Below are positions 1 to 64,000 of a DNA stretch of 64,000 bases, piece by piece; within the stretch, counting starts at the first letter, position 1; each line of letters opens with the position of its first letter. The translations under genes were made by a program, and so were the position numbers. The notes beneath the pieces were generated by a model. That model was given only the letters and a program-made list of their open reading frames with translations. It was not told the DNA's origin and ran no database searches. This stretch comes from Emiliania huxleyi CCMP1516. Taxonomy: Eukaryota. Location: positions 378,594 to 442,593 of the forward strand of contig NW_005201551.1 in NCBI RefSeq assembly GCF_000372725.1, read 5' to 3'.

Positions 1-2
1 TG

Positions 3-1673
3 AGTGGCATTTCCGCGCTGCAGCTCGCCAAGGAGAAGAGCCACACCGCGTGCGTGGACGCCTTCCGGAAGCACCTCGAGGAGCTGAGGGCTCGGCGCGA
101 CGCGGCAGCGGGCGAGGCGAGTGCGGCAGCGGCGCTCCTCGGCGGCATGGCGAGCGTGGGCGGCGACTCTTCCGCTCCGTGGGCGTCGAACCGCCAAGGC
201 GCGGGCCCGCCTTCGCTGGAGGTGGGCTCGCGGGTGTGGGCCAAAGACGGCTCCGGCAAGTGGAGAAAGGGGACGGTCCTGGCGGCGAGGGCGAGTGGCG
301 CAGGTGCGTCTGGCATGACCGCTGCAGCGGCGGGATCGAGCACCAGCGAGCCAGCTCCTGCCGGCGGCGAGGGTGACTCTCCCAAGCGGCCGCTGGTGGC
401 CGCACCGGCGACCCCCGACGGACTGCGCGCCATCGCGGCAGCGATGACCGAGCCCGGCAGGCCAAGGTGGCCAGCGCCGCCGCCGTCGGCAACCCAGCCC
501 GCCGGAATCGAGATCATGGGAGCGGTCGAGCGCGGCGACGAGGCGGCGGTACTGGCATGGATCGAAGCCGGCGGAACGATCGAGACGACATGGACGATCG
601 GGCCCGTTTCCGACGGCTCTGTAAGCGGCCTCACGCTGCTGATGAGCGCCGCTCGCTACGGCCGTGATCGGGTAGCCGACTTGCTCCTTCGGCACGGCGC
701 GGGGGTCGACCACCTGCCGCCAGCGTTCGACATGATTGGCATTGCAGGAGGTGCCACTGCGCTGGTGATCGCCGCCCGTCTCGGGCACGTGCCAGTCATC
801 GACGTGCTGCTACTGCATGGCGCGGAGGTCGACCGGCAGGACAGCTACGGGGCAAGCGCGCTGTCGAACGCCGCCCACTACAACTTCCCTGCCGTCGTGC
901 GCCAGATGCTTCGGGCGGGCGCAGACACGAGGCTGCGCGACAATGCTGGCGACACTGCGCTGCAGGTTGCCAAGGCGAGGGGCCACACCGAGTGCGCACA
1001 CGCCATCGAGGAGCACCTCACCACCGAGAAGGCGGCTGAGAAGGCGGCAAGGGCGGCGGAGCTGGCAGAGGTGACAGCGGTGAGGGAGGCGGAGAGAGCG
1101 GCGGCGGAGGTGGAGGCGGCGCGACATGCCACGGCGCTGCTGGCGGAGATCGAGGCGGAGGAGGCGGCAGAGAAGCACGGCAAGGGCAAGAAGGGCAAGA
1201 AGAAGAAGAAGAAGAAGGGCAAGGGCGGAGGGAGTGGCGGCGCTGGGCCGTCGCAGGAGCCCAAGGAGGCGGCGGAGGCAGCGGCGGAGGCGGCGGAAGC
1301 GGCGGCTGCGTTGGCGGCTGCAGAGGAGGCGGAGCTAGCCGCAGCGCTCGAGGAGAGCGCGAGGCTGGAGGACGAGGCGAGGCGAGGGGCGGGCGGGACG
1401 TCGGGCTCCGCGCTGCAGGACGCAGCTCAGTGCCCCGAGCCGGCCGCGGGGAGCGAGGTGCCGCCCGAGCTGCAGTGCCCGCTCTCCTTCGAGATCATGT
1501 CGGACCCGGTGATGAACGTCGCTGGCCAAACCTACGAGCGAGTGGCCATCGAGAAGTGGTTCGCGATGGGCAACCGCACCGATCCGATGAGCGGCGTGGT
1601 GCTTGAGTCCATGCTGCTGGTGCCGAACGTCGCGCTTCGAAGCATGTGCCGCAAATATCAACCCGAGGCGTGA
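3..1673 (+). CDS. Ankyrin-repeat + C-terminal U-box protein (putative E3 ubiquitin ligase), 5'-partial
   Basis: The frame is open from nt 3 (SGISALQLAKEKSHTACVDAF, the end of an ankyrin repeat). Ankyrin repeats GLTLLMSAARYG, GATALVIAARLGH, GASALSNAAHYN and GDTALQVAKARGH are followed by a Lys-rich linker and a U-box (PPELQCPLSFEIMSDPV..GQTYERVAIEKWF..TDPMSG..LVPNVALRSMC). A short Tudor-like motif (VGSRVWAK..KWRKGTV) lies near the N-terminus. No introns in this part. Confidence 0.9.
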   Translation, partial: SGISALQLAKEKSHTACVDAFRKHLEELRARRDAAAGEASAAAALLGGMASVGGDSSAPWASNRQGAGPPSLEVGSRVWAKDGSGKWRKGTVLAARASGAGASGMTAAAAGSSTSEPAPAGGEGDSPKRPLVAAPATPDGLRAIAAAMTEPGRPRWPAPPPSATQPAGIEIMGAVERGDEAAVLAWIEAGGTIETTWTIGPVSDGSVSGLTLLMSAARYGRDRVADLLLRHGAGVDHLPPAFDMIGIAGGATALVIAARLGHVPVIDVLLLHGAEVDRQDSYGASALSNAAHYNFPAVVRQMLRAGADTRLRDNAGDTALQVAKARGHTECAHAIEEHLTTEKAAEKAARAAELAEVTAVREAERAAAEVEAARHATALLAEIEAEEAAEKHGKGKKGKKKKKKKGKGGGSGGAGPSQEPKEAAEAAAEAAEAAAALAAAEEAELAAALEESARLEDEARRGAGGTSGSALQDAAQCPEPAAGSEVPPELQCPLSFEIMSDPVMNVAGQTYERVAIEKWFAMGNRTDPMSGVVLESMLLVPNVALRSMCRKYQPEA

Positions 1674-1710
1674 ACCGCCGGCCGACCCGCAAGAGCCCCA
1701 GTCGTCTGGC

Positions 1711-1810
1711 NNNNNNNNNNNNNNNNNNNNNNNNNNNNNNNNNNNNNNNNNNNNNNNNNNNNNNNNNNNNNNNNNNNNNNNNNNNNNNNNNNNNNNNNNN
1801 NNNNNNNNNN
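1711..1810. other. Assembly gap (further gaps at 3125-3713, 5250-6099, 63472-63571)
   Basis: Runs of N. Confidence 1.
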
Positions 1811-2010
1811 GGCGGCTTTTTAGGTTTCCCTGGGAACACACATTTCCTGGCCCGGGGGTAGCCAACTTGCGCGGGGATACTGAAGGGTTCCCGGGTAGTT
1901 AAGAAGCCCCTCCTTGCCCATGGTGACGTCGCCACAGTACCCAGCTCGCAGTGGGGATGCCATTAAAAAACCAAAGGCGGCAACCTAAGCTCACGTTGCG
2001 TCCCATTGGC

Positions 2011-5000
2011 ATGCTCATCGGTCTCCGCTTCGACGCCACGCTGCCCGTGCGGCACCGGCAGCAGCTTGCGGCGGTCCCTCCGCCTCTCCTCAACGAGCAA
2101 GCAACCTGCGCCGAACTCGCCGCCTGGATCGCCTCTGTCGCCGGCGTCGGCGTCGGCGGGTTGCCGGTCCTGTCCCTCGGTGGGCTGGTGGCGCCGCCGT
2201 CGCTTCCGGCGGCGCCCTTCCTCGCCCGCGCCGACGCGAGGGACCTCCTCATCGACGTCCATCCTCCGGACGACAACCTCTCGCTCCCAGCTGCGGCTGC
2301 CGCCTCCGCCGCCGCCGTCGCCGCCGTCGCCACCGCCGCCACCGCCGCCGGCGCCGGCGCCGAGGCTTCGCCGCAGGTGTCCGCGACGGCGGCGGCGTCG
2401 TCCAAGCGTGCGCGCCGCTCGTCGGCCGACGCCGCCGACGCGGGCGGAGCCTCAAAGGCCGCAGCCAAGGAGGAGCGGCGGAGGGCGCGCCGCCGGGAAA
2501 AGGAGGAGAAGGAGGCGAGGGAGGCGAGGGAGGCGAGGGAGGAGGCGAGGGGTCCGCCGCAGCGTCGCCGGCGTGTGGTGTGAAGGGGTCTCTTCACAGC
2601 TGCCGACGTGAACAGGCGAGGAGGACGCGGGCAGAGGACTGGAGGTGTGAACGGCGTCTCTTCACACCTGCAGCTGTGAACAGGCGCGCTCACTCGCTGC
2701 TGCGGCGGCGCCTCCTCCTCCTCCTCCTCCTCCTCCAACGCCGCTCGAGGCGCCGCCGCCGCTAGAGCGACCCTCGTTTGCAATTACGGCGAATCTCGGG
2801 GAAATCTCGGGGAAGTCTCGGGGAAATCTCGGGGAAGTCTCGGGGAAATCTCGGGGAAATCTCGGGGGAGATCTCGGCTGATTGCTGCGCAGGAGCGGCC
2901 TCCTCGCATCACGGTCCGATCTCAACAAATCTCCCGCCATGGCCGCCCTGCCGTCTTCACACCTCCACCGCTGTGAACAGGAGCAGCAATCTCCTCGAAT
3001 CTCCCCACACCCCCCGCCCCCGCCTTCCCACGCGCACCGCTGTGAACAGGGGCAGCCCTCGCCGCTCTTCTCCCACCCGCCCGCCCCCCCTCCCCCGCCC
3101 GACCCGTGGGCATCGGAGGGAGAANNNNNNNNNNNNNNNNNNNNNNNNNNNNNNNNNNNNNNNNNNNNNNNNNNNNNNNNNNNNNNNNNNNNNNNNNNNN
3201 NNNNNNNNNNNNNNNNNNNNNNNNNNNNNNNNNNNNNNNNNNNNNNNNNNNNNNNNNNNNNNNNNNNNNNNNNNNNNNNNNNNNNNNNNNNNNNNNNNNN
3301 NNNNNNNNNNNNNNNNNNNNNNNNNNNNNNNNNNNNNNNNNNNNNNNNNNNNNNNNNNNNNNNNNNNNNNNNNNNNNNNNNNNNNNNNNNNNNNNNNNNN
3401 NNNNNNNNNNNNNNNNNNNNNNNNNNNNNNNNNNNNNNNNNNNNNNNNNNNNNNNNNNNNNNNNNNNNNNNNNNNNNNNNNNNNNNNNNNNNNNNNNNNN
3501 NNNNNNNNNNNNNNNNNNNNNNNNNNNNNNNNNNNNNNNNNNNNNNNNNNNNNNNNNNNNNNNNNNNNNNNNNNNNNNNNNNNNNNNNNNNNNNNNNNNN
3601 NNNNNNNNNNNNNNNNNNNNNNNNNNNNNNNNNNNNNNNNNNNNNNNNNNNNNNNNNNNNNNNNNNNNNNNNNNNNNNNNNNNNNNNNNNNNNNNNNNNN
3701 NNNNNNNNNNNNNGCTGGGACGATCTCGGACGATCTCGGCTCTCCTCGGGCCACCTCGGCTCCTCGCATGCCCCTCTCGTGCCATCTCGGACAATCTCGG
3801 ACAATCTCGTCCCCTCTCCTGGCAGGTGGCCGAGCTGGCGGCGTCGTGGCAGCCGGCCCTAGACGCTGAAACAGTATTCATCACTGTACTCCACTGCAGT
3901 CCACTCCACTGCACTGTCTTCCTCTCCGTTGTCAGTACGCTGGAACAGGTATTCGTCACTGTTACTCCACTGCACTGCTGCTCCGCTGTCTTCCTCTCCG
4001 CTGTCTCCACGCGGTGCTTTAGAGTGCGCTGCACGACACCGTCCTCCCGCCCTGAGGTTGGTGCATTCATCACTCTCGTATTCCGCTGTGCTCCGCGCTG
4101 TAGTCACTGGACTCCTCTCCGTTGTCTGAGTGCGCTGCACGACACCGTCCTCCCGCCCTGAGGTTGGTGCATTCCTCCCTCTCGTATTCCGCTGTGCTCC
4201 GCGCTGTTCTCACTGGACTCCTCTCCGTTGTCTGAGTGCGCTGCACGACACCGTCCTCCCGCCCTGAGGTTGGTGCATTCCTCACTCTCGTATTCCGCTG
4301 TGCTCCGCGCTGCAGTCACTGGACTCCTCTCCGTTGTCTGAGTGCGCTGCACGACACCGTCCTCCCGCCCTGAGGTTGGTGCATTCATCACTCGCGTATT
4401 CCGCTGTGCTCCGCGCTGCAGTCACTGGACTCCTCTCCGTTGTCTGAGTGCGCTGCACGACACCGTAGGCAGCCGGCGCTACCATTACTTAATGAATGCC
4501 GGGAGAGTGGAGAGCTAGCGGAGTGGTAATTGTTAGGCAGCCGGTGCTACCATTGCTTAATGAATGCCGGGAGAATGGAGAGCTAGCGGAGTGGTAATTG
4601 TTAGGCAGCCGACGCTCGCATGGCGCACCGCGACGCTGCTACCCTCTCCGTCCGGGCTCGCCGCTGCCGAGATCTACCGAGATCCGATCTCGGCTCATCT
4701 CGGCTCATCTCGCCGCGATCTCGCGGTGTTAGGCTGTTTCTTGCGGGGGGCGAGGGGGCGGAGCCGACCGCCGTGGCGGAGGCAGCGAGATTGTGCCGAG
4801 ATTGTGCCGAGATTGTGCCGAGATGAGCGCCTGAGAGTGTACCGCGAGATGCTGAGAGATTTGGAGGGCGGTGTTGAGATCGCGCGAGGTCACCCGAGCT
4901 CACCCGAGACCTCCCGAGATTGCGCGAGATTGCGCGAGATTGCGCCAGGATAATTGCGTGAGATGACTCGAGATTGCGCGAGATGACTCGAGATGGCGCG

Positions 5001-5222
5001 AGGTCACGCGAGATTGCGCGAGATTGCGCGAGATTGCCGCAGGCGGTCAACCTCCGTCTCGTCGAGAGGCTGGCGACGCAAGACGCAGCCGCAGCGACCG
5101 CAGCCACCGCCGCCGCCACCGCCGCCAGCAACGGCGGCGGAGGTGCCGCCGCCGCCGCCAGCGCCGCCGCCGCCGCCACTCCAAACGGCGCCGATGCCAA
5201 CAGAAGACGCCAACGCCCTTAG
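2011..5222 (+). CDS. Coilin-like protein (multi-exon, interrupted by an assembly gap)
   Basis: The first exon (MLIGLRFDATLP...CAELAAWIASVAG...PVLSLGGLVAPPS...DARDLLIDV) resembles the coilin N-terminal domain and is followed by a basic NLS-like stretch (RRRARRREK). Later exons (~3825-3849 VAELAASW, ~4605 QPTLAWRTATLL) resemble the coilin C-terminal ELxxSWxPxxxxxR motif. Stop at 5220-5222. Judged by motif memory only. Confidence 0.5.
4022..4465. repeat. Intronic tandem repeat, 106-bp unit x ~4.2
   Basis: GAGTGCGCTGCACGACACCG recurs at 4022, 4128, 4234, 4340 and 4446. Confidence 0.95.
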
Positions 5223-6471
5223 CGCTGCCCGCAACCGCCCCCCCCCCCCNNNNNNNNNNNNNNNNNNNNNNNNNNNNNNNNNNNNNNNNNNNNNNNNNNN
5301 NNNNNNNNNNNNNNNNNNNNNNNNNNNNNNNNNNNNNNNNNNNNNNNNNNNNNNNNNNNNNNNNNNNNNNNNNNNNNNNNNNNNNNNNNNNNNNNNNNNN
5401 NNNNNNNNNNNNNNNNNNNNNNNNNNNNNNNNNNNNNNNNNNNNNNNNNNNNNNNNNNNNNNNNNNNNNNNNNNNNNNNNNNNNNNNNNNNNNNNNNNNN
5501 NNNNNNNNNNNNNNNNNNNNNNNNNNNNNNNNNNNNNNNNNNNNNNNNNNNNNNNNNNNNNNNNNNNNNNNNNNNNNNNNNNNNNNNNNNNNNNNNNNNN
5601 NNNNNNNNNNNNNNNNNNNNNNNNNNNNNNNNNNNNNNNNNNNNNNNNNNNNNNNNNNNNNNNNNNNNNNNNNNNNNNNNNNNNNNNNNNNNNNNNNNNN
5701 NNNNNNNNNNNNNNNNNNNNNNNNNNNNNNNNNNNNNNNNNNNNNNNNNNNNNNNNNNNNNNNNNNNNNNNNNNNNNNNNNNNNNNNNNNNNNNNNNNNN
5801 NNNNNNNNNNNNNNNNNNNNNNNNNNNNNNNNNNNNNNNNNNNNNNNNNNNNNNNNNNNNNNNNNNNNNNNNNNNNNNNNNNNNNNNNNNNNNNNNNNNN
5901 NNNNNNNNNNNNNNNNNNNNNNNNNNNNNNNNNNNNNNNNNNNNNNNNNNNNNNNNNNNNNNNNNNNNNNNNNNNNNNNNNNNNNNNNNNNNNNNNNNNN
6001 NNNNNNNNNNNNNNNNNNNNNNNNNNNNNNNNNNNNNNNNNNNNNNNNNNNNNNNNNNNNNNNNNNNNNNNNNNNNNNNNNNNNNNNNNNNNNNNNNNNG
6101 TGTACCGGTAGACAAGACTACCCTTCCACCACCGCGAGCCTCGCCCTGCTGAGCCGCGTCCTAGTTGGTGGCCATACCTAGGAGAGTTGGATCCAAAAGA
6201 TGCCACCAATTCGCCGAGCGAGTGAAAGACCTAGCTAGTTGAGAAGCTCCATTCAAGCTCCTACCTGCTACCTAGCAGGAGAAGAGATGAAGCAGGCGCT
6301 AGAACCTAGATGGCGGGGACTGGCCGATCGATGAGGGGATGAGAGTGGCGGCTAATGCGTGCACGTGGGCGGCTGTCCTGAGGGGGGGTGGGATGGAAAG
6401 TCAAATCCAGAGGTTCATAAACTTAGCCAACTCCACGTTAGCATTACACATGTACTGTATCATTACAGTAC

Positions 6472-6841
6472 TAGAGCTGTTTAACGTTGGGAGCTGAACA
6501 GTGTTGCTAGTGTTAACAGTAACAACAGAACAACAGTGGGGCTCCCCAACAACAGTAGCTAACGTTAGGCCGGCTGAACAACAATAAGGAAGGCCTGGCA
6601 GTGACCCACGACGACCTCCAGTGTCCAGTGCGGGTAATACCCGAAAATACCCGGGAAAACCCAGGTATTTTCGGGTTTTACCCGGGTTTTTTGCCGTTTT
6701 CTGCTTGCTGGCCGCTGAACAACAGTAACAACAGTAACAAACAGTAACAGCATGGGCTGGGGTGAACACTTGAACAACGTTAAGGATTTCAGCCAACACT
6801 AGCGCAACTGTTAGGCCCAAAGTTAATGTTAAACAGCTCTA
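6472..6841. mobile_element. hAT-like MITE (370 bp)
   Basis: TIRs TAGAGCTGTTTAAC / GTTAAACAGCTCTA. Perfect 8-bp TSD TACAGTAC at 6464-6471 and 6842-6849. Internal AACAGTAAC subrepeats and no coding capacity. Confidence 0.9.
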
Positions 6842-7937
6842 TACAGTACGGTAGGCAAATAGGTGCAAGAACGCATGGCAGCGTGCGACGTGACCGAGGC
6901 TCAGAAAATAAAAGAAAAACAGCCTAACCCCAGTAGGTATAACGCCGAGTGCCAGACCACCAGGGGGCAAGTGTGTGTAGCACCTTCGACCCCGAAATGA
7001 AGGTCGCCACGCAAAACCGGGCGCTAGGAGAGGTGAACTGAAGGCTGAGACAACGGAGGCCGAGCCTGAGTGGGCGCCCGCGCGCCCCCACGCAGGCAAG
7101 CCTCTGTCCTTCGGCCCACTCCGGCGATCGTCCGTGGGCGACCGCCAACAACACGAAGCCTAATCAATTCCCTCACCACCCGACCCCCCTCTAGGGACAG
7201 CAGCGCGCTTCTCATCCCGGAGAGGGAAGGAGGGGGGGGGGGGGGGAGATCAGAGAGCCAAGGCACGGGAGTACCCCCGACGGACGCGAGTTGGAGGGAA
7301 AGCGAGACGAGAGATTCAAGGCGAACTTCATCACCCGTCCAGGAGCCCCGCATTAGGTAGCGACCCCAGGTTCAGAGCTAGGCTTCCCGACAGGGCAGGG
7401 AACCCCCAGCGCGCAGGCGGGGCCCACGGTAGCCTCGTGCAGTACGCGATACCGAGAGCTGGGGGAGAGGCGCGCCACGCCAAGGGGGACGAGTGACGGG
7501 AGGGGGAGAGTAGTGTCTTTCGCAGGGTAAAACGCAATTTTTTCCCCCGGACCCCCCGCGGCATCTGGGGCCGGGGGCCGTGCTCACAGTCACACGTGCA
7601 CAACGTGCAACCGCACACCAATCCGAATGGCCATCGATGTCCCCGGTCTGCATCATCTACTCCCCCGACTGTCTCCCGTGTGTCTTTCGCCCAACCAGAC
7701 CCTGACCCCACTTCCCCCTCCCCCCCGCCCTTGCCCGCTCCGACGCTCTTGTCCCAAGCGGCCGAAGCGCGCCCCAAGAGAGGGAGACCCCCCCCCCCCC
7801 CCCGCACCCCCCGCACCCCACCCCCACCGCCGCTGTACGTCATGCTCCGCAGCCGCAGCTGCTGTTCTCTCTGCCGTGCTCGCGCGGCGGTCCCGCAGGA
7901 ACCCGCGCCCTTGCCGCCCGGCCGGGGCTGGAGAGGC

Positions 7938-9334
7938 TCACCAGAGGTCGATGCCGCGCTCCTCGCACACGGCCACCAGCTCAGGCTGCTCCAGGTTGTA
8001 GTTGTCCACCATGAGCGCCTGCACGCGAGGGGAGGTGCGATGAGCATTGGGCGAGAGAGGGGCGTGTGGCGAGGGGGGGCGTCTCGCGCCCACAAGCTCG
8101 GGGCGGCCCCCTCCTTGAGGGCGGCGGCCAGCGCCTTGCAGCCCTCGTCGCCAATCTGGTTGCCGTTGAGAGAGAGCTTCTCGAGCCGCGGCGCTGCCCC
8201 CTCCTTGCCGAGGGCGGCGGCCAGCGCCTTGCAGCCCTCGTCGCCAATCTTGTTGGGGGCGAGATCGAGCTCCTCGAGCCGCGGCGCTGCCCCGCTCGCG
8301 AGGACCTCCGCCAGCTGCGCCGCCTCCGCGTCGCCCCAGCCGAGGCCGAAGTAGTTCAGCACGGTCGCCTTGCCAAACTGCTCCTTGAAGGCGGCCTCGT
8401 ACAGCCGCTTCACCAGCGGCTTGTCGTCCTTGCCGTTGGTGAAGCTCTTCTTCTCCAGCTCCGCCGCGAACGCAGACGGCAGCAGCGGAGGGCGCCGGCC
8501 GCCGTCCTGGGTGCAGTCGTCGATGAGGCTGTCCCAGTCGTACTCCTTGCCGGCGCGCATCTTGCCGAGGTCGAGCGAGAGGGCGCCGGCCTTTGTCAGG
8601 CCAGCCCAGCACTGCTCCGTGTAGCACCAGCCGCGGTCAAAGTACTTGGCCACGTTGGTGCCCTCGGCCTGCTCCTCCGCCTTGTGGCCGTCCGGGAAGG
8701 AGGTCAGCCGCAGCACCCAAGTGTACTTGTGGGAGTAGAGCGTGCCGAGGCAGCCCAAACCCTCCTTGAAGAGCGCGTTCTGCTCCTCGGTGCGCAGGAC
8801 GCCGTTGGGGGGGTCGGGGTGCTGGTGCAGCGAGCCGAAGTCCCAAAAGATGCCGAGCCGCGTGATGTAGGGGTGACGGAGCAGGGCCTTCAGCGCCCTT
8901 GCGACGCGGGCGAGGTTGGCTCCGAGCGGGTCGGGGTGGTCCTTGGTCAGCCACGGGTAGGAGAGCGCGGCGACGGGAAGGTAGGCCTCCTTGCCGGTCG
9001 CCTCGACGAGGTCGGCGAAAGAGAGGAAGGCCTCTTTGGGCAGCGCCTGACGGTGGGTGAGGACGCCGCCCGCCTCGGCGTGGCTGATGACCCACTGCGC
9101 GTCGAGGACGGCGACGGCGCCGCTCGCGAGGACCGGCTCGAGGTCGCCACCGCCGTGCTCCCGCCACAGCTCCAGCTTCTCCTCGCTCACGCCGAGATCG
9201 GTGGCGGAGGGGAGGGCGTCGGCCGGCTGCGTTGGCGCGGCGGTGTCGGCGGGCGTCGGGGCGTCGAGTTCGACGGCGGGAGGGCCGAGCGGCTCCTCGG
9301 TCGGGGCCTCGACGCGGCTGGAGAAGCAGCCCAT
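7938..9334 (-). CDS. HET-like domain + ribonuclease-inhibitor-type LRR protein, copy 1 (exons 9334-8090, 8018-7938)
   Basis: Starts MGCFSS (N-myristoylation/palmitoylation-like). HET-type motifs ALSYPW, FWDFGSLHQ, LY..V and YFDRGWCYTE. Two LRRs (LEELDLAPNKIGDEGCKALA, LEKLSLNGNQIGDEG). GC-AG intron 8089-8019 before the terminal exon ..QPELVAVCEERGIDLW*. Confidence 0.85.
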
Positions 9335-9411
9335 CGCTTCGTCTGCCTGTGTAAGGCCGATCGACTTTGACAGCTAGGCGTCCGAGTTGGCGATCGGCTT
9401 TCCAAAGGACA

Positions 9412-10142
9412 CAGGTTCTCCTCGCCCTGGCCAAGGTCATGCGGAGCGTGTGGGGCATGCTCGTCGAGGTGGAGCCGCGGGACCACCTCGGCTACTCTAA
9501 CGACTACCGGCCCGACGTCTCGGTGGCGGGCGCCGGCCGCTCGCGCTCGCGCCTCGTCGGCGACGTCAAGTTCAAGGACTCGCTCTCCTCCAACCCGGAG
9601 GACGTCGGCCAGCGAGCGAGGCGCTTTCGTCGGCCTCGGCAACACCGAGCCCGGCACGAGCGCGGACGTCTTCGGCCTCGAGCAGCGCGGCGCCGTCGGG
9701 GACGGCGACTTCAGGCCGAGCGACGGCGGCGGCTATGTGGCGTACAAGAAGGCGGACTACGCGCACGCCCTCTCGCGCTCGGACACCGACGTGCAGATGT
9801 ACCTGTTTGAAACCTTCGGCGGGTGGTGCAACGCGGTCAAACGGCTGTTCTACCAGATGAAGGACAAGGTGCGCAACAAGCTCTCGAAGCGGCAGCACGA
9901 GGACGAGGCGAGCTGGTCGACGCGGTCGTGGCTTTCGCTGCAGGCCCAGCGCATGTCAGTCGCGCTGCAGCTCGCGGCGGCGGAAGAGATTGCGACCGAG
10001 CTCAGGCTCGCCGCGGCGTCGGAGGACGCCGCCGTCGCCTAGACTCCCCTGCGTCACTACGTGCCTCCCCGTCTTTGTAGCCTGGCGTTTGTGCCCCGTT
10101 TGTGCCGCGTCCCGTGCCCCCGAGTTCATTTTATTATTTTTA
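9412..10142 (+). mobile_element. 5'-truncated CRE-like non-LTR retrotransposon fragment (restriction-like endonuclease C-terminus), frameshifted
   Basis: RPD (DYRPDVSV), DVK, ..LFETFGGW.. and QRMSVALQ motifs typical of RLE-clade ORF ends. Frameshift near 9618, stop at 10042, T/A-rich 3' tail. Confidence 0.75.
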
Positions 10143-10253
10143 TTCTCTCGAGGTTCTCGAGGTGGATATCCTTTGGCCGCGTTGGGTAGCGAGGATTGGT
10201 GTAACCCGAGACACAGGTGACCCGTGTGCGGGTTACAATCGGAATTCTCACTT

Positions 10254-12215
10254 TGGGACACGGGTGGTGGTGGTCCTCGGGTGGTGTTGGGACTTGGGCT
10301 GTCACACCGTCGATTTCTGCGATTTGTGCGAAGCGCGCGATTTCTGCGCGGAGCTCGCCGTGGCCCCGCGCGGCCGTACCTACTCGCGTTTTCGGCCCAC
10401 CACCCTCGACCGAGCTCACCACCATCGCGTACGCACGTTTTATCGTGTGCGCGACGCGCTCGATCACCACCGCGGTGGCGACAAGAGCGCCTTTTCAACA
10501 CGCTGCGATGGCGGTGTGCAGCACCAGCCGTCACGGCTTCCTGCGCCGCGTCGAGGCTCACCGAGCGGGAACGTAGGTCGACTCGACACGGCACGGCCCC
10601 AAACATCCCACGTCGCGCTCGCGTTCTGCCAGCTCTCTCCCCGCAGTCGCTGCTGCTCACGCTCTCGCCGCGCGTCTCCTGTGCTGCACGGCCACACGTG
10701 CGCCGCCCGTCCGCCGCGCGGGAGCGAAGCGCTCTTTGGTGGCGACACGAGCTGCTGTGCCATCGACTCTCGGCAGCCAAGGGATTCTGCCAAAGACATA
10801 CTCCGCCTTTCCCTGACACGCCGTCAAACCAAAATGGCAAGGCTACCCTCGCCTCGCCGGCAAGAAGACTGCCGGAGACGTGTGCGCATCGCACGGTGGC
10901 TTATATGTGCCCAGCTTCCGAGCGTCAGCAGCCTGTGAGATTTCGCAGCTCGATCAGCGCTCCTCACACACCAGCCGACACACCGGTCACCGCTCACGCA
11001 GAGCCGACACGCCGGCGCATCTCATCTCTATGTGGACGTGCAGCGCGCAGCGCAAGCGCTCTCAAGCGAAGGAGAAAACTAAAGATGCTCCTCATTAGAT
11101 TTCAGTTATTTTTTGCCTCCACTACGATACTGTGCGCACTGCCCGAGGCGGAAAAAACAGCCACGGCCTCAACTGCCGGACGGGCGTATTTGCAGGCGCG
11201 TTGTGTGTCGTGAAACGCCCGTCCCTGGAAACGTTCAGAGGTAGGACGACCGGTCGCCGTGCGCCTTGCATCCCACCGACTCATCGTAATCGTGCGTCAG
11301 CTCATCGTCGCCCGCTTCGATTAATGCGCGCGTTCACTATGTTGCGAACGGGCTCGGGCTGGTAGAGCGAGCCGAGACGCGATGCACGTTGCACAGCCGC
11401 GCGTGCGAGAAATACGCGTGGCAAATCTCGGGAACTTGCACCGCATACACACCGTTGCCCGACAGGCAGCAGGTGCGCACCGGCCGTCGCCGCACCGGCG
11501 ACCAGCGCTCTGAAGTCGGCGAGCGCTAGCCGCTGGTTGACGAGGTTGGGCCAGCGGTAGGCCCTCAGGCTTTTGGCTCGCCACCGAGCAATGTGTCGCC
11601 GAGCGATGCGCCGCCGAGCGAAGAGAATGGCGCCAGACAGACATAAGCTCGGTCTGAGGTTCCGCCTAGATGCACGACGTCAGCGGCGCGCCGGGCAAAT
11701 GTCTCGTGACAAATCATTTCCCTGCGCCACCAAAGAGCGCTTCGCTCCCGCGCGGCGGACGGGCGGCGCACGTGTGGCCGTGCAGCACAGGAGACGCGCG
11801 GCGAGAGCGTGAGCAGCAGCGACTGCGGGGAGAGAGCTGGCAGAACGCGAGCGCGACGTGGGATGTTTGGGGCCGTGCCGTGTCGAGTCGACCTACGTTC
11901 CCGCTCGGCGAGCCTCGACGCGGCGCAGGAAGCCGTGACGGCTGGTGCTGCACACCGCCATCGCAGCGTGTTGAAAAGGCGCTCTTGTCGCCACCGCGGT
12001 GGTGATCGAGCGCGTCGCGCACACGATAAAACGTGCGTACGCGATGGTGGTGAGCTCGGTCGAGGGTGGTGGGCCGAAAACGCGAGTAGGTACGGCCGCG
12101 CGGGGCCACGGCGAGCTCCGCGCAGAAATCGCGCGCTTCGCACAAATCGCAGAAATCGACGGTGTGACAGCCCAAGTCCCAACACCACCCGAGGACCACC
12201 ACCACCCGTGTCCCA
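10254..12215. mobile_element. Foldback/MULE-like element with 491-bp terminal inverted repeats
   Basis: 10254-10744 is the near-perfect reverse complement of 11725-12215. Termini TGGGACACGGG / CCCGTGTCCCA. The ~980-bp spacer has no recognisable protein. Flanks match only partly (TCTCACTT vs TCTCCCTC). Confidence 0.8.
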
Positions 12216-12321
12216 TCTCCCTCTCTCTCTCTCGTCTCTCTCGTCTCTCTCCCTCTCTCCCTCTCTCTCTCGTCTCTCTCCCTCTCTCCCTCTCTCTCTC
12301 GTCTCTCTCTCGTCTCTCTCG

Positions 12322-12350
<29 letters not shown>
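12216..12350. repeat. (CT)n-rich microsatellite
   Basis: Visible directly. Confidence 0.95.
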
Positions 12351-12353
<3 letters not shown>

Positions 12354-12851
12354 TGATCGGGTATTAATTATTAATTATTAATCATTGAGCGGCGGCGCGG
12401 CGCTGCGGCGGGCGGCGCGAGGCGGCGGCGCGGCGAGGCAGCGGGCGACGCAGGGCGGCGCGAGGGTGAGTTGAACAGGGGTTGTGCGCCAAGCCCTCCT
12501 GCTCGGCTCCAGCGAGTAGACAAGTGTTACCATCAACAGAGGAGAAGGATATGACCTCAGGGCTGATGTGACCAAGCGCTGGTAGCGTGGTTTTACCTCA
12601 CACCCATGGTCTCACAGTGTGCCGGCAGTCGCCGAGCAGTGTCGCTCACACAAGCCGCAGCACAAGTGACTGAGGGCCAGTGAGGGCGAGCCCATCGCTG
12701 TCACAGCTGTGGCAGCCGCACAGTGTAGGCTGTGTCAGCTGTGCAGAGTGTGTGAGCAGCAGAGGAGCTGCTCTCCAGGCTTCTGTCGCAAAGAGCTGCA
12801 TGCCACCGAAAGCGCTGTCGAGGTTCGCCGAGCGCGGCGCAGGTTGGAGGA

Positions 12852-13755
12852 CTCTGGGCCGGCGCGGGGCCCCCCGGAGGCACCGTGCGCCGCGCCGCAG
12901 TGCGGAAACGGGGCCCCGGCTCCGCTAGTCTCCGCTAGCACCGACTTCCCGATTAAGTACGGTTAATCAGAGGGCAGATTTGGAGAGATCTCGAGGAGTA
13001 CATACAGATAGACCCTCCAACCATCAGAAAACTCCGACCTGATCGGTCGTACTGACCGCCGACAGATCACTCCAGACAGCAGACAGGCCGACGCCTGCAC
13101 GCGGCCGGCCGGGCGAGAGGCTTGACACGATCCGACCCTGCGACCCTGACGCTGCTGCTCTAGCTATCAGCCATGCACTGCTGACTGCTGCCACAATGTG
13201 CGACCTGTGCTGGCCCACTTGGCGGCCTTCCCGGTCAGTGGTGAGGCGCAGTTCAGAGCTGTCGATGGCGCGATGCCGCACTGGTCCCACATTGGTGACA
13301 CGATACCACCAAGCTTGCCGGTCCAAGAGAGAGGCACCGGCGCTGTCCTGAGAAGGTGCGTGGTCCCTCTTGACTGCCCATGCGCGCGAGGCTGTGTAGG
13401 CATAGCCTCGAGAGTGCCAGCAGCCAATCCGAGGTGACGCGCATTGCGCCAGAAGCGTGCACACGATGGAAGGACACCTTCCTACTGGCCGTACGATCAG
13501 GTCGTCACTGAATGCTTGATACTAAGGCCGCGAGCTATGCAGGTGATCAATTGTGCTTCATGGCACGGTCAGCTGCGCCGACAGGCTGTAGCAAGGCGTG
13601 ATAGCATGGCCGCAAGTACGCCGAATTCCCATGAAAACAAGTAAAAAAACGCCAAAAAAGAAAACAATCCGAAAAAATCGGCGCCTGCGGCGGGCCATGG
13701 GACCCCATCTCCCCCCCGCATGGACACCCTCTGGGGCCCCCGCGCCGGCCCAGAG
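12852..13755 (+). mobile_element. Non-autonomous TIR DNA transposon (~900 bp family), copy A
   Basis: TIRs CTCTGGGCCGGCGCGGGG.. / ..CCCCGCGCCGGCCCAGAG. Perfect 8-bp TSD TTGGAGGA (12844-12851, 13756-13763). Near-identical to 39853-41118 and 49864-50766 in the opposite orientation. Confidence 0.92.
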
Positions 13756-14732
13756 TTGGAGGACACCGTCACCGACGAGCGCGTTGGACTTTTCACTCCG
13801 GACAAGGACGGGGACACAGCGGACGGTGCGGGGTGTGTCCCCGTCTAGCGGCGAGGCGCGGGACCGTCTGTGGCGAAGTGGGTCGCTTCCTCCGATATTG
13901 TTCAACCCAGCATCCACACTGTTAGAGGGCCCACAGCGTCCCAATCTAAAATCTGAGGATTCAGGATCAGGCATCGCTTCAGTGGGGCCAAAGTGAGTTT
14001 ATGGATGTGTGAGAACGGTACGGGACACGAGGAGGCACGCGGACCAACTCGTCGGCGACTCTGCTGCACGGCGTTTCAGAATTTTTCTCAGCGTGAGCGA
14101 GACGTGGAAGAGTGCCACCGTCGGGTAGGACGGGTCGGCCCGGAGCATCAGAGTAGCCGTCGTGGTCGCGGCGAGCAGCGCCGGCCACTCCGGCGCCGCG
14201 TCGGCAACATGGGAGCATGTCCACCGCCACTTCGCGGTCGCAGTGCTGTTTTGTCGCCAAACGCCGCATGTACCTCTGGCGGGCCAAAGATCGACTCGCA
14301 TGTCGATTTCGACTTGACGGCGGCATGGAGGCATCACGTCTCCATGCCGCCGTCAAGTCGGAGCCAGTCTGCGGCGATCACAGCGCTCGCAGGAGGTACA
14401 TGCGAGCTTTTCCGAGTCAAGCGATTGCGCGAAATCCCACAGTGGTGGATTTTGGTGCGCTGTGCACCCCCTATACCACACCCTTTATCACCTGCTGCGC
14501 CGTGTGGATCTCCTTCGTGTCGCAGAATAAGAACACTCGAGCCACGAGCGCGCCCAGACGCTATGCGCCACACTGAACGAGCCCCGTGGACCAGGGTTGA
14601 TTTGAGTCTAACGACCAGAGTTTGCTACAGTTGGGCCAACGTGCGGACAGAGAGACCAGACGAGCCAAAGACCCAACTCTCTCTCTCCGGCCGTCGCCTC
14701 AACGGCACCCGGCACTCTCCAGCCGCGATGCC

Positions 14733-15449
14733 TCATCCTGCGTCGCCCGGCGCCATCCCCGTCGCCTCGAAGGACGCCTCGCTGCCCATCCTTGCGGCGG
14801 CGCCTCCTGCCGCGTCGAGCTCCAGCAGCAGCGCCTGCGCCTCGTCCACCGAGGGGTCGCCTGTGAGGAATAATGAATGGCTAATTAGGGGGTCGCAGCA
14901 GCGGCTTCGCCTTATCCACCGAGGGGTCGCCGTCGAGCTTCCACCCTTCGGCAAGGATCGCCTTGGAGGGCGGGTGGGGGGGGGGGCACCACGGTTAGCG
15001 AAGGTTATTCATTACTGGCAATTGCTCATTCTTAGGATCGCCGCGAGAGGGGGTCACCGCGCGGCCAGCTACACGTTACTTAATCATGGGCAGCTGTTGC
15101 TCGCTACTAGGACCGCCTTGAAGGTGTCGTAGAACCGCGTCAGCTTCTCCCCAAGCTCCGCCGCCCTCCGCCGCTGCGCCGGCGCCGCCTGATAACTAAC
15201 CACTAGTCAATGAGAGTGGGTTGATCAGATCGGCCTTTCGCCGCCGCGGCGGCGCCGCCTCGCCCTCCCCTCGCGCGAACACGGCGAGCCGCTGCTGCAG
15301 CGCCTGTGGGTAGGGTAAGGTAAGGTAAGGTACGGTACGGTCAGCTTCTCCACACACACACGAGGTGGCGGGGCAGGGGCCAGGCTAGTCCCTCGCGACT
15401 CCACGTCTAGACGACAGGAGCCGCACGGCATTCAAGGTGCGCGTGGGTG

Positions 15450-15505
<56 letters not shown>

Positions 15506-15543
15506 GTGTGTGTGTGTGTGTGCGCGCGCGCGCGTGTGTGTGT

Positions 15544-15635
<92 letters not shown>

Positions 15636-15654
15636 TGTGTGTCTGTGTGTGCGT

Positions 15655-15709
<55 letters not shown>

Positions 15710-16612
15710 GTACTCTTGCCAGTTGCTTACTTCATAACCATAAATACATTGACTAATTGTGAACTACTGCATGAGGCGGCGCCTGGTACTCTTGCCAGCT
15801 GGTCGGCATCGGGTGCTGCGCCGCGTAAGGCGCGTCCGGGATGTCGCCCTCATCGTACTTCATGTACCTGCGGAGATATGGGCGAGATATGGGCGAGATA
15901 TGGGCGAGATATGGGCGAGATATGGTTCAGATATGGGCGAGATATGGGCGAGATATGGTCGAGATCGGACATCGCCATGCATCGTCCTTCTCGACCAGTC
16001 TCCACCAGTCTCGTCCGATCTCGACCGATCTCGGCGGATCTCGGCCGGTCTCGGCGGATCTCGACCAATCTCCTCCGATCTCGGCGGATCTCGGCGGAGC
16101 TCGCACTTGTATTGCGGCTCCACATACTCCGCCGTCTCCACCTCCGTCACCTCCTCGATGGCCTCGGCGCCGCTCTTCGTCTCGAGCGCCTCCCTCGACA
16201 GCGCGGCCAGCTCCTCCGCCGAGTACGTCGACACCACCGACCAGTCCTCGCGCTGCAGAAAGTTCGGCTCTTCGGCCGCGCCCGTGTCTCGGAGGCCGAT
16301 CGTGGTGGCAAAGGGGCCGACGTCGAAGGTGCGCAGCCGCGGGTCCGTGACCGCGTCGTCCTCGTCGCTCTCGACCGGGTCGATCCCCGGACCGGACTTG
16401 AGCGACAGCAGCGGCGCCACCTTGCCGTCGCCGTCCGCGTCGTCGCTCGGTGCGGCGGCCATGCGCGGCGCGCAGGCGACGGCGCGGCGAGGCGCGGTCA
16501 GCAGGAAGGGCGCAGAGGCGCGGCCGACGGCGAGCGAGTGCGCCGCCGACGCGGCGAGCAGCAGCAGCAGCGGCTCGACGCGCCGCCGCCACGCTTGCAA
16601 CGAGGCCGCCAT
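14733..16612 (-). CDS. Hypothetical protein with bipartite signal/transit-like N-terminus (predicted plastid-targeted), multi-exon
   Basis: [21 protein letters not shown] (hydrophobic signal) then ..[15 protein letters not shown] (transit-like). Further exons ~15868-15785 ([20 protein letters not shown]), ~15300-15240, ~15190-15115 ([15 protein letters not shown]) and ~14860-14733. Boundaries approximate. Confidence 0.6.
15310..15455 (-). mobile_element. Short SINE-like dispersed element with (CCTTA)n tail, attached to a (CA)n tract; copy 1
   Basis: The reverse complement matches 22877-23013 (CTCACCCACGCGCAC..TTGAATGCCGTG.GGCTCCTGTCGTC..GACGTGGAG..CCACCTCGTGTGTGTGGAGAAG..CCTTACCTTACC). Confidence 0.7.
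15452..15707. repeat. (GT)n microsatellite (others at 17933-17974, 22776-22877, 56148-56322)
   Basis: Visible directly. Confidence 0.97.
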
Positions 16613-17930
16613 CAGATCTGGATTCGGTTCCCCCGCCGGTAGGGGAGGTGAATGCTCCGAGCGACGCGTGCCGGATGGAGTTCTCATTGGTGGAGTATAG
16701 GTACGAGGGTGGTGGGGCATCTCTTGCGGGTCTCGCCAGGGGCGCCTACCAACCTCGCTTGCGAGGGGCGTGTGGCATGTCTGAACGGACTCGTGAGGGG
16801 CGCCTGCCAACCTCGCTTCGTCGACGCGGCGCTTTGTACCCACACCCACCCCGCCGCATTCGTCGCCGGCGCGCGACAGGCTCCCGTCGGCCGGACTGCC
16901 CTCGACGAGTGGGTGTCGCCAACCAAAGCGACACGCACTCGAGGGTAGGCTGATAACTGCACTCCAAGTGCTCCAAGGAACAGGGGCCGGGATGTTGCGA
17001 CGGAGGGCCGGAGCTATGGGCTGGCGCCACGACGTTGCAGGACACGGAGGGGTGGAAGGAGCTGGTGAAGGCGGGAAAGATTCTGCTCTTCGACGAGGAT
17101 CGGGCGGTGGTGATGCGATATGCTCCAGGGGAAGTAGACGTCGTCCGCCGCCGCCTCCGCCGCCCGCGTGCCTCCGCCCCGCTCAGCAAAAAATCAGCAT
17201 TATATCAGGAGGTGCCAAAGCCGCAGCATCTCCATGAGATGAGCGTCGTGCGTTTTGCCGCCGCGTGCCGCCGCTGCGCCGACTGGCTCCCGGTTCGAAT
17301 CGTCCTTCGCGGAGCGAACGCGGCGACACGAGCGCACGTCGCGCGCGTGTGCGCCTGCGACAAGACGAGACGAGACGAGAAGAGAAGGAGAAGTAGACGG
17401 TTGATGTTTTTGCTGCCGCGGCCGCGCCGCGAGCTCGCGTCTGTTTTGGCGCCGACGACGCGACGCGCCCCGCTGCGTGAGATGGCGCCGCCGCGGAGTC
17501 GGCGCCGCGATCAACCGCGCGCCAGCGGCGAGCGGCGCAGCGCGGCCACCATGCGGCGTGAGTGAGTGAGTATTCTTGATACGAAACCACGACGACACAC
17601 ACCAGTCGACTCGCATCGGTTGCCTCCATGAACGGCGGAGCTATTCTCGCGCCCACACCACACCTGGCTCCAACGTGGACACGCCCATAGCTGGGGACAC
17701 TACTAGGTCACGCATGGCATCACAGAAGTTTTATCTCTGGGCCCCGAAAGGCATCTCTAGCAGTGTCGCTACACATGCCCCCTCCCCTCCTGGGCGCATG
17801 CGCCTCACGTCTCGCCAGAGCATAAGCCCTTGGCGTGTGGCGAGACGAGTTTTTCGCCATGCAGCGAGCAGCAAGCCGCCCGCCGCAAACAGCCGGAGGC
17901 CTCGCCGCGGCACTGGCTGCGCCGCGGTCC

Positions 17931-17976
<46 letters not shown>

Positions 17977-18255
17977 ATGCGGCGCGACGTGCCCGCCGCC
18001 GCTTTTTTTCTTTTTTTCAGGCCCACAAAACGGGCTGCCCCCTCGCGGGTTCTCGCCCGCCACCCTGCCACCCTCCGCCCCTCCAGCAGTAGAAACACCC
18101 ATTGCCACTGTATCGTACGCACCTCTGCCAGCCCTCGCCTGCGTCCGGTCTCTCACCACCGCTCGCAGCGGACGCCGCTCTCGCCGCCGCCACCGCCCGC
18201 GCGACCGCCCGCGTGACCGCTCTACACAGGCTCCACGCACGCGCAGCGGGCCGCT

Positions 18256-21200
18256 ATGTCTTTGGGCGGTGGCGCCTACTTTGAGGAGCGGAACGCCAAG
18301 GAGGGCGTGCCGTACGATGCCGCTTCTCTCCCAGACATGAGCGCCGTGTTTGGGCCGTCGAAGGCGGAGAAGGAGGCGCAGGCGGAGGAGGAGAAGAAGA
18401 AGGAGGAGCCGCTGCCGAAGGCGCGCCGCCTCCCCGCAGACGCAGCCGCCGCGGCTCGCGCAGCACGCACGCACGCAGCACACGCACACCTTCTCTGTGC
18501 GGCAGCGGCAGCAGCGGCGCCGCCACAGGCGTCCGAAGCCGACACCGTTTGGGACAGGTGCCGCCGCTGCCTATGACGGTCGACGCGGCGTACGAGTTCC
18601 TCGGCATCGCGCCGCCCGACCGAGGCGAGAAACCCGAGACGCCTCCGAGACACTACCGAGACGCTTCCGAGACACTACCGAGACGCTTCCGAGACACTTC
18701 CGAGACACGTCACTGTCTTTCGCGTTCTCGGAGCCCGTGGGAGCCTGCCTGGAGCCTTCCTCCCGCAGGCAGCCTCGAGAAGCTGAAGAGACACTTCCGA
18801 GACACTTCCGAGACACTTCCTCCCGCAGGCAGCCTCGAGAAGCTGAAGATGCGGTTCCGCAAGATGAGCCTCAAGTGGCACCCCGACAAGAACATCCGCC
18901 GGCCAGAGGTGGAGGACTAGCCGAGAGATCGCCGAGAGATCGCCGAGAGATCGCCGAGAGATCGCCGAGAGATCACAGAGAGATCGCAGAGAGATCGCAG
19001 AGAGGTCGCAGGTCGCATAGGATTCGCAAAGAGAACACAGAACAACGCAAAGTGGTAACTTAAAACAACGCAAGGGGTCTCCGGTAGCTACACGTCTCAG
19101 AAGCTCGACCCCGCATCTCGGCTCGATCTCGCCCCCCCAGGCGGCGGCGGAGGTGTTCAAGGCTGTCAACGCGGCGTACCATACGCTGACGACAAACAAC
19201 TTCGACTACAAACGGCGGGCCTCGCCGAGCGCGCGCCGCGGCCCAAGCCGGCGACCAATTCGTGCGGACGAGTGATAACAGGTCCCCCCGTCCCGCCCCC
19301 ACTCACACCCACAACACGCGCACTGGGCGGGCTCTTTTCATGTGGGATGGAGAGAGCCCCGCCCCCCGCCGCCTTCTGTAGAGTGTACCTTGCCTCAACT
19401 CACCTCTCAGTCCTAGTCCTTCACGATTCCTCCGCACACCTCCCATCTCTCCCCTATCTCTCCGCACACCTCCCCATGTCTCGCCATCTCTCAGGTGGTC
19501 CGAGTCCTTCACGATCCCCCCGATGCAGTCGCTCGAGGACGTGCTGGTGATGGCGCTCAAGGGCGCCATTGCGAGATTGCACGAGATTGCACGAGAGTGC
19601 ACGAGATTGCACGAGAGTGCACGAGAGTGCACGAGATTGACACCACAGACCACGGCGTGGGCGGCGTCTCGTCACGGCTGGAGGTGTGAACAGGCGCCGA
19701 CCCTTACCAGGCCCCGTCGTGCTGCTCATTCGACGCGCAAGCTTCTTCAGCCACTGGTTAGCGATGCTACTGATTTGGTCAGGTCGAGATTCCATCTGGT
19801 GCATCTGCACACCCACGAGATTGCGCGAGATTGTGCCACGGCCTGACCAGGTCGAGATGCTGCTTAAAAAGCGGGGCGACTACCGGCCGCACCAAGACTT
19901 CGGCGTCAACCTCTCCATCCCGTGGAACGCGGGCAGCCGCGAGGACCAATTCATTTCCAGCGCCAGTGGGGTGGCGACAGGTCGAGTCGCTTCATGGCTG
20001 CAGCTGTGAACAGGACCCGTCCTACCACGTGCACACCGGCTCGGCGTACCACACGACGCGAGGGCCTCGAGGACCAAGGCACTGGGCGGTGGGGCGGTTT
20101 TCTCTTCACGGCTGGAGGTGTGAGCAGGCGCGGGCTCGAGGACAGAGGAAAGGCCGAGCTGGGATACGACGGCAGCGCTTCCGGTGACGCGGGTTGGGGG
20201 GGTGAGATGCCGAGGCGACGGCGACGACTTCACAGACGGCGGGCTTTGAACAGGCGACGCGTATGGAGGGCAGATTGTGAGGCACGTCGAGACTCAAGAT
20301 TTGCTCGACCAGTTTGGGGCGAAGGCGCAGGTGGGAGCAGACAGGGACGCGAGGCCTTGGGAGACGGTGGGAGGAGTGGGCTTTGGCGGGGGCGGCGGCG
20401 GCAGCGGCGGCGGCGGTGCGCCCAAGGCGGCGTATGCGAAGCCGAAGGGGCGGGCGGGGGGGCGGCGTCTCTTCACAGCTGCTGGCTGTGAACAGGCGTA
20501 CGCGAAGCCGAAGGGCCGGCCGGACTTGACTTCGCAGAGCGAGGGGGCGAGGGAGGCGGCGGAGGGGTTCAACGACCAGGCAGTCAAGGCGTTCAAGGCG
20601 AAGGACTGGCAGCGCTGCTACGACCTCTCCTCCGAGGCGATCCGACTCAACCCGCGCAAGACGGCATATCTCGGTCGATCTCGCATCCGCCTGACAGGTC
20701 GAGTCAATTGATAGCAAGCAGTTTTAATTAATCACGTTAATTAATTAATAGGCAACCGCGCCGCTGCGGCGCTGAAGATCAAGTCGCGCAAGATGCTGAA
20801 GCAGGCGGCGGAGGATTCGGTGGCGGAGATTCGCCGAGATTCGCCGAGAGACGACGCACGAATCGAACGATGAAGTGGACGCATCGCATCCATTGGCTTA
20901 TAGGTGCGGGCGTACGTACCGATGGAGCACCTCCACCCATGATTGGTTAACCAATTCGTTAATGGATGCGTTAATAAAACAGGTCCTCGCGTACGAGATG
21001 GACCACTTCCTCAATGACTGGTTAATTGAGTTGTTAATTAACTAATCACAGGTCCTCGCGTACGAGATGGACCACCTCTACGCTAAGGCGTACGTGCGGG
21101 CGGCGCAGGCGAGAGATCGCCGAGAGATCGCCGAGAGATCGCCGAGAGATCGCCGACGGTCTCTCCGACCCTTACGCAGAGGCGCGAGAGATCGCCGAGA

Positions 21201-22035
21201 GATCGCCGAGAGATGACCGATAGCTCGCCGAGATATGGCCGAAGAGATCGCCCAGAGATGGCCGAGAGAAGACCGAGAGAGACGGCCGAGATAGATTCGG
21301 CGGCTGTGGACGGCGCCTCTTCACAGCGGCGCGGTGTGAAAACAGGCGCACCTCGAGCTGGGCGAGCGAGCGACGGTGAAGCTGGCGGTGCAGGCGCGCG
21401 CACGCGCCGTGAGTTTACTCCTTTCTTCCTTGGTACACATGGCCGTGGAGCTGGCGAGTGCCGGGAGCGCGGGGGGGGGGGGCAGAAGCAAAGAGAAGCT
21501 GCAAGGAAAAGAGAGCGCGGGGGATAGCGTGGGTTCGGGGCGGGAGACGCTGGGCTGATCTCGGCTGACCTCGGGTGATCTCCGCTGATCTCGGCTGACC
21601 TCGGCTGACCTCGGCTCACCTCGGCTGATCTCGGCTGCATCTCGGCTGACCTCGGCTCACCTCGGCATTAGGAGTGGGAGAAGGCGCTCGAGCTCGACCC
21701 GGACAACAAGTGGAGATTAGCCGAGATTCAACCGAGCTGCGATGCGAGATGCGATGCGATGCGAGATGCGATGCGAGATGAGGGGACTGAGACACCATCA
21801 GCCTTCCCCTTCAAACCACCCTGTCCACACATCCTTTCCTCTCGATCACCCGCCTTCAATCGCCCCTCCGCCGCCCCTCCCTCCTCGTCCCCTATCCATC
21901 CCCAGCACACATGGACATGGACATGGGGTTGCGCTTGGCGTGAACGGCGTCTCTTCACACCCCTTGCTGTGAAGCAGGTCGTACAAGGAGGGGCTCAAGG
22001 ACGCGCAGCTCACGTGGGAAGCCGACTGGGCGTAG
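18256..22035 (+). CDS. DnaJ (J-domain) + C-terminal TPR co-chaperone, many short exons
   Basis: Spliced reading: MTVDAAYEFLGI..LEKLKMRFRKMSLKWHPDKN..AAEVFKAVNAAYHTL (J-domain with HPD). TPRs: AEGFNDQAVKAFKAKDWQRCYDLSSEAIRLNP..YLGNRAAAALK..AKAYVRAAQAHLELG..WEKALELDPDNK. Ends ..LTWEADWA* at 22035. Confidence 0.9.
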
Positions 22036-22774
22036 AAGTAGAGCCGGGGAGAGGGAGGGGGGAGGGGCTCGGCGCGCGCTGTGGAGCCGGGGCAGCCAGG
22101 GCGCTACGGCAAGGCTGCAAGCCCGCGCAGCCGCGCCAGACGCTTAGAGAAAAGACCTTGCGCGCACGCACCTCCTGGTGGTGAGGAACAGGAAGGTGGC
22201 CGGAGTATGGTTCGGATGGGCTATATGTAATCTTTTTTGCGAGCACGCCGCGTCGTTCCCTCCTTCACCCGCGCTTAGCGGCGACACCGGTGGCGACGAA
22301 TCTCAGCGCGTCGTGGGCCGTGAGGGCCTGCACGTGTGGCCGTGGCGTGCCGTCCGTGGCGCGTGGGCCGTAACTATACGGCGATCCGCGGCGTGTGCGG
22401 AGGCTCGAGGATGCCACTTGCCAACGGCAGGTTAGCCGGCCGCGCGGCCTCCCGGGGGCCGCCTTGAAGGGGGGCGGACAGCCATGGAGGTCACCGAATG
22501 GAGGGCGAACGGCACGATACGAAAAGGCAGGGCGAGGCGGATGGAGAAAGAAGTGCCGAGAAGGCCATGGTGGAGGGGAGGGACGGGAGGACGAAAGAAG
22601 GGCGGGGAGGACGAGCGGCCCGCACAGACCGCGAGCAGACAGCGCCTGCTGGCCATTTCGAGACATTCGCCAAGAACGCTAGCTACATGGGAGGGCTTCG
22701 TGAAGGATGGATTGAAAAACATTCGAACAAAGAAGAGGCGACGGGAGGAACCGGCGGAGGATGCAGTGACGTGA

Positions 22775-23013
<239 letters not shown>

Positions 23014-23883
23014 GTCGGCGCTGCACGTGAGGCATAGCTACCCCAACGCCCTGCGAGCTTCCCCGCGCGCCCTGGGCGCCTCGGCGACCCCCCTCGCGAA
23101 CCCTGTATTGTTACTTTTTTTAACAATATATACACTGACACTCTACCTCCCAGAGCTCGTCCCGGTCCGCCACGGCCATCCTTGGCCTCCGGACGGAGGG
23201 CCCCCGGCCGCGGCGCGGTGCGGCGGCGTCACAAATCCGACCACAGTAGCACCGGGACGCGGTCGGGCGATCTGAGGCCCAACTAGGCGTATGCATTGCC
23301 CATCCAGGGCTATCACCTGGACCCATCAACAGGCGCCTGCGGCGCCGTGGTCACGAGGTGTTGTTCACACCTGGGCAAGCATTCATGCAGCACAGTACGC
23401 GCTAAAGTACCGCTCGGCGAACATCCTCGCCAAAAGCAAGACTCGAGCACTCAACACCCTCTCCACACCCCGTACGTGAATGGGCTTTCGTTTTTAAACA
23501 AATTAAAGGCTCTGGCCCACCCACGACGTCGACGAGCGGGACGAACGTGTATACGTACCCTATGGCTTCGGCCTTCGCCAACGCCACACGCACCGATGTT
23601 CGTGGTTGCCGTAGCTGCGCCGAAAAGCAGAGAGGCGTGTGGCCCATTGCCCCATTCCCCATTGCCCGGAGGCCCGGCGAGTCTCTCAGCCCGTGATGAA
23701 GTCGTCGAGCGGCGGCGGCCTTCCGACGGCAATCCTGCCCACGCGGCCGTCGGGGAAGGTCCAGCGCACCGGCACGCCGAACTGGGCGAGCGCGTTGACC
23801 CAGCCTGTTCACGGCTAATGAGTAATGAACAATGAATCATTAACAATTAACTGGGCATGGAAGGGCGCGCGCGCGTCGGCTAG

Positions 23884-26800
23884 TTAGCTAGAGGTGTGAC
23901 GGCAGTCTGACCAGCCACTGGGCACCAGCAGGCGGTACGGGCGGATGCAAGCGAGGCGGAGACACGGCCACACTGGAGGGATACACAGACACAGGCTAGA
24001 CACGCACGGCTCGTTGGTGTGAGACGGGCGCTGCTTTGACAGGCGCTGTTCACAAGCGCTGACTCCGATGCCCCTGGGCCAGATCTCGGACGGATCTCGG
24101 CTGCATCTCGGCTGCATCTCGGCTAGATCTCAGCTGAGCAACGCGGACTCGGAGAAGGCGCGCAAGGTGAGGAGCGAGCCTGAGATACGGGGAGATATGG
24201 GGAGGTATGGGGAGATATGGGGAGATGGCATGGTGAGGAGCAAGCCTGAGGCGAACAGACGCCAATCTGCTAGGCACACGAATGTGAGTCGAGGAAGCGC
24301 GCAGCTAAGGGGGGGAGCTAAGGGGAGGAAGGAACCGTCCCCGCCCGCAAACGCGAGGATCAGCGACGCCTGTCGAGCAATGAGAGCTCGAAGATCACAA
24401 CCGATGTGACGGGGCTCGCCTCGGCTGTCTCTCGGCGGCTTCGACGCCTCCTCCACCCGCGCCTCGCCGCGCGCGAGCTCCTGTTCACAGCGGCGTCAGG
24501 TGTGAACGGCGTCTCTTCAAGCAGGCGGGCGGTGGGGCAAGGAAGGGGGGGAAGGCAAGCTAGATCGGCTGATCCCTCGGCTGCCTCTCGGCTGCCTCTC
24601 GGCTGCCTCTCGGCTGCCTCTCGGCTGCCTCTCGGCTGTCTCTCGGCTGCCTCTCGGCTGCCTCTCGGCTGCCTCTCGGCTGCCTCGCGGCTGCCTCTCG
24701 GCTGCCTCTCGGCTGCCTCTCGGCTGCCTCTCGGCTGCCTCTCGGCTGCCTCGCGGCTGCCTCTCGGCTGCCTCTCGGCTGTCTCTAAGCTGTCTCTAAG
24801 CTGTCTCTAAGCTGTCTCTAAGCTGTCTCTAAGCTATCTCTAAGCTATCTCTAAGCTGTCTCTAAGCTGTCTCTAAGCTATCTCTAAGCTGTCTCTAAGC
24901 TGTCTCTAAGCTGTCTCTAAGCTGTCTCTAAGCTGTCTCTAAGCTGTCTCTAAGCTGTCTCTAAGCTGTCTCTAAGCTGTCTCTAAGCTGTCTCTAAGCT
25001 GTCTCTAAGCTGTCTCTAAGCTGTCTCTAAGCTGTCTCTAAGCTGTCTCTAAGCTGTCTCTAAGCTGTCTCTAAGCTGTCTCTAAGCTGTCTCTAAGCTG
25101 TCTCTAAGCTGTCTCTAAGCTGTCTCTAAGCTGTCTCTAAGCTGTCTCTAAGCTGTCTCTAAGCTGTCTCTAAGCTGTCTCTAAGCGGGCTCCTTGCATG
25201 TGCTCGGCCGCAGCTCCGGCGGCTTGTCGTACAGAAGCAAGTGCGGAGGCCGCAGCACCGCCCACCGCGCCTTTCCGTCGAGATGCGCCGAGCTCAGCCG
25301 AGATCTGGCCGAGATCTAGCCGAGATCAGACTCTGACCGACGTCAGGCGAGATCAGAGATCTGGCCGAGGTCTGGCCGAGGTCTGGCCGAGGTCTGACCG
25401 AGATTTGATCGAGATTCGGCCGAGATATGACCGAGATGCAGCCCCTTTCGCCTTCCATGTCGACCCCCGTCGCGCTGCCGACGCCATCCCCTCCCGCCGG
25501 TGCAGAGTGCCTAGTCATCAACGAGTTCGTTGTCATGCAATCTCGCGCAATCTCGTGCGATCCCCCCCCCTCTCGCAGCGCGCCCGTCCGCGCAGCGCCG
25601 AAGTACGCGAGCTCCTCGCTCACGCTCTCCAGGGTCCAGTCGTCGCCGCCTGTTCACAGCCAGAGGTGTGAACAAAACCAGCTCCCTCGCTCACGCTCTC
25701 CAAAGTCGCCGCCTGCATCCGCCGCCGCCGCCGCCGGGTCCGGTGCCGTCGCCTGTTCACCAGCTAGTCGATGAGTCATCAGCAGTAATCAGTCATTCTA
25801 GTTGATTAGCCGCCGCCGGGTCCGGTGGCGTCGCCTGTTAGCCGTGCGGTGATCTCGAGTGCGATCTCGAGTGCGATCTCGCGGTGATCTCGCGGTGATC
25901 TCGAGTCTGATCTCCAGCCCGATGTCGAGAGTAATCTCGCGGTGATCTCGCGATGATCTCGCGGTGATCTCGCCTTGGTCGGCCGGAGCTGCGGCGAGGA
26001 GGGCGCGGACCGCGCGCCTATGGATTACTGATTAGTTGGTCATCACCAGCAGCGACTAATTAATGAGGACAGCGCTGGCCCGCTCGCCTGTTCATCAGCT
26101 AGCTGATGAGTCATCAGCAGCAATCAGTTATTACGTACGGGCGCTGGCTGCGCGCCTCCGGCAGCGGGGTGTGCCGCCCCGCCAAGCCTCTCCGCCCTCC
26201 CCTCCCCTCCCCCCTCCCCTCCCGCCTCCCTCCTCCCCTCCCTCCTCCCCGGATCAACCCCGCCCGGATCCGACTCTCGCCTCGTCCCGATCCCGACCAC
26301 GGCGTCGTCAGACGCCGGGGAGGCGCCTGTTCACAGCTGGCCGAGGTGTGAACAGGGGACCCGCCGCCCCTCGCCGCCGTCATACGCAAGCGAGCCGCCT
26401 CGACTCGCCGCCCCCCTCGCCGCCGCCGCCGCCGCCGCTGCCGCCGCCACTGCCGCCGCCGCCGCCGCTGCTGCTGCTGCTGCTGCTGCCTCCTCCTCCG
26501 CTGCACTCACCGCCGACCAATGACTCACCGGCTGTAGGCGAAGCTGCACGCGGCAGCCCTCGCCCACCCCTCCCTCCGCGGCCAGCGCGACGTTGACACG
26601 CCAGCAGGGGGGAGGGGGGGGAGGGGGGGGAGGGGGAGGGGGCGGAGGAGGAGACGGCGTGGTCGGCCTCGAAGATGGCCTAAGTCTCGCGACAAGCCTC
26701 GGGTGGCGCCTCTGGCACTTCCTTCCGGGAGAGGGGAATGGAAGGGGAGGGAGGGGGGGGGGGGGGGGGTCTGCTGGCCTCGAGGCTTGCGCGCTCCCGC

Positions 26801-29800
26801 CGCTGCCTCCTCCTCCTCCTCCTCCTCCCCATGGCGTGCCGGGCCGGGACGCGCCTGCCGCCTCGGGTCACTCTCAGGTCAATCTCAGGTCAATCTCAGG
26901 TCAATCTCGGGTCAATCTCGGGTCAATCTCAGGTCAATCTCGGGTCAATCTCGGGTCAATCTCAGGTCAATCTCAGGTCAATCTCAGGTCAATCTCAGGT
27001 CAATCTCAGGTCAATCTCAGGTCAATCTCGGGTCAATCTGGGGTTAATCTCGAATGTATCCCGAGCGAAATCTCGGCTGCATCTCGGCTGCATCTCGGCT
27101 GCATCTCGCGCCCAGCAGCGGCGACGCGCGTCCGGACGAGGGCTGCGAGGGCGGCTGCGAGGCGGGGCGGGAGGCGGGGCTGGCGGGCCGGCTCCCCGAC
27201 CGCGCGCCTGTGGGGAGATGCGACCTCGGCGTCATCTCGGGTGAGCTCAGGTCTTCTCGGGTCATCTCGGGGTGAGCTCAGGTCTTCTCGGGTCATCTCG
27301 GGTGAGCTCGGGTGAGCTCGGGTGAGCTGGGGTGAGCTCGGGTGAGCTCGGGTCATCTCGGGTGAGCTGGGGTGAGCTCGGGAGATCGATTGGATCCAAT
27401 GCTGACCCGTCTCTGGCCATGGTTGGCCCTCCCGTGATTGATCCGTCCACAGCACGCCCGCGCTTTCTCACAGATCCCATAGTTCCACGCCCCGGTCCAT
27501 AGCTGATCCGCACAGAGCCCACCCTTCCACAGCTGCCCCGTCTCACACCCGTCCATGGCTGACTTGCTCTCATGCACATAGCTCTTCCCATAGCTGCGCT
27601 CATCCATAGCTTTGCCCGTCCATCTCTTTCGCCCTGCAGGCCCGAGCATGCCCACATGGCAGGCCCGTAGCATACCCGCCCGTACCAGCCATTGCTCGTC
27701 CATTGCTGCCCCGTCCATTGCTGACCGTCCATGGCTGACTTGCTCTCATCTGCACATGGCTGGTCCCATAGCTTTGCCCGTCCATCTCTGGTCCCACAGC
27801 TTTGCCCGTCCATCTCTTTCGCCCTGCCCAACCTCTGGTGAACTAGGATCATATCGCGACATCTCGGGCGATCTCGGCTCATCGCGCCGGTCGGCGGCGC
27901 GGCGGCGCGGGCGTCGCGAGAGGCGGCAGCGATGGCGTGCACAATGTCGCCGACCTGTTCACAGCGCAGCGCGTGTGAAGAGACGCCGTTCACAGCTGGC
28001 GGTGGCGTGGGCCACGCTTCCGCCCACCCACGCGCCCGCCTCCGCCGCCGACGGCGCCGCCATCTCGTGCGTGCGGCCGTCCCTCTCCCGGAGGAGGATG
28101 CGGGCGGAGCGGGAGCCGGCGGCGGGGGAGTGGAGAGGGTTCGAGACGGTGGCACCGCGCAAGTCCACCTTGGGGAACAAAGGGAGGGGGGGCGGTCGGC
28201 TGCAGGCGTGGGAGAGACGGCGGCAGACGGTAGCAAGTCCACCATATCTCCCCATCTCTCCCCATATCTCCACCTTGAACGCTGGCAAGGTGGCGAGGCG
28301 AGCCGCGTCGTCAAACACGCAGAGGCGGCCGCCTGTCCACAGCAGCAAGTGTGAAGAGGCGCATTCACAGCGGCGGGGGGAGGCGGGACGACGGAGTGGC
28401 GGCTGCCCTGCACCAGCCCAAGCACCGGAGACCACAGGCCCGTCACCTGTTCACAGCGCGTGTGTTCACAGCCCGTCGCCAGCCCGATGCTGTGAAGAGG
28501 CACGTCACCGGCGAACGGAGCGTCATCGGGCCGCCGACCTGCATCGGCGAGCTCGAGATCAGCCGAGAGGTGTCACTCATTAACGACGACTATCGCTCAT
28601 TCATCAGAGAGAGGGCCTGCAGCGGCGCGGTGAGCTCGAGAGGTGGCGTCTCCTCCGCCGTCGCCGCGTCGGCAGCGCGGCGCGGAGCAGTCGCCTCCGC
28701 AGCGGCGCCCTCCTCCGCCGCCTGCGAGTGGAACCATATCAACCATCGCCATCTCTACGCCTCTGCAGCCGCACCCCCTCCTCCTCCTCCGACGCCTGCT
28801 CCGCCGCTAGCACTCTGGCCGCGTGCGGCGCCAGCAGCTGCGACACCACGAACAGCGCGACGTCCTGTGACAAACCACCAGAAGAGTTCAGCACGACAGT
28901 TCATCACTGACTGGCCTAGCTGCAACGCGGGGAAGAGCGCGGCGGGCCTCGGAGAGAAAGTACGCCGAGTGCGCCGAGAGAGCGGCGAGGCTCTCCGAGA
29001 TCCAAGCCTGATTCATCAGGGCGTTAATTAGCCTCAACCACGAATTAATTAGCGGCGAAGCTCCCCGAGACCCAAGCCTAATCAAACAATTGTGTGCGGT
29101 TAGTGAATTGATGGATTAATGGATTAACTTGGCTGCCCGGGCTCCAAGCCTTGGAGCTGAAGAGCTGCATGTCCGTCTCGCCGCGCCGGTCGTTCTCCTA
29201 CAGTGGAGATGTGGGGAGATATGAGGGAGATATGAGGGAGATATGGGTGTGCCGGTACTTATCGCACGTGATGAATACACACCGATCAGAAGGCGGGAAT
29301 GCGGTGGTGCACTTTAGAGCGTCGTGCGAATATGAGGCCGACTGCCGTCGCCGTCTCTCCCTTCTCGACTGCCTGTGCTTGTGCGTGTTGGGCCCCTGGG
29401 TTGTGTCTTGGTGTGTCTTGGTGTGCATACGAGGAATGCGAGCGTTGAGTGGGCCTCTCGAGCGCCAGTTGGAATGCATGAATTCGTATTCCGCTTCTAG
29501 GGCCCTTCTCCGCCAGCCACGCGAGCGCCTCTGCACGCGTCGCCCCGATCGGCAACGAGCGCGCCGCGGCGGGAAGGAGCCTGTGTACACTCCCTAGACA
29601 CCTCCTAGACACTTCCTAGACACTTCACAGCCGCGGCGGGGAGGAGCCGAGAGCGAGCCGGCCGCGTCTGCTTCGTCACCTATAGGAGAGCTCGGACAAT
29701 CTCGGGGTCATCTCGGGGAATCTCCCCGGCCGTGTTCTGCTTCGTCGCCTGATTCGTTATCGTTCATTCCTTAGGGGAAGCGCGAGTGGGCCTGCCGCGT

Positions 29801-32800
29801 CCTGCTTCCGTCACCCAGTCTCGCGTGGCGCGGGAAGCGACGAGCACGCCGTCCCGCGTGGGCGGCGGCAGCAGCGGCTCCACCTTGCAGACGTGAAACA
29901 AGTCGTCACGGACTGAAGAGTGCTTGCTTGCGGCGGCGGCAACAGCGGCTCCGCCTTCCAGCTGACCGGGTCCGCGCGCGACCAAATGTTGAAGTACGCG
30001 TCGCAGCTCGGCCGCGGCACTCCTAATGAGTTAATTCACTAGTCAGAAGGCATGCATTATTAGTCGCAGCCTCGGCCGCGGCACTCCTTTTGGCCCGTCC
30101 GGCTCGCACCTATTTATTGAGACAGTGTGATTCCCTCTTTGTTGAATAACGCCCCCTGGCCCGTCCGGCTCGCGCCTCTTGTCGGCCGTCTCCGAGCTGC
30201 GCTCGTGCCTGCGTTAATGAATTGGGGCAGCTAACGTCTGTGAAGTGTCTAGGAAGTGTCTGTGCAGAGTCTAGGAAGTGTCTAGGAAGTGTCTAGGAGG
30301 TCTAGGAAGTGTCTAGGAAGTGTCTAGGAAGTGTCTAGGAAGTGTCTAGGAAGTGTCTAGGAAGTGTCTAGGAAGTGTCTAGGAAGTGTCTAGGAAGTGT
30401 CTAGGAAGTGCCTGCGAGAGACGAGGAAGAGAGCGGCGGGAGAGCCGCAGGCGAAGAAGCAGTCCACCGGGAAGGGGAGCACCTGTTCACAGCTAGAGGT
30501 GTGAAGAGACGCTGTTCACAGCTAGAAGCAGTCCACAAGGAAGGGGAGCACCTGTTCACAGCTAGAGGTGTGAAGAGACGCCGTTCACAGCTAGAAGCAG
30601 TCCACCGGGAAGGGGAGCACCTGTTATCAAATGATGACGCGTATCGATTGATTGGCTGAAAACGAAGAAGCAGTCAGGAAGCGGAGCACCTGTTTTTAAT
30701 TAATTATGACTAAGTAGTTGGCCGCAGGCAAGGAAGCAGTCGGGCAGCGGAGCACGGGGTAAGAGACGCCGCCGACCGCCCGCCCCGCCTTTGTGAGCAA
30801 GTCGCGGTGGTGATGGTGCCGAGAGATGGCCAACTTAATTCATGATGAATTAATCAACGGCCTTGGTGAGGAGGTCGTAGGTGATGATGGTGCCGAAGGA
30901 GTGGCCTAAGAAGGCGAGATCGTATCTCGGAGATTGTATCTCGCCCGGGAGATGATGGTGCCGAAGGAGTGGCCTACGGGACATGTCTCTGAAAGGTCGT
31001 GGACGTGTCCCGGACATGTAGGTGACGATGGTGCGAGTGGCCAAAGATCGAGACGCCGCCGCTGAAGCCGGGGTGCTCCGCGACGAATGCGCGGTACCTG
31101 CCCGGTGGTGAATGTGCTAATGAATGAATGAGCTGAGTAATCACCAACTTAATGGGTGCTCCGCTACATAGGCGCGGTACCTGCCATTGGTTCACTGATG
31201 ATGACCAGAGGCTCCGCCACAGGTGGGCTAATCTCGAGCAATCTCGGGTAATCTCGGGTGATCTCGAGCAATCTCGCTTCGAGGTGAGCTGGTCGGCGAC
31301 GGCGTCGATGATGCGCTGGCCGTGCGACGTGGTCAGGTAGTAGAACACGTCCATCACCTAATTAATTCTCAATTGTGCGTGTTAACTGTTAATTATGCGA
31401 CGTGGTCAGGTAGTAGAAGACGTCCATCACCTAATTAATTCTCAGTTGTGCGTGTTAGCTGTTAATTATGCGACGTGGTCGGGTAGTAGAACACGTCCAT
31501 CACCTAATTAATTCTCAATTGTGCGTGTTAACTGTTAATTATGCGACGTGGTCAGGTAGTAGAAGACGTCCATCACCTAATTAATTCTCAGTTGTGCGTG
31601 TTAACTGTTACTTATGCGACGTGGTCAGGTAGTAGAAGACGTCCATCACCTAATTAATTCTCAGTTGTGCGTGTTAACTGTTACTTATGCGACGTGGTCA
31701 GGTAGTAGAAGACGTCCATCACCTAATTAATTCTCAATTGTGCGTGTTAGCTGTTAATTATGCGACGTGGTCGGGTAGTAGAAGACGTCCATCACGTTCT
31801 CGCGCATGAAGGAACGCATGTCGCCGGCGCCCTCGGGCATGCACGCGCGCAGCAGCTCCTGCGAGATCACCCGAGATCACCCGAGATCATCCGAGATCAC
31901 CCGAGAGCACCCGAGATCACCCGAGATCGCCCGAGATCACCCGAGATCATCCGAGATCATCCGAGATCACCCGAGATCACCCGAGATCACCCGAGATCAC
32001 CCGAGAGCACCCGAGATCACCCGAGATCACCCGAGATCACCCGCGAGCATCCGAGATCACCCGAGATCACCCGAGATCACCCGAGATCACCCGAGAGACT
32101 ACTCACGCGCAGCGGCGCCTGGTCCTCCGCCTCCCCGCCTCCGCCTCCGCCGACCGCCACATCTCCGTCAAGCGCCGCTCCCTCCCTCGCCGCAGCGCCG
32201 CCGCCCCCGTTGCCCAAGCTGCCTAGCTCGTTCAAACGTTTAACTATGAGCACTCGTCCTCCACAACTAAACAGTCGCCCCCAGTGCCAAAGCTGCCGCT
32301 GCTTCCGCTGCCCGGCACTCCGCCGCCGCCGCCGCCGCCGCCGCCTCCAACACCGCCTCCTCCTCCTCCACCACCTCCTCCTCCTCCGCCTTCAGCCGCC
32401 TCCGCCTCCGCTGCCGCCGCCGGCGCGGCGTCGAACAGCTGCGGGTAGTGCAGCAGCGAGTGCCTATGAAGTAGCAATTAATAGTCAATGATGATCTCTT
32501 GGCACAGCGGAGGGTCAGTGCAGCAGCGAGTGCCTACGCGTTCACAGCTGCTGGTGTTAAGAGGCGGGCGGTGGGGTGCAAGCCGCGGGTCAGTGCAGCA
32601 GCGAGGCGCGCCATTCGATCGAATGCACCGTCACCTCCGCCTGATAGTACTCATTCTTAGGATTAGGACTGTTCTCGCCATTCGATCGAATGCACCGTCA
32701 CCTCCGCCTGATAACAACTAGCTCAGTCAGTCACTCGCCCGGCATCAGACCGCCCTCTGCCTCTCCTTCCGCCGCCTTGATCCCGCGCAGCCGTGTCCGC

Positions 32801-33498
32801 AGCTGCGCCTGTTGGAAGAGGTGTGAAAGGACAGCTCAGAGAGGTCTCAACTGCTCTCGCGCCACCGTTGCTGCTGCTCAGCTTAACTCGGCTACACCTC
32901 GGCTACACCTCAGCGATCTCTCGTCCCGATCTCGGCAAGCTCTCGGCAGCACCTCAATCAGCTCGCGGAACTCGCGGTTGCCTGTGTTCGCGACCAAACG
33001 TGTGAAACTACACTGCGCTGCGCGGAGGCGCGTGCGGTCTGAGAGTGTTCAGGTGTGTGCGGTCACGCAGGTTGCGTGGAGTGTTGCGCTGAGTTGAGCG
33101 TGCGCGTGCGGCTGGCGAGAGAACGTGCGATTGAGCGCGAGTGTGTCCACGAGCTGCTGCTGCCAAAGAAGCGTGCGGCGAGTGGTGTCGTCCGATGGTG
33201 TGAGTTCGCCTCCTGGGCCGTCGCCCTTCCCGTCCGGCTGGCCGTCCCAGGAGAGGTTTTTGCCGTCGATAAAGTCGTCGTGGCGGCCGATGCCGTGCAC
33301 GAGGAAGAGGAGGTGCTGGCGCGAGCACACTGGTGAGGCTGCAGCCGCAGCACAGCCTGCCCCGCTCTCCTCGGCCGCACCGAGCTTCTTCTCGAGCGTC
33401 CGGCGGAGCGCGCCGAGGAGCGCGGCGGCGGCCTCGGGATGGTCGGCGTCGAGTGCGATGCGCTGAATGGCGGCGAGCTCCGCGCCGATCCGCTCCAT
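23884..33498 (-). CDS. DDHD-domain phospholipase A1 (PA-PLA1/SEC23IP family) with a downstream PH-like domain; multi-exon, 3' end uncertain
   Basis: ATG 33498. Motifs HLLFLVHGIG, IEW, MDVFYY, GGVSIFGHSFGTIITYDLL (lipase GxSxG), FPVDCFFACGSPAALFL, YFNIWSRADPVSWKAEPLL and SAHSAYF. PH-like exons at ~28530-27930. Exons below ~27900 are low-complexity and tentative. Confidence 0.8.
24577..25185. repeat. Compound 11-bp satellite: (CTCGGCTGCCT)n switching to (CTAAGCTGTCT)n near 24780
   Basis: Visible directly. The two units are in register and differ at 3 positions. Confidence 0.97.
26875..27040. repeat. Intronic 11-bp tandem repeat (GTCAATCTCRG)n
   Basis: Visible directly. Confidence 0.95.
30243..30408. 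repeat. Intronic 11-bp tandem repeat (AAGTGTCTAGG)n
   Basis: Visible directly. Confidence 0.95.
31358..31795 (-). repeat. Intron made of 6 x 73-bp units (copy of next exon start + AT-rich filler + AG)
   Basis: On the minus strand the unit GTGATGGACGT(C/G)TTCTACTACC(T/C)GACCACGTCGCA...AATTAATTAG precedes the true exon VMDVFYYLTTSHG. 438 bp = 6 x 73. Confidence 0.92.
31862..32095. repeat. Intronic 10-bp tandem repeat (CCGAGATCAC)n
   Basis: Visible directly. Related CCGAGAT-core arrays occur in many other introns. Confidence 0.95.
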
Positions 33499-33586
33499 GG
33501 GCAGCCAAGAGACACGGTTTCGGGTTGTCAAGCGCCGTGCAGCCGTGGCAGTGCCGGCGAAGGAAGAATTTAAAGAAAGGATTCAA

Positions 33587-35784
33587 GGTGGCAGTCCGGG
33601 TTCTGTGAAGAGGGTCGCTGGTCGAATGCGAGCCAGTTCGCTCGCGACGCCGACGCCGACGCCGCCGCCGGAACGACCGCGGCGGCCGGTCGAGCGGCCG
33701 CCCCGGCCAGCGGCCGTATCGAGCCTGCCCGTCGCGAAGGTGCGGACCTCACGCGCCCCACCGGCCGCCCGCGCCGCCGCGCCCACGTCGCTCTCTCGAA
33801 GCCCAGCGCCACGCCGCTACGACTCCCATCGCGACGACTCCCGTGCTCGCTCGTGGCGCAGGCGATCGACTCCTGACACCCATCGAGCGGATGGGCGCGT
33901 TCCCGCCGCGACCCGGTACTCTCGAACGACTTTTGAGGGCAAAAGGTGCCGCCCGAGCCCATTCCCGCCGCCCGCCGCCCGAGATCAGCTGCCACCGGCC
34001 AGCGCGCGCGCGGAGACCTGCCGCGAGCGCCTCCGTGGCCCTAGCTGGGGTGATTAGCAAGCGCCTCGGCACTTTAGATTCGCCCCTCGGGCTTTTCCGC
34101 GCGCGTGATCAGTCTCGCGTTCTCTCCTTTTTCAGGCGCCTGTTTTCGGCCTCTGAAGAGCAACCGTCGAGGCGTCGATGCTCGCCTCCACGCCCGCGCC
34201 AGACCTCCGCGATTGGGGCGCCTTGTCGACGGGATCAATTGTGATTCCGGGCGTATTTTTCTGGTATCTTACTCGCACGTCGGCGACTCTTAGTCGCTTC
34301 TCCGTGCTAGGAGGCCTCTGTCGTTTGTGTCCGTGAGGACTAGATCGAAACTAACATTCGGGAACATTTCAGTAAGATATCAGAAAAATGCGCGTTCGTT
34401 CACAATTCATGTGTATATGAACGGTGCCGACGGGTTTGGCGAGCAGCGAAGCCGTCCAGGCGCAGCAACGCGACGGTTTCGGAGGCCGACGGCTCCGAAA
34501 GAGCCTCCCGAGCGAGGCGGCGCGGTCACGGTACCGTGGAGGCCACAGACGTCGCCGGAGCGGCACTCCCGGGGCGCCACTCCCTCACCCGGTCAGGGGG
34601 GGCCAACCACAGCCCGCCTCACCGTCCGTGGAGCTTCCGTGGTCCGCCGCTTCGGCTTCGATTTTCGACCCTCCCGAGGCTGCTATAGCAGCCCCGCGGA
34701 GCCTCCCGGATGCATCGGCACACCGTCGTCCAGAACGCCGGCGCACGCGCTGCCCAGTGACTGGGCGGGTCGGCCCCGACTAGGGGCGGGCCCAGCCGCG
34801 CGGAGAAGACCATCCCACTCGCGGTTCGTCGCACCGTCCGCTCCAGTTTTCGTCTCGAGCGGGTCGTGAGACGGCCGCGAGAGCGAGCACCGCGGTCACG
34901 GTACCTTGGAGGCCACAGACGTCGCCGGAGCGGCACTCCCGGGGCGCCACTCCCTCACCCGGTCAGGGGGGGCCAACCACAGCCCGCCTCACCGTCCGTG
35001 GAGCTTCCGTGGTCCGCCGCTCCGGCTTCGATTTTCGACCCTCCCGAGGCTGCTATAGCAGCCCCGCGGAGCCTCCCGGATGCATCGGCACACCGTCGTC
35101 CAGAACGCCGGCGCACGCGCTGCCCAGTGACTGGGCGGGTCTGCCCCGACTAGGGGCGGGCCCAGCCGCGCGGAGAAGGCCAGCGAGCTCGAAACACGTC
35201 GCCGCGGCCGGCCGTTTCGCAAGCCTGAGCGGGTCGCCAGACACCCGCGAGAGCCAGCAGCTAGAGCGCCGTCGTAGCCGCAGATCGAGTCGAGGAGCTT
35301 GATGTCCACGGTAGCAGTTGTGGAGAGCGGTGGCACGGTGCGTGTAGACGCGTCGATTGAGGGCTCCCTTTCGAAACGCGACGGGTACGGCTCGACAACT
35401 GCCAGCACAGTTTTACGCCGGCCAGCGTGAGAGCACAACAGGGAGCCGGCGACCCGTACGCTTTGCGCGTGGCGACTGGTGGCTGTCTGGAGCTCGTGTG
35501 AGCTGGGCCGACGCGTGGCCGAGCCGAGAGGACCAGCGAGCGACCACGTTGGCGATGAAGCTTGGCGGCCGGCGCCTCGTCGCCAGACGTCACAGCGGCG
35601 TGGATGTAGGAGTGTGCGGCGACGGTTACCGGCAAATCCGGCCCAGTGTGGCCGGCAGCTGCCTAGCGCTGGCCTGTGGCCGGCGCCGCGGTGGCGGAGA
35701 AGGCGTCTCGCCGCCGTGGCGGCGGTCGGCAGGTGCGAGCGTGATGCCATCTTGCGGGACGACACCAAAACCCGGACTGCCACC
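33587..35784. mobile_element. Putative Kolobok-like non-autonomous DNA transposon
   Basis: TIRs GGTGGCAGTCCGGGTT / AACCCGGACTGCCACC flanked by TCAA (33583-33586) and TTAA (35785-35788). GG..CC termini. Contains an internal duplication with a 370-bp period (34521-34810 ~ 34891-35180). Confidence 0.65.
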
Positions 35785-35786
35785 TT

Positions 35787-36000
35787 AAACAAAAGAATCT
35801 TACAACAAAACTCCCTCGCACAACACTGGGCACGGGACTGGCGCGCACTGGCACGAACACAGGTACAAAAGAACTCTCTCTCACAGCAGACACAAACAAA
35901 AGAATTTTACAACCAAACTCCCTCGCACAACACTGGGCACGGGACTGGCGCGCACTGGCACTAACACAGGTACACCACGGGAGCCGCCTATATCGCCTTC
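35787..36000 (-). mobile_element. 3'-UTR fragment of a CRE-like retrotransposon with an internal ~60-bp duplication
   Basis: The reverse complement GGCGGCTCCCGTGGTGTACCTGTGTTAGTGCC..GCTGTGAGAGAGAGTT matches the 3' UTRs at ~37040-37070 and ~40225-40320. A smaller piece lies at ~57950-57990. Confidence 0.7.
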
Positions 36001-36679
36001 TCCCAGGGCCAGTGCGCTACTTGCGGCGCGCAACGCCTGCTCAAGTACGCGCAACGTACCATGTGCTGCCGCTATGCGTGCCTTATGGCGGCTGCGGCGA
36101 AGCGGCGGGCGCGGCATGCCGATGGCAGTGCGGACGATGCGGTTGCGATGTGTTCTGCTTCAAGATCGTGGCGGTGCTTGGCATGCACTTCTGCGATCCC
36201 AATCAGCTCATCGCAACGAAGCAGCGCAACAAGCTGGCTGCTGCCAACAAGGCCCTATGCTACCTCACGCGCGGATCGTTCAAAGAGGACCAGCATACAC
36301 AGGCTTCTCTGACACGCGTTTGTTTGAGCTTGAGGCTATTTGTGAGAACTGTTTGGCGAGAAGTCGCCGAAGATTGCGCTCAAGAAGCAGCAACGAGAAT
36401 CGGAAGAGGAGGATGCTGAGGCGGCGATTGCTGAGCATGAGAAGGATCGATCGCCCGCCGCAGGCGAAGAAAATTTGGGGGCTGCGCCGTATCGTTGTAC
36501 GTTGATCACGGTGGGAGCCTCTTGGCCCCAGGCCGTCCACGGCCGACTTAGCCGATGTAAGAGGCTCCCGCTGATCTTAGACCGCGCAAGCACTCCAGCG
36601 TGGCTAGCCACACTTAGACCCGTTAGGCCTCCAGGCTCAGAACTTAGACTACTACCCAACCAGTGTGGGCGGCGACCGC

Positions 36680-37085
36680 CGCATACCGTCCTACGGCGGG
36701 GACTATCGCTACGCCAGGGAAGACAAGGGCGTTGAAGTGCAGCTGCTGCTGTTCGAATCGTTCGGCGGGTTCGGAAAGGGGGTCCGTGAGATCCTCCGGA
36801 AGGCGGCGGACGTGCTACAGAACAAGCTGACGCGGGCCCAGTACCTCGATGAGTGAGGTGACTTGGACCACTAAGAATTGGCTGGGGCTGCAGAAGCAGC
36901 GCATCTCATTGTTTGTTTTGTCATCTCAGTCGTTCTTCACACGGCAAACGCAGAGCAGGTTGTGAATGAGCTTGCCTGTGGCGGGGGTGGGCGGGTGCAC
37001 GGAGCTAAGTGCCTCGCCACTCTCGCAGGAGTCGCTTAGGCGGCTCCCGTGGTGTACCTGTGTTAGTGCCGCTGGTAAAATTCTT
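36680..37085 (+). mobile_element. Degenerate CRE-like retrotransposon 3' fragment (RLE domain end)
   Basis: GDYRYAREDKGVEVQLLLFESFGGFG..NKL..LDEVTWTTKNW..QRISVVLH..NELACG, disrupted by small duplications at ~36853 and ~36908. Confidence 0.75.
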
Positions 37086-37929
37086 TTCCAGCCGCGCCTC
37101 ACCTGTCGCGTGAATCGTGTCGTGCGACCGCCTTTCGCTGAAAAATAGTTAGAGGCTGCGCAGGCCGTCCCGTTTGCTGTTTGAAACGCCTGTTGCGCTG
37201 GCCGCTGCGCGCGCGCGCTGGCCGCTGCCGGGGCTCTGTCTCACTCTCACGTGCCGCAATATGTGTCACACACGGCGGCTTCTGCCACCTCTCGATTGGT
37301 TCTACTTTCTACGCACACCTACCGGGGAAGGGGCGCTTGGGAGCGGGGGCGGGGGCGGGGGCGGGGGCGCGCAGCGCGGCTGCGCGGCGCGCGCAACAGA
37401 GGGTAGGGTGGGGAAGACGGCGAGGAGGGGGCGGCGGCGGCGGCGGCGGCGGCAGCGCGCGCGCGGCGCGCGCGACGGGGGGGCGGAGCAGCGACCGCTG
37501 GCGCGGCCGCTGCTCCGTCTGTGCCAGGGACGCGCGCTCTGCGCCGCTGCACAGAGCGCGCGTCAGGGCAAGGGGCATGCGTGGCGGCGCGGGACGCGCG
37601 GCGGCGGCGGCGAGCACGCTCCGTGAGCGGTGAGGCGGCCGGGCGAGGGCGCGGCGGGTGACGGGTCAAGGGAGCAGCCCACACCCGGCGTCGCTTTTTG
37701 AGCGACGCCTGTGGTACGCCTGCGCAGGGGCCGCAGGGCGGTCAGTTGTGGGGCGAGGCGGTGCCGGCCGCGGGCCGGGTGCAAGGCGCCGGCCTCGGCG
37801 CCGCCTCGGCGCGCCGCACGGGCCGCGGCGGGTGACGGGTCAAGGGAGCAGCCCACACCCGGCGTCGCTTTTTGAGCGACGCTGTGGTACGCCTTCTCCA
37901 CTGCTGCCCTGCCTCCACTGCTGCGACGA

Positions 37930-39299
37930 CACCCTCCCCTCCGCCACCGATCTCGGCGTGAGCGAGGGGAAGCTGGAGCTGTGGCGCAAGCTCGGCGGCG
38001 GCGACCTCGAGCCGGTCCTCGCGAGCGGCGCCGTCGCCCTCCTCGACGCGCAGTGGATCATCAGCCACGCCGAGGCGGGCGGCGTCCTCACCCACCGCCA
38101 GGCGCTGCCCAAAGAGGCCTTCCTCTCCTTCGCCGACCTCGTCGAGGCGACCAGCGAGAGTGTGAGCTTCCTTCCCGTCGCCGCGCTCTCCTACCCGTGG
38201 CTGACCAAGGACCACCCCGACCCGCGCGGAGCCAACCTCGCCCGCGTCGCGAGGGCGCTCAAGGCCCTGCTCAGCGTTCCCGACCACATCACGCGGCTCG
38301 GCGTCTTTTGGGACTTCGGCTCGCTGCACCAGCACCCCGACCCCCCCAACGGCGTCCTGCGCACCGAGGAGCAGAACGCGCTCTTCAAGGAGGGGCTGGG
38401 CTGCCTCGGCACGCTCTACTCCCACAAGTACACTTGGGTGCTGCGGCTGACCTCCTTCCCGGACGGCCACAAGGCGGAGGAGCAGCCCGAGGGCACCAAC
38501 GTGGCCAAGTACTTTGACCGCGGCTGGTGCTTCACGGAGCAGAGCTGGGCGGGCCTGACAAAGGCTGGCTACCTCTCGCTCGACCTCGGCAAGATGCGCG
38601 CCGGCGTGGAGTACGACTACGACAGCCTCATCGACGACTGCACCCAGGACGGCGGCCGGCGCCCCCCTCTCCTGCCGTCTGCGTTCGCGATTGAGCTGGA
38701 GACGAAGAGCTTCACCAACGGCAAGGACGACAAGCCGCTCGTGAAGCGGCTGTACGAGGCCGCCTTCGAGGAGCAGTTTGGCAAGGCGACCGAGCTGGAA
38801 TACATCGGCCTCGGCTGGGGCGACGCGGAGGCGGCGCAGCTGGCGGTGGTCCTCGCGAGCGGGGCAGCGCCGCGGCTCGAGAAGCTCTATCTCAACTGGA
38901 ACCAGATTGGCGACGAGGGCTGCAAGGCGCTGGCCGCCGCCCTCGGCAAGGAGGGGGCAGCGCCGCGGCTCGAGACGCTCTATCTCAACGGCAACCAGAT
39001 TGGCGACGAGGGCTGGAAGGCGCTGGCCGCCGCCCTCAAGGAGGGGGCAGTGCCGCGGCTCGAGGAGCTCAATCTCGGCGGCAACCAGATTGGCGACGAG
39101 GGCTGCAAGGCGCTGGCCGCCGCCCTCAAGGAGGGGGCCGCCCCGAGCTTGAAGGCGCGAGACGCGCCCCTCGCCACACGCCCCTCCCCCGCCCAATGCT
39201 GATCGCACCTCCCCTCGCGTGCAGGAGCTCCTCGTGGACAACAAGAAGCAGCCTGAGCTGGTGGCCGTGTGCGAGGAGCGCGGCATCAGCCTCGGCTGA
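37930..39299 (+). CDS. HET-like domain + LRR protein, copy 2 (GC-AG intron 39155-39224; true start not resolved)
   Basis: Homology to copy 1 begins at LPSATDLG. HET motifs ALSYPW / FWDFGSLHQ / YFDRGWCFTE. Three LRRs. Terminal exon ELLVDNKKQPELVAVCEERGISLG*. No in-frame ATG directly upstream. Confidence 0.8.
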
Positions 39300-39852
39300 G
39301 CCTCTCCAGCCCCGGCCGGGCGGCAAGGGCGCGGGTTCCTGCGGGACCGCCGCGCGAGCATGGCAAAGAGCAACAGACCCTGCGGCTGCGGAGCACGACG
39401 CACAGCGGCGGTGGGGGTGGGGGGCGGGGGGGGGGGGGGTCTGCGTCTCTCGGCGCGCTTCGGCCGCTTGGGACAAGAGGCGGGGGAGGGGGAAGTGGGG
39501 TCAGGGTCTGGTTGGGCGAAAGACACACGGGAGACAGTCGGGGGAGTAGATGATGCAGACCGGACATCGATGGCCATTCGGATTGGTGTGTTGCACGTTG
39601 TGCACGTGTGACTGTGAGCACGGCCCCCGGCCCCAGATGTGCCGCGGGGGGTCCGGGGAACGCGGTTTGGGGAGGGAATGTTGATTTGCAAACGGGAGAC
39701 CTGAATCTTTTTTAGTCAGCTACCTTTTATGGCGCGCATCCTGGGCGCTGGGGCCGCGCTCCCCCCACTCCCGGTCTCCATCCCCAGACCCCACGCCATG
39801 TCGCCATCCCGTCGCGCGCGGGCCTGCGTAGACCGTAGAGGCGTAGTGTTCG

Positions 39853-41118
39853 CTCTGGGCCGGCGCGGGGGCCCCAGAGGGTGTCCATGCGGGGGGGGGG
39901 ATGGGGTCCCATGGCCCGCCGCAGGCGCCGTTTTTTTGGATTTTTTGGCGATTTTTTACTTCTTTTCGGCGGCTTCGGGGTCGGGGACGGCGTCCGCAGA
40001 ATTCTTCGGCAGGCGGCGGACCAGCTGAGTAACAAACTTTCGCACGCTCAGCACCTCGATGAGGTCACATGGACCACCAAGAACTGGCACGGGCTGCAGA
40101 TGCAGCGCTTGTCTGTCGTTCTCCACACCGCCGTGGCGTGGCAGACGGTGAACGAGCTAGCGTGCGGGGACAGCGGCATTGTGCACGGAGCGAAGTGCAT
40201 TGCCGTTCTTAACGGAGTCGCTTAGGCGGCTCCGGTGGTGTGCCGGTGATAGTACTAGCACGCGCCAGTTCGCACCTGTGTCGAGCCTGTGTGCTGTGAG
40301 AGAGAGTTGTCTTGTTTAAATTCTTTTCATGGGAACTCCGGCGTACTTGCGGCCATGCTATCACGCCTTGCGACAGCCTGTCGGCGCTGCTGACCGTGCC
40401 ATGATGCACAATTGATCACCTGCATAGCTCGCGGCCTTAGTATCAAGAATTCAGTGATGACCTGATCGTACGGCCAGTAGGAAGGTGTCCTTCCAGCGCG
40501 TGCACGCTTCTGACGCAATGCGCGTCACAAACTGCCTCGGATTGGCTGCTGGCACTCTCGAGGCTATGCCTACGCAGCCTCGCGCGCATGGGCAGTCAAG
40601 AGGGACCACGCACCTTCTCAGGACAGCGCCGGTGCCTCTCTCTTGGACCGGCAAACGTGGTGGTCTCGTGTCACCGATGTGGGACCAGTGCGGCATCGCG
40701 CCATCGACAGCTCTGAACTGCGCCTCACCACTGACCGGGGAGGCCGCCAAGTGGGCCAGCACCGGTCGCACATTGTGGCAGCAGTCAGCAGTGCATGTCT
40801 GATAGCTAGAGCAGCAGCGTCAGGGTCGCAGGGTCGGATCGTGTCAAGCCTCTCGCCCGGCCGGCCGCGTGCAGACGGTCGGCCTGTCTTCTGTCTGGAG
40901 TGATCTGTCGGCGGTCAGTACGACCGATCAGGTCGGAGTTTTCTGATGGTTGGAGGGTCTATCTGTATGTACTCCTCGAGATCTCTCCAAATCTGCCCTC
41001 TGATTAACATAGCTTAATCGGGAAGTTGGTGGTAACGGAGACTAACGGAGCCGGGGCCCCGTTTCCGCTCTGCTGCGCGGCGCACGGTGCCTCCGGGGGC
41101 CCCCGCGCCCCCCCAGAG
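39853..41118 (-). mobile_element. ~900 bp TIR element, copy B, carrying a nested retrotransposon fragment
   Basis: Same TIRs and body as 12852-13755. Perfect 8-bp TSD AGTGTTCG (39845-39852, 41119-41126). Confidence 0.92.
39968..40320 (+). mobile_element. 5'-truncated CRE-like retrotransposon inserted in TIR element copy B
   Basis: GDGVRRILRQAADQLSNKLS..DEVTWTTKNW..QRLSVVLH..NELACG, same family as 36680-37085. Flanked by TTCTTTTC at 39960-39967 and 40321-40328. Absent from copies A and C. Confidence 0.85.
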
Positions 41119-42178
41119 AGTGTTCGCTGAGTTACCAGCGAGCGAGCGGAGAGGCCGGCGCGCAACGTACAAAGCAATCGCGCGGCGTCGCGCTGCCATG
41201 CCGCGACAGCCGACCCCCCCCCCCCCCCCTCCCCCTTCCTCCCCGGGGTAACCCGCGCACGGGGAAGCTTCACGGGTTCGAGCCGTCAAACATTGAGCAG
41301 CGGAGGTGTGCCGAGGGGGACCGGGAGGCGGTAAGCCGTCGTCGCCCGGCGCTGCATGCAGCACCGTGGCGATGGCGCTAAGAGGTTCCTCTTTTCCGCG
41401 CCCCCCCCGCAAGGCGCGCGATACACTGCCTTCAAGATCCACAAGTCAATTTGTACCAGAAATCCAAAGGTGGTGCAAAATGGATATCTCAAGATTGGCC
41501 TTTATTTCGCGCACCTGCTCTCCGCCGCCGCCGCTTACCTGCTGGCACGCCACCGCCCCGCGTCGCTAACTCAAGCCTCCCTGCTGCATCTTCGCACCCC
41601 TGCCACATGACTCGATCGCCGTCGCTGCTACCGCCCTCTCCGCCGCCCTCGAAGGCGCCACCAGCATTACGGCCGCCTTCATATCCTCATTGATGCTGCC
41701 ACCAACGCCACTTCCTCGATTCTGTGCCGCTGCAGCGGCGAGGCGCCGTCGCCACGATCGCCGCCAGCGCTGCTGAGAGCATTGGAGTGTCGCCGTGGCC
41801 GCGTTCTGGTCTGCCCACGCTTCCCTAAAATGTCTAGGACGAGCTCAGAGGCTAAGGGCGCATCATGTGGGACCATCTAGCTCTACTGGGTCCGCGACGG
41901 CGGTCGGCGCACCCCCGTCTCGAACGTGTGTGCTCTCTGTCTGTCTGTCAGCTGTTTCGGCTAACTAAGACCTAAGTCGTTTTGTACCGGATTTCAATGT
42001 TAGTGTGGCAAAACCGCGGAACCAAAAATGGCGTTTAATTTCGCGCACCTGCTGTCCGCCGCCTGCGGCGGCGCTCCGCGCCGCTTGGGGCGCCTGCGGC
42101 GCCCCTGGGCGCGCTGCGCGCGCCTGTTTTGGGGAGCCACAGCACCGAAACATTGCCGTTTTTTGCTGCCGCTACGGA

Positions 42179-45100
42179 ATGTTGCAGTTCCGCCGGAGCT
42201 TGCGTCCCGCGGCCCTCCGCTCGGCGCTTCGCTCGGCGCCGCCGCTGGCTCCGCCGCTCGCCGGCCGTGCGAGCTGCCCGCTCGCCGGCCGCGCACGCTT
42301 CGCCTCCGCCGCGTCGAGCGCCGCCTCGCCGGGAGGCGGCCGGTTGGCTGCGGCCGGTCTCGCCGCCGCCGCCGCTGCTGCCGCGGGCTACGGGGCGTGG
42401 CAGCTGCAGCTGGGCGCGGGCGAGGACGAGGCTGCGCCGCTGAGCGGCGGCGGCGGCGGCGGCGGCGTCCCCGAGGCGTCGCTCACCCGCCGCCAGCTCG
42501 AGGCGATCTACGCGTTTGAGAAGCGGATCGGGCAGGGCGGGTTCGGCGACGTGTGGCTGGCGCGCGACGCGAAGAGCGGGCGGCAGGTCGCGGTAAAGCT
42601 CATCTCGCTCGAGAAGCTCCCTCGCGCCATGGTCGAGGTCGAGGTCGAGGCGATGCGCCGCTGCGGTAGAGCGCAACACCTCTGCAGGCCAGCCTCTGCT
42701 GCAGCCTTCTGTCTCCACGGCGCTTGTATTCACACGGCGCGTAGGCTCTCACCCGTACATCATCGAGCTGCTGGGCGTGTACTGGGTCCGGCCCGAGGGG
42801 CGTGCGGCCGACAGCGGCCCTGTCGAGGCGGCGATTGTGATGGAGCTGGCCGGCGGCGGAGGCTTTCCTTAGCCGAGATCACGCGAGATCACGCGAGATC
42901 ATCCGAGATTGTGATGGAGGCTCGCCGGCGGCGGAGGCGACCCGAGATGACCCGAGAGATACGCGAGATCATTCGAGATCATTCGAGATCACCCGAGATT
43001 GCGCGAGGGGCCCCTCTCGGAACCTTCCTGTGGCAGGCCTGTTCGAGCGCCTGGTTGCGGAGGGCGCGTACACGGAGCAGATCGCATCCAAGATCATCAA
43101 GCAGGTGCGAGATGCGGCCGAGAGATGGGGCACGCCTCGGCTGTCACACCCTGCCGGCTGCTCTTCACACCTCGTCTGTCCATGTTGCAGACTCCGCTAA
43201 CAAGAGAGTCCCAATGTACTTCTTTTCCCAGGTCGCCCTGTCGATCTACCACCTCCACTCGCGCGGCATCCCGCTACCGCCGACCTCAGCAAGGCGGTGG
43301 CAATCAGCTAATTAGTTATTAATTGCATGATTCAGGCATTCCGCGCCGCCGGTCTCAGCCGGAGAAGGCGGTGGTGCATCAACTCATTCATGACTCCTTG
43401 CTGGGTCCAGGCATCCTGCACCGCGACCTCAAGCCCGAGAACGTCGTCTTCGAGTGTGAAGCGCGGCAGCTTGCGGCCGAGCTGTGAACCGGAGGGCCGG
43501 AGGTGTGAACAGAGGCGCTGTGAACAGGAGCGCGACTCTGCGATCAAGCTGATCGATTTCGGTGCCGCCGCCACGCTGGAAGGGGGTGATAGAATGCGCG
43601 GCTCTTCACAGCTGCAGCTGTGAACAGGCACCGCCGTGACGCTGGACGAGGCGGGGGAGAAGGTGCAGGGCGGAGGGCGGATAGGCACCTCGTCTTTGCT
43701 GGGTCATGGTTAGTTGTTCCTGCACTACTCGGTGATCCGTTAAGCGGAATAGGCACTTGGTCGTACTGGGCGCCCGAGCAGCTGGCGCCGCCCTTCCTCT
43801 GCACACCTCTTCCCGCTGTGAACGTGGACTCTTCACGGCATGCGTGGTGTGAACAGGCGCAGCAGCCGTACGGCTTTGAGGTCGAGTTGTGGCCGTGCCG
43901 GAACTTTCTCGGAATTTTCTCGGAACCGGGTGCGACCCTTTTCGGAATTTTCCTTAGGTCGACCTCTGGTCGCTCGGCGTGCTCCTCTACATCCTGCTGG
44001 TTGGCTTCCACCCCTTCGACCCGGAGGGGGAGGCGAGATTAGCTCGAGATTGGCCCGAGATCGGCCGAGAGTCCGTTGCTTGTGAACGCGCAGACATGAA
44101 GTCGCGTGTGTGTGTCGTAATCCAGCTCACTCGTCGTTTTGCACCCGGTGCTCTCCGAGGCCGGCCAGCACGTAAGCACCAAGCGATGCGGTCGGATAGG
44201 CGAACGAGCAGCAGATCCTCGCAAACATGAAGGCGCGCACGCCTCCTGCCTCCGACACGCCCAATCCGTTGAATGGCTTCTTACTTAGTTAGTTTGATCG
44301 ACATCAGGCGCACCGCCTCTGCCTCGACGCGCCGGAGTGGGGCACCGTCTCCGGGCAGGCAAAGGGGCTCCCGCTAGCTAATTTGACTACCGAACTTCGT
44401 TACGTGGGGCACGGTCTCGGGGCTCGCGCTAGTTAGTTTGAACTACCGAGCTGAGCTGCCCCCCCCCCCCCCCCACCCTCGGGGCAGGCAAAGGGGCTCG
44501 TCGTCTCTTTGCTCGAGCCCGACCCGGAGCAGCGGCTGACGGCGGCGCAGCTCATTTCGCACCCGTGGGTGCTCGGGCAGGACGTGCCGGGCAGGCCGAT
44601 GCCGGCGACGCAGGAGCGGCTGCGCCACTTCACGCAGGCCCGCAACGCGTTCTACGGCTCGCTGCTCATGGGCCTTCTCGTGCACCAGCTGTCGACCAGT
44701 GCGGACGCAGAGGGGCTCGGCGGGCTGCAAGTGGGCGGGAGTACGACCGATGCAGAGGGCTGGATGACAAGGATGGCATCGATATCAGGCGGGCTGCAAG
44801 TGGACGTGGTTCGCGAGGGGTGGCGCGCGCTCGACCGCGACGGGAAGGGCCACATCGACGCGCAAGACCTGTGGCGCGTCTGCCTCGACATGGGGTACAA
44901 GGTGCCGCCAGTGGACAGCGGGCCAGGTGGTGTTGCGGTGCTCCCGCTTGGGTTGATGCACGCACTGCGCACTGGTCATCAGGTGTCGCCAAAGGACGTG
45001 GACCAGATGGTCTGCGTGCTCGCTCCGACGGGGCTAGAAAGAAGATGCACCAGCGCTCCTGGTGTGAACGGCGTCTCTTCACACCTGCAGCTGTGAACAG

Positions 45101-48100
45101 GCTAGAGAAGAAGGTGCACCAGCGCTACTCCTCCCGCGGCGACGGGAAGCCGGCGCCGGAGGCGGGAGGAGGAGGAGGCAGCAGCGGCGGCGGAGCGGAG
45201 GGCGGCGGCGGCGGCGGCGGCGGCGGCGGCCCGGCTCGCATCTCGTACGAGCGCTACTGCAAGACGCTGGCTGGCTCCTTCTCGCGCACCTTTGAGAAGG
45301 GGGCGTACGTGTTCAAGGAGGGGGGAGGGGGCGGTGGACGCGACCGCCGCCCTCGTGTCAGTTAGCTGAGCCATAGTTGATCATGGACAGGAGGGGGACC
45401 CGGTGGACGCCTTCTTCGTGATCACGAGCGGCGCCTGCGAGGTGCGTGGCCCGGGCAGCACGGAGATGTTGATCTCGGCTGTATCTCGGCTGCATCTCGG
45501 CTGCATCTCGGCTGCATCTCGGCCGCATCTCGGCTGCATCTCGCCCGCATCTCGGCTGCATCTCGGGTAGGTGCGGGTCGCGGGCCCGGACGGCAAGGAG
45601 CGGCTGATTGCGACGCTCGGCGCGGGCGACTTCTTCGGCGAGACTTCTTAAACTAGTACTAAATTATTAATTATTCATTCAGGCGCGGGCGACTTCTTCG
45701 GCGAGATTTCTTAAATTAGTACTAAATTATTAATTATTCATTCAGGCGCGGGCGACTTCTTCGGCGAGACCGGCTTGCTGGAGGGGAGGAGCGTGCGGGC
45801 GGCGTCGGTGTTTGCGACGGCGCCGCTCGAGGTGCTGGCGATTCACTGATTAGCAATTAATTAATGACGCACTAATTGGTCACCAATTGCCGCTCGAGGT
45901 GCTGGCGATTCACTGATTAGCAATTAATTAATGACGCACTAATTGGTCACCAATTGCCGCTCGAGGTGCTGGCGATCGACCGAAAGGTCTTCAACGAGGC
46001 GCGCGCACACCTCTTAATTATTAACTCGTTGAAGAAGGAAGGAGTCGATCCATTTGTTGTTCACAGGTTGCGAGCGTGCACAACTCGTCCGCTCTCTCCA
46101 CCTCGATGCGCGAGCGCGCCGAGGCGAGGCAGCGGGCGAGGCTGCTAATTAATTAATAGGCAACTAATCAATAGGTGCCTAATTAATGAATAGGCGAGGC
46201 AGCGGGCGAGGCTGCTCAAGGTGTTTGAGAACATGTCGGTCTCCCTCTCGCAGCGCCGCCGCTTCGGCAAGGGGGCGGTGGTCTACCAGCAGGGGAGTCC
46301 GGCTCAGCTCTTCACACCGCCTAGCTGTGAACAGGCAAGGGGGCGGTGGTTTACCAGCAGGGGAGTCTGGCTCAGCTCTTCACACCGCCTAGCTGTGAAC
46401 AGGCAAGGGGGCGGTGGTTTACCAGCAGGGGAGTCCGGCTCAGCTCTTCACACCGCCTAGCTGTGAACAGGCAAGGGGGCGGTGGTTTACCAGCAGGGGA
46501 GTCCGGCTCAGCTCTTCTACATCGTCAACGAGGGCGAGCTCGAGATGTCGGTGAATAAGCCGGACGGAGGCTCTTCACACCGCCTGGCTGTGAACAGGCG
46601 AGCTGGAGATGTCGGTGAATAAGCCGGACGGAGGCTCTTCACACCGCCTGGCTGTGAACAGGCGAGCTCGAGATGTCGGTGAATAAGCCGGACGGAGGCT
46701 CTTCACACCGCCTGGCTGTGAACAGGCGAGCTCGAGATGTCGGTGAATAAGCCGGACGGAGGCTCTTCACACCGCCTGGCTGTGAACAGGCGAGCTCGAG
46801 ATGTCGGTGAATAAGCCGGACGGAGGCTCTTCACACCGCCTGGCTGTGAACAGGCGAGCTCGAGATGTCGGTGAATAAGCCGGACGGAGGCTCTTCACAC
46901 CGCCTGGCTGTGAACAGGCGAGCTCGAGATGTCGGTGAATAAGCCGGACGGAGGCTCTTCACACCGCCTGGCTGTGAACAGGCGAGCTCGAGATGTCGGT
47001 GAATAAGCCGGACGGAGGCTCTTCACACCGCCTGGCTGTGAACAGGCGAGCTCGAGATGTCGGTGAATAAGCCGGACGGAGGCTCGGTGCGTGTAAAGAC
47101 GCTGCGGCCGGGGGACCATTTGGGGTACGATGCGATCTTCTCGGAGGTGCTACGACTCGGCGATGACTTGGATGAGTTGGTTAGCTAACTCGTCACCTGA
47201 ATTGAACAATCGCATCAGGTGCACGACACGACGGTGACTTGCCTGAGCGAGGTCGAGCTGACTGAGGTCACAAAGGAGGTGCTCGGCGTTAGTTAATTAA
47301 TTAATAGGTGACTACTTTTAATTAGGTCGAGCTGACCGAGGTCACAAAGGAGGTGCTCGGCGACGCCTTCTCGAACGACCGCTACTTCTCGACCATCTTC
47401 GAGGCGAGGCAGCACTTGCGCGAGGGGCAGCTGTGAACAGCGTCTCTTCACACCTGTTGCTGTGAACAGGCGAGGCAGCAATTGCGCGAGGGGCAGCTGG
47501 CGGCGGCGTCGCAGGGGGAGGCACAGATTCTGCCGATGATGGCGCGCGCGGCGGCGGCGGGAGACGGCGTCGACTACAGCCAGTACGAGTCGCTCATCCA
47601 GGAGATTGCGCCAGATTGTTGGTTGATTACTAGGCGTCGACTACAGCCAGTACGAGTCGCTCATCCAGGAGATTGCGCCAGATTGTTGGTTGATTACTAG
47701 GCGTCGACTACAGCCAGTACGAGTCGCTCATCAAGGAGATTGCGCCAGATTGTTGGTTGATTACTAGGCGTCGACTACAGCCAGTACGAGTCGCTCATCC
47801 AGGAGATTGCGCCAGATTGTTGGTTGATTACTAGGCGTCGACTACAGCCAGTACGAGTCGCTCATCAAGGAGATTGCGCCAGATTGTTGGTTGATTACTA
47901 GGCGTCGACTACAGCCAGTACGAGTCGCTCATCAAGGAGATTGCGCCAGATTGTTGGTTGATTACTAGGCGTCGACTACAGCCAGTACGAGTCGCTCATC
48001 AAGGAGATTGCGCCAGATTGTTGGTTGATTACTAGGCGTCGACTACAGCCAGTACGAGTCGCTCATCAAGGAGATTGCGCCAGATTGTTGGTTGATTACT

Positions 48101-49704
48101 AGGCGTCGACTACAGCCAGTACGAGTCGCTCATCAAGGAGATGGCGCCGCTGGAGGTGTCGCACGGCGAGGCGATCTTCCAGCAGGGGGGCATTGGCGTT
48201 AAGTAATTAAGTAATTAATTGATAGGTGTCGCACGGCGAGGCGATCTTCCAGCAGGGGGACCCGCCCGAGCAGGTCTACTTTGTGTCCGAGGGGCAGCTC
48301 GAGTGCGAGTATGACCCGAAGCTCGACTCGCGCGCAAAGAAGCGGCGGCCGTCGGGCGAGGCGGTGGTCACGCTGTGAACGGCGCCTCTTCACACCTCGT
48401 GTCTGTGAACAGGCGGCCGTCGGGCGAGGCGGTGGTTGGGCGCGACGGCAAGCCGCGCGTGGTAGCGACGCTTGGCCCAGGCGACCACTTTGGGGAGACG
48501 GCGATGCTGGAGGCGAGGAAGGCGCGAAACTTGACGGTGCGTTGCGTCACCGCGAGCTGCGTGCTGCGGGCGATGAGCATGGCGCGTTTCAGCGAGATCT
48601 TGCGGCAGCGGCCGGAGCTGCACTTCACGGTGCAGCGGGCGGCGGTCCTTGCTGGGCGGGCAAGTCTCTTCACACCGTCTGGCTGTGAACAGGTGCAGCG
48701 GGCGGCGCAGATGCGGACGAACCAGCGGATTCGCAACGTCGTCGCTTCAGCGGCGGACGAGGACTTGCGCGTCGTCAGCTTTGCGCCAGGCGAGACCGTC
48801 TTCCGGCAGGGCGACCGCTTCGTGGACACTTCCGTGACACTTCCGAGACACTTCCCCAGGCGAGACCATCTTCCGGCAGGGCGACCCGTCCGACTCCTTC
48901 TACGTGCTCGAGAGCGGCGAGGTGGAGATGTCGCTGGTGCCGCCTCTTCACAGCGTCGGAGGAGAAGTCATCTACGCGGGAGAGGCTCGTAATCACTCGT
49001 AATTAATAACAGGTGCCCGCGTCGGAGGAGAAGGAATCAGTTACGCCGGAGAGGCTCAGAATTAATCGTAATTCATGGTTAATCATCAGGTGCCCGCGTC
49101 GGAGGAGGATGAGCCTTCCGCGCCCGTGCCGGTCCCGCACTTACACTTCAGGAGCGGGGTTCGGTGTGAAGACGAGAGGTGTGAAGGCTATGGCTGTGAA
49201 CAGGCCCGCGCTTGCACTGCCGGCGAGACGATTCTCCGGGGCTGAGAAGCACAACAAAGAACTCTGTGAACAGGTCCGCACTTGCACTGCCGGCGAGACG
49301 TTCGGCGCGTCGGGGCTGCTGCCGGGAGACAACGCGCGCCGCGCAACAGGGCGACGCCTTGAGGGAGATCACCCGGAGATCGCCCGAGATTGTCCGAGAT
49401 TAGGTGCGCCGCAACACGGCGACAGCGCTCTCGCCCGTCGTCGTCAAGGTCATGCCCGTGAAGCTCTTCAAGGCGATGGTGCGCGAGGACGGCTTCCTGC
49501 AGGCCTCGGCCCCCTGCCACCACACCACCGCCAAAGTATGTGTGTGTGTGTGTGTGTGGAGAGAGAGAGAGAGAGAGAAGCTTACCTCGCCTGACCTCCC
49601 TGCAGGCCGGGCTGAAGGCGTCGGGCTCGTACGTCGAGGCGCGCGCCGTGTCGGAGCTCGACGAGACGCTGGACGCGGAGGTGCAAAAGGCGATGGCCAG
49701 ATGA
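42179..49704 (+). CDS. CAMK/CDPK-like Ser/Thr kinase + EF-hand + four cyclic-nucleotide-binding domains, with an organelle transit-like N-terminus; many exons
   Basis: Kinase motifs IGQGGFGDV, VAVK, HPYII, HRDLKPEN, IKLIDFG, YWAPE, DLWSLGV and RLTAAQLISHPW. EF-hand LDRDGKGHIDAQDL. cNMP domains: VFKEGD..GDFFGETGLL..RAASV; VYQQGS..GDHLG; IFQQGD..GDHFGETAML..RNLTV; IFRQGD..GETFG..RNTA. The N-terminus is Arg/Ala/Ser-rich followed by a hydrophobic stretch. Stop TGA 49702-49704. Confidence 0.9.
46267..46470 (+). repeat. Intron made of 3 x 68-bp units (exon-start copy + CTCTTCACAC..CTGTGAACAG)
   Basis: 204 bp = 3 x 68. Each unit starts GCAAGGGGGCGGTGG, like the following exon. Confidence 0.93.
46534..47045 (+). 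repeat. Intron made of 8 x 64-bp units (exon-start copy + TTCACAC..CTGTGAACAG)
   Basis: 512 bp = 8 x 64. Removal restores NEG|ELEMSVNKPDGGSVRVK. Confidence 0.95.
47567..48102 (+). repeat. Intron made of 8 x 67-bp units (exon-start copy + TTGTTGGTTGATTACTAG)
   Basis: 536 bp = 8 x 67. Removal restores GDG|VDYSQYESLIKEMAPLE. Confidence 0.95.
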
Positions 49705-49863
49705 CGCGCAGGGCTCGCGAGGCGCAGGGGTGAGGGTGGGGCGCGGTTTTTTTCGTTTGCGTTGGAGGAGGGCTCTCGCCAAATCGTATATTACACGGCC
49801 CGCTTGCCGCTGCTCACCGAGGAGCGCGCTAGGTTGTAGTGCCGCCGCCGCACGATGCCCGCC

Positions 49864-50766
49864 CTCTGGGCCGGCGCGGGGGCCCCAGAGGGTGTCCATG
49901 CGGGGGGGAGATGGGGTCCCCCAGCCCGCCGCAGGCGCCGATTTTTTCGCGCTTTTTTTTTTGGCGATTTTTTACTTGTTTTCATGGGAATTCGGCGTAC
50001 TTGCGGCCATGCTATCACGCCTTGCGACAGCCTGTCGGCGCTGCTGACCGTGCCATGATGCACAATTGATCACCTGCATAGCTCGCGGCCTTAGTATCAA
50101 GCATTCAGTGACGACCTGATCGTACGGCCAGTAGGAAGGTGTCCTTCCATCGTGTGCACGCTTCTGACGCAATGCGCGTCACCTCGGATTGGCTGCTGGC
50201 ACTCTCGAGGCTATGCCTACACAGCCTCGCGCGCATGGGCAGTCAAAAGGGACCACGCACTTCTCCGGACAGCGCCGGTGCCTCTCTCTTGGACCGGCAA
50301 ACGTGTGGTGGTCTCGTGTCACCAATGTGGGACCAGTGCGGCGGATCGCGCCATCGACAGCTCTGAACTGCGCCTCACCACTGACCGGGAAGGCCGCCAA
50401 GTGGGCCAGCACAGGTCGCACATGTGGCAGCAGTCAGCAGTGCATGGCTGATAGCTAGAGCAGCAGCGTCAGGGTCGCAGGGTCGGATCGTGTCAAGCCT
50501 CTCGCCCGGCCGGCCGCGTGCAGACGTCGGCCTGTCTGCTGTCTGCAGTGATCTGTCGGCGGTCAGTACGACCGATCAGGTTGGAGGTTTCTCATGATTG
50601 GAGGGTCTATCTGTGTGTACTCCTCGAGATCTCTCCAAATCTGCCCTCTAATCAACCGTAATCATTCGGGAAGTTGGTGCTCATAGAGACTCATAGAGCC
50701 GGAGCCCCGTTTCCGCACTGCGGCGCGGCGCACGGTGTGGGCCGGGGCCCCCGCGCCGGCCCAGAG
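49864..50766 (-). mobile_element. ~900 bp TIR element, copy C
   Basis: Same TIRs and body as copies A and B. Flanks TGCCCGCC / TGCCCATT match at 5 of 8 positions (eroded TSD). Confidence 0.88.
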
Positions 50767-51350
50767 TGCCCATTTTCGGTGCAGCGTCTCCACACTCCAG
50801 CATCATCACGCGTGTCGGCGTTGCCCCAATGCGCCCCTCTGCCATCTGTCCTCTGCTCGTAGTAAGCCGAAACCCGGTTATGCAGAGTCGGCGGTGTTCG
50901 TGTGCGAGTTTGTTGGCATGCCATTGCGAACGCCGTGTCTCTTCACGCACCGCCTCGTCTAGCGTTGTGACTTCCAGAACCGTGCGGAGGGCGGCCTCCT
51001 GGACCAGGCCTGTGTAAGGGCATTCGAGGGCTAGGTGCCGAGTGGTCTCGATTACAGTCTCTCCCCGGAGCAGGTAGCATAGGTCGCAGATGCCTCGCCG
51101 GCGCTGCTTGCGGCATCTGTGCGGTCCGAGCGGCAGAGCGTCCGCAAGGATGGAGTACGCGGTGTCCGACGTTGGCCTTGTTAGGTTGCAGTCGTGGATT
51201 GATCCGAAGATCGATCGTGCTATCCGCCCCTCGCTCCCCTCGTGTTCGCTCTCGGTCCCCTCGACGGTCCCCTTCTCCTCTCTGTCACTCTCCTCGTCTT
51301 CTTGTCCGTCGCCGTCGTTGTTGCTACGGGGGCCGTCAATTTCCACCGAG
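50767..51350 (-). mobile_element. L1/Tx1-like non-LTR retrotransposon remnant (zf-RVT zinc finger)
   Basis: ..ADALPLG..CDLC....ETTRHLALECP.., a CxxC..ETxxHLxxxCP motif. Abuts TIR element copy C. Confidence 0.65.
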
Positions 51351-51407
51351 TCGACTGCGGCCCGCTGTGTTCCTCATAGATTAGCTTTTCCTGAATCATC
51401 TTCCTTG

Positions 51408-51494
51408 CCCACATCATCTGAAGTCGCTTAGCCACCTCTGCCCACATCATCTGAAGTCGCTTAGCCACCTCTGCCCACATCATCTGAAGTCGCT
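51408..51494. repeat. 33-bp tandem repeat x ~2.6
   Basis: GCCCACATCATCTGAAGTCGCT recurs three times. Confidence 0.9.
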
Positions 51495-51766
51495 AACAAA
51501 CGGGCGCGCGAAAAAAAGAATTAGAGACCACGGGCAGCGTGGCGCACAACTGAACCCTCCCATACGTGCTTGTGCTCCTCCTTTGCTGTCCCATCTCCTC
51601 ATCTCTTTCCCGCCTGGGCGGGGCAGTGGGCGGGCGCGCGGTGCGGCGTGGCGTGTGCGTGTGTGCGACTGCAACGAAGGACCGCTCGCACCATTGGGTT
51701 AACCTCGAAGGCGCTCTCAAAAAAAAAAGCGGAAAAGTGTTAAAAAAGACGCCGTCGCTGATTTCT

Positions 51767-52043
51767 ATGGCGTCGCTGCTGCTGTCACCCGACAGCCCGG
51801 CGCCGGAGGGTACCTCCGCCGAAGACGGTGGCGGAGGCGAGGACGGGGAGGACGCCGATGCTGCGACAGCCGAGAGCCGCGGCGTGGCTGGCGGCGTGGC
51901 TGGCGGCGTGGGACCGTGCGGAGTCGATGAGCTGCTGGAGTGCACACAGCCCGCGGCGGGTGCCTTATGTGCCGCTGAGCTGCCCGCCGCCCCGTGCTCC
52001 GGTACGCAGCTGCTGGATGCCGGTGTTGGCGCAGGCCAAAAGA

Positions 52044-52077
<34 letters not shown>

Positions 52078-54814
52078 GACCCCTCGGGGGTGGGGCGCAT
52101 GGGGGCGTTCGTCGCTTGCGGCAACACGCTGCCACGCGCCCGCGAGACGGTTCTGGGCGTGGAGGGCGGGGACAGGGGTGGGAGGGTGGGACGGTGGGAT
52201 CCGCGGACGGGGACCGGGACGGTTGAGGCTGTCAAGGGCCAGTACACGGACGCAGAGGGGAAGTGCCATGTGGAGGCGTTGCTCTTCGAGGAGTTCGGCG
52301 CAATGAGCGCGGGGGTGGAGGAGCTGCTGATGCGGGTGGCTGAGGTGGCGGGCCGGAAGCTCACGTGGTGGCAGTACGACCAGACGTCGTGGTCGGCGCG
52401 CGAATGGATGCCGTTTGCGCTGCAGCGACTGTCGGTGCAGCTCTGGGTGGCGCTCGCGGACGAGGCACAGCGCGCCATTGGTGCGGCGTCGCGCGACCGC
52501 GAGGGACCGCGGGGGAATGCTAGTGGGATGGGGGGCTCTGAGGGGAAGGGAGCGGGGGGCGCCCAGTAGGGCGCCGGCACCCCAGCGTAGAGGGCGTCGT
52601 GTAGCCCTCCTTTTGGTATAACACAAAAAAACGGGGTGTGCACCATGCGTGCTCGACCGGAAGACAGCGATCAGGGCGATCGCATTCTGACACCTTGCTG
52701 CCGTGCTCTGATGCTGTCCGTGCGCGTTTGCTTCGAGAAGTCGCTGCCCTGCCTCCACCGCCGCGAGGACACGACGGTTGCCGATTTCAATGTTGACGAG
52801 CGAAAGCTAGATGCGTGGTGCGCGTGGTACGCCTTCACCTGCGAGAAGCTCGAATTGAAAATGCTCGACGAGCAGCGTCTGCGCATGGGCATGTCGCCGC
52901 CGGGAATGCCTTCTCCGTTTGGGATGGCGTCACGGATCGCGCGGCGAGGGGTTGCGCCGCCGATGGACGGGCTGGAGAGGCCGGAGACGGGAGGTGGCGT
53001 CATAGCGCCCAGTCAGCGGGAGCTGCAGCGGGCCGTCGCGCGCCAGGAGCAGCAGCCGCGGCCGGAGCAGCCGCCGGCGAGTGCTACGCAGCCGCCATCG
53101 CCGCCCGGTGGCTTCCAGCCCTCCCGACAGCCTCCGCCTCCGACGGGAATGGGCTTCGGAAACTTCTCCTCCCGCTCTGGAGGGCCGATGGGCGGTGAGC
53201 AGCCACTTCCAAGACACCCGGCCACGACAACCCTGCTGATAGAGACACACCGCCGCACACGTCCGTGACACGCCTCCAACGCCGCCAATTCCGCCCGTTT
53301 GCAGGTGCAGGCATGCCCCCGCGACCGGGAGGAGGCATGCCTCAGCGGCATCTGCTGCGGCCGCAGGCGCCGCAGTTTCGCCGGGTGCGCCTCATCCCCT
53401 CCGGCCCGGCGGTGCACCCATCTTGCTCCGGGCCGAAAGCCTCGATCATACTGTTCGCCGTGCGACACGCGCGGCTGGCCCGCGTCGCCGCCGACAGCGA
53501 GCGGCGCATGCACGAGCAGAGGCTGCTGAGCCGCATCCGTCCGAGGCATCGCATCGACGCCCGCTCTTCTTCCAGTCCGAAGGCCGCAATGCTCGTACTA
53601 GCTTTGCGGCACTGGCGGCTGGCCGGCGCCGCTGACGCCTCCGGCATTCCTGGCGTGGACGAGAGGAAGCTGGAGCTGTGGCGCAAGCGCGGCGGTGGCG
53701 ACCTCGAGCCGGTCCTCGCGAGCGGCGCCGTCGCCGTCCTCGACGCGCAGTGGGTCATCCGCCACGCCGAGGCGGGCGGCGTCCTCGCCCACCGCCAGGC
53801 GCTGCCCAAGGAGGCCTTCCTCTCCCTCGCCGACCTCGTCGAGGCGACCCCCGACCGTGGCAGCCTTCCCGTCGCCGCGCTCTCCTACCCGTGGCTGACC
53901 AAGGACCACCCCGACCCGCGCGGAGCCAACCTCGCCCGCGTCGCAAGGGCGCTGAAGGCCCTGCTCACCTCTCCGTACATCCCGCGGCTCGGCGTCTTTT
54001 GGGACTTCGGCTCGCTGCACCAGCACCCTGACCCCGCCAACGGCGTCATGCGCACCGAGGAGCAGAACGCGCTCTTCAAGCAGGGGCTGGGCTGCCTCGG
54101 CACGCTCTACTCCCACAAGTACACTTTCGTGCTGCGGCTGACCTCCTTCCCGGACGGCCACAAGGCGGAGGACCAGACCGAAGGCACCAACGTGGCCAAG
54201 TACTTTGACCGCGGCTGGTGCTACACGGAGCAGAGCTGGGCTGGCCTGACAAAGGCTGGCAGCCTCTCCCTCGACCTCGGCAAGATGCGCGCCGGCGTGG
54301 AGTACAGCTACGGCAGCCTCCGAGACGACTGCGTCCAGGACGGCGGCCGGCGCCCTCCGCTGCTGCCGTCTGCCTTCGCGGCGGAGCTGGAGAAGAAGAG
54401 CTTCACCAACGGCAAGGACGACAAGCCGCTGGTGAAGCGGCTGTACGAGGCCGCTTTCGAGGAGCAGTTTGGCAAGGCGACCGAGCTGTTCTACCGCGGC
54501 CTCGGCTGGGGCGACGCGGAGGCGGCGCAGGTGGCGGAGGTCCTCGCGAGCGGGGCAGCGCCGCGGCTCGAGAAGCTCGATCTCAGCTACAACGAGATTG
54601 GCGACGAGGGCTGCAAGGCGCTGGCCGCCGCCCTCAAGGAGGGGGCCGCCCCGAGCTTGAAGGCGCGAGACGCCTCCCCTCGCCACTCGCCCCTCCCCCG
54701 CCCAATGCTGATCGCACCTCCCCTCGCGTGCAGAAGCTCGAGGCGGGCTACAAGGACAGGAAGCAGCCTGAGCTGGTGGCCGTGTGCGAGGAGCGCGGCA
54801 TCGACCTCTACTGA
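51767..54814 (+). pseudogene. HET-like domain + LRR protein, copy 3, with a long unique N-terminus interrupted by a retrotransposon insertion
   Basis: ATG 51767 frame runs to a poly-Gly at 52078 and resumes in frame at 52636 if the insertion is removed. GT-AG intron 53195-53304 joins the Pro-rich region in frame to the HET-LRR ORF. One LRR. GC-AG intron 54663-54733. Ends ..CEERGIDLY*. It could still be expressed from ATG 52645. Confidence 0.7.
52079..52631 (+). mobile_element. 5'-truncated CRE-like retrotransposon (second family)
   Basis: GAFVACGNT..KGQY..LLFEEFGAM..QRLSVQL. Near-identical to ~57270-57820. A-rich tail. Flanked by CGGG (52075-52078, 52632-52635). Confidence 0.85.
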
Positions 54815-55188
54815 GCCTCTCCAGCCCCGGCCGGGCGGCAAGGGCGCGGGGCACAGCGGGACCGCCGCGCGAGCACGGCAGAGAGCAGCAGACCCTGCGG
54901 CGGCGGAGGATGACGCGCAGCGACGGTGCGGGCGCGCGCGGGTGCGGGTTTGGTGGGTGGATGGGCGGGTGGGTTGGGTGTTGATGTCACAAAGGGGGGG
55001 AGGGAGGGAGGGACGGCGGACAGGGGGGCGGGTGGGTTTGTGCGGCGGGGGGGGGGGGGGGGGGGTTGCTGTTGCAGCCTGACGCACAAGCAGCGGTGCA
55101 CGGTGGAGGATCGACTTTGGCACGGTTAAAAATCTAGCTCTCTTCTATGATCTATCCCCTCCTGCCCTGGCCCTGCGGCTCAGACGCC

Positions 55189-56830
<1,642 letters not shown>

Positions 56831-56899
56831 CGACGGAGAGAGCTCTCGGCCGAGCGGCAGCGAGCCCTTTTTGCCCCACGCCGGCAGCGGCAGCGGTAC

Positions 56900-57823
56900 G
56901 CGCGGCGCGGCGGGCCACCAGACGCGCGTTATCGCCGGACGGACGTTCGCCGGCAGGCCGCGACTCGAGGGCATCTGCCGGCGCTCGTCTGCCAGTGTGG
57001 CGCCAGAGTGGAGAGCTGGAGGCTGCATATTCAATTTGACGCCCTCGGCGACGTGGCGCAGAACGACGGCGCGGCGGGCCACCAGACGCGGCACAAGGAG
57101 GTCCTCCTGGACCTTGTCGAGCTGCTGCGGGGCAAGCTGGGGCGCGGCGCGGTGGAGCACGAGTTTCACTGCGAGCACAGCACTACGAGGACGGACTTGT
57201 ACATTTACCAGGGCGTGACTGGGGACCTGCCCTGCATCGGCGACACGAAGATCTTTGCGGGTGTGCCGTCGGACCCCTCGGGGGTGGGGCGCATGGGGGC
57301 GTTCGTCGCTTGCGGCAACACGCTGCCACGCGCCCGCGAGACGGTTCTGGGCGTGGAGGGCGGGGACAGGGGTGGGACGGTGGGACGGTGGGATCCGCGG
57401 ACGGGGACCGGGACGGTTGAGGCTGTCAAGGGCCAGTACACGGACGCAGAGGGGAAGTGCCGTGTGGAGGCGCTGCTCTTCGAGGAGTTCGGCGCAATGA
57501 GCGCGGGGGTGGAGGAGCTGCTGATGCGGGTGGCTGAGGTGGCGGGCCGGAAGCTCACGTGGTGGCAGTACGACCAGACGTCGTGGTCGGCGCGCGAATG
57601 GATGCCGTTTGCGCTGCAGCGACTGTCGGTGCAGCTCTGGACGGCGCTCGAGCGGACGAGGCACAGCGCGCCATTATTGGTGCGGCGTCGCGCGGCCGCG
57701 AGGGACCGCAGGGGGGGGTAAGCGGGATCGGGGGCTCTAAGGGGAAGGGAGTGGGGGGCGCCCAGTAGGGCGCCGGCACCCCAGCGTAGAGGGCCTCGTG
57801 TAGCCCTCCTTTTGGTATAATAA
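56900..57823 (+). mobile_element. 5'-truncated CRE-like retrotransposon (second family, longer copy)
   Basis: DALGD..GHQTRH (degenerate zinc knuckle), RTDL, GDTK, LLFEEFG and QRLSVQL. 3' tail TTTTGGTATAATAAAA. 5' limit approximate. Confidence 0.8.
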
Positions 57824-58115
57824 AACCGAGCCGGCGAGCGAGGTTCCGACCAACCCTTCTCGAGAAAAGAATTTTGCGGCCACGCACGACAATAGGCAGC
57901 GTGCCGTCCTCCCATCCCTCCCTTGGGTTGTCCATCTTCTTTCTTTGTTTTACACTAGGCACGGGACTGGCGCGCACTAGCACTAACATCTTGATTTACC
58001 AACAATGCCCTTACTACACACAGGGGTTCGAGAAAAGAACTTTCCTACGTACTCGCTCGTTACACTCTCGAGGTATCGCAGTCGGCCCCGAAAGGCTTTG
58101 TGCCACCACAGCAGC

Positions 58116-61100
58116 ATGCGCAAACGCCGCACCATCCTCGTCGTCGGCGACTCCTTCTGCGACGTCAACGCCGGCCCACTGCCGCGCCTCCCAGAGTGGG
58201 GCCGCAACGTCGTCTCGCCAGAGCGGATCCTAGCCCAGCCAGGCGGAGCCGCGCTCAACGTCGCCTGCAACCTGCAGCGGCTCCGAGGCGACACCGCTCT
58301 CTACTCGGGCATCGGTGAGCCGCTTCCAATCAGTCCGACTTCACACGGACACCACCGACTCGACAGGCGGATCGACTCTCCTCCTCTCACACGGTGCATC
58401 TCTGGCCCAGGCCGCGATGCGTTTGGCGACATGCTGCGCGTCCACCTCGACTCGCTGGGTGTTCGGCTGATCGAGGCGCGTTCGGGACTGTTGTAGACAC
58501 CTGCCACCAAATGATGTGTGCTTCCCGGGCAGGCTTAACACTGGCCTGGGACGTAGCGGTGGATGCCGGCTAGACGCTTCGGCACTGCCCTGCTTCGACA
58601 TTGCCCGGCTAGACGCTTCGACATTGCAACGCGCTCCTTCAGGCGGACTCGGACGAGGACGCGCCGACCGGCGTCTGCATGGTCCAGATTACCCGAGATT
58701 ACCCGAGATTACCCGAGATTACGGCGTCTGCATAGTCCGAGGATCGGGTATCTCGGGTGATCTCGGGTGATCTCGGCTAATCTCGGGCACGCAGCACAGG
58801 TCCTCTCCGGCCCCGACGACCGCGCCTTCTGCTCCCACTTCGGCGTCTCGGACGCCTTCGACGCGTCCGCCCTCGTCGCCGACGGCGCCGCCTTGCTCCG
58901 GCGGTTGGGGCCTTGCCATGTCCACTGCGCGGGCTACTTCTCCTGCGCGGCGCTGCGGAAGACTCTCCCTCGGCTGCTGCTGGCGGCGCGAGAGGTTGGC
59001 GCCACGACAAGCCTCGACACTAACAACGACGCGAGCGGACAGTGGGGCGCCGTGGACGGCCTGTGCGATGCTCTCTTGCCGCCGCTAGACTTCTTCACGC
59101 CTCTGGCTGTAAACAGGCGCCGTCGACGGCTTGTGGGATGCACTCTTGCCTCTGCCGGATCTCCGCGAAGAGGTGTGAGCAGCGCCTCGTCACGGCTTGC
59201 TCTGAGATGCACACAGGTCCTCTTGCCGCTGCTCGACCTCTTCACACCGAACGAGCTCGAGGCGTGCGCCGTCGCGGGCGTGACTATTAGTTAATTAACC
59301 CTACGAGGGCGTCACTAGTGATTAATTAACGAGCTCGAGGCGTGCGCCGTCGCGGGCGTGCCGGCCGGCGACGTCGAGGCCGCCCTCGCCCGGCTGTCGC
59401 GGCAGGTAAATTAGTGAATCGCTAATAATGAATTAGCTCTCGCCCGGCTGTCGCGGCAGGTAAATTAGTGAACACCAAAAATTAATCAGCTCTCGCCCGG
59501 CTGTCGCAGCAGGTAAATGAATGCATTTAGTTAATTAATGATTCACTAATGACTGCTGAAAAATTAATTAGCTCTCGCCCGGCTGTCGCAGCAGGTAAAG
59601 CAAGACTGATTACTCTTTAATAAGCTCTCGCCTGGGTCGCGGCAGGTAAATTAGTGAACACTAATTAGCTGTCGCGGCAGGTCGGCGGCAGCGTCGTCAT
59701 CACGCGCGGGCGGGACGGGGCGAGATATACCCGAGATATACCCGAGATATACCCGAGATATACCCGAGATATACGCGAGATATGCCCGAGATATACCCGA
59801 GATACGGGGCGCGACGGCCGGCGGTCGGTCGACCCGAGATCTATCCCGAGATGTACACGAGATCTATCCCGAGGTGTAGGCGCTTGTCGGCGGGCGGTCG
59901 GTGGAGACGAGAGCTGTCTCCGCTCCGCCGGTCGTCGCTCGCGACGCGGTGGGCGCTGGCGACGCCTTCAAGGCCCCGCCCGCGCCATGACTAGTCAATT
60001 AATGTTTACTTCATTATTCATGAACGAGTTGGCGACGCCTGGCCAGGCTGGCCTGCTCGCTTGCTTCGTCTCTGGAGCAGACCTGGCCGAGGCGGCGCAG
60101 TACGGCTGCCTCACCGGCGCTAATTAATATCAAGTGGAGCTGATGACAGCTTAATATTTAATTAGGCGGCGCAGTACGGCTGCCTCACCGGCGCTCTCTG
60201 CGTCACGACACGCGGCGCCTGCTCGCACCCTCCCGCCGCTACACCTCGGCTGCATCTCGGCTGCATCTCGGCTGCATCTCGGCTGCATCTCGGCTGCATC
60301 TCCCCTGTCCAGGCGCCTGCTCGGACCCTCCCGACGGGGCGCGTGTCGCCGCCTTCGCCGCGCAGCATGGGCTCTCCTCGGTCGCTTCCGCCCTCCCGGC
60401 TTGCGGCGGCTCGAGCTCTGCTGCAGACGGCGACGGGCAGCAGCAGGAAGAGGGGCGGAGCGAGCGGGAGGAGCGGGCCGCTGTGCCTGCTGATGACTGA
60501 TTGTTCCTAGTCCATGGATGGTTGATAGTTGGTAGTAGGAGGGGTTCCTGTGGTGGACCTTTGCGCTGTTGTGGTTGGGAGGTACCTGGCCGTCTAGAGC
60601 AGAGGCAGCTGTCACGTTTGTTGATGCTCGGTGAGTACTTGCTGATTACCGTCAGGCACCTGGCCGTACCAGAGCATTCTTCAGGCCCAGGCCTACTACG
60701 AGGCAGAGCTGCCCGGCCTCTCACATTAGTTAGTCAATCAATAACTATAATTGACTAATCACGAGTTCGAGGCGGAGCTGCCCGACCTCGCCTTTCTCGT
60801 GCTGATGACCTTCTCGTGGCCGCTCGTCGCAGGGCACGCGGCGCAGGTCCTCTCGGGTAATCTCGGCTAATCTCGGGTAATCTCGGGTGATCTCGGGTGA
60901 TCTCGAGCACGCGTCGCAGGTCCTCTCCTGCTTAGATAACTAATTGCTTGCTGGATTCATGATTAATGAAGTAATCCGCAGGTCCTCTCCGGCGCCGCAA
61001 AGGCCGCCCGCTTCTCCGCAAAATCATCGTTGTCTTATTTAGTAATGAGTGATCACTTATTATGAATGAGTCAGGCCGCCGGCTTCTCGCGGCGCGTCCT

Positions 61101-62397
61101 CGGCGCGTGTTGCGTCAACGCCGCCGTCGGCGTCGCCTTTCTGCTGCAGGACGCGGCGCCTCTGTTCACACCTCTGCTTCACACCTCCTCTTCACACCTC
61201 CTCTTCACACCTCTGCTGCAGGACGCGGCGCCTCTGTCGCCCGGCGGCCGGCGAACCGCGATGACTATCCTCGCGGCCCTCGTCGCGCTGGCGCGGCTGC
61301 TGCGCTCTCGAGCTTCTCTCGGAGATCGCCCCGGAGATCGCGCGAGATCGCCCGAGATTAGGCGCAGCTGCTGCTCGAGCCGGCCTTGTTCGGCCTCGCC
61401 ACGTGCTCTCCCCGCGGCAGCGCCACGCAGGCGAGGATCTCCCGAGATCGCCCGAGATCGCCCGAGATCGCCCGAGGTCACCGGAGATCACCGGAGATGA
61501 GGCAGTGCCACGCAGGCGATGATGGTGGGGAACGCGTCCGCCGGCGTCGTCGTCGTCGCGGCCAGCGCGCTCACGCGCCTCGCGGCGGGTGGCGCGGCGC
61601 CGTCTGGCGCGCAGCTCGGCATCGCTGCGCGCGCCTTCTTCGGCCTGCAGGTGGCGTCGAGCGCCGCGTCGTGCGCGCTCTACCTCGTGGCGCTGCGCCG
61701 CTCGCCGCGCCTCCTCGCCGCTGCCCGAGGAGCGGGGCGACGAGGAGCCGCCTCGAGCGCCTCTGCGATTGGCTCGCCGCTGCTGACGCCGGACGTGGCG
61801 CGCGGCGCGGGCGAGGCGCCGCCACGCTCGGGGTGGCGAGAGAGGGGCGCTGCGGTGCGCGCCGCGGCAGGCGCGGTCTGGCTGCCGGCGGCTTGCCAGG
61901 CGCTCTGCTTTGGCACCACGCTCGCCGCTTGGCCGAGCATCCCCGGCGCCGCGTGCGTCGAGGGCGGCCTCGCACGCTTGGGCCAGGGCTGGTGGTTCAC
62001 GCTCGTGGTGCTCGTGTACAACGTCGTCGACTTCGCCGCCCGGCTGCACCTCCCCCTCCTGCAGCGGCTCGCCGCCCGCGCTCGCCCGCGCTCTTGCCTC
62101 GCTGCGTGCGCCGCCCGCACGCTGCTGGTGCCGCTCATCTACGCGTGCGTCCGCCCGCGCCTTGTCCACGGCATGGGCGGCAACGTCGTCTTGCTGCTCG
62201 CCACGGCGCTGCTCGCGCTGAGCAACGGCGTCCTCGCCACCGCGTCGATGATGCAGGTCGCGCGACTCGCGCCGGAGGAGCTGAGGGAGGAGGGGGTCGA
62301 CGTCGCCGTCGCGGGAGTCTACTTCGGACTCGCGGCGGGCGCGACCGTCAGCTGGGCGGTGGGGCGGGCGATGCAGCTGCCGCTCGCGTGTGGGTGA
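58116..62397 (+). CDS. PfkB-family carbohydrate/nucleoside kinase fused to an equilibrative nucleoside transporter (ENT/SLC29-like); multi-exon
   Basis: PfkB motifs ILVVGDSFCDV, PGGAALNVA, GIGRDAFG, PTGVC, FTPNELEA, VVITRGRDGA and DAVGAGDAF. After GC-AG intron 60477-60538 the frame continues into ENT motifs: FALLWLGGTWPYQSILQAQAYY, EPALFGLA..TQAMMVGNASAG, TTLAAWP, YNVVDFAAR, LSNGVLAT..M and GLAAGA..SW. Confidence 0.8.
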
Positions 62398-63824
62398 GTG
62401 TACGGCTGTGTAGTGGAAGGTAAAGCCGTAGCAGATTTGCATTTGGGGGGATTAGAGCATAGAGGGGATCCGATGTGACTCGTGTGAGATCAGGTACGTC
62501 AGTATGAATTACAATTGGAGTGTAAGAGAAAAGAGCAACAGCAAGGTCGAAAACCGAGGAGTGCACAGGTGAGTGCTCGCGCGGAGCCACCGGTGTTCTG
62601 ACTATTTTTACACACACGCCCACTCCGTCAGGGGCGCGGGCGGCGACCGGCCGACCCCCGTCCCCCCCATCTACAGATGATATGCGCATTCTAGATGCCA
62701 AACGCCACAATCTAGGATGCGTTTTCCATCTAAAGACACCGGGTGTCTCCACTATGATTCCGTTCTCCAAGAAGATTTAATCATCTTTAGAGAGCGGGCG
62801 AACCACTGATCGAGTACTAGCTTCCGCACGGGCTAGTTCCATTTCACTCTGACACGCTAATCTTGAAAACGTCCAACGGAGCTCCGTGTTGCTCCCAGCG
62901 CCCTCCCCCGCGCTTCCTGCGGCCATGGCCGATGATACTAGTATGAGAGGTCATCTGGCTACCGCGAGCGCGACTCAACTCGTCGACATCGTCCGATGAT
63001 TGTGCCTCAAAGTCAGCCTCCGGAGGCTATCGTGGGGTCGAGCCGGCAGTAGCCGTGACATGTGGTTCCACCACCCCTCGTATGCTTTGCCTCTGACCGC
63101 CACCGTTCCCAGGCTGCCAAATGGGATGGAAAGGAAGGCTCGGCGAGCGTATAGAAGCGTGCTCGACCTCGTCGTGGCAGCCTGCACGGCAGCGCTGGTA
63201 GGCGCGATGAGCGTCGTGCCACCTGACCCGAGACGGGTCGCAGGCGTCGTACCGAGCGCGTCGAGACCGTGTCCTGATGTGATCTGCACGGGTGAGTCAC
63301 GTCGGCGTCAAAGGAGCGACGTGCGACCTGTCAGAGCTTGAATCTCCGATCTCAGCGGCGTCGAGTCGTCTCCGGCGCGCGACAAAGGTACATCCCCAGG
63401 ACGCACAGAGGCAGCTGAGATTGGAGATCAAGCTCTGACAGGTCGCACGTCGCTCATTTGACGCTGACGTGNNNNNNNNNNNNNNNNNNNNNNNNNNNNN
63501 NNNNNNNNNNNNNNNNNNNNNNNNNNNNNNNNNNNNNNNNNNNNNNNNNNNNNNNNNNNNNNNNNNNNNNNCCCGCGTTACCGTCCACTCGGCGGGGTCG
63601 CAGCTGCCTCTGGAAGGCACCGAGATGTACCTTTTTCGCGCAATGGTCAAAATCAAGGTTTTGTAACGCGAGCTGTGCCACAGTGAAATGGAACTAGCCA
63701 CGGCGCCTTCTACGCACTCTGTCAGCCGTCCCCGCGTGAGGTGCGCCTCCGGCCTCAGGCCCTCTGCGCTCTCTGCCCACAGCACAGCCCGTTCGAGAAC
63801 CCCAGGCCTCAGGCAGTGCCCCAA

Positions 63825-63900
63825 CCCCCATCCATCTCGACTGTCTCTCGGTTGTGTGTCTCTCGCCCAACCCAGCCCCTACCCCCACCTCTCGCCCGCC
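63825..63900 (-). repeat. Diverged copy of the HET-LRR 3' flank
   Basis: CGACTGTCTCTCG..TGTGTCTCTCGCCCAACC..CCC resembles 7666-7710 (CGACTGTCTCCCGTGTGTCTTTCGCCCAACCAGACCC). Confidence 0.5.
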
Positions 63901-64000
63901 CTCTCGCCCGCTCCCTCTCGCCACACTTCCCTCTCGCCCGCCGCGGCGCGCTCCTCTCCCACGTGCGCCTATAGAACCCCCCAACCCCCCATCCCCCCCC

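What the first reader, a model, noticed from the sequence alone, without database searches (positions are those of the whole stretch)
2644..2683. A 40-nt hairpin cassette that supplies the 3' splice site in unrelated genes and follows the transcribed strand (introner-like)
Seen: GGTGTGAACGGCGTCTCTTCACACCTGCAGCTGTGAACAG is identical at 2644-2683 (coilin-like gene) and 45061-45100 (kinase). Variants end introns at ~20465-20494, 43600-43627, 47432-47469, 48373-48412 and 48664-48692. In the minus-strand DDHD gene it appears as the reverse complement (27955-27995, 30483-30592). It folds as GTGTGAA/TTCACAC and ends in the acceptor CAG. The switch from exon copy to cassette often occurs at microhomology (CAGCTCTTC|TAC in the exon vs CAGCTCTTC|ACAC in the intron; GGAGGCTC|GG vs GGAGGCTC|TTCACAC). 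Inference: a tiny mobile or templated insert that creates introns, or a lineage-specific splicing signal replacing the polypyrimidine tract.
Basis: partly seen in the sequence, partly recalled or inferred. Interest (0 to 1): 0.75.

Follow-up and report, generated by a model that had tools for sequence, protein, structure and literature searches.

The report
Introns built from duplicated exon starts
In the coccolithophore alga Emiliania huxleyi many introns are about 70 bases long and consist of a copy of the first ~28 bases of the next exon followed by a shared ~40-base end piece, which likely means new introns are made by copying the back half of an existing intron during DNA repair, and would explain why this alga has mostly unusual GC splice donors.

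Summary
The 40-mer is real and follows the transcribed strand (33 of 33 exact 3' motifs). RNA contigs splice at four cassette AGs in 4 of 4 runs, but the focal AG at 2683 was not shown. The window is E. huxleyi CCMP1516. The cassette is only the 3' half of the unit. In 88 of 108 metagenome copies, and in 25 of 35 introns of the kinase gene whatever their 3' filler, the intron begins with a copy of the downstream exon (median 28 nt in the metagenome set) and is about 70 nt long. The GC/GT donor is that exon copy; donor shares (GC 49, GT 27, GA 5 of 88) resemble the species' published GC-donor excess. Neighbouring introns share rare cassette variants and a few copies are inverted, which favours DNA-level templated insertion with a long target duplication (0.5) over RNA-based or transposase routes. 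Intron gain itself is untested: no genome or empty alleles were available. E. huxleyi introners are listed in published tables; I found no description of this anatomy. The scan's index held no look-alike. New variant of a known kind; interest 0.78.

The parts
2644..2683 (+). Focal 40-nt cassette: TGTGAA arm, TTCACA arm (candidate branch A 20 nt from the end), second TGTGAA arm, acceptor AG
   Evidence: acceptor use not shown by RNA; branch point inferred
2616..2683 (+). Focal 68-nt unit: 28-nt GC-starting leader plus cassette. The leader is not a clear copy of the present downstream exon, so the focal site is atypical
   Evidence: allele L081 has a 1-nt deletion in the leader, consistent with non-coding
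2545..2615 (+). Preceding ~70-nt unit with a degenerate cassette; likely spliced with the focal unit as one two-unit intron (donor position uncertain)
   Evidence: inference
2914..3049 (+). Two-unit intron (67 + 69 nt), both units ending CTGTGAACAG; RNA joins to AG 3049
   Evidence: (1 of 4 runs)
45033..45100 (+). 68-nt kinase intron: 28-nt copy of the next exon plus the identical 40-nt cassette (45061-45100)
   Evidence: junction inferred
43562..43627 (+). 66-nt GT-AG cassette intron with a diverged exon copy
   Evidence: RNA joint 4 of 4 runs
43785..43856 (+). 72-nt GC-AG cassette intron, exon copy only 4 nt exact
   Evidence: RNA joint 4 of 4 runs
46267..46470 (+). Array of three 68-nt units (exon copy plus short cassette)
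46534..47045 (+). Array of eight 64-nt units; loop variant differs by one base from the neighbouring array
47404..47469 (+). 66-nt cassette intron; the filler is about 1.3 copies of a 29-nt unit
   Evidence: (pieces start at 47468)
48345..48412 (+). 68-nt GC-AG cassette intron, 24-nt exact exon copy
   Evidence: (consecutive pieces of one contig)
48630..48692 (+). 63-nt GT-AG cassette intron, 15-nt exact exon copy
   Evidence: RNA joint 4 of 4 runs
49132..49273 (+). Two-unit 142-nt intron, both units ending CTGTGAACAG
   Evidence: RNA joint 4 of 4 runs
48156..48225 (+). 70-nt intron of the same anatomy with an AT-rich filler; 34-nt exact exon copy
   Evidence: RNA joint 4 of 4 runs
48790..48859 (+). 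70-nt intron of the same anatomy with a GACACTTCC-repeat filler
   Evidence: RNA joint 4 of 4 runs
20430..20495 (+). Cassette unit with a 28-nt exon copy in the DnaJ-domain gene
   Evidence: Pfam DnaJ partial match; splicing not tested
27955..27995 (-). Cassette on the minus strand in the DDHD-domain gene
   Evidence: splicing not tested
30483..30620 (-). Two 69-nt units (exon copy plus cassette) in the DDHD-domain gene
   Evidence: splicing not tested
24481..24525 (-). Intron end carrying the cassette core in inverted orientation, closed by a sense CTGTGAACAG

Best explanation
The 40-mer is the shared 3' half of a ~70-nt intron whose 5' half is a copy of the start of the next exon, and such introns are likely born in one DNA-level templated insertion that duplicates ~28 nt of exon and pastes in the back half of an existing intron. 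Shown: the anatomy [GY + exon copy][cassette ending AG] then GY exon; spread over unrelated genes; sense bias; splicing at the cassette AG at several sites; no donor consensus beyond G|GY. Inferred steps: (1) a staggered break or stalled synthesis leaves the sense strand extended about 30 nt into the exon; (2) its 3' end switches to another intron's DNA, often a neighbour, and copies 20-40 nt up to the AG; (3) it rejoins at the start of the duplicated stretch; (4) events survive in exons only when the duplicate starts with GC, GT or GA and the paste supplies a branch point and AG about 70 nt later, so splicing restores the mRNA exactly; (5) the flanking direct repeats then let whole units expand to arrays of 2 to 8. 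The enzyme is unidentified; polymerase-theta-type end joining is a recalled analogy.
For: Exon copy above the 99th percentile of 2123 mismatched pairs at 88 of 108 metagenome sites (median score 19.5 vs 6.0), 11 of 107 in a control window further upstream; projected length 66-72 nt in 64 of 88. In the kinase, 25 of 35 introns carry the downstream-exon copy and 0 of 35 an upstream-exon copy at the 3' end; removing them gives a 1084-aa ORF with 675 identities in 1082 columns to homolog P0123. Cassette-tail decay and copy decay correlate (rho -0.30, p 0.002, n 98), as expected if both arose together. Near-identical loop variants are enriched within loci (21 of 113 pairs vs 7.3% between, permutation p 0.001). 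Five inverted cores in 4 loci; in L058 and L125 the inverted copy carries a neighbour's loop variant, which sense-only reverse splicing would not give. L075 holds two duplication-flanked cassette pieces in other registers with no acceptor.
Against: Microhomology is weak in aggregate at the entry and at the exit (p 0.04-0.09, 17 pairs). Mean loop distance within loci is not significantly lower (p 0.087), and clustering could reflect gene age, since loci were picked by an exact core. A blind DNA process should also mark intergenic DNA, yet duplication-plus-filler units number 58 in gene spans and 3 outside, so coupling to transcription or strictly local templates must be assumed. 20 of 108 sites lack a significant copy, including the focal site; some may be assembly chimeras (L013, L068), and L022 has a cassette end with no copy. 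No empty allele was found among the allele pairs examined. Metagenome sites were de-duplicated only on exact context, so they are not fully independent.
Confidence: 0.5

Rival explanations
1. RNA-coupled insertion. An excised intron's 3' end (AG-OH) is joined to the non-template DNA strand at G|GY, by a first reverse-splicing step in an R-loop or by target-primed reverse transcription. The upstream exon end is then extended about 30 nt by strand displacement and joined to the trimmed intron tail.
For: Fixed 3' junction, variable 5' junction, duplication only of the downstream exon; 139 sense vs 5 antisense cores; confinement to genes. Reverse splicing into R-loop DNA is proposed in PMC10996645 (passages).
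Against: Inverted copies and permuted pieces without AG exist. [quoted passage not shown] No reverse transcriptase was tied to the element here.
Confidence: 0.2
2. Old introns overwritten. A break in an existing intron is repaired on spliced mRNA or cDNA, so exon 1 is extended into exon 2 for about 30 nt and rejoins the old 3' half. Cassettes spread separately by conversion between introns. Intron positions would be ancestral.
For: Explains without selection why the copy starts exactly at the junction and is always of the downstream exon (0 of 35 upstream copies). It applies to all filler types. L022 has a cassette with no copy.
Against: Copy and cassette ages correlate. Some units duplicate sequence on both sides of the junction (55690-55778, 61140-61237). 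The kinase has 35 introns in 3255 coding bases, which suggests gain.
Confidence: 0.15
3. A classical non-autonomous DNA transposon (tiny MITE-like introner) with terminal inverted repeats CT(G/C)TTCACA...TGTGAACAG, mobilised by a transposase and derived from the 178/356-bp repeat or a Novosib-type element.
For: A 29-nt near-palindrome folds well (z -2.5). The cassette aligns over about 36 nt with a 178/356-bp non-coding repeat found in 7 loci. A published 66-nt E. huxleyi introner family hits Novosib-1_EmiHux (PMC12130899 supplement rows); whether it is this family is unknown.
Against: Duplications run 12-35 nt or more and vary, against 3-9 bp for known DNA-transposon introners (PMC9860276). 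The 5' end is not fixed. A symmetric element should insert both ways. Unrelated fillers show the same anatomy.
Confidence: 0.1
4. A lineage-specific 3' splice signal kept by selection in place of a polypyrimidine tract, with no copying.
For: Fixed distance of TTCAC and AG (16 nt from core to AG at 78 of 108 sites); strict sense bias.
Against: Identity over 40 nt in unrelated genes, an accompanying exon duplication, and 25 of 35 kinase introns without the GTGAACAG end. The motif may well act as a signal, but that does not explain its origin.
Confidence: 0.05

Closest known systems
[quoted passage not shown] 2022, PMC9860276)
   Same: Repeated intron sequence in unrelated genes; acceptor carried, donor taken from the duplication; mRNA restored exactly.
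   Different: Duplication median 28 nt and variable, against 3-9 bp. Only the 3' half is shared between copies. No fixed 5' end, no mobiliser found, several unrelated fillers.
E. huxleyi introner families in published tables (PMC9860276 Tables 5-6: 653 copies, 5 families of mean length 70, 70, 37, 37, 37, TSD '?' or 'N'; PMC12130899 file 8: 3 families of 6, 5 and 45 copies)
   Same: Same species; two families have mean length 70; one is typed 'co-opt 5' carry 3'' with a note of 10-bp terminal direct repeats.
   Different: No long exon duplication is described in the rows seen. The 2022 pipeline needs similarity at both intron ends, which a locus-specific 5' half fails.
Intron gain by staggered double-strand-break repair in Daphnia (PMC4202315; reviewed in PMC3443670)
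   Same: Direct repeat of the adjacent exon at the far end of the new intron, with inserted filler.
   Different: Daphnia repeats are 4-12 bp. Here repeats are about 28 nt, fillers recur as families copied among introns, and the unit length is near 70 nt.
Intron gain by tandem genomic duplication of AGGT-bearing exon sequence (PMC3443670)
   Same: The donor comes from duplicated exon sequence.
   Different: The acceptor here comes from a pasted filler; only 22 of 66 sites have AG before the donor.
E. huxleyi GC-AG donor excess (Feldmesser et al. 2014, PMC4028052)
   Same: Published hand-curated donors GC 56%, GT 40%, GA 4%; here GC 49, GT 27, GA 5 of 88 and GC 20, GT 13, GA 2 of 35.
   Different: That paper ascribes the shift to genomic GC content (passages); the passages seen do not mention exon copies or cassettes.

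Membership tests
Introner | Similar intron sequence at many non-paralogous sites | tested here: met
   125 loci, 121 distinct flanked sites, unrelated flanks
Introner | Similarity reaching both intron ends | tested here: not met
   The 5' ~30 nt is locus-specific exon copy; criterion from PMC9860276
Introner | Spliced out at its own boundaries | tested here: met
   Four cassette AGs joined in 4 of 4 runs; focal AG not shown
Introner | Creates introns at new positions (empty alleles or orthologues) | tested here: inconclusive
   No genome held; allele pairs among the loci all carried the unit; homologs gave protein only
DNA-transposon introner (MITE type) | Short fixed target duplication, 3-9 bp | tested here: not met
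DNA-transposon introner (MITE type) | Terminal inverted repeats at both element ends | tested here: inconclusive
   The last 26-29 nt are a near-palindrome, but the element's 5' end varies
DNA-transposon introner (MITE type) | Autonomous partner with matching ends | not testable with these tools
   No whole genome; the 178/356-bp repeat was not traced to a coding element
Staggered-break repair intron gain | Direct repeat of the adjacent exon at the opposite intron end, above background | tested here: met
   88 of 108 and 25 of 35 against mismatched-pair controls
Staggered-break repair intron gain | Microhomology-guided templated filler | tested here: inconclusive
   Single strong cases (L003, L055, L073) but weak aggregates
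Tandem genomic duplication intron gain | Both splice sites come from a duplicated AG|GY | tested here: not met
   AG precedes the donor at 22 of 66 sites; the acceptor is in the filler. A few non-cassette units do fit
Major-spliceosome intron | GY...AG ends | tested here: met
   Kinase donors GC 20, GT 13, GA 2, all AG acceptors
Major-spliceosome intron | Branch point pairing with U2; donor consensus at +3 to +6 | tested here: inconclusive
   TTCAC fits the recalled yUnAy pattern at -20; no donor consensus beyond G|GY; E. huxleyi snRNAs not available

The most novel reading that the evidence does not exclude
E. huxleyi runs a transposase-free, self-propagating intron factory. Half-introns are copied from neighbour to neighbour with a ~30-nt target duplication. 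Most of its introns and its GC-donor majority come from this one process, and its spliceosome picks donors by a ~70-nt ruler from the acceptor rather than by U1 consensus, removing multi-unit introns step by step. Screens that need end-to-end intron similarity would miss it, here and perhaps in other lineages.
Probability: 0.3. Interest if true: 0.92.

Novelty: new variant of a known kind. Interest (0 to 1): 0.78.

Why it matters
How introns are gained in bulk is a long-standing open question, and most new introns have no traceable source. Here each young intron appears to record its own birth: a dateable exon duplicate and a traceable donor cassette. The anatomy gives a concrete, testable cause for the published GC-donor excess of a globally important alga. 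It implies a spliceosome that accepts donors with no consensus beyond G|GY. It also shows a class of repeated introns that current introner screens would miss by design. In practice, the exon copies make junction placement ambiguous and mislead gene models: the public model of this kinase is 490 aa against 1084 aa here.

Tried and rejected
No whole genome is held, so genome-wide counts were not possible. The core had 0 hits in viral contigs and 0 in prokaryote genomes. Rfam on 7 repeat-bearing loci gave one weak match below its gathering score, so no small-RNA template was found; snRNA complementarity was not tested. No homolog or Pfam family was found for the focal gene's first exon, so 'coilin-like' is unsupported. 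Laying RNA on 1811-3124 did not show a joint at 2683; this is no evidence against it, as the flank was skipped as repeat. Whole-unit transposition with a foreign exon piece (L013 sharing L009's unit, L068 sharing L078's) was set aside as probable assembly chimerism at the shared cassette. A telomerase-like iterative template was considered because the cassette is about 1.3 copies of a 29-nt unit, but the 5' arm did not co-vary clearly with a site's own loop (mean match 1.51 vs 1.29). General microhomology at entry and exit was weak. Exceptional hairpin stability of the 40-mer was rejected. No 3n length preference (30, 24, 34 by remainder). For some searches, 22 loci were dropped as redundant, window-matching or chimeric; one search also dropped the repeat loci and loci with the core on both strands. 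Ten literature searches found no description of this anatomy. The 2013 genome paper (recalled) did not appear in them and was not read; it or its supplements may bear on novelty.

Full report
Observation. The 40-mer is exact at 2644-2683 and 45061-45100, with a 3-mismatch copy at 30552-30591 on the minus strand; none is expected by chance. Its last ten bases occur 56 times with up to one mismatch, against 3.25 expected. All 33 exact copies are on the sense strand of four genes and none is intergenic (gene spans were set by me). Strand support: kinase, DnaJ and DDHD exons give partial Pfam matches below cut-off; the focal gene has an open frame from 2011 and a GT-AG RNA joint at 2914-3049. 'Coilin-like' is unsupported.

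Organism. A kinase exon is 100% identical to EMIHUDRAFT_458993 of Emiliania huxleyi CCMP1516, and the window's LRR gene belongs to an E. huxleyi family. No whole genome was held.

Splicing. Contigs of four runs from four studies (one on record as RNA, three guessed) join at cassette AGs 43627, 43856, 48692 and 49273 in 4 of 4 runs. Consecutive pieces of one contig bridge to 48412 (15 joints shown, 56 hidden). AG 45100 was not among the joints shown; retaining that intron gives an in-frame stop, and removing it keeps the full ORF. At the focal site no joint at 2683 was shown because the flank was skipped as repeat; AG 3049 was used in 1 of 4 runs. In those runs 12 to 27 contigs each match the cassette with foreign flanks, so it is dispersed.

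The real unit. Of 145 core matches, 8 lacked flank and 121 were distinct. Of these, 108 have YAG then G 15-21 nt after the core (78 at 16 nt; G was part of my criterion). Of the other 13, six lie in a longer repeat, two have AG followed by T or C, three have a nearer or non-YAG acceptor-like site and two have none. At 88 of 108 sites the DNA before the cassette is a copy of the start of the downstream exon, above the 99th percentile of 2123 mismatched pairs; a control window further upstream passed at 11 of 107. The copy ends at a median 28 nt. The projected intron is 56-81 nt (64 of 88 within 66-72). It starts GC in 49, GT in 27, GA in 5 and otherwise in 7. Among 66 well-aligned sites, intron and exon have the same base make-up at +3 to +6, so there is no donor consensus beyond G|GY.

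It is a gene-wide architecture. Spliced alignment to two full-length homologs, corrected with RNA joints and by hand at a few junctions, gives the kinase 35 introns and a 1084-aa ORF with 675 identities in 1082 columns to P0123. Twenty-five of 35 introns start with a significant copy of the next exon: 8 of 10 cassette introns and 17 of 25 with other fillers (AT-rich, GAGATC-, GACACTTCC- and CTCGGCTGCAT-type repeats). None of 35 ends with a significant copy of the previous exon. Twenty-one are 63-81 nt and many others are multiples, up to 8 x 64 and 8 x 67. A scan for duplication-plus-filler units found 58 in gene spans and 3 outside, 38 of the 58 with a period of 60-79 nt (it includes some microsatellite and LRR repeats).

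The focal site is atypical. It is the second of two adjacent units (about 2545-2615 and 2616-2683). Its 28-nt leader does not match the present downstream exon. An allele (L081) has a 1-nt deletion in that leader while its downstream exon differences keep frame, so both units are likely one intron (inference; donor uncertain).

Mechanism. Copy decay and cassette decay correlate (rho -0.30, p 0.002, n 98), favouring one event. Near-identical loop variants are enriched within loci (21 of 113 pairs vs 7.3%, p 0.001), though mean distance is not (p 0.087). The core is inverted in 5 of 144 anchor matches, and in L058 and L125 the inverted copy carries a neighbour's variant. L075 holds duplication-flanked cassette pieces with no acceptor. 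These point to DNA template switching. Against this: entry and exit microhomology are weak in aggregate, the confinement to genes needs an extra assumption, and no empty allele was seen. I put DNA-level templated insertion at 0.5, RNA-coupled insertion at 0.2, overwriting of old introns at 0.15, a transposase-driven element at 0.1 and a pure splicing signal at 0.05. The branch A at -20 is inferred from the recalled yUnAy pattern. The 40-mer's hairpin is unremarkable (z -0.50); the 3' hairpin is better (z -2.2 to -2.5).

Possible source. Seven loci (plus one redundant copy) hold the core inside a non-coding repeat with 178- and 356-bp periods. It aligns with the cassette through the second GTGAAC but lacks the AG and has no credible Rfam match. 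Which came first is unknown.

Literature. PMC9860276 (passages and supplement rows; the file was cut when stored): earlier known introner duplications are 3-9 bp; E. huxleyi has 653 introners in 5 families, two of mean length 70 with TSD '?'; the method needs similarity at both intron ends. PMC12130899 (passages, supplement rows, part 1 of file 8): three small E. huxleyi families, one hitting Novosib-1_EmiHux and one 'co-opt 5' carry 3''. PMC4028052 (passages): donors GC 56%, GT 40%, GA 4%, ascribed to GC content. PMC4202315 (passages): Daphnia repeats of 4-12 bp. PMC3443670, PMC10996645, PMC8469720 and PMC11347168 (passages) give the other mechanisms and note many non-canonical introns in this species. 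Ten searches found no account of the exon-copy anatomy; the 2013 genome paper was not read. The scan's own index had no look-alike sequence and only loosely related notes.

Verdict. The feature is real. It works like an introner that carries its acceptor and takes its donor from a target duplication, but it fails the both-ends and short-duplication tests. It is best filed as a new variant between introners and break-repair intron gain. Interest 0.78.

Noticed in passing
window 55690-55778 (-): A 64-nt-period unit: 25-nt duplication with a filler of telomere-type (CCCTAA)n repeats; L116 has a similar filler.
   Followed up: partly
window 61140-61237 (+): 26-nt duplication around a filler of four 12-nt CTCTTCACACCT-like repeats in the nucleoside transporter gene; a 72-nt GA-AG register exists with the AG inside the duplication.
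   Followed up: partly
window 46267-46470, 46534-47045, 47567-48102 (+); about 31350-31790 (-): Tandem arrays of whole exon-copy-plus-filler units (3 x 68, 8 x 64, 8 x 67; about six further units in the DDHD gene). Each junction is AG followed by G, a possible stepwise-splicing site; assembly artefact not excluded.
   Followed up: partly
L005, L029, L047, L053, L057, L067, L119: Dispersed non-coding repeat with 178/356-bp periods that contains the cassette core several times.
   Followed up: partly
window 10254-10744 and 11725-12215: 491-nt near-perfect inverted repeat with 980 nt between the arms.
   Followed up: no
window 15324-15567 and 22776-23013; L001, L065: Dispersed ~250-nt repeat: (AC)n followed by a conserved stretch ending in ACCTT repeats; one copy ends an intron, one is intergenic.
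   Followed up: no
window about 7940-9340 (-), 37900-39300 (+), 53580-54810 (+): Three paralogous LRR-family genes, 91-94% identical, with one long exon and no cassette, in contrast to the intron-dense genes around them.
   Followed up: partly
window 12851-13755, 40312-41118, 49864-50767: Three copies of an ~800-900-nt dispersed repeat, 92-94% identical, in intergenic DNA.
   Followed up: no
window about 24770-25190 (-): Long array of an 11-nt GAGACAGCTTA unit inside an intron of the DDHD-domain gene.
   Followed up: no
window 42179-49704 (+): Protein kinase followed by cyclic-nucleotide-binding domains (per the homologs' Pfam entries), 1084 aa over 36 exons; the public model covers 490 aa.
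   Followed up: yes

What the first reader, a model, noticed from the sequence alone, without database searches (positions are those of the whole stretch)
42660..49610. Introns built from a copy of the neighbouring exon edge plus stereotyped filler: a candidate intron-generating system
Seen: in the kinase gene and in other spliced genes here, many introns start with a 10-45 nt near-copy of the start of the NEXT exon, then switch to filler ending in AG. Examples: 45620-45743, 46267-46470, 48155-48225, 48790-48859, also ~18768-18827, ~20430-20494 and 60582-60655. A mirror class copies the END of the previous exon (59406-59680). This explains the frequent GC donors, because the donor dinucleotide is simply the first two bases of the copied exon. 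Fillers fall into a few classes: AT-rich TTAATTA tracts, 10-11 bp CCGAGAT-type arrays, a 40-nt TTCACAC/GTGAACAG cassette, and once telomeric repeats. Inference: these introns arise by duplication around a break or target site with filler inserted between the copies (repair- or element-driven intron gain). GC donors and short intronic repeats are reported for E. huxleyi, but I do not know of a description of this duplication-plus-filler architecture.
Basis: partly seen in the sequence, partly recalled or inferred. Interest (0 to 1): 0.85.

Follow-up and report, generated by a model that had tools for sequence, protein, structure and literature searches.

The report
Introns born from exon-edge duplications
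In the alga Emiliania huxleyi and several relatives, many spliced introns consist of a short copy of the neighbouring exon edge plus a reusable filler (sometimes telomere repeats), and they likely arise as new introns when broken DNA is repaired, which would make intron birth observable in living populations.

Summary
The gene (42179-49704) matches E. huxleyi model EMIHUDRAFT_458993 and has 35 introns: 13 shown by RNA contigs, 20 more by a transcript-derived protein. Intron starts match the next exon far above chance (score 14.7 vs 1.6, 0 of 100,000 permutations); 47 of 91 introns in five genes carry a clear copy. Copy plus filler is mostly 63-79 nt or a multiple. Four DNA runs carry the same introns, so it is not an assembly artefact. 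Positions are not conserved in orthologues from other haptophyte-like lineages (1 of 129 site tests), yet three such lineages show the same build with their own fillers, including telomere repeats. Near-identical alleles there differ by whole introns at four sites, one a perfect 41-nt duplication plus a 40-nt intron tail. Best reading: ongoing intron gain by duplicating break repair with a copied-in splice-signal filler. The enzyme and the direction of each event are inferred. No empty allele was seen in E. huxleyi. Introner surveys list only small unclassified E. huxleyi families; I found no description of this build.

The parts
42179..49704 (+). Protein kinase with EF-hand-like region and cyclic-nucleotide-binding domains; 36 exons, 35 introns, 1085 aa; 10.7 introns per kb of coding sequence
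   Evidence: Intact ORF; RNA joints; P0005; Pfam of orthologue P0003: Pkinase plus 5 cNMP stretches; density
42666..44982 (+). Introns 1-14: mostly decayed copies of the next exon start; 13 shown by RNA joints; present in DNA of other samples
45033..45100 (+). Intron 15: 28-nt near-copy of next exon plus full ~40-nt cassette filler; contigs of all four DNA runs pile on the cassette with unrelated flanks
   Evidence: depth 3,324-22,511 in this bin against 1-69 in neighbouring bins (not a copy number); boundaries from reading frame only
45318..45390 (+). Intron 16: GA donor, next exon also starts GA
45620..45745 (+). Intron 18: two 63-nt units, 25-nt exact exon copy plus AT-rich filler
45832..45965 (+). 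Intron 19: two 67-nt units; the duplication straddles the junction (11 nt of next exon, 10 nt of previous exon) around an AT-rich filler
46267..46470 (+). Intron 22: three 68-nt units, 47-nt copy joined to a 5'-shortened cassette through a 7-nt overlap
46534..47045 (+). Intron 23: eight 64-nt units, 40-nt copy plus shortened cassette
   Evidence: copy number not confirmed by the DNA contigs
47567..48102 (+). Intron 27: eight 67-nt units, ~46-nt copy plus short AT-rich filler
48156..48225 (+). Intron 28: 34-nt exact copy plus AT-rich filler, 70 nt
48790..48859 (+). Intron 31: 27-nt copy plus 11-nt repeat array, 70 nt
18256..22035 (+). DnaJ-domain gene with TPR-like end, 15 introns of the same kind (includes 18625-18828 and 20430-20495)
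   Evidence: Intact 428-aa ORF; DnaJ hit; TPR label by eye; no RNA test
58116..62397 (+). PfkB kinase joined in frame to a nucleoside transporter, 19 introns (includes mirror intron 59406-59680, and 60582-60655)
   Evidence: Intact 782-aa ORF; PfkB and Nucleoside_tran hits; no RNA test
59047..59116 (+). Intron whose 55-nt copy runs without a gap across the next splice junction in its spliced form (46/55)
29503..33498 (-). First 18 exons of a lipase-like gene (DDHD-type motifs by eye), 17 introns of the same kind; the gene continues towards ~23700
   Evidence: Intact ORF; sequence; no RNA test
14733..16612 (-). Six-exon gene, five introns, two with clear copies
55691..55778 (-). 24-nt duplication (23/24) around 40 nt of pure telomere repeat in register with the left copy; forms a 64-nt GT-AG candidate intron 55761-55698
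   Evidence: splicing not tested

Best explanation
These are spliced introns made of a 10-55 nt copy of the local exon edge plus a short filler, and they are likely new introns gained when a staggered break in an exon is repaired with duplication of the break site and a filler copied in between the two copies. Shown: the build, the splicing, non-conserved positions, and filled/empty allele pairs in relatives. Inferred steps: (1) The duplicated stretch supplies one splice site: the donor when it begins GC, GT or GA, the acceptor when it ends AG, or both. (2) The filler supplies the rest. It is mostly the 3' tail of another intron (branch-like motif to AG), joined through short matches; in telomere-type cases it is repeat added to one or both 3' ends by telomerase. 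(3) Only inserts of about 63 nt or more that splice out cleanly survive in genes, which restores the reading frame exactly. (4) Because each intron sits between direct repeats, it then expands into tandem units, is hit again at its junctions, decays, or is deleted precisely.
For: Copy excess. Length: none of 91 introns under 63 nt, 44 at 63-79, 18 at 126-155. Positions: 1 of 129 tests shared; a complete genomic orthologue (L002) has one intron and lacks all 29 testable window sites. Intron-rich and intron-poor lineages are interleaved on a quick tree. Filled/empty pairs: L012 and L015 carry an 81-nt intron (exact 41-nt duplication plus 40-nt tail) that L011 lacks at 99.3-99.6% coding identity, and the same tail family ends four other introns of L011. 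L009 and L010 differ by three whole introns in about 470 nt of coding sequence, at sites where no other covering locus has one. Fillers are fixed at the AG end and shortened to different degrees at the other. Overlap of 5 nt or more at the copy-cassette joint in 4 of 9 units vs 3.5% in simulated joins. Telomere-type introns: 5 run G-rich then C-rich, 7 are C-rich only, none the reverse, of 12, the order expected if both 3' ends of a break are extended. The window's telomeric insert is pure and in register, as reported for telomere insertions at breaks (PMC7215372, passages). Eight other cassette-spacer-cassette units of 66-74 nt appear in the DNA runs (table 5c, lengths counted by hand; flanks not seen).
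Against: Blind break repair should also leave such inserts between genes, but 63 of 66 repeat clusters and all cassette ends lie in spliced units (30.6 kb) against 31.8 kb outside. I drew two of the seven units from the introns themselves, and the outside DNA looks like young repeats. No empty allele in E. huxleyi: 22 of 35 kinase introns are bridged with the intron present in at least one of four DNA runs (tables cut), and L017 has introns 1-11. An empty allele can also arise by recombination between the two copies, so direction is not proven. The L012/L015 site is shared with the distant L014/L016 lineage, and two further sites are shared between non-Emiliania lineages. The polymorphic L010 filler is not pure telomere repeat (7 of 10 units exact). 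Two hints favour an RNA template: one copy spans the next junction in spliced form, and copies are better towards the 3' end of the kinase gene (rho 0.46, p 0.005), though not in the other genes pooled (rho 0.13, p 0.33). 40 of 91 introns show no clear copy at either end. Each empty allele rests on one metagenome contig.
Confidence: 0.6

Rival explanations
1. Same gain, but through RNA: a retroelement reverse transcriptase copies the 3' tail of an intron RNA into a nicked site, or spliced RNA templates the repair, giving a variable-length target duplication.
For: Fillers are anchored at the 3' AG and shortened at the 5' end with short overlaps. Inserts are confined to spliced genes and the cassette core is in sense orientation 31 to 0. 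One copy spans a spliced junction, and there is a 3' gradient in the kinase gene. Variable duplications and 5' truncation are typical of target-primed reverse transcription (general knowledge).
Against: Selection for clean splicing also predicts 3' anchoring and sense orientation. The gradient is not seen in the other genes pooled. The junction-spanning copy is equally explained if the neighbouring intron came later. Mirror units and head-to-head telomere fillers need extra steps. No poly(A) tails are seen in the fillers printed.
Confidence: 0.22
2. The introns are old; duplications across their junctions overwrote their content, and empty alleles are precise losses by recombination between the copies.
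For: Junctions are hit repeatedly: internal copies of exon edges in L009, L011, L018, and 70-131 nt insertions at existing splice sites between close alleles. A few sites are shared between distant lineages. No E. huxleyi polymorphism was seen.
Against: Of 30 window sites tested in other lineages only site 14 is shared. Each intron-rich lineage has its own set, so an ancestor with all of them would need implausible density and near-total independent loss. L009 and L010 each have private introns.
Confidence: 0.1
3. They are ordinary introners: small non-autonomous DNA transposons whose target-site duplication supplies one splice site.
For: The cassette is a dispersed family with a very high pile-up of contigs. 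Co-option of a splice site from the duplication is described for introners (PMC9860276, passages). Small E. huxleyi families are listed as 'co-opt 5' carry 3'' (PMC12130899 supplement rows).
Against: Duplications are 11-55 nt and variable, not the 3-9 bp of introners. The filler's 5' end is ragged. Cassettes fold no better than shuffles (z -0.3 to -1.2). Several unrelated filler types, including telomere repeat, share the build.
Confidence: 0.05
4. The duplications are assembly artefacts.
For: The window is a gapped draft. The eight-unit arrays were not bridged by contigs, so their unit counts are unconfirmed.
Against: Contigs of four DNA runs carry the single-unit introns, a metagenome contig repeats introns 1-11, RNA contigs splice them out, and many copies have diverged from the exon.
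Confidence: 0.01

Closest known systems
Introners that co-opt a splice site from their target-site duplication (Gozashti et al. 2022, PMC9860276; 2025, PMC12130899; passages and supplement rows read)
   Same: One splice site comes from the duplication and the other is carried in; splicing restores the mRNA; fillers form dispersed families. E. huxleyi is listed (653 elements in 2022; families of 5, 6 and 45 in 2025, superfamily 'Unknown', one noted with 10-bp terminal direct repeats), and a Chrysochromulina family has 4-bp duplications.
   Different: Here the duplication is long and variable (11-55 nt), the filler is 5'-shortened without terminal inverted repeats, several filler types occur, and about half of all introns examined show it. 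The listed families may be a small visible part of this system; I could not match them by sequence.
[quoted passage not shown]
   Same: Direct repeats from repair of a staggered break flank inserted DNA that is spliced out.
   Different: There the repeats are described as short and seen at 43% of gains, and end joining is noted to favour mitochondrial DNA as the insert. Here the repeats reach 55 nt, the filler is a recycled splice-signal module, and the process recurs in several lineages at high density.
Intron gain by tandem genomic duplication of an AGGT-containing exon segment (PMC3443670, passages read)
   Same: A duplicated exon edge provides donor and/or acceptor; gain is precise.
   Different: A foreign filler lies between the copies and supplies the branch region and often the AG; GC and GA donors are used.
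Short interstitial telomeric sequences inserted at breaks (PMC7215372, passages read)
   Same: Telomere repeats in register with the break, sometimes with target duplication (3 of 66 horse loci) or head-to-head arrays.
   Different: In mammals none lay in exons; here such inserts sit inside coding sequence as apparent introns. Calcidiscus leptoporus has pervasive interstitial telomere repeats (PMC13518057, passages), but the passages read do not link them to introns.
GC-rich donors and short intronic repeats of E. huxleyi (Feldmesser et al. 2014, PMC4028052, passages read; Read et al. 2013, recalled, not held)
   Same: GC donors are about 64-65% there and 57 of 91 (63%) here; rare GA donors are also reported.
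   Different: That paper attributes GC donors to genomic GC content; the passages read do not mention exon-edge copies.

Membership tests
Spliceosomal (U2-type) intron | Removed precisely from mRNA, G-starting donor and AG acceptor | tested here: met
   13 RNA joints, P0005 across introns 16-35; donors GC 57, GT 29, GA 5 of 91
Introner (DNA transposon type) | Dispersed family of similar introns | tested here: met
   Met for the filler only: cassette copies in window and pile-up in DNA runs; the 5' part is locus-specific
Introner (DNA transposon type) | Short target-site duplication of fixed length (3-9 bp) | tested here: not met
   Copies of 11-55 nt; 41 nt in the L012/L011 pair
Introner (DNA transposon type) | Fixed ends with terminal inverted repeats | tested here: not met
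   Ragged 5' end; folding not above shuffles
Introner (DNA transposon type) | An autonomous partner encoding the transposase | not testable with these tools
   No whole genome held
Intron gain by break repair | Filled and empty alleles, with the target single in the empty allele and doubled in the filled one | tested here: met
   L011 vs L012/L015; L009 vs L010. Met in relatives only; none seen in E. huxleyi
Intron gain by break repair | Short matches at the repair joint | tested here: met
   4 of 9 units with overlap of 5 nt or more vs 3.5% simulated; small sample
Intron gain by break repair | Same scars in non-genic DNA, both orientations | tested here: not met
   3 of 66 clusters outside spliced units, none of this build; one window only
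Intron gain by break repair | Dependence on end-joining enzymes | not testable with these tools
   Needs mutants or mutation-accumulation lines
Pure tandem genomic duplication | Intron consists only of duplicated exon sequence | tested here: not met
   Foreign filler in every unit printed
Telomerase-made interstitial telomere insertion | Pure repeats in register with the break; G-rich on the left end, C-rich on the right | tested here: inconclusive
   Met for 55691-55778 and for order in 12 of 12 introns; but arrays in L009, L010, L018 hold many variant units, and selection for splice signals predicts the same order
Target-primed reverse transcription (SINE-like) | Variable target duplication, 3'-anchored and 5'-truncated insert, A-rich or simple-repeat tail | tested here: inconclusive
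   First two features met; no A tail in the fillers printed; RNA template not shown

The most novel reading that the evidence does not exclude
Prymnesiophyte algae run a transposase-free intron factory: intron 3' tails, and telomere repeats added by telomerase, are copied into duplicated exon sites in expressed genes. Most introns in these lineages, their GC and GA donors and their repeat arrays are products of this one ongoing process, with introns appearing and vanishing between alleles.
Probability: 0.4. Interest if true: 0.92.

Novelty: new variant of a known kind. Interest (0 to 1): 0.82.

Why it matters
How new spliceosomal introns arise outside transposon bursts is a long-standing open question, and documented repair-type gains are few (five unambiguous cases in the table of PMC3443670). 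Here each young intron carries a readable record of its birth: the duplication, the filler's source family and the joint. Related lineages show filled and empty alleles at about 97-99.6% identity, so rate and mechanism become testable with strain genomes already public. It offers a local, testable cause for the GC-donor majority of E. huxleyi, and suggests that telomere repeats can serve as ready-made splice signals. In practice it explains mis-built gene models: the deposited model of this gene is 490 aa with intron sequence read as protein, against 1085 aa.

Tried and rejected
No whole genome was held, so all E. huxleyi counts are from five genes of this window. The cassette pattern was not found in viral contigs (0 matches). 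Rfam gave no match in the window. Folding of cassettes and AT-rich filler was no better than shuffles, so a hairpin or terminal-repeat reading was dropped. Polarity of the 10-11 nt arrays in E. huxleyi is weak (p 0.04; both orientations in only 2 introns) and they occur on both strands equally (60 vs 64), so I do not count them as telomerase-like. A general 3' bias of young copies was not supported outside the kinase gene. Two protein searches meant to check the PfkB and DnaJ genes used the wrong reading frame and gave nothing usable, so those genes rest on reading frame and Pfam hits. The joint table of the DNA runs was swamped by cassette copies from other loci (15 of 231 rows shown), so a rare empty allele could be hidden; depth over the tandem arrays differs between runs but is not a copy number. 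Of 21 loci, L008, L019, L020 and L021 were dropped as poor or unrelated matches. L001, L004 and L005 were left out of the position test as probable transcripts or unreliable alignments, L013 as a distant paralogue, L015 as a duplicate of L012 and L017 as E. huxleyi itself; 11 loci were used. For one search I kept 29 introns in well-aligned parts, one per site and lineage. The tree is the quick version, with several partial rows; the lineages are not named beyond the L011 group falling with a Prymnesium parvum protein. Literature searches found no description of this build. Read et al. 2013 is not held; supplements of bioRxiv papers, files 13-14 of PMC12130899 and the cut part of the PMC9860276 table were not seen and could hold more.
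Full report
Identity and gene. Exon 13 of the gene at 42179-49704 is 100% identical to Emiliania huxleyi CCMP1516 model EMIHUDRAFT_458993. Removing 35 introns gives an intact 1085-aa frame: a kinase with cyclic-nucleotide-binding domains (Pfam of the orthologue P0003). RNA contigs show joints for introns 1-11, 13 and 14; these are 13 of the 15 rows shown, the other two are short-sided joints that fit no intron, and 72 rows were hidden. I set the later introns with a helper that looked for duplications, so I checked them independently. The MMETSP protein P0005 matches across introns 16-35 with four residue differences. A spliced aligner that knows nothing of duplications, given P0003, recovers 30 of 35 introns exactly. 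Intron 15 rests on the reading frame only.

The observation. With the donor dinucleotide left out, intron starts match their own next exon with mean score 14.66 against 1.55 for other exons; none of 100,000 permutations reaches this, and the RNA-only set of 13 gives 7.46 against 1.22. Four further genes, annotated by reading frame, give 8.54 against 1.61 over 56 introns, and 6 of 56 carry a copy of the upstream exon end (two donors were one base off in that call and were fixed). Over all 91 introns, 47 have a clear 5' copy and 51 a clear copy at one end or both; 40 have none.

Anatomy. A unit is copy plus filler. No intron is under 63 nt, 44 of 91 are 63-79 nt and 18 are 126-155 nt; longer ones include exact tandem arrays of 3, 6 and 8 units. 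The duplication can lie after the junction, before it, or straddle it (intron 19). The cassette filler is fixed at its AG end and shortened to different degrees at the other end. In 4 of 9 young cassette units the exon copy and the cassette overlap by 5-7 nt, against 3.5% in simulated joins. Donor equals the first two exon bases in 71 of 91 introns, and all five GA donors precede GA exons. GC makes up 66% of GC+GT donors against 78% of GC+GT dinucleotides in the coding sequence, so copying with a mild preference for GT would give the GC majority reported by Feldmesser et al. (PMC4028052, passages). That still presumes a GC-tolerant spliceosome. Fillers and spaced repeats are almost confined to spliced units: 63 of 66 clusters.

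Not an artefact. Contigs of four DNA runs carry the introns; one contig spans 42478-45031, and 22 of 35 introns are bridged in at least one run, always filled (tables cut). The cassette bin draws depth in the thousands against tens beside it, with dozens of contigs leaving into unrelated flanks. Eight other cassette-spacer-cassette units of 66-74 nt show up; their flanks were not seen. The unit counts of the long arrays are unconfirmed.

Other lineages. A scan of metagenome contigs gave 21 loci. In 11 genomic orthologue loci outside E. huxleyi, window sites were shared in 1 of 129 tests, covering 30 of 35 sites; site 14 is also shared by L009 at its contig edge. L002 spans the gene with one intron. 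Yet three lineages build introns the same way with their own fillers: telomere-type repeats (L009, L010, L018), 10-11 nt arrays plus a 40-nt tail family (L011, L012, L015), and a further set (L014, L016). Over 29 introns the 5' score is 5.93 against 1.29, and 15 of 29 hold an exon-edge copy somewhere inside. The intron-poor loci L003, L006 and L007 show no clear copy. A quick tree interleaves rich and poor lineages. L012 and L015 carry an 81-nt intron, an exact 41-nt duplication plus a 40-nt tail, that L011 lacks at 99.3-99.6% coding identity; the same tail ends four other introns in L011. L009 and L010 differ by three whole introns, two private to L009 and one to L010. In 12 telomere-type introns the order is G-rich then C-rich (5) or C-rich only (7), never the reverse. 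The window's own telomeric case is a 24-nt duplication around 40 nt of pure repeat, in register.

Mechanism. The simplest account (inferred) is a staggered break in an exon, filled in on both sides so that the site is doubled, with a filler copied between the copies: another intron's tail, or telomere repeat on the free 3' ends. Splicing then uses the duplication for one or both sites, and selection keeps only inserts long enough to splice. Direct repeats then allow expansion, repeat hits and precise loss. Against it: no such scars between genes in this window, no empty allele in E. huxleyi, a few sites shared between distant lineages (including the L012/L015 site), variant units in a polymorphic telomeric filler, and two hints of an RNA template. 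I give repair-type gain 0.6, RNA-mediated gain 0.22, remodelling of old introns 0.1, classical introners 0.05.

Relation to known systems. It works like introners that take a splice site from their target duplication (PMC9860276, passages), like break-repair and tandem-duplication gain (PMC3443670, passages) and like telomere insertions at breaks (PMC7215372, passages). It fails membership of DNA-transposon introners on duplication length and fixed ends. Introner surveys do list E. huxleyi: 653 elements in 2022 (supplement rows) and families of 5, 6 and 45 members of unknown superfamily in 2025, one noted with 10-bp terminal direct repeats (supplement rows). These may be a small part of this system. 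Direct repeats near splice sites are reported generally (PMC11782384, passages), at a mean of 11 bp and with no mention of Emiliania or haptophytes in the main text. Genome papers on Calcidiscus, Phaeocystis and G. huxleyi (passages) do not describe the build in the passages read. Ten searches found no description; Read et al. 2013 could not be read. The scan's own index showed no note of it.

Verdict. Real, spliced, widespread in this window and repeated in related lineages with allele-level turnover. New variant of a known kind; interest 0.82.

Noticed in passing
window 58116-62397 (+): A PfkB carbohydrate kinase and an equilibrative nucleoside transporter read as one 782-aa frame across a GA-donor intron (60471-60538); the fusion is not checked with RNA.
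   Followed up: partly
window 42179-49704; P0001: The deposited model EMIHUDRAFT_458993 (490 aa) is mis-spliced and truncated; the gene reads as 1085 aa with orthologues in Prymnesium parvum and Calcidiscus leptoporus.
   Followed up: yes
window 7940-9335 (-), 37950-39300 (+), 53660-54812 (+): Three similar genes with LRR_6 repeats and, by eye, one shared GC-donor intron near the end; they lack the copy-plus-filler introns.
   Followed up: partly
window 9480-10040, 36690-37000, 40020-40230, 52220-52570, 57200-57760: Repeated fragments that by eye resemble the endonuclease end of non-LTR retrotransposons (resemblance recalled; no Pfam hit for the two tested). Relevant if a reverse transcriptase drives the inserts.
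   Followed up: partly
window 12900-13750 (-), 40320-41110 (+), 49850-50750 (+): Three copies of an intergenic repeat of roughly 800 nt, one inverted (read directly).
   Followed up: no
window 10255-10760 and 11720-12210: A long inverted repeat of about 500 nt around a ~950-nt spacer.
   Followed up: no
window 15304-15782 (-) and 22760-23010 (+): A (CA)n tract with a shared ~130-nt flank lies inside an intron right after a copy of the upstream exon end, and again between genes.
   Followed up: no
L014 vs L016; L011 vs L012/L015: Close alleles differ by 70-131 nt insertions or duplications at existing splice junctions; the 131-nt insert in L016 resembles, by eye, the neighbouring intron's content.
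   Followed up: partly
L010 140-160: By eye, a fourth intron private to L010 ends just upstream of the aligned part; it is cut by the contig, so it was not counted.
   Followed up: no
window 47404-47490: The transcript-derived protein P0005 has His where the window exon has Gln; the intron's copy of that codon also reads His, so the copy keeps an allele found in another strain.
   Followed up: no
window 1-1672 (+): End of an intron-free frame with ankyrin-like repeats and a U-box-like end, by eye; no Pfam hit for the one frame tested.
   Followed up: no

What the first reader, a model, noticed from the sequence alone, without database searches (positions are those of the whole stretch)
58116..62397. 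PfkB kinase fused to an equilibrative nucleoside transporter
Seen: the last PfkB exon continues through a polar linker (..GDGQQQEEGRSEREER) to a phase-0 GC donor at 60477. The ENT-like TM1 exon (EGFLWWTFALLWLGG) starts in phase 0 after TAG at 60538 and is preceded in frame by a stop, and the nearby ATGs (60514, 60518) close within a few codons, so the transporter has no start of its own. Established: ENT N-termini are cytosolic and PfkB enzymes phosphorylate ribose, nucleosides and sugars. Inference: a single protein coupling facilitated uptake to phosphorylation (metabolic trapping, a group-translocation-like salvage device). I do not know of a characterised example.
Basis: partly seen in the sequence, partly recalled or inferred. 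Interest (0 to 1): 0.8.

Follow-up and report, generated by a model that had tools for sequence, protein, structure and literature searches.

The report
Algal kinase fused to nucleoside transporter
A marine alga joins a sugar/nucleoside kinase and a nucleoside-type membrane carrier in one protein, which likely lets a small nutrient in and likely traps it by adding a phosphate; the public gene catalogue splits this gene in two.

Summary
The fusion is real. One 20-exon gene (58116-62397, +) gives a 782-residue chain: PfkB kinase, polar linker, 11-helix ENT. All 7 of 7 runs laid, from 6 studies, splice kinase to transporter in frame. Five full-length fused relatives exist (805-874 aa), one an intron-free ORF (L003). 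The public Emiliania huxleyi annotation splits the gene into two models. Both halves keep their key residues: kinase catalytic motifs; ENT Asp/Arg pair and fold (human ENT1 Z 42.9, on relative P0031). Uptake plus phosphate trapping is the likeliest job (0.55). The substrate is open. The ENT's base-contact residues are changed, and bacterial relatives of the kinase lie in galactose/tagatose-type clusters. Against strict coupling: kinase-only close relatives exist, and the linker is predicted disordered. My four searches aimed at this architecture found no paper on it. New variant of a known kind.

The parts
58116..62397 (+). Whole gene, ATG to TGA: 20 exons, 2349 nt, 782 aa; donors 12 GC, 5 GT, 2 GA
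   Evidence: 14 of 19 introns match a listed joint in length; introns 5, 6, 11, 15, 16 inferred from compound joints and homology
58116..58314 (+). Exon 1, kinase aa 1-66 (Asp16; GG switch 43-44)
58411..58475 (+). Exon 2, kinase
   Evidence: joints
58643..58681 (+). Exon 3, kinase (Cys100)
   Evidence: joints
58800..59046 (+). Exon 4, kinase (Arg109, Tyr147-Phe148)
59117..59139 (+). Exon 5, kinase
   Evidence: 5' joint in X2; 3' end inferred
59217..59261 (+). Exon 6, kinase (NxxE motif 203-206)
   Evidence: inferred from compound joint 59098-59328 in X13 and X10 and from homology
59340..59405 (+). Exon 7, kinase
   Evidence: 3' joint; 5' end inferred
59681..59719 (+). Exon 8, kinase
59880..59972 (+). 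Exon 9, kinase anion hole GAGD with catalytic Asp269
60047..60091 (+). Exon 10, kinase
60166..60214 (+). Exon 11, kinase
   Evidence: 5' joint; 3' end inferred from compound joint 60121-60312
60313..60470 (+). Exon 12, end of kinase and polar linker (aa 304-356)
60471..60538 (+). Intron 12, GA-AG, 68 nt: the kinase-transporter junction; holds TGA 60498-60500 and the two short-ORF ATGs
   Evidence: joint in 7 of 7 runs laid; placement
60539..60581 (+). Exon 13, start of TM1
60656..60702 (+). Exon 14, rest of TM1
60703..60771 (+). Intron 14, GC-AG, 69 nt, in-frame stop; kept in the main contig of X2 and X13, spliced in X10 and X12; if kept, the chain ends at 394 aa after TM1
   Evidence: P0138
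60772..60846 (+). Exon 15, TM2
   Evidence: 5' joint; 3' end inferred
60982..61002 (+). Exon 16, 21-nt micro-exon
   Evidence: 11 letters between the sides of joint 60854-61073
61075..61149 (+). Exon 17, TM3; followed by the second GA donor (61150)
61222..61290 (+). Exon 18, start of TM4
61362..61430 (+). Exon 19, TM4 with Gln468 and Glu472
61516..62397 (+). Exon 20, TM5-TM11 with Asp661, Arg665 and the TM11 GxxxG (760-764)

Best explanation
One gene encodes a PfkB-family kinase joined by a polar linker to an ENT-family membrane carrier; the carrier likely lets a small ribose- or sugar-containing nutrient diffuse in, and the tethered kinase likely phosphorylates it so that it cannot leave. Shown: one spliced reading frame, fused relatives, intact key residues in both halves. 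From established ENT topology (recalled): the N-terminus, and so the kinase, faces the cytosol. Inferred: both halves are active, share a substrate and work by proximity, not through a sealed channel. A nucleoside is my first guess for the substrate (about 0.35 overall), a free or amino sugar the second (about 0.2).
For: Junction spliced in 7 of 7 runs laid; in 3 of the 4 runs the junction contig alone accounts for the depth in both bins over intron 12, and in all 4 for the bin 60490-60566. One 2491-nt X13 contig fits the model from 112 nt above the ATG to 62358, with intron 14 kept. Five full-length fused clusters at 65.5%, 63.4% and 59.1% identity over the whole chain (P0001-P0003) and 52-59% per domain (P0004, P0005); three more clusters span the junction (P0042, P0045, P0203); L003 352-2976 is one intron-free 874-aa ORF. 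Kinase: Asp16, GG, NxxE and GAGD kept in the model and in 7 of 7 fused relatives aligned; TGxC, Arg and G-aromatic-aromatic motifs line up with plant adenosine kinases. ENT: Asp661/Arg665 match human ENT1 Asp341/Arg345, which bond the ribose hydroxyls (PMC10729961 passages), kept in 5 of 5 full-length fused relatives; fold of relative P0031 matches human ENT1 at Z 42.9, rmsd 2.0 over 352 residues. The kinase and ENT trees split the fused forms the same way. Precedent for facilitator plus kinase trapping as separate proteins: PnuT (PMC5749112 passages).
Against: No activity or substrate was tested. Base-side ENT residues differ from human ENT1 (Leu26>Thr372, Trp29>Tyr375, Gly154>Gln468, Gln158>Glu472; from two weak-scoring stretches), and in PfENT1 mutation of the Gln158 and Trp29 equivalents to Cys kills transport. 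The kinase is about equally far from ribokinases, YdjH and adenosine kinases (E 2e-22 to 5e-20), reaches no NCBIfam cut-off, and its bacterial relatives sit beside SIS (38 of 80 loci), DeoR (35), GH4 (11) and GatZ/KbaZ (11) genes, which points to hexose catabolism. Two close relatives look kinase-only: P0043 (Prymnesium polylepis, 331 aa) and P0206 (339 aa); P0043 groups with fused P0004/P0005 (SH-aLRT 89). P0044 is an ENT-only relative with its own Met (50.6%). Intron 14 is kept in the main contig of 2 of 7 runs, which would end the chain after TM1; no single listed contig shows the fully spliced frame from start to stop.
Confidence: 0.55

Rival explanations
1. Same chemistry on an inner membrane: the carrier would release breakdown products from a food vacuole or lysosome, and the kinase would salvage them in the cytosol, so the source is digestion and not seawater.
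For: An acidic dileucine motif ([DE]xxxL[LI]) lies just ahead of TM1 in 3 of 9 junction-spanning chains (P0003, P0004, P0005) and in P0031; shuffles of those linkers give it in 0.5-14%. Lysosomal ENT3 uses such a motif, and small haptophytes eat bacteria (both recalled, no call).
Against: The window's protein, P0001, P0002, P0042, P0045 and P0203 lack the strict motif; P0004 and P0005 are close kin and count about once.
Confidence: 0.2
2. The halves handle different substrates, or one mainly anchors or regulates the other; the fusion gives joint expression or a membrane tether, not trapping.
For: Kinase relatives in hexose-catabolic clusters against an ENT that keeps the ribose-binding pair. 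The same kinase subfamily also occurs fused to RRM, SIS and GatZ domains. Kinase-only relatives. A kinase+TM1 form by retention of intron 14.
Against: The join persists across at least 8 other 90% clusters while the linker drifts from 50 to 119 residues, and both active sites are kept. In E. huxleyi 89% of 535 introns inspected showed reads along their length (PMC4028052 passages), so the short form needs no function.
Confidence: 0.17
3. Strict coupling: transport and phosphorylation are mechanically linked, so the substrate would enter only as its phosphate, a group-translocation device built from an ATP kinase.
For: Stable fusion with both active sites kept; kinase on the cytosolic end (ENT topology, recalled).
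Against: Linker of 50-119 residues, unalignable, with pLDDT under 50 at 349-380 in the P0001 model. Kinase-only and ENT-only relatives exist.
Confidence: 0.06
4. Two neighbouring genes, as the public annotation has it (EOD38931.1, 324 aa; EOD38932.1, 350 aa), joined only by read-through or assembly.
For: The two public models. Contigs are k-mer assemblies, not single molecules.
Against: Spliced joint with 43 nt on its shorter side in 7 of 7 runs. The public ENT model starts at an ATG inside intron 16 (61066) and lacks TM1-TM2. Intron-free fused ORF in L003.
Confidence: 0.02

Closest known systems
Equilibrative nucleoside transporters (SLC29/ENT; human ENT1, PDB 6OB6; PfENT1)
   Same: PF01733 above cut-off in 5 of 5 full-length relatives; 11 long helices and Z 42.9 to 6OB6 for P0031; Asp/Arg pair and TM11 GxxxG.
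   Different: Carries a kinase on its N-terminus; base-side residues differ (Thr/Tyr/Gln/Glu for Leu26/Trp29/Gly154/Gln158); 20% identity to human ENT1.
PfkB/ribokinase family (ribokinase, adenosine kinase, E. coli YdjH)
   Same: PF00294 at 151-166 bits in five relatives; TM-score about 0.85 over ribokinase chains; catalytic motifs kept.
   Different: No NCBIfam equivalog cut-off reached in 4 of 4 proteins scanned. Has GGAALN where ribokinases have GGKGAN. Adenosine-kinase-like middle motifs but a small all-beta lid. Membrane-tethered.
Pnu vitamin facilitators with partner kinases (PnuT with thiamine kinases; PnuC)
   Same: Facilitated diffusion followed by phosphorylation as a trap (PMC5749112 passages).
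   Different: Separate proteins, bacterial, unrelated transporter fold; 'fused' and 'fusion' occur 0 times in that paper's main text.
Bacterial PTS group translocation (recalled)
   Same: Transporter and phosphoryl-transfer domain in one chain.
   Different: PTS uses a PEP relay and phosphorylates during transport. Here the kinase is an ATP-type PfkB enzyme on a flexible linker, and no coupling is shown.

Membership tests
ENT / SLC29 | PF01733 match above the curated cut-off | tested here: met
   exon 20: 46.6 bits against 29.8; 5 of 5 full-length relatives
ENT / SLC29 | 11-helix ENT fold | tested here: met
   model of relative P0031 (58% identical to the window's ENT half): 11 long helices, Z 42.9 to 6OB6, next best 32.7; the window's own spliced chain was not folded
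ENT / SLC29 | TM8 Asp/Arg pair for ribose hydroxyls; TM11 GxxxG | tested here: met
   Asp661, Arg665, Gly760-Gly764 (roles from PMC10729961 passages)
ENT / SLC29 | Base-contact residues of human ENT1/PfENT1 (Leu26, Trp29, Gln158); define those carriers' purine binding, not the family | tested here: not met
   Thr372, Tyr375, Glu472; Tyr and Glu shared by all 10 subfamily members aligned; register from weak-scoring stretches
ENT / SLC29 | Nucleoside or nucleobase transport | not testable with these tools
   needs an uptake assay
PfkB kinase | PF00294 match and ribokinase fold | tested here: met
   (relatives); single exons of the window score below cut-off
PfkB kinase | Sugar-binding Asp, GG switch, NxxE, GAGD with catalytic Asp (roles recalled) | tested here: met
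   Asp16, Gly43-Gly44, Asn203/Glu206, Asp269; kept in 7 of 7 fused relatives
Ribokinase proper | GGKGAN motif; TIGR02152 cut-off | tested here: not met
   GGAALN; 75-94 bits against 299.65
Adenosine kinase | Cys, Arg and GFF motifs; large helical lid (roles recalled) | tested here: inconclusive
   motifs align with 8RF7 and 9FW6; lid is beta strands only in the P0001 model; no adenosine kinase among the Foldseek rows shown
Group translocation (PTS-like) | Transport obligately coupled to phosphorylation | not testable with these tools
   needs proteoliposome assay

The most novel reading that the evidence does not exclude
Haptophyte algae carry a one-chain 'carry and phosphorylate' machine, an ENT-fold channel with a tethered ATP kinase that captures a dilute marine nutrient not yet known as an ENT substrate (a modified or cationic nucleoside, or an amino sugar, fitting the Gln158-to-Glu change). 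It would be a eukaryotic working analogue of group translocation, and the fusion would name the shared substrate of two orphan protist subfamilies.
Probability: 0.2. Interest if true: 0.85.

Novelty: new variant of a known kind. Interest (0 to 1): 0.62.

Why it matters
ENTs are passive, so net uptake depends on downstream kinases; here the two are one expressed polypeptide, which makes the value of tethering directly testable (cut the linker, kill the kinase). The gene is in a bloom-forming alga and in marine relatives, so it may show an overlooked route by which haptophytes take organic nutrients. The fusion links an uncharacterised PfkB subfamily to an uncharacterised ENT subfamily. It was hidden because the public annotation missed a GA-AG intron and split the gene.

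Tried and rejected
Own-genome search for other copies: not possible, no genome is held; within the window only this locus matches. Docking of kinase on transporter: the complex predictor was not available, so no verdict; the single-chain P0001 model has pTM 0.65 with both domains well modelled, which sets no relative position. ESM Atlas: no usable hit for the whole chain; only generic PfkB clusters for the kinase; this shows neither novelty nor absence. Foldseek with the whole model listed only kinases, so the ENT was folded separately. The careful kinase tree did not finish; the quick tree is reported. No clade test was run, so a single origin is not shown. Most short hits are exon or contig fragments and were not counted as unfused genes. 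Earlier scan notes: none found. Paper searches that returned nothing on this architecture: 24, 30, 61 (0 papers each) and 89 (3 listings, none holding PF00294); 63 was too broad to use; 39 and 72 were seen as listings only and not used. A thiamine-precursor (ThiD-type) kinase was considered and dropped: PF08543 scores 19-21 bits against a cut-off of 27. No silent control stretch was laid; the spliced joints themselves show RNA origin.
Full report
Observation. No genome is held for the window, so I turned to public runs. Fourteen of 15 listed runs hold part of the stretch. I laid 7 of them, from 6 studies; two are on record as RNA-seq and five are guessed RNA. All 7 show the joint 60468-60537, which skips 68 nt with 43 nt on its shorter side. 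Sliding it over the 5 ambiguous letters gives two AG acceptors, and only exon end 60470 / next start 60539 has a G-starting donor (GA). In the four runs the junction contig alone explains the depth of the bin 60490-60566 (4 of 4) and of the bin 60413-60489 (3 of 4; X2 has 20.4 against 15.7 expected). Contigs drop rare forms, so this is not proof that unspliced RNA is absent. GA donors are known in Emiliania huxleyi: 11 of 241 curated junctions, one confirmed by Sanger sequencing (PMC4028052, passages read).

Gene model. Twenty exons give 2349 nt and 782 aa without an internal stop; donors are 12 GC, 5 GT and 2 GA. Fourteen of 19 introns match a listed joint in length. Introns 5, 6, 11, 15 and 16 are inferred from compound joints and homology. 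A 2491-nt contig of X13 fits the model to the base at the points checked (58950, 59970, 60468) if intron 14 is kept, and then reaches 112 nt above the ATG. X10 and X12 show intron 14 spliced in contigs that also cross the kinase-ENT junction; X1's contig has the same length as X10's, 1107 nt. X2 and X13 keep it, and X5 and X7 have contigs over it. Keeping it ends the chain at 394 aa, after TM1; P0138 is such a product. Intron retention is widespread in this species, so I give the short form little weight, but no listed contig shows the whole spliced frame at once.

Public annotation. Two consecutive E. huxleyi models cover this gene: EOD38931.1 (324 aa, ends at the intron-12 TGA) and EOD38932.1 (350 aa, begins at an ATG inside intron 16, lacks TM1-TM2). 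The fusion is therefore absent from those records.

Relatives. A search of longer proteins with exon 20 gave 5 hits among 7990 candidates scored, all PF00294+PF01733, 805-874 aa. Of 334 proteins fetched, 26 match both halves; they fall in 9 clusters at 90%: the five full-length ones, three partial ones that cross the junction (P0042, P0045, P0203) and P0138 from this species. L003 encodes the fusion as one intron-free ORF, and L001 as one open stretch across the junction. These relatives carry no organism names. Their nearest named neighbours are E. huxleyi and Prymnesium polylepis, so 'haptophyte' is an inference. Unfused forms, told in full: of five kinase-only proteins at 48% identity or more that reach the kinase end, one is the split public model, two begin mid-kinase, and two look complete, P0043 (P. 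polylepis) and P0206 (EukProt). P0044 (MMETSP transcript) is ENT-only with a Met 10 residues ahead of TM1; the P0031 cluster is ENT-only on short contigs with inconsistent starts. I could not read their DNA, so true splits and cut transcripts cannot be told apart. More distant kinase-only (oomycetes, about 40-44%) and ENT-only (P0048 cluster, Lapot gusevi P0050, P0066; 30-36%) proteins are the likely unfused ancestral state. In the quick kinase tree (42 rows; the careful search did not finish) the 8 fused rows lie in an 18-row clade (SH-aLRT 95) with P0043 and P0206; P0043 groups with P0004/P0005 at 89. The ENT tree (18 rows) splits P0004/P0005 from the window's gene and P0001-P0003 in the same way. 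One fusion followed by occasional loss fits; it was not tested against two origins.

The kinase. The P0001 model (82 sequences, mean pLDDT 89.6, pTM 0.65) has a ribokinase fold with a small beta lid and a low-confidence linker at 349-380. Asp16, Gly43-Gly44, Asn203-x-x-Glu206 and GAGD with Asp269 are kept in 7 of 7 fused relatives aligned (residue roles recalled). It is not a ribokinase proper. Its middle motifs (TGxC, Arg109, G-aromatic-aromatic) line up with plant adenosine kinases, as expected of a nucleoside kinase. Against that, I fetched the 80 best of 572 confirmed bacterial loci for a 12-sequence profile of its nearest bacterial relatives. Recurring neighbours were SIS (38 of 80), DeoR (35), an amidohydrolase (23), sugar ABC parts (14-15), a second PfkB (14), GH4 (11), GatZ/KbaZ (11), melibiase-like hydrolases (9 and 7) and a LacD-type aldolase (7) (one representative of each of 18 clusters scanned; clusters judged to be opposite-strand frames were not). 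That is galactose/tagatose-type catabolism. Those bacteria are only about 32-42% identical and differ at several of these motifs, so it is a lead, not an assignment.

The transporter. A 12-sequence profile finds only ENTs in the PDB (7 sequences; human ENT1 E 1e-15). The model of P0031 matches 6OB6 at Z 42.9, rmsd 2.0, 352 residues. Asp661 and Arg665 sit at the Asp341/Arg345 positions that bond ribose hydroxyls, and TM11 has the family GxxxG (PMC10729961, passages read). The base side is altered across the whole subfamily, fused or not: Thr372, Tyr375, Gln468, Glu472 for Leu26, Trp29, Gly154, Gln158. So a diol-bearing substrate is likely, with a different base or none.

Mechanism. Shown: one chain, two intact-looking active sites, a long variable linker (50-119 residues). 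Recalled: ENT N-termini are cytosolic and ENTs do not carry phosphorylated products. Inferred: facilitated entry followed by nearby phosphorylation (0.55), as shown for PnuT with separate kinases (PMC5749112, passages read). Rivals: the same chemistry on a vacuole or lysosome (0.2; dileucine motifs in 3 of 9 fused linkers, not in this one), unlinked substrates or anchoring (0.17), strict group translocation (0.06), two genes (0.02).

Novelty. Four searches aimed at this architecture found no paper on it (0 papers; 3 listings, none with PF00294). The library lacks most subscription papers and I read no supplements, so a mention in a domain-architecture table may exist. Both parts are known families and trapping is a known principle, so this is a new variant of a known kind. 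What is new is the single-chain, expressed, conserved facilitator-kinase. Interest 0.62.

Noticed in passing
window 62299: The window has G (Asp751 in TM11); all four runs read T (Tyr), and Tyr is in P0027 and in 5 of 5 full-length fused relatives. A rare allele or an assembly error.
   Followed up: partly
window 62153-62307: A 153-nt in-frame skip with non-splice ends in 3 of 4 runs, carried in X2 by a contig with 11 differences in 148 nt: probably a diverged partial second copy elsewhere in the genome.
   Followed up: no
window introns 6, 7, 10, 11, 17 (59262-61221): 5 of 19 introns begin or end with a copy of 10-30 nt of the neighbouring exon sequence; many introns hold short tandem repeats of a CCGAGAT/ATCTCGG type. 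This makes junctions ambiguous and may bear on how these introns arose.
   Followed up: partly
window 56759-57721 (+): A 320-codon open frame just upstream, no Pfam hit. Its end resembles the C-terminal endonuclease region of non-LTR retroelements (recalled). RNA contigs with about 1-7% differences match 57600-57794, as for a repeat family.
   Followed up: partly
window 63299-63340 and 63431-63472: An inverted repeat of about 42 bp with two mismatches, seen by eye, next to an assembly gap (N run 63472-63571).
   Followed up: no
P0060, P0111, P0152, P0160: The same kinase subfamily is also found fused to RRM domains (two eukaryote-like proteins), to SIS and to GatZ/KbaZ.
   Followed up: partly
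P0041: A 182-aa metagenome protein joins a PP2C-like stretch (motif recalled) to 49 residues 92% identical to this gene's TM8-TM9: a chimeric assembly or a shuffled fragment.
   Followed up: no
window about 56150-56325: A long (GT)n microsatellite (seen as repeating frames).
   Followed up: no
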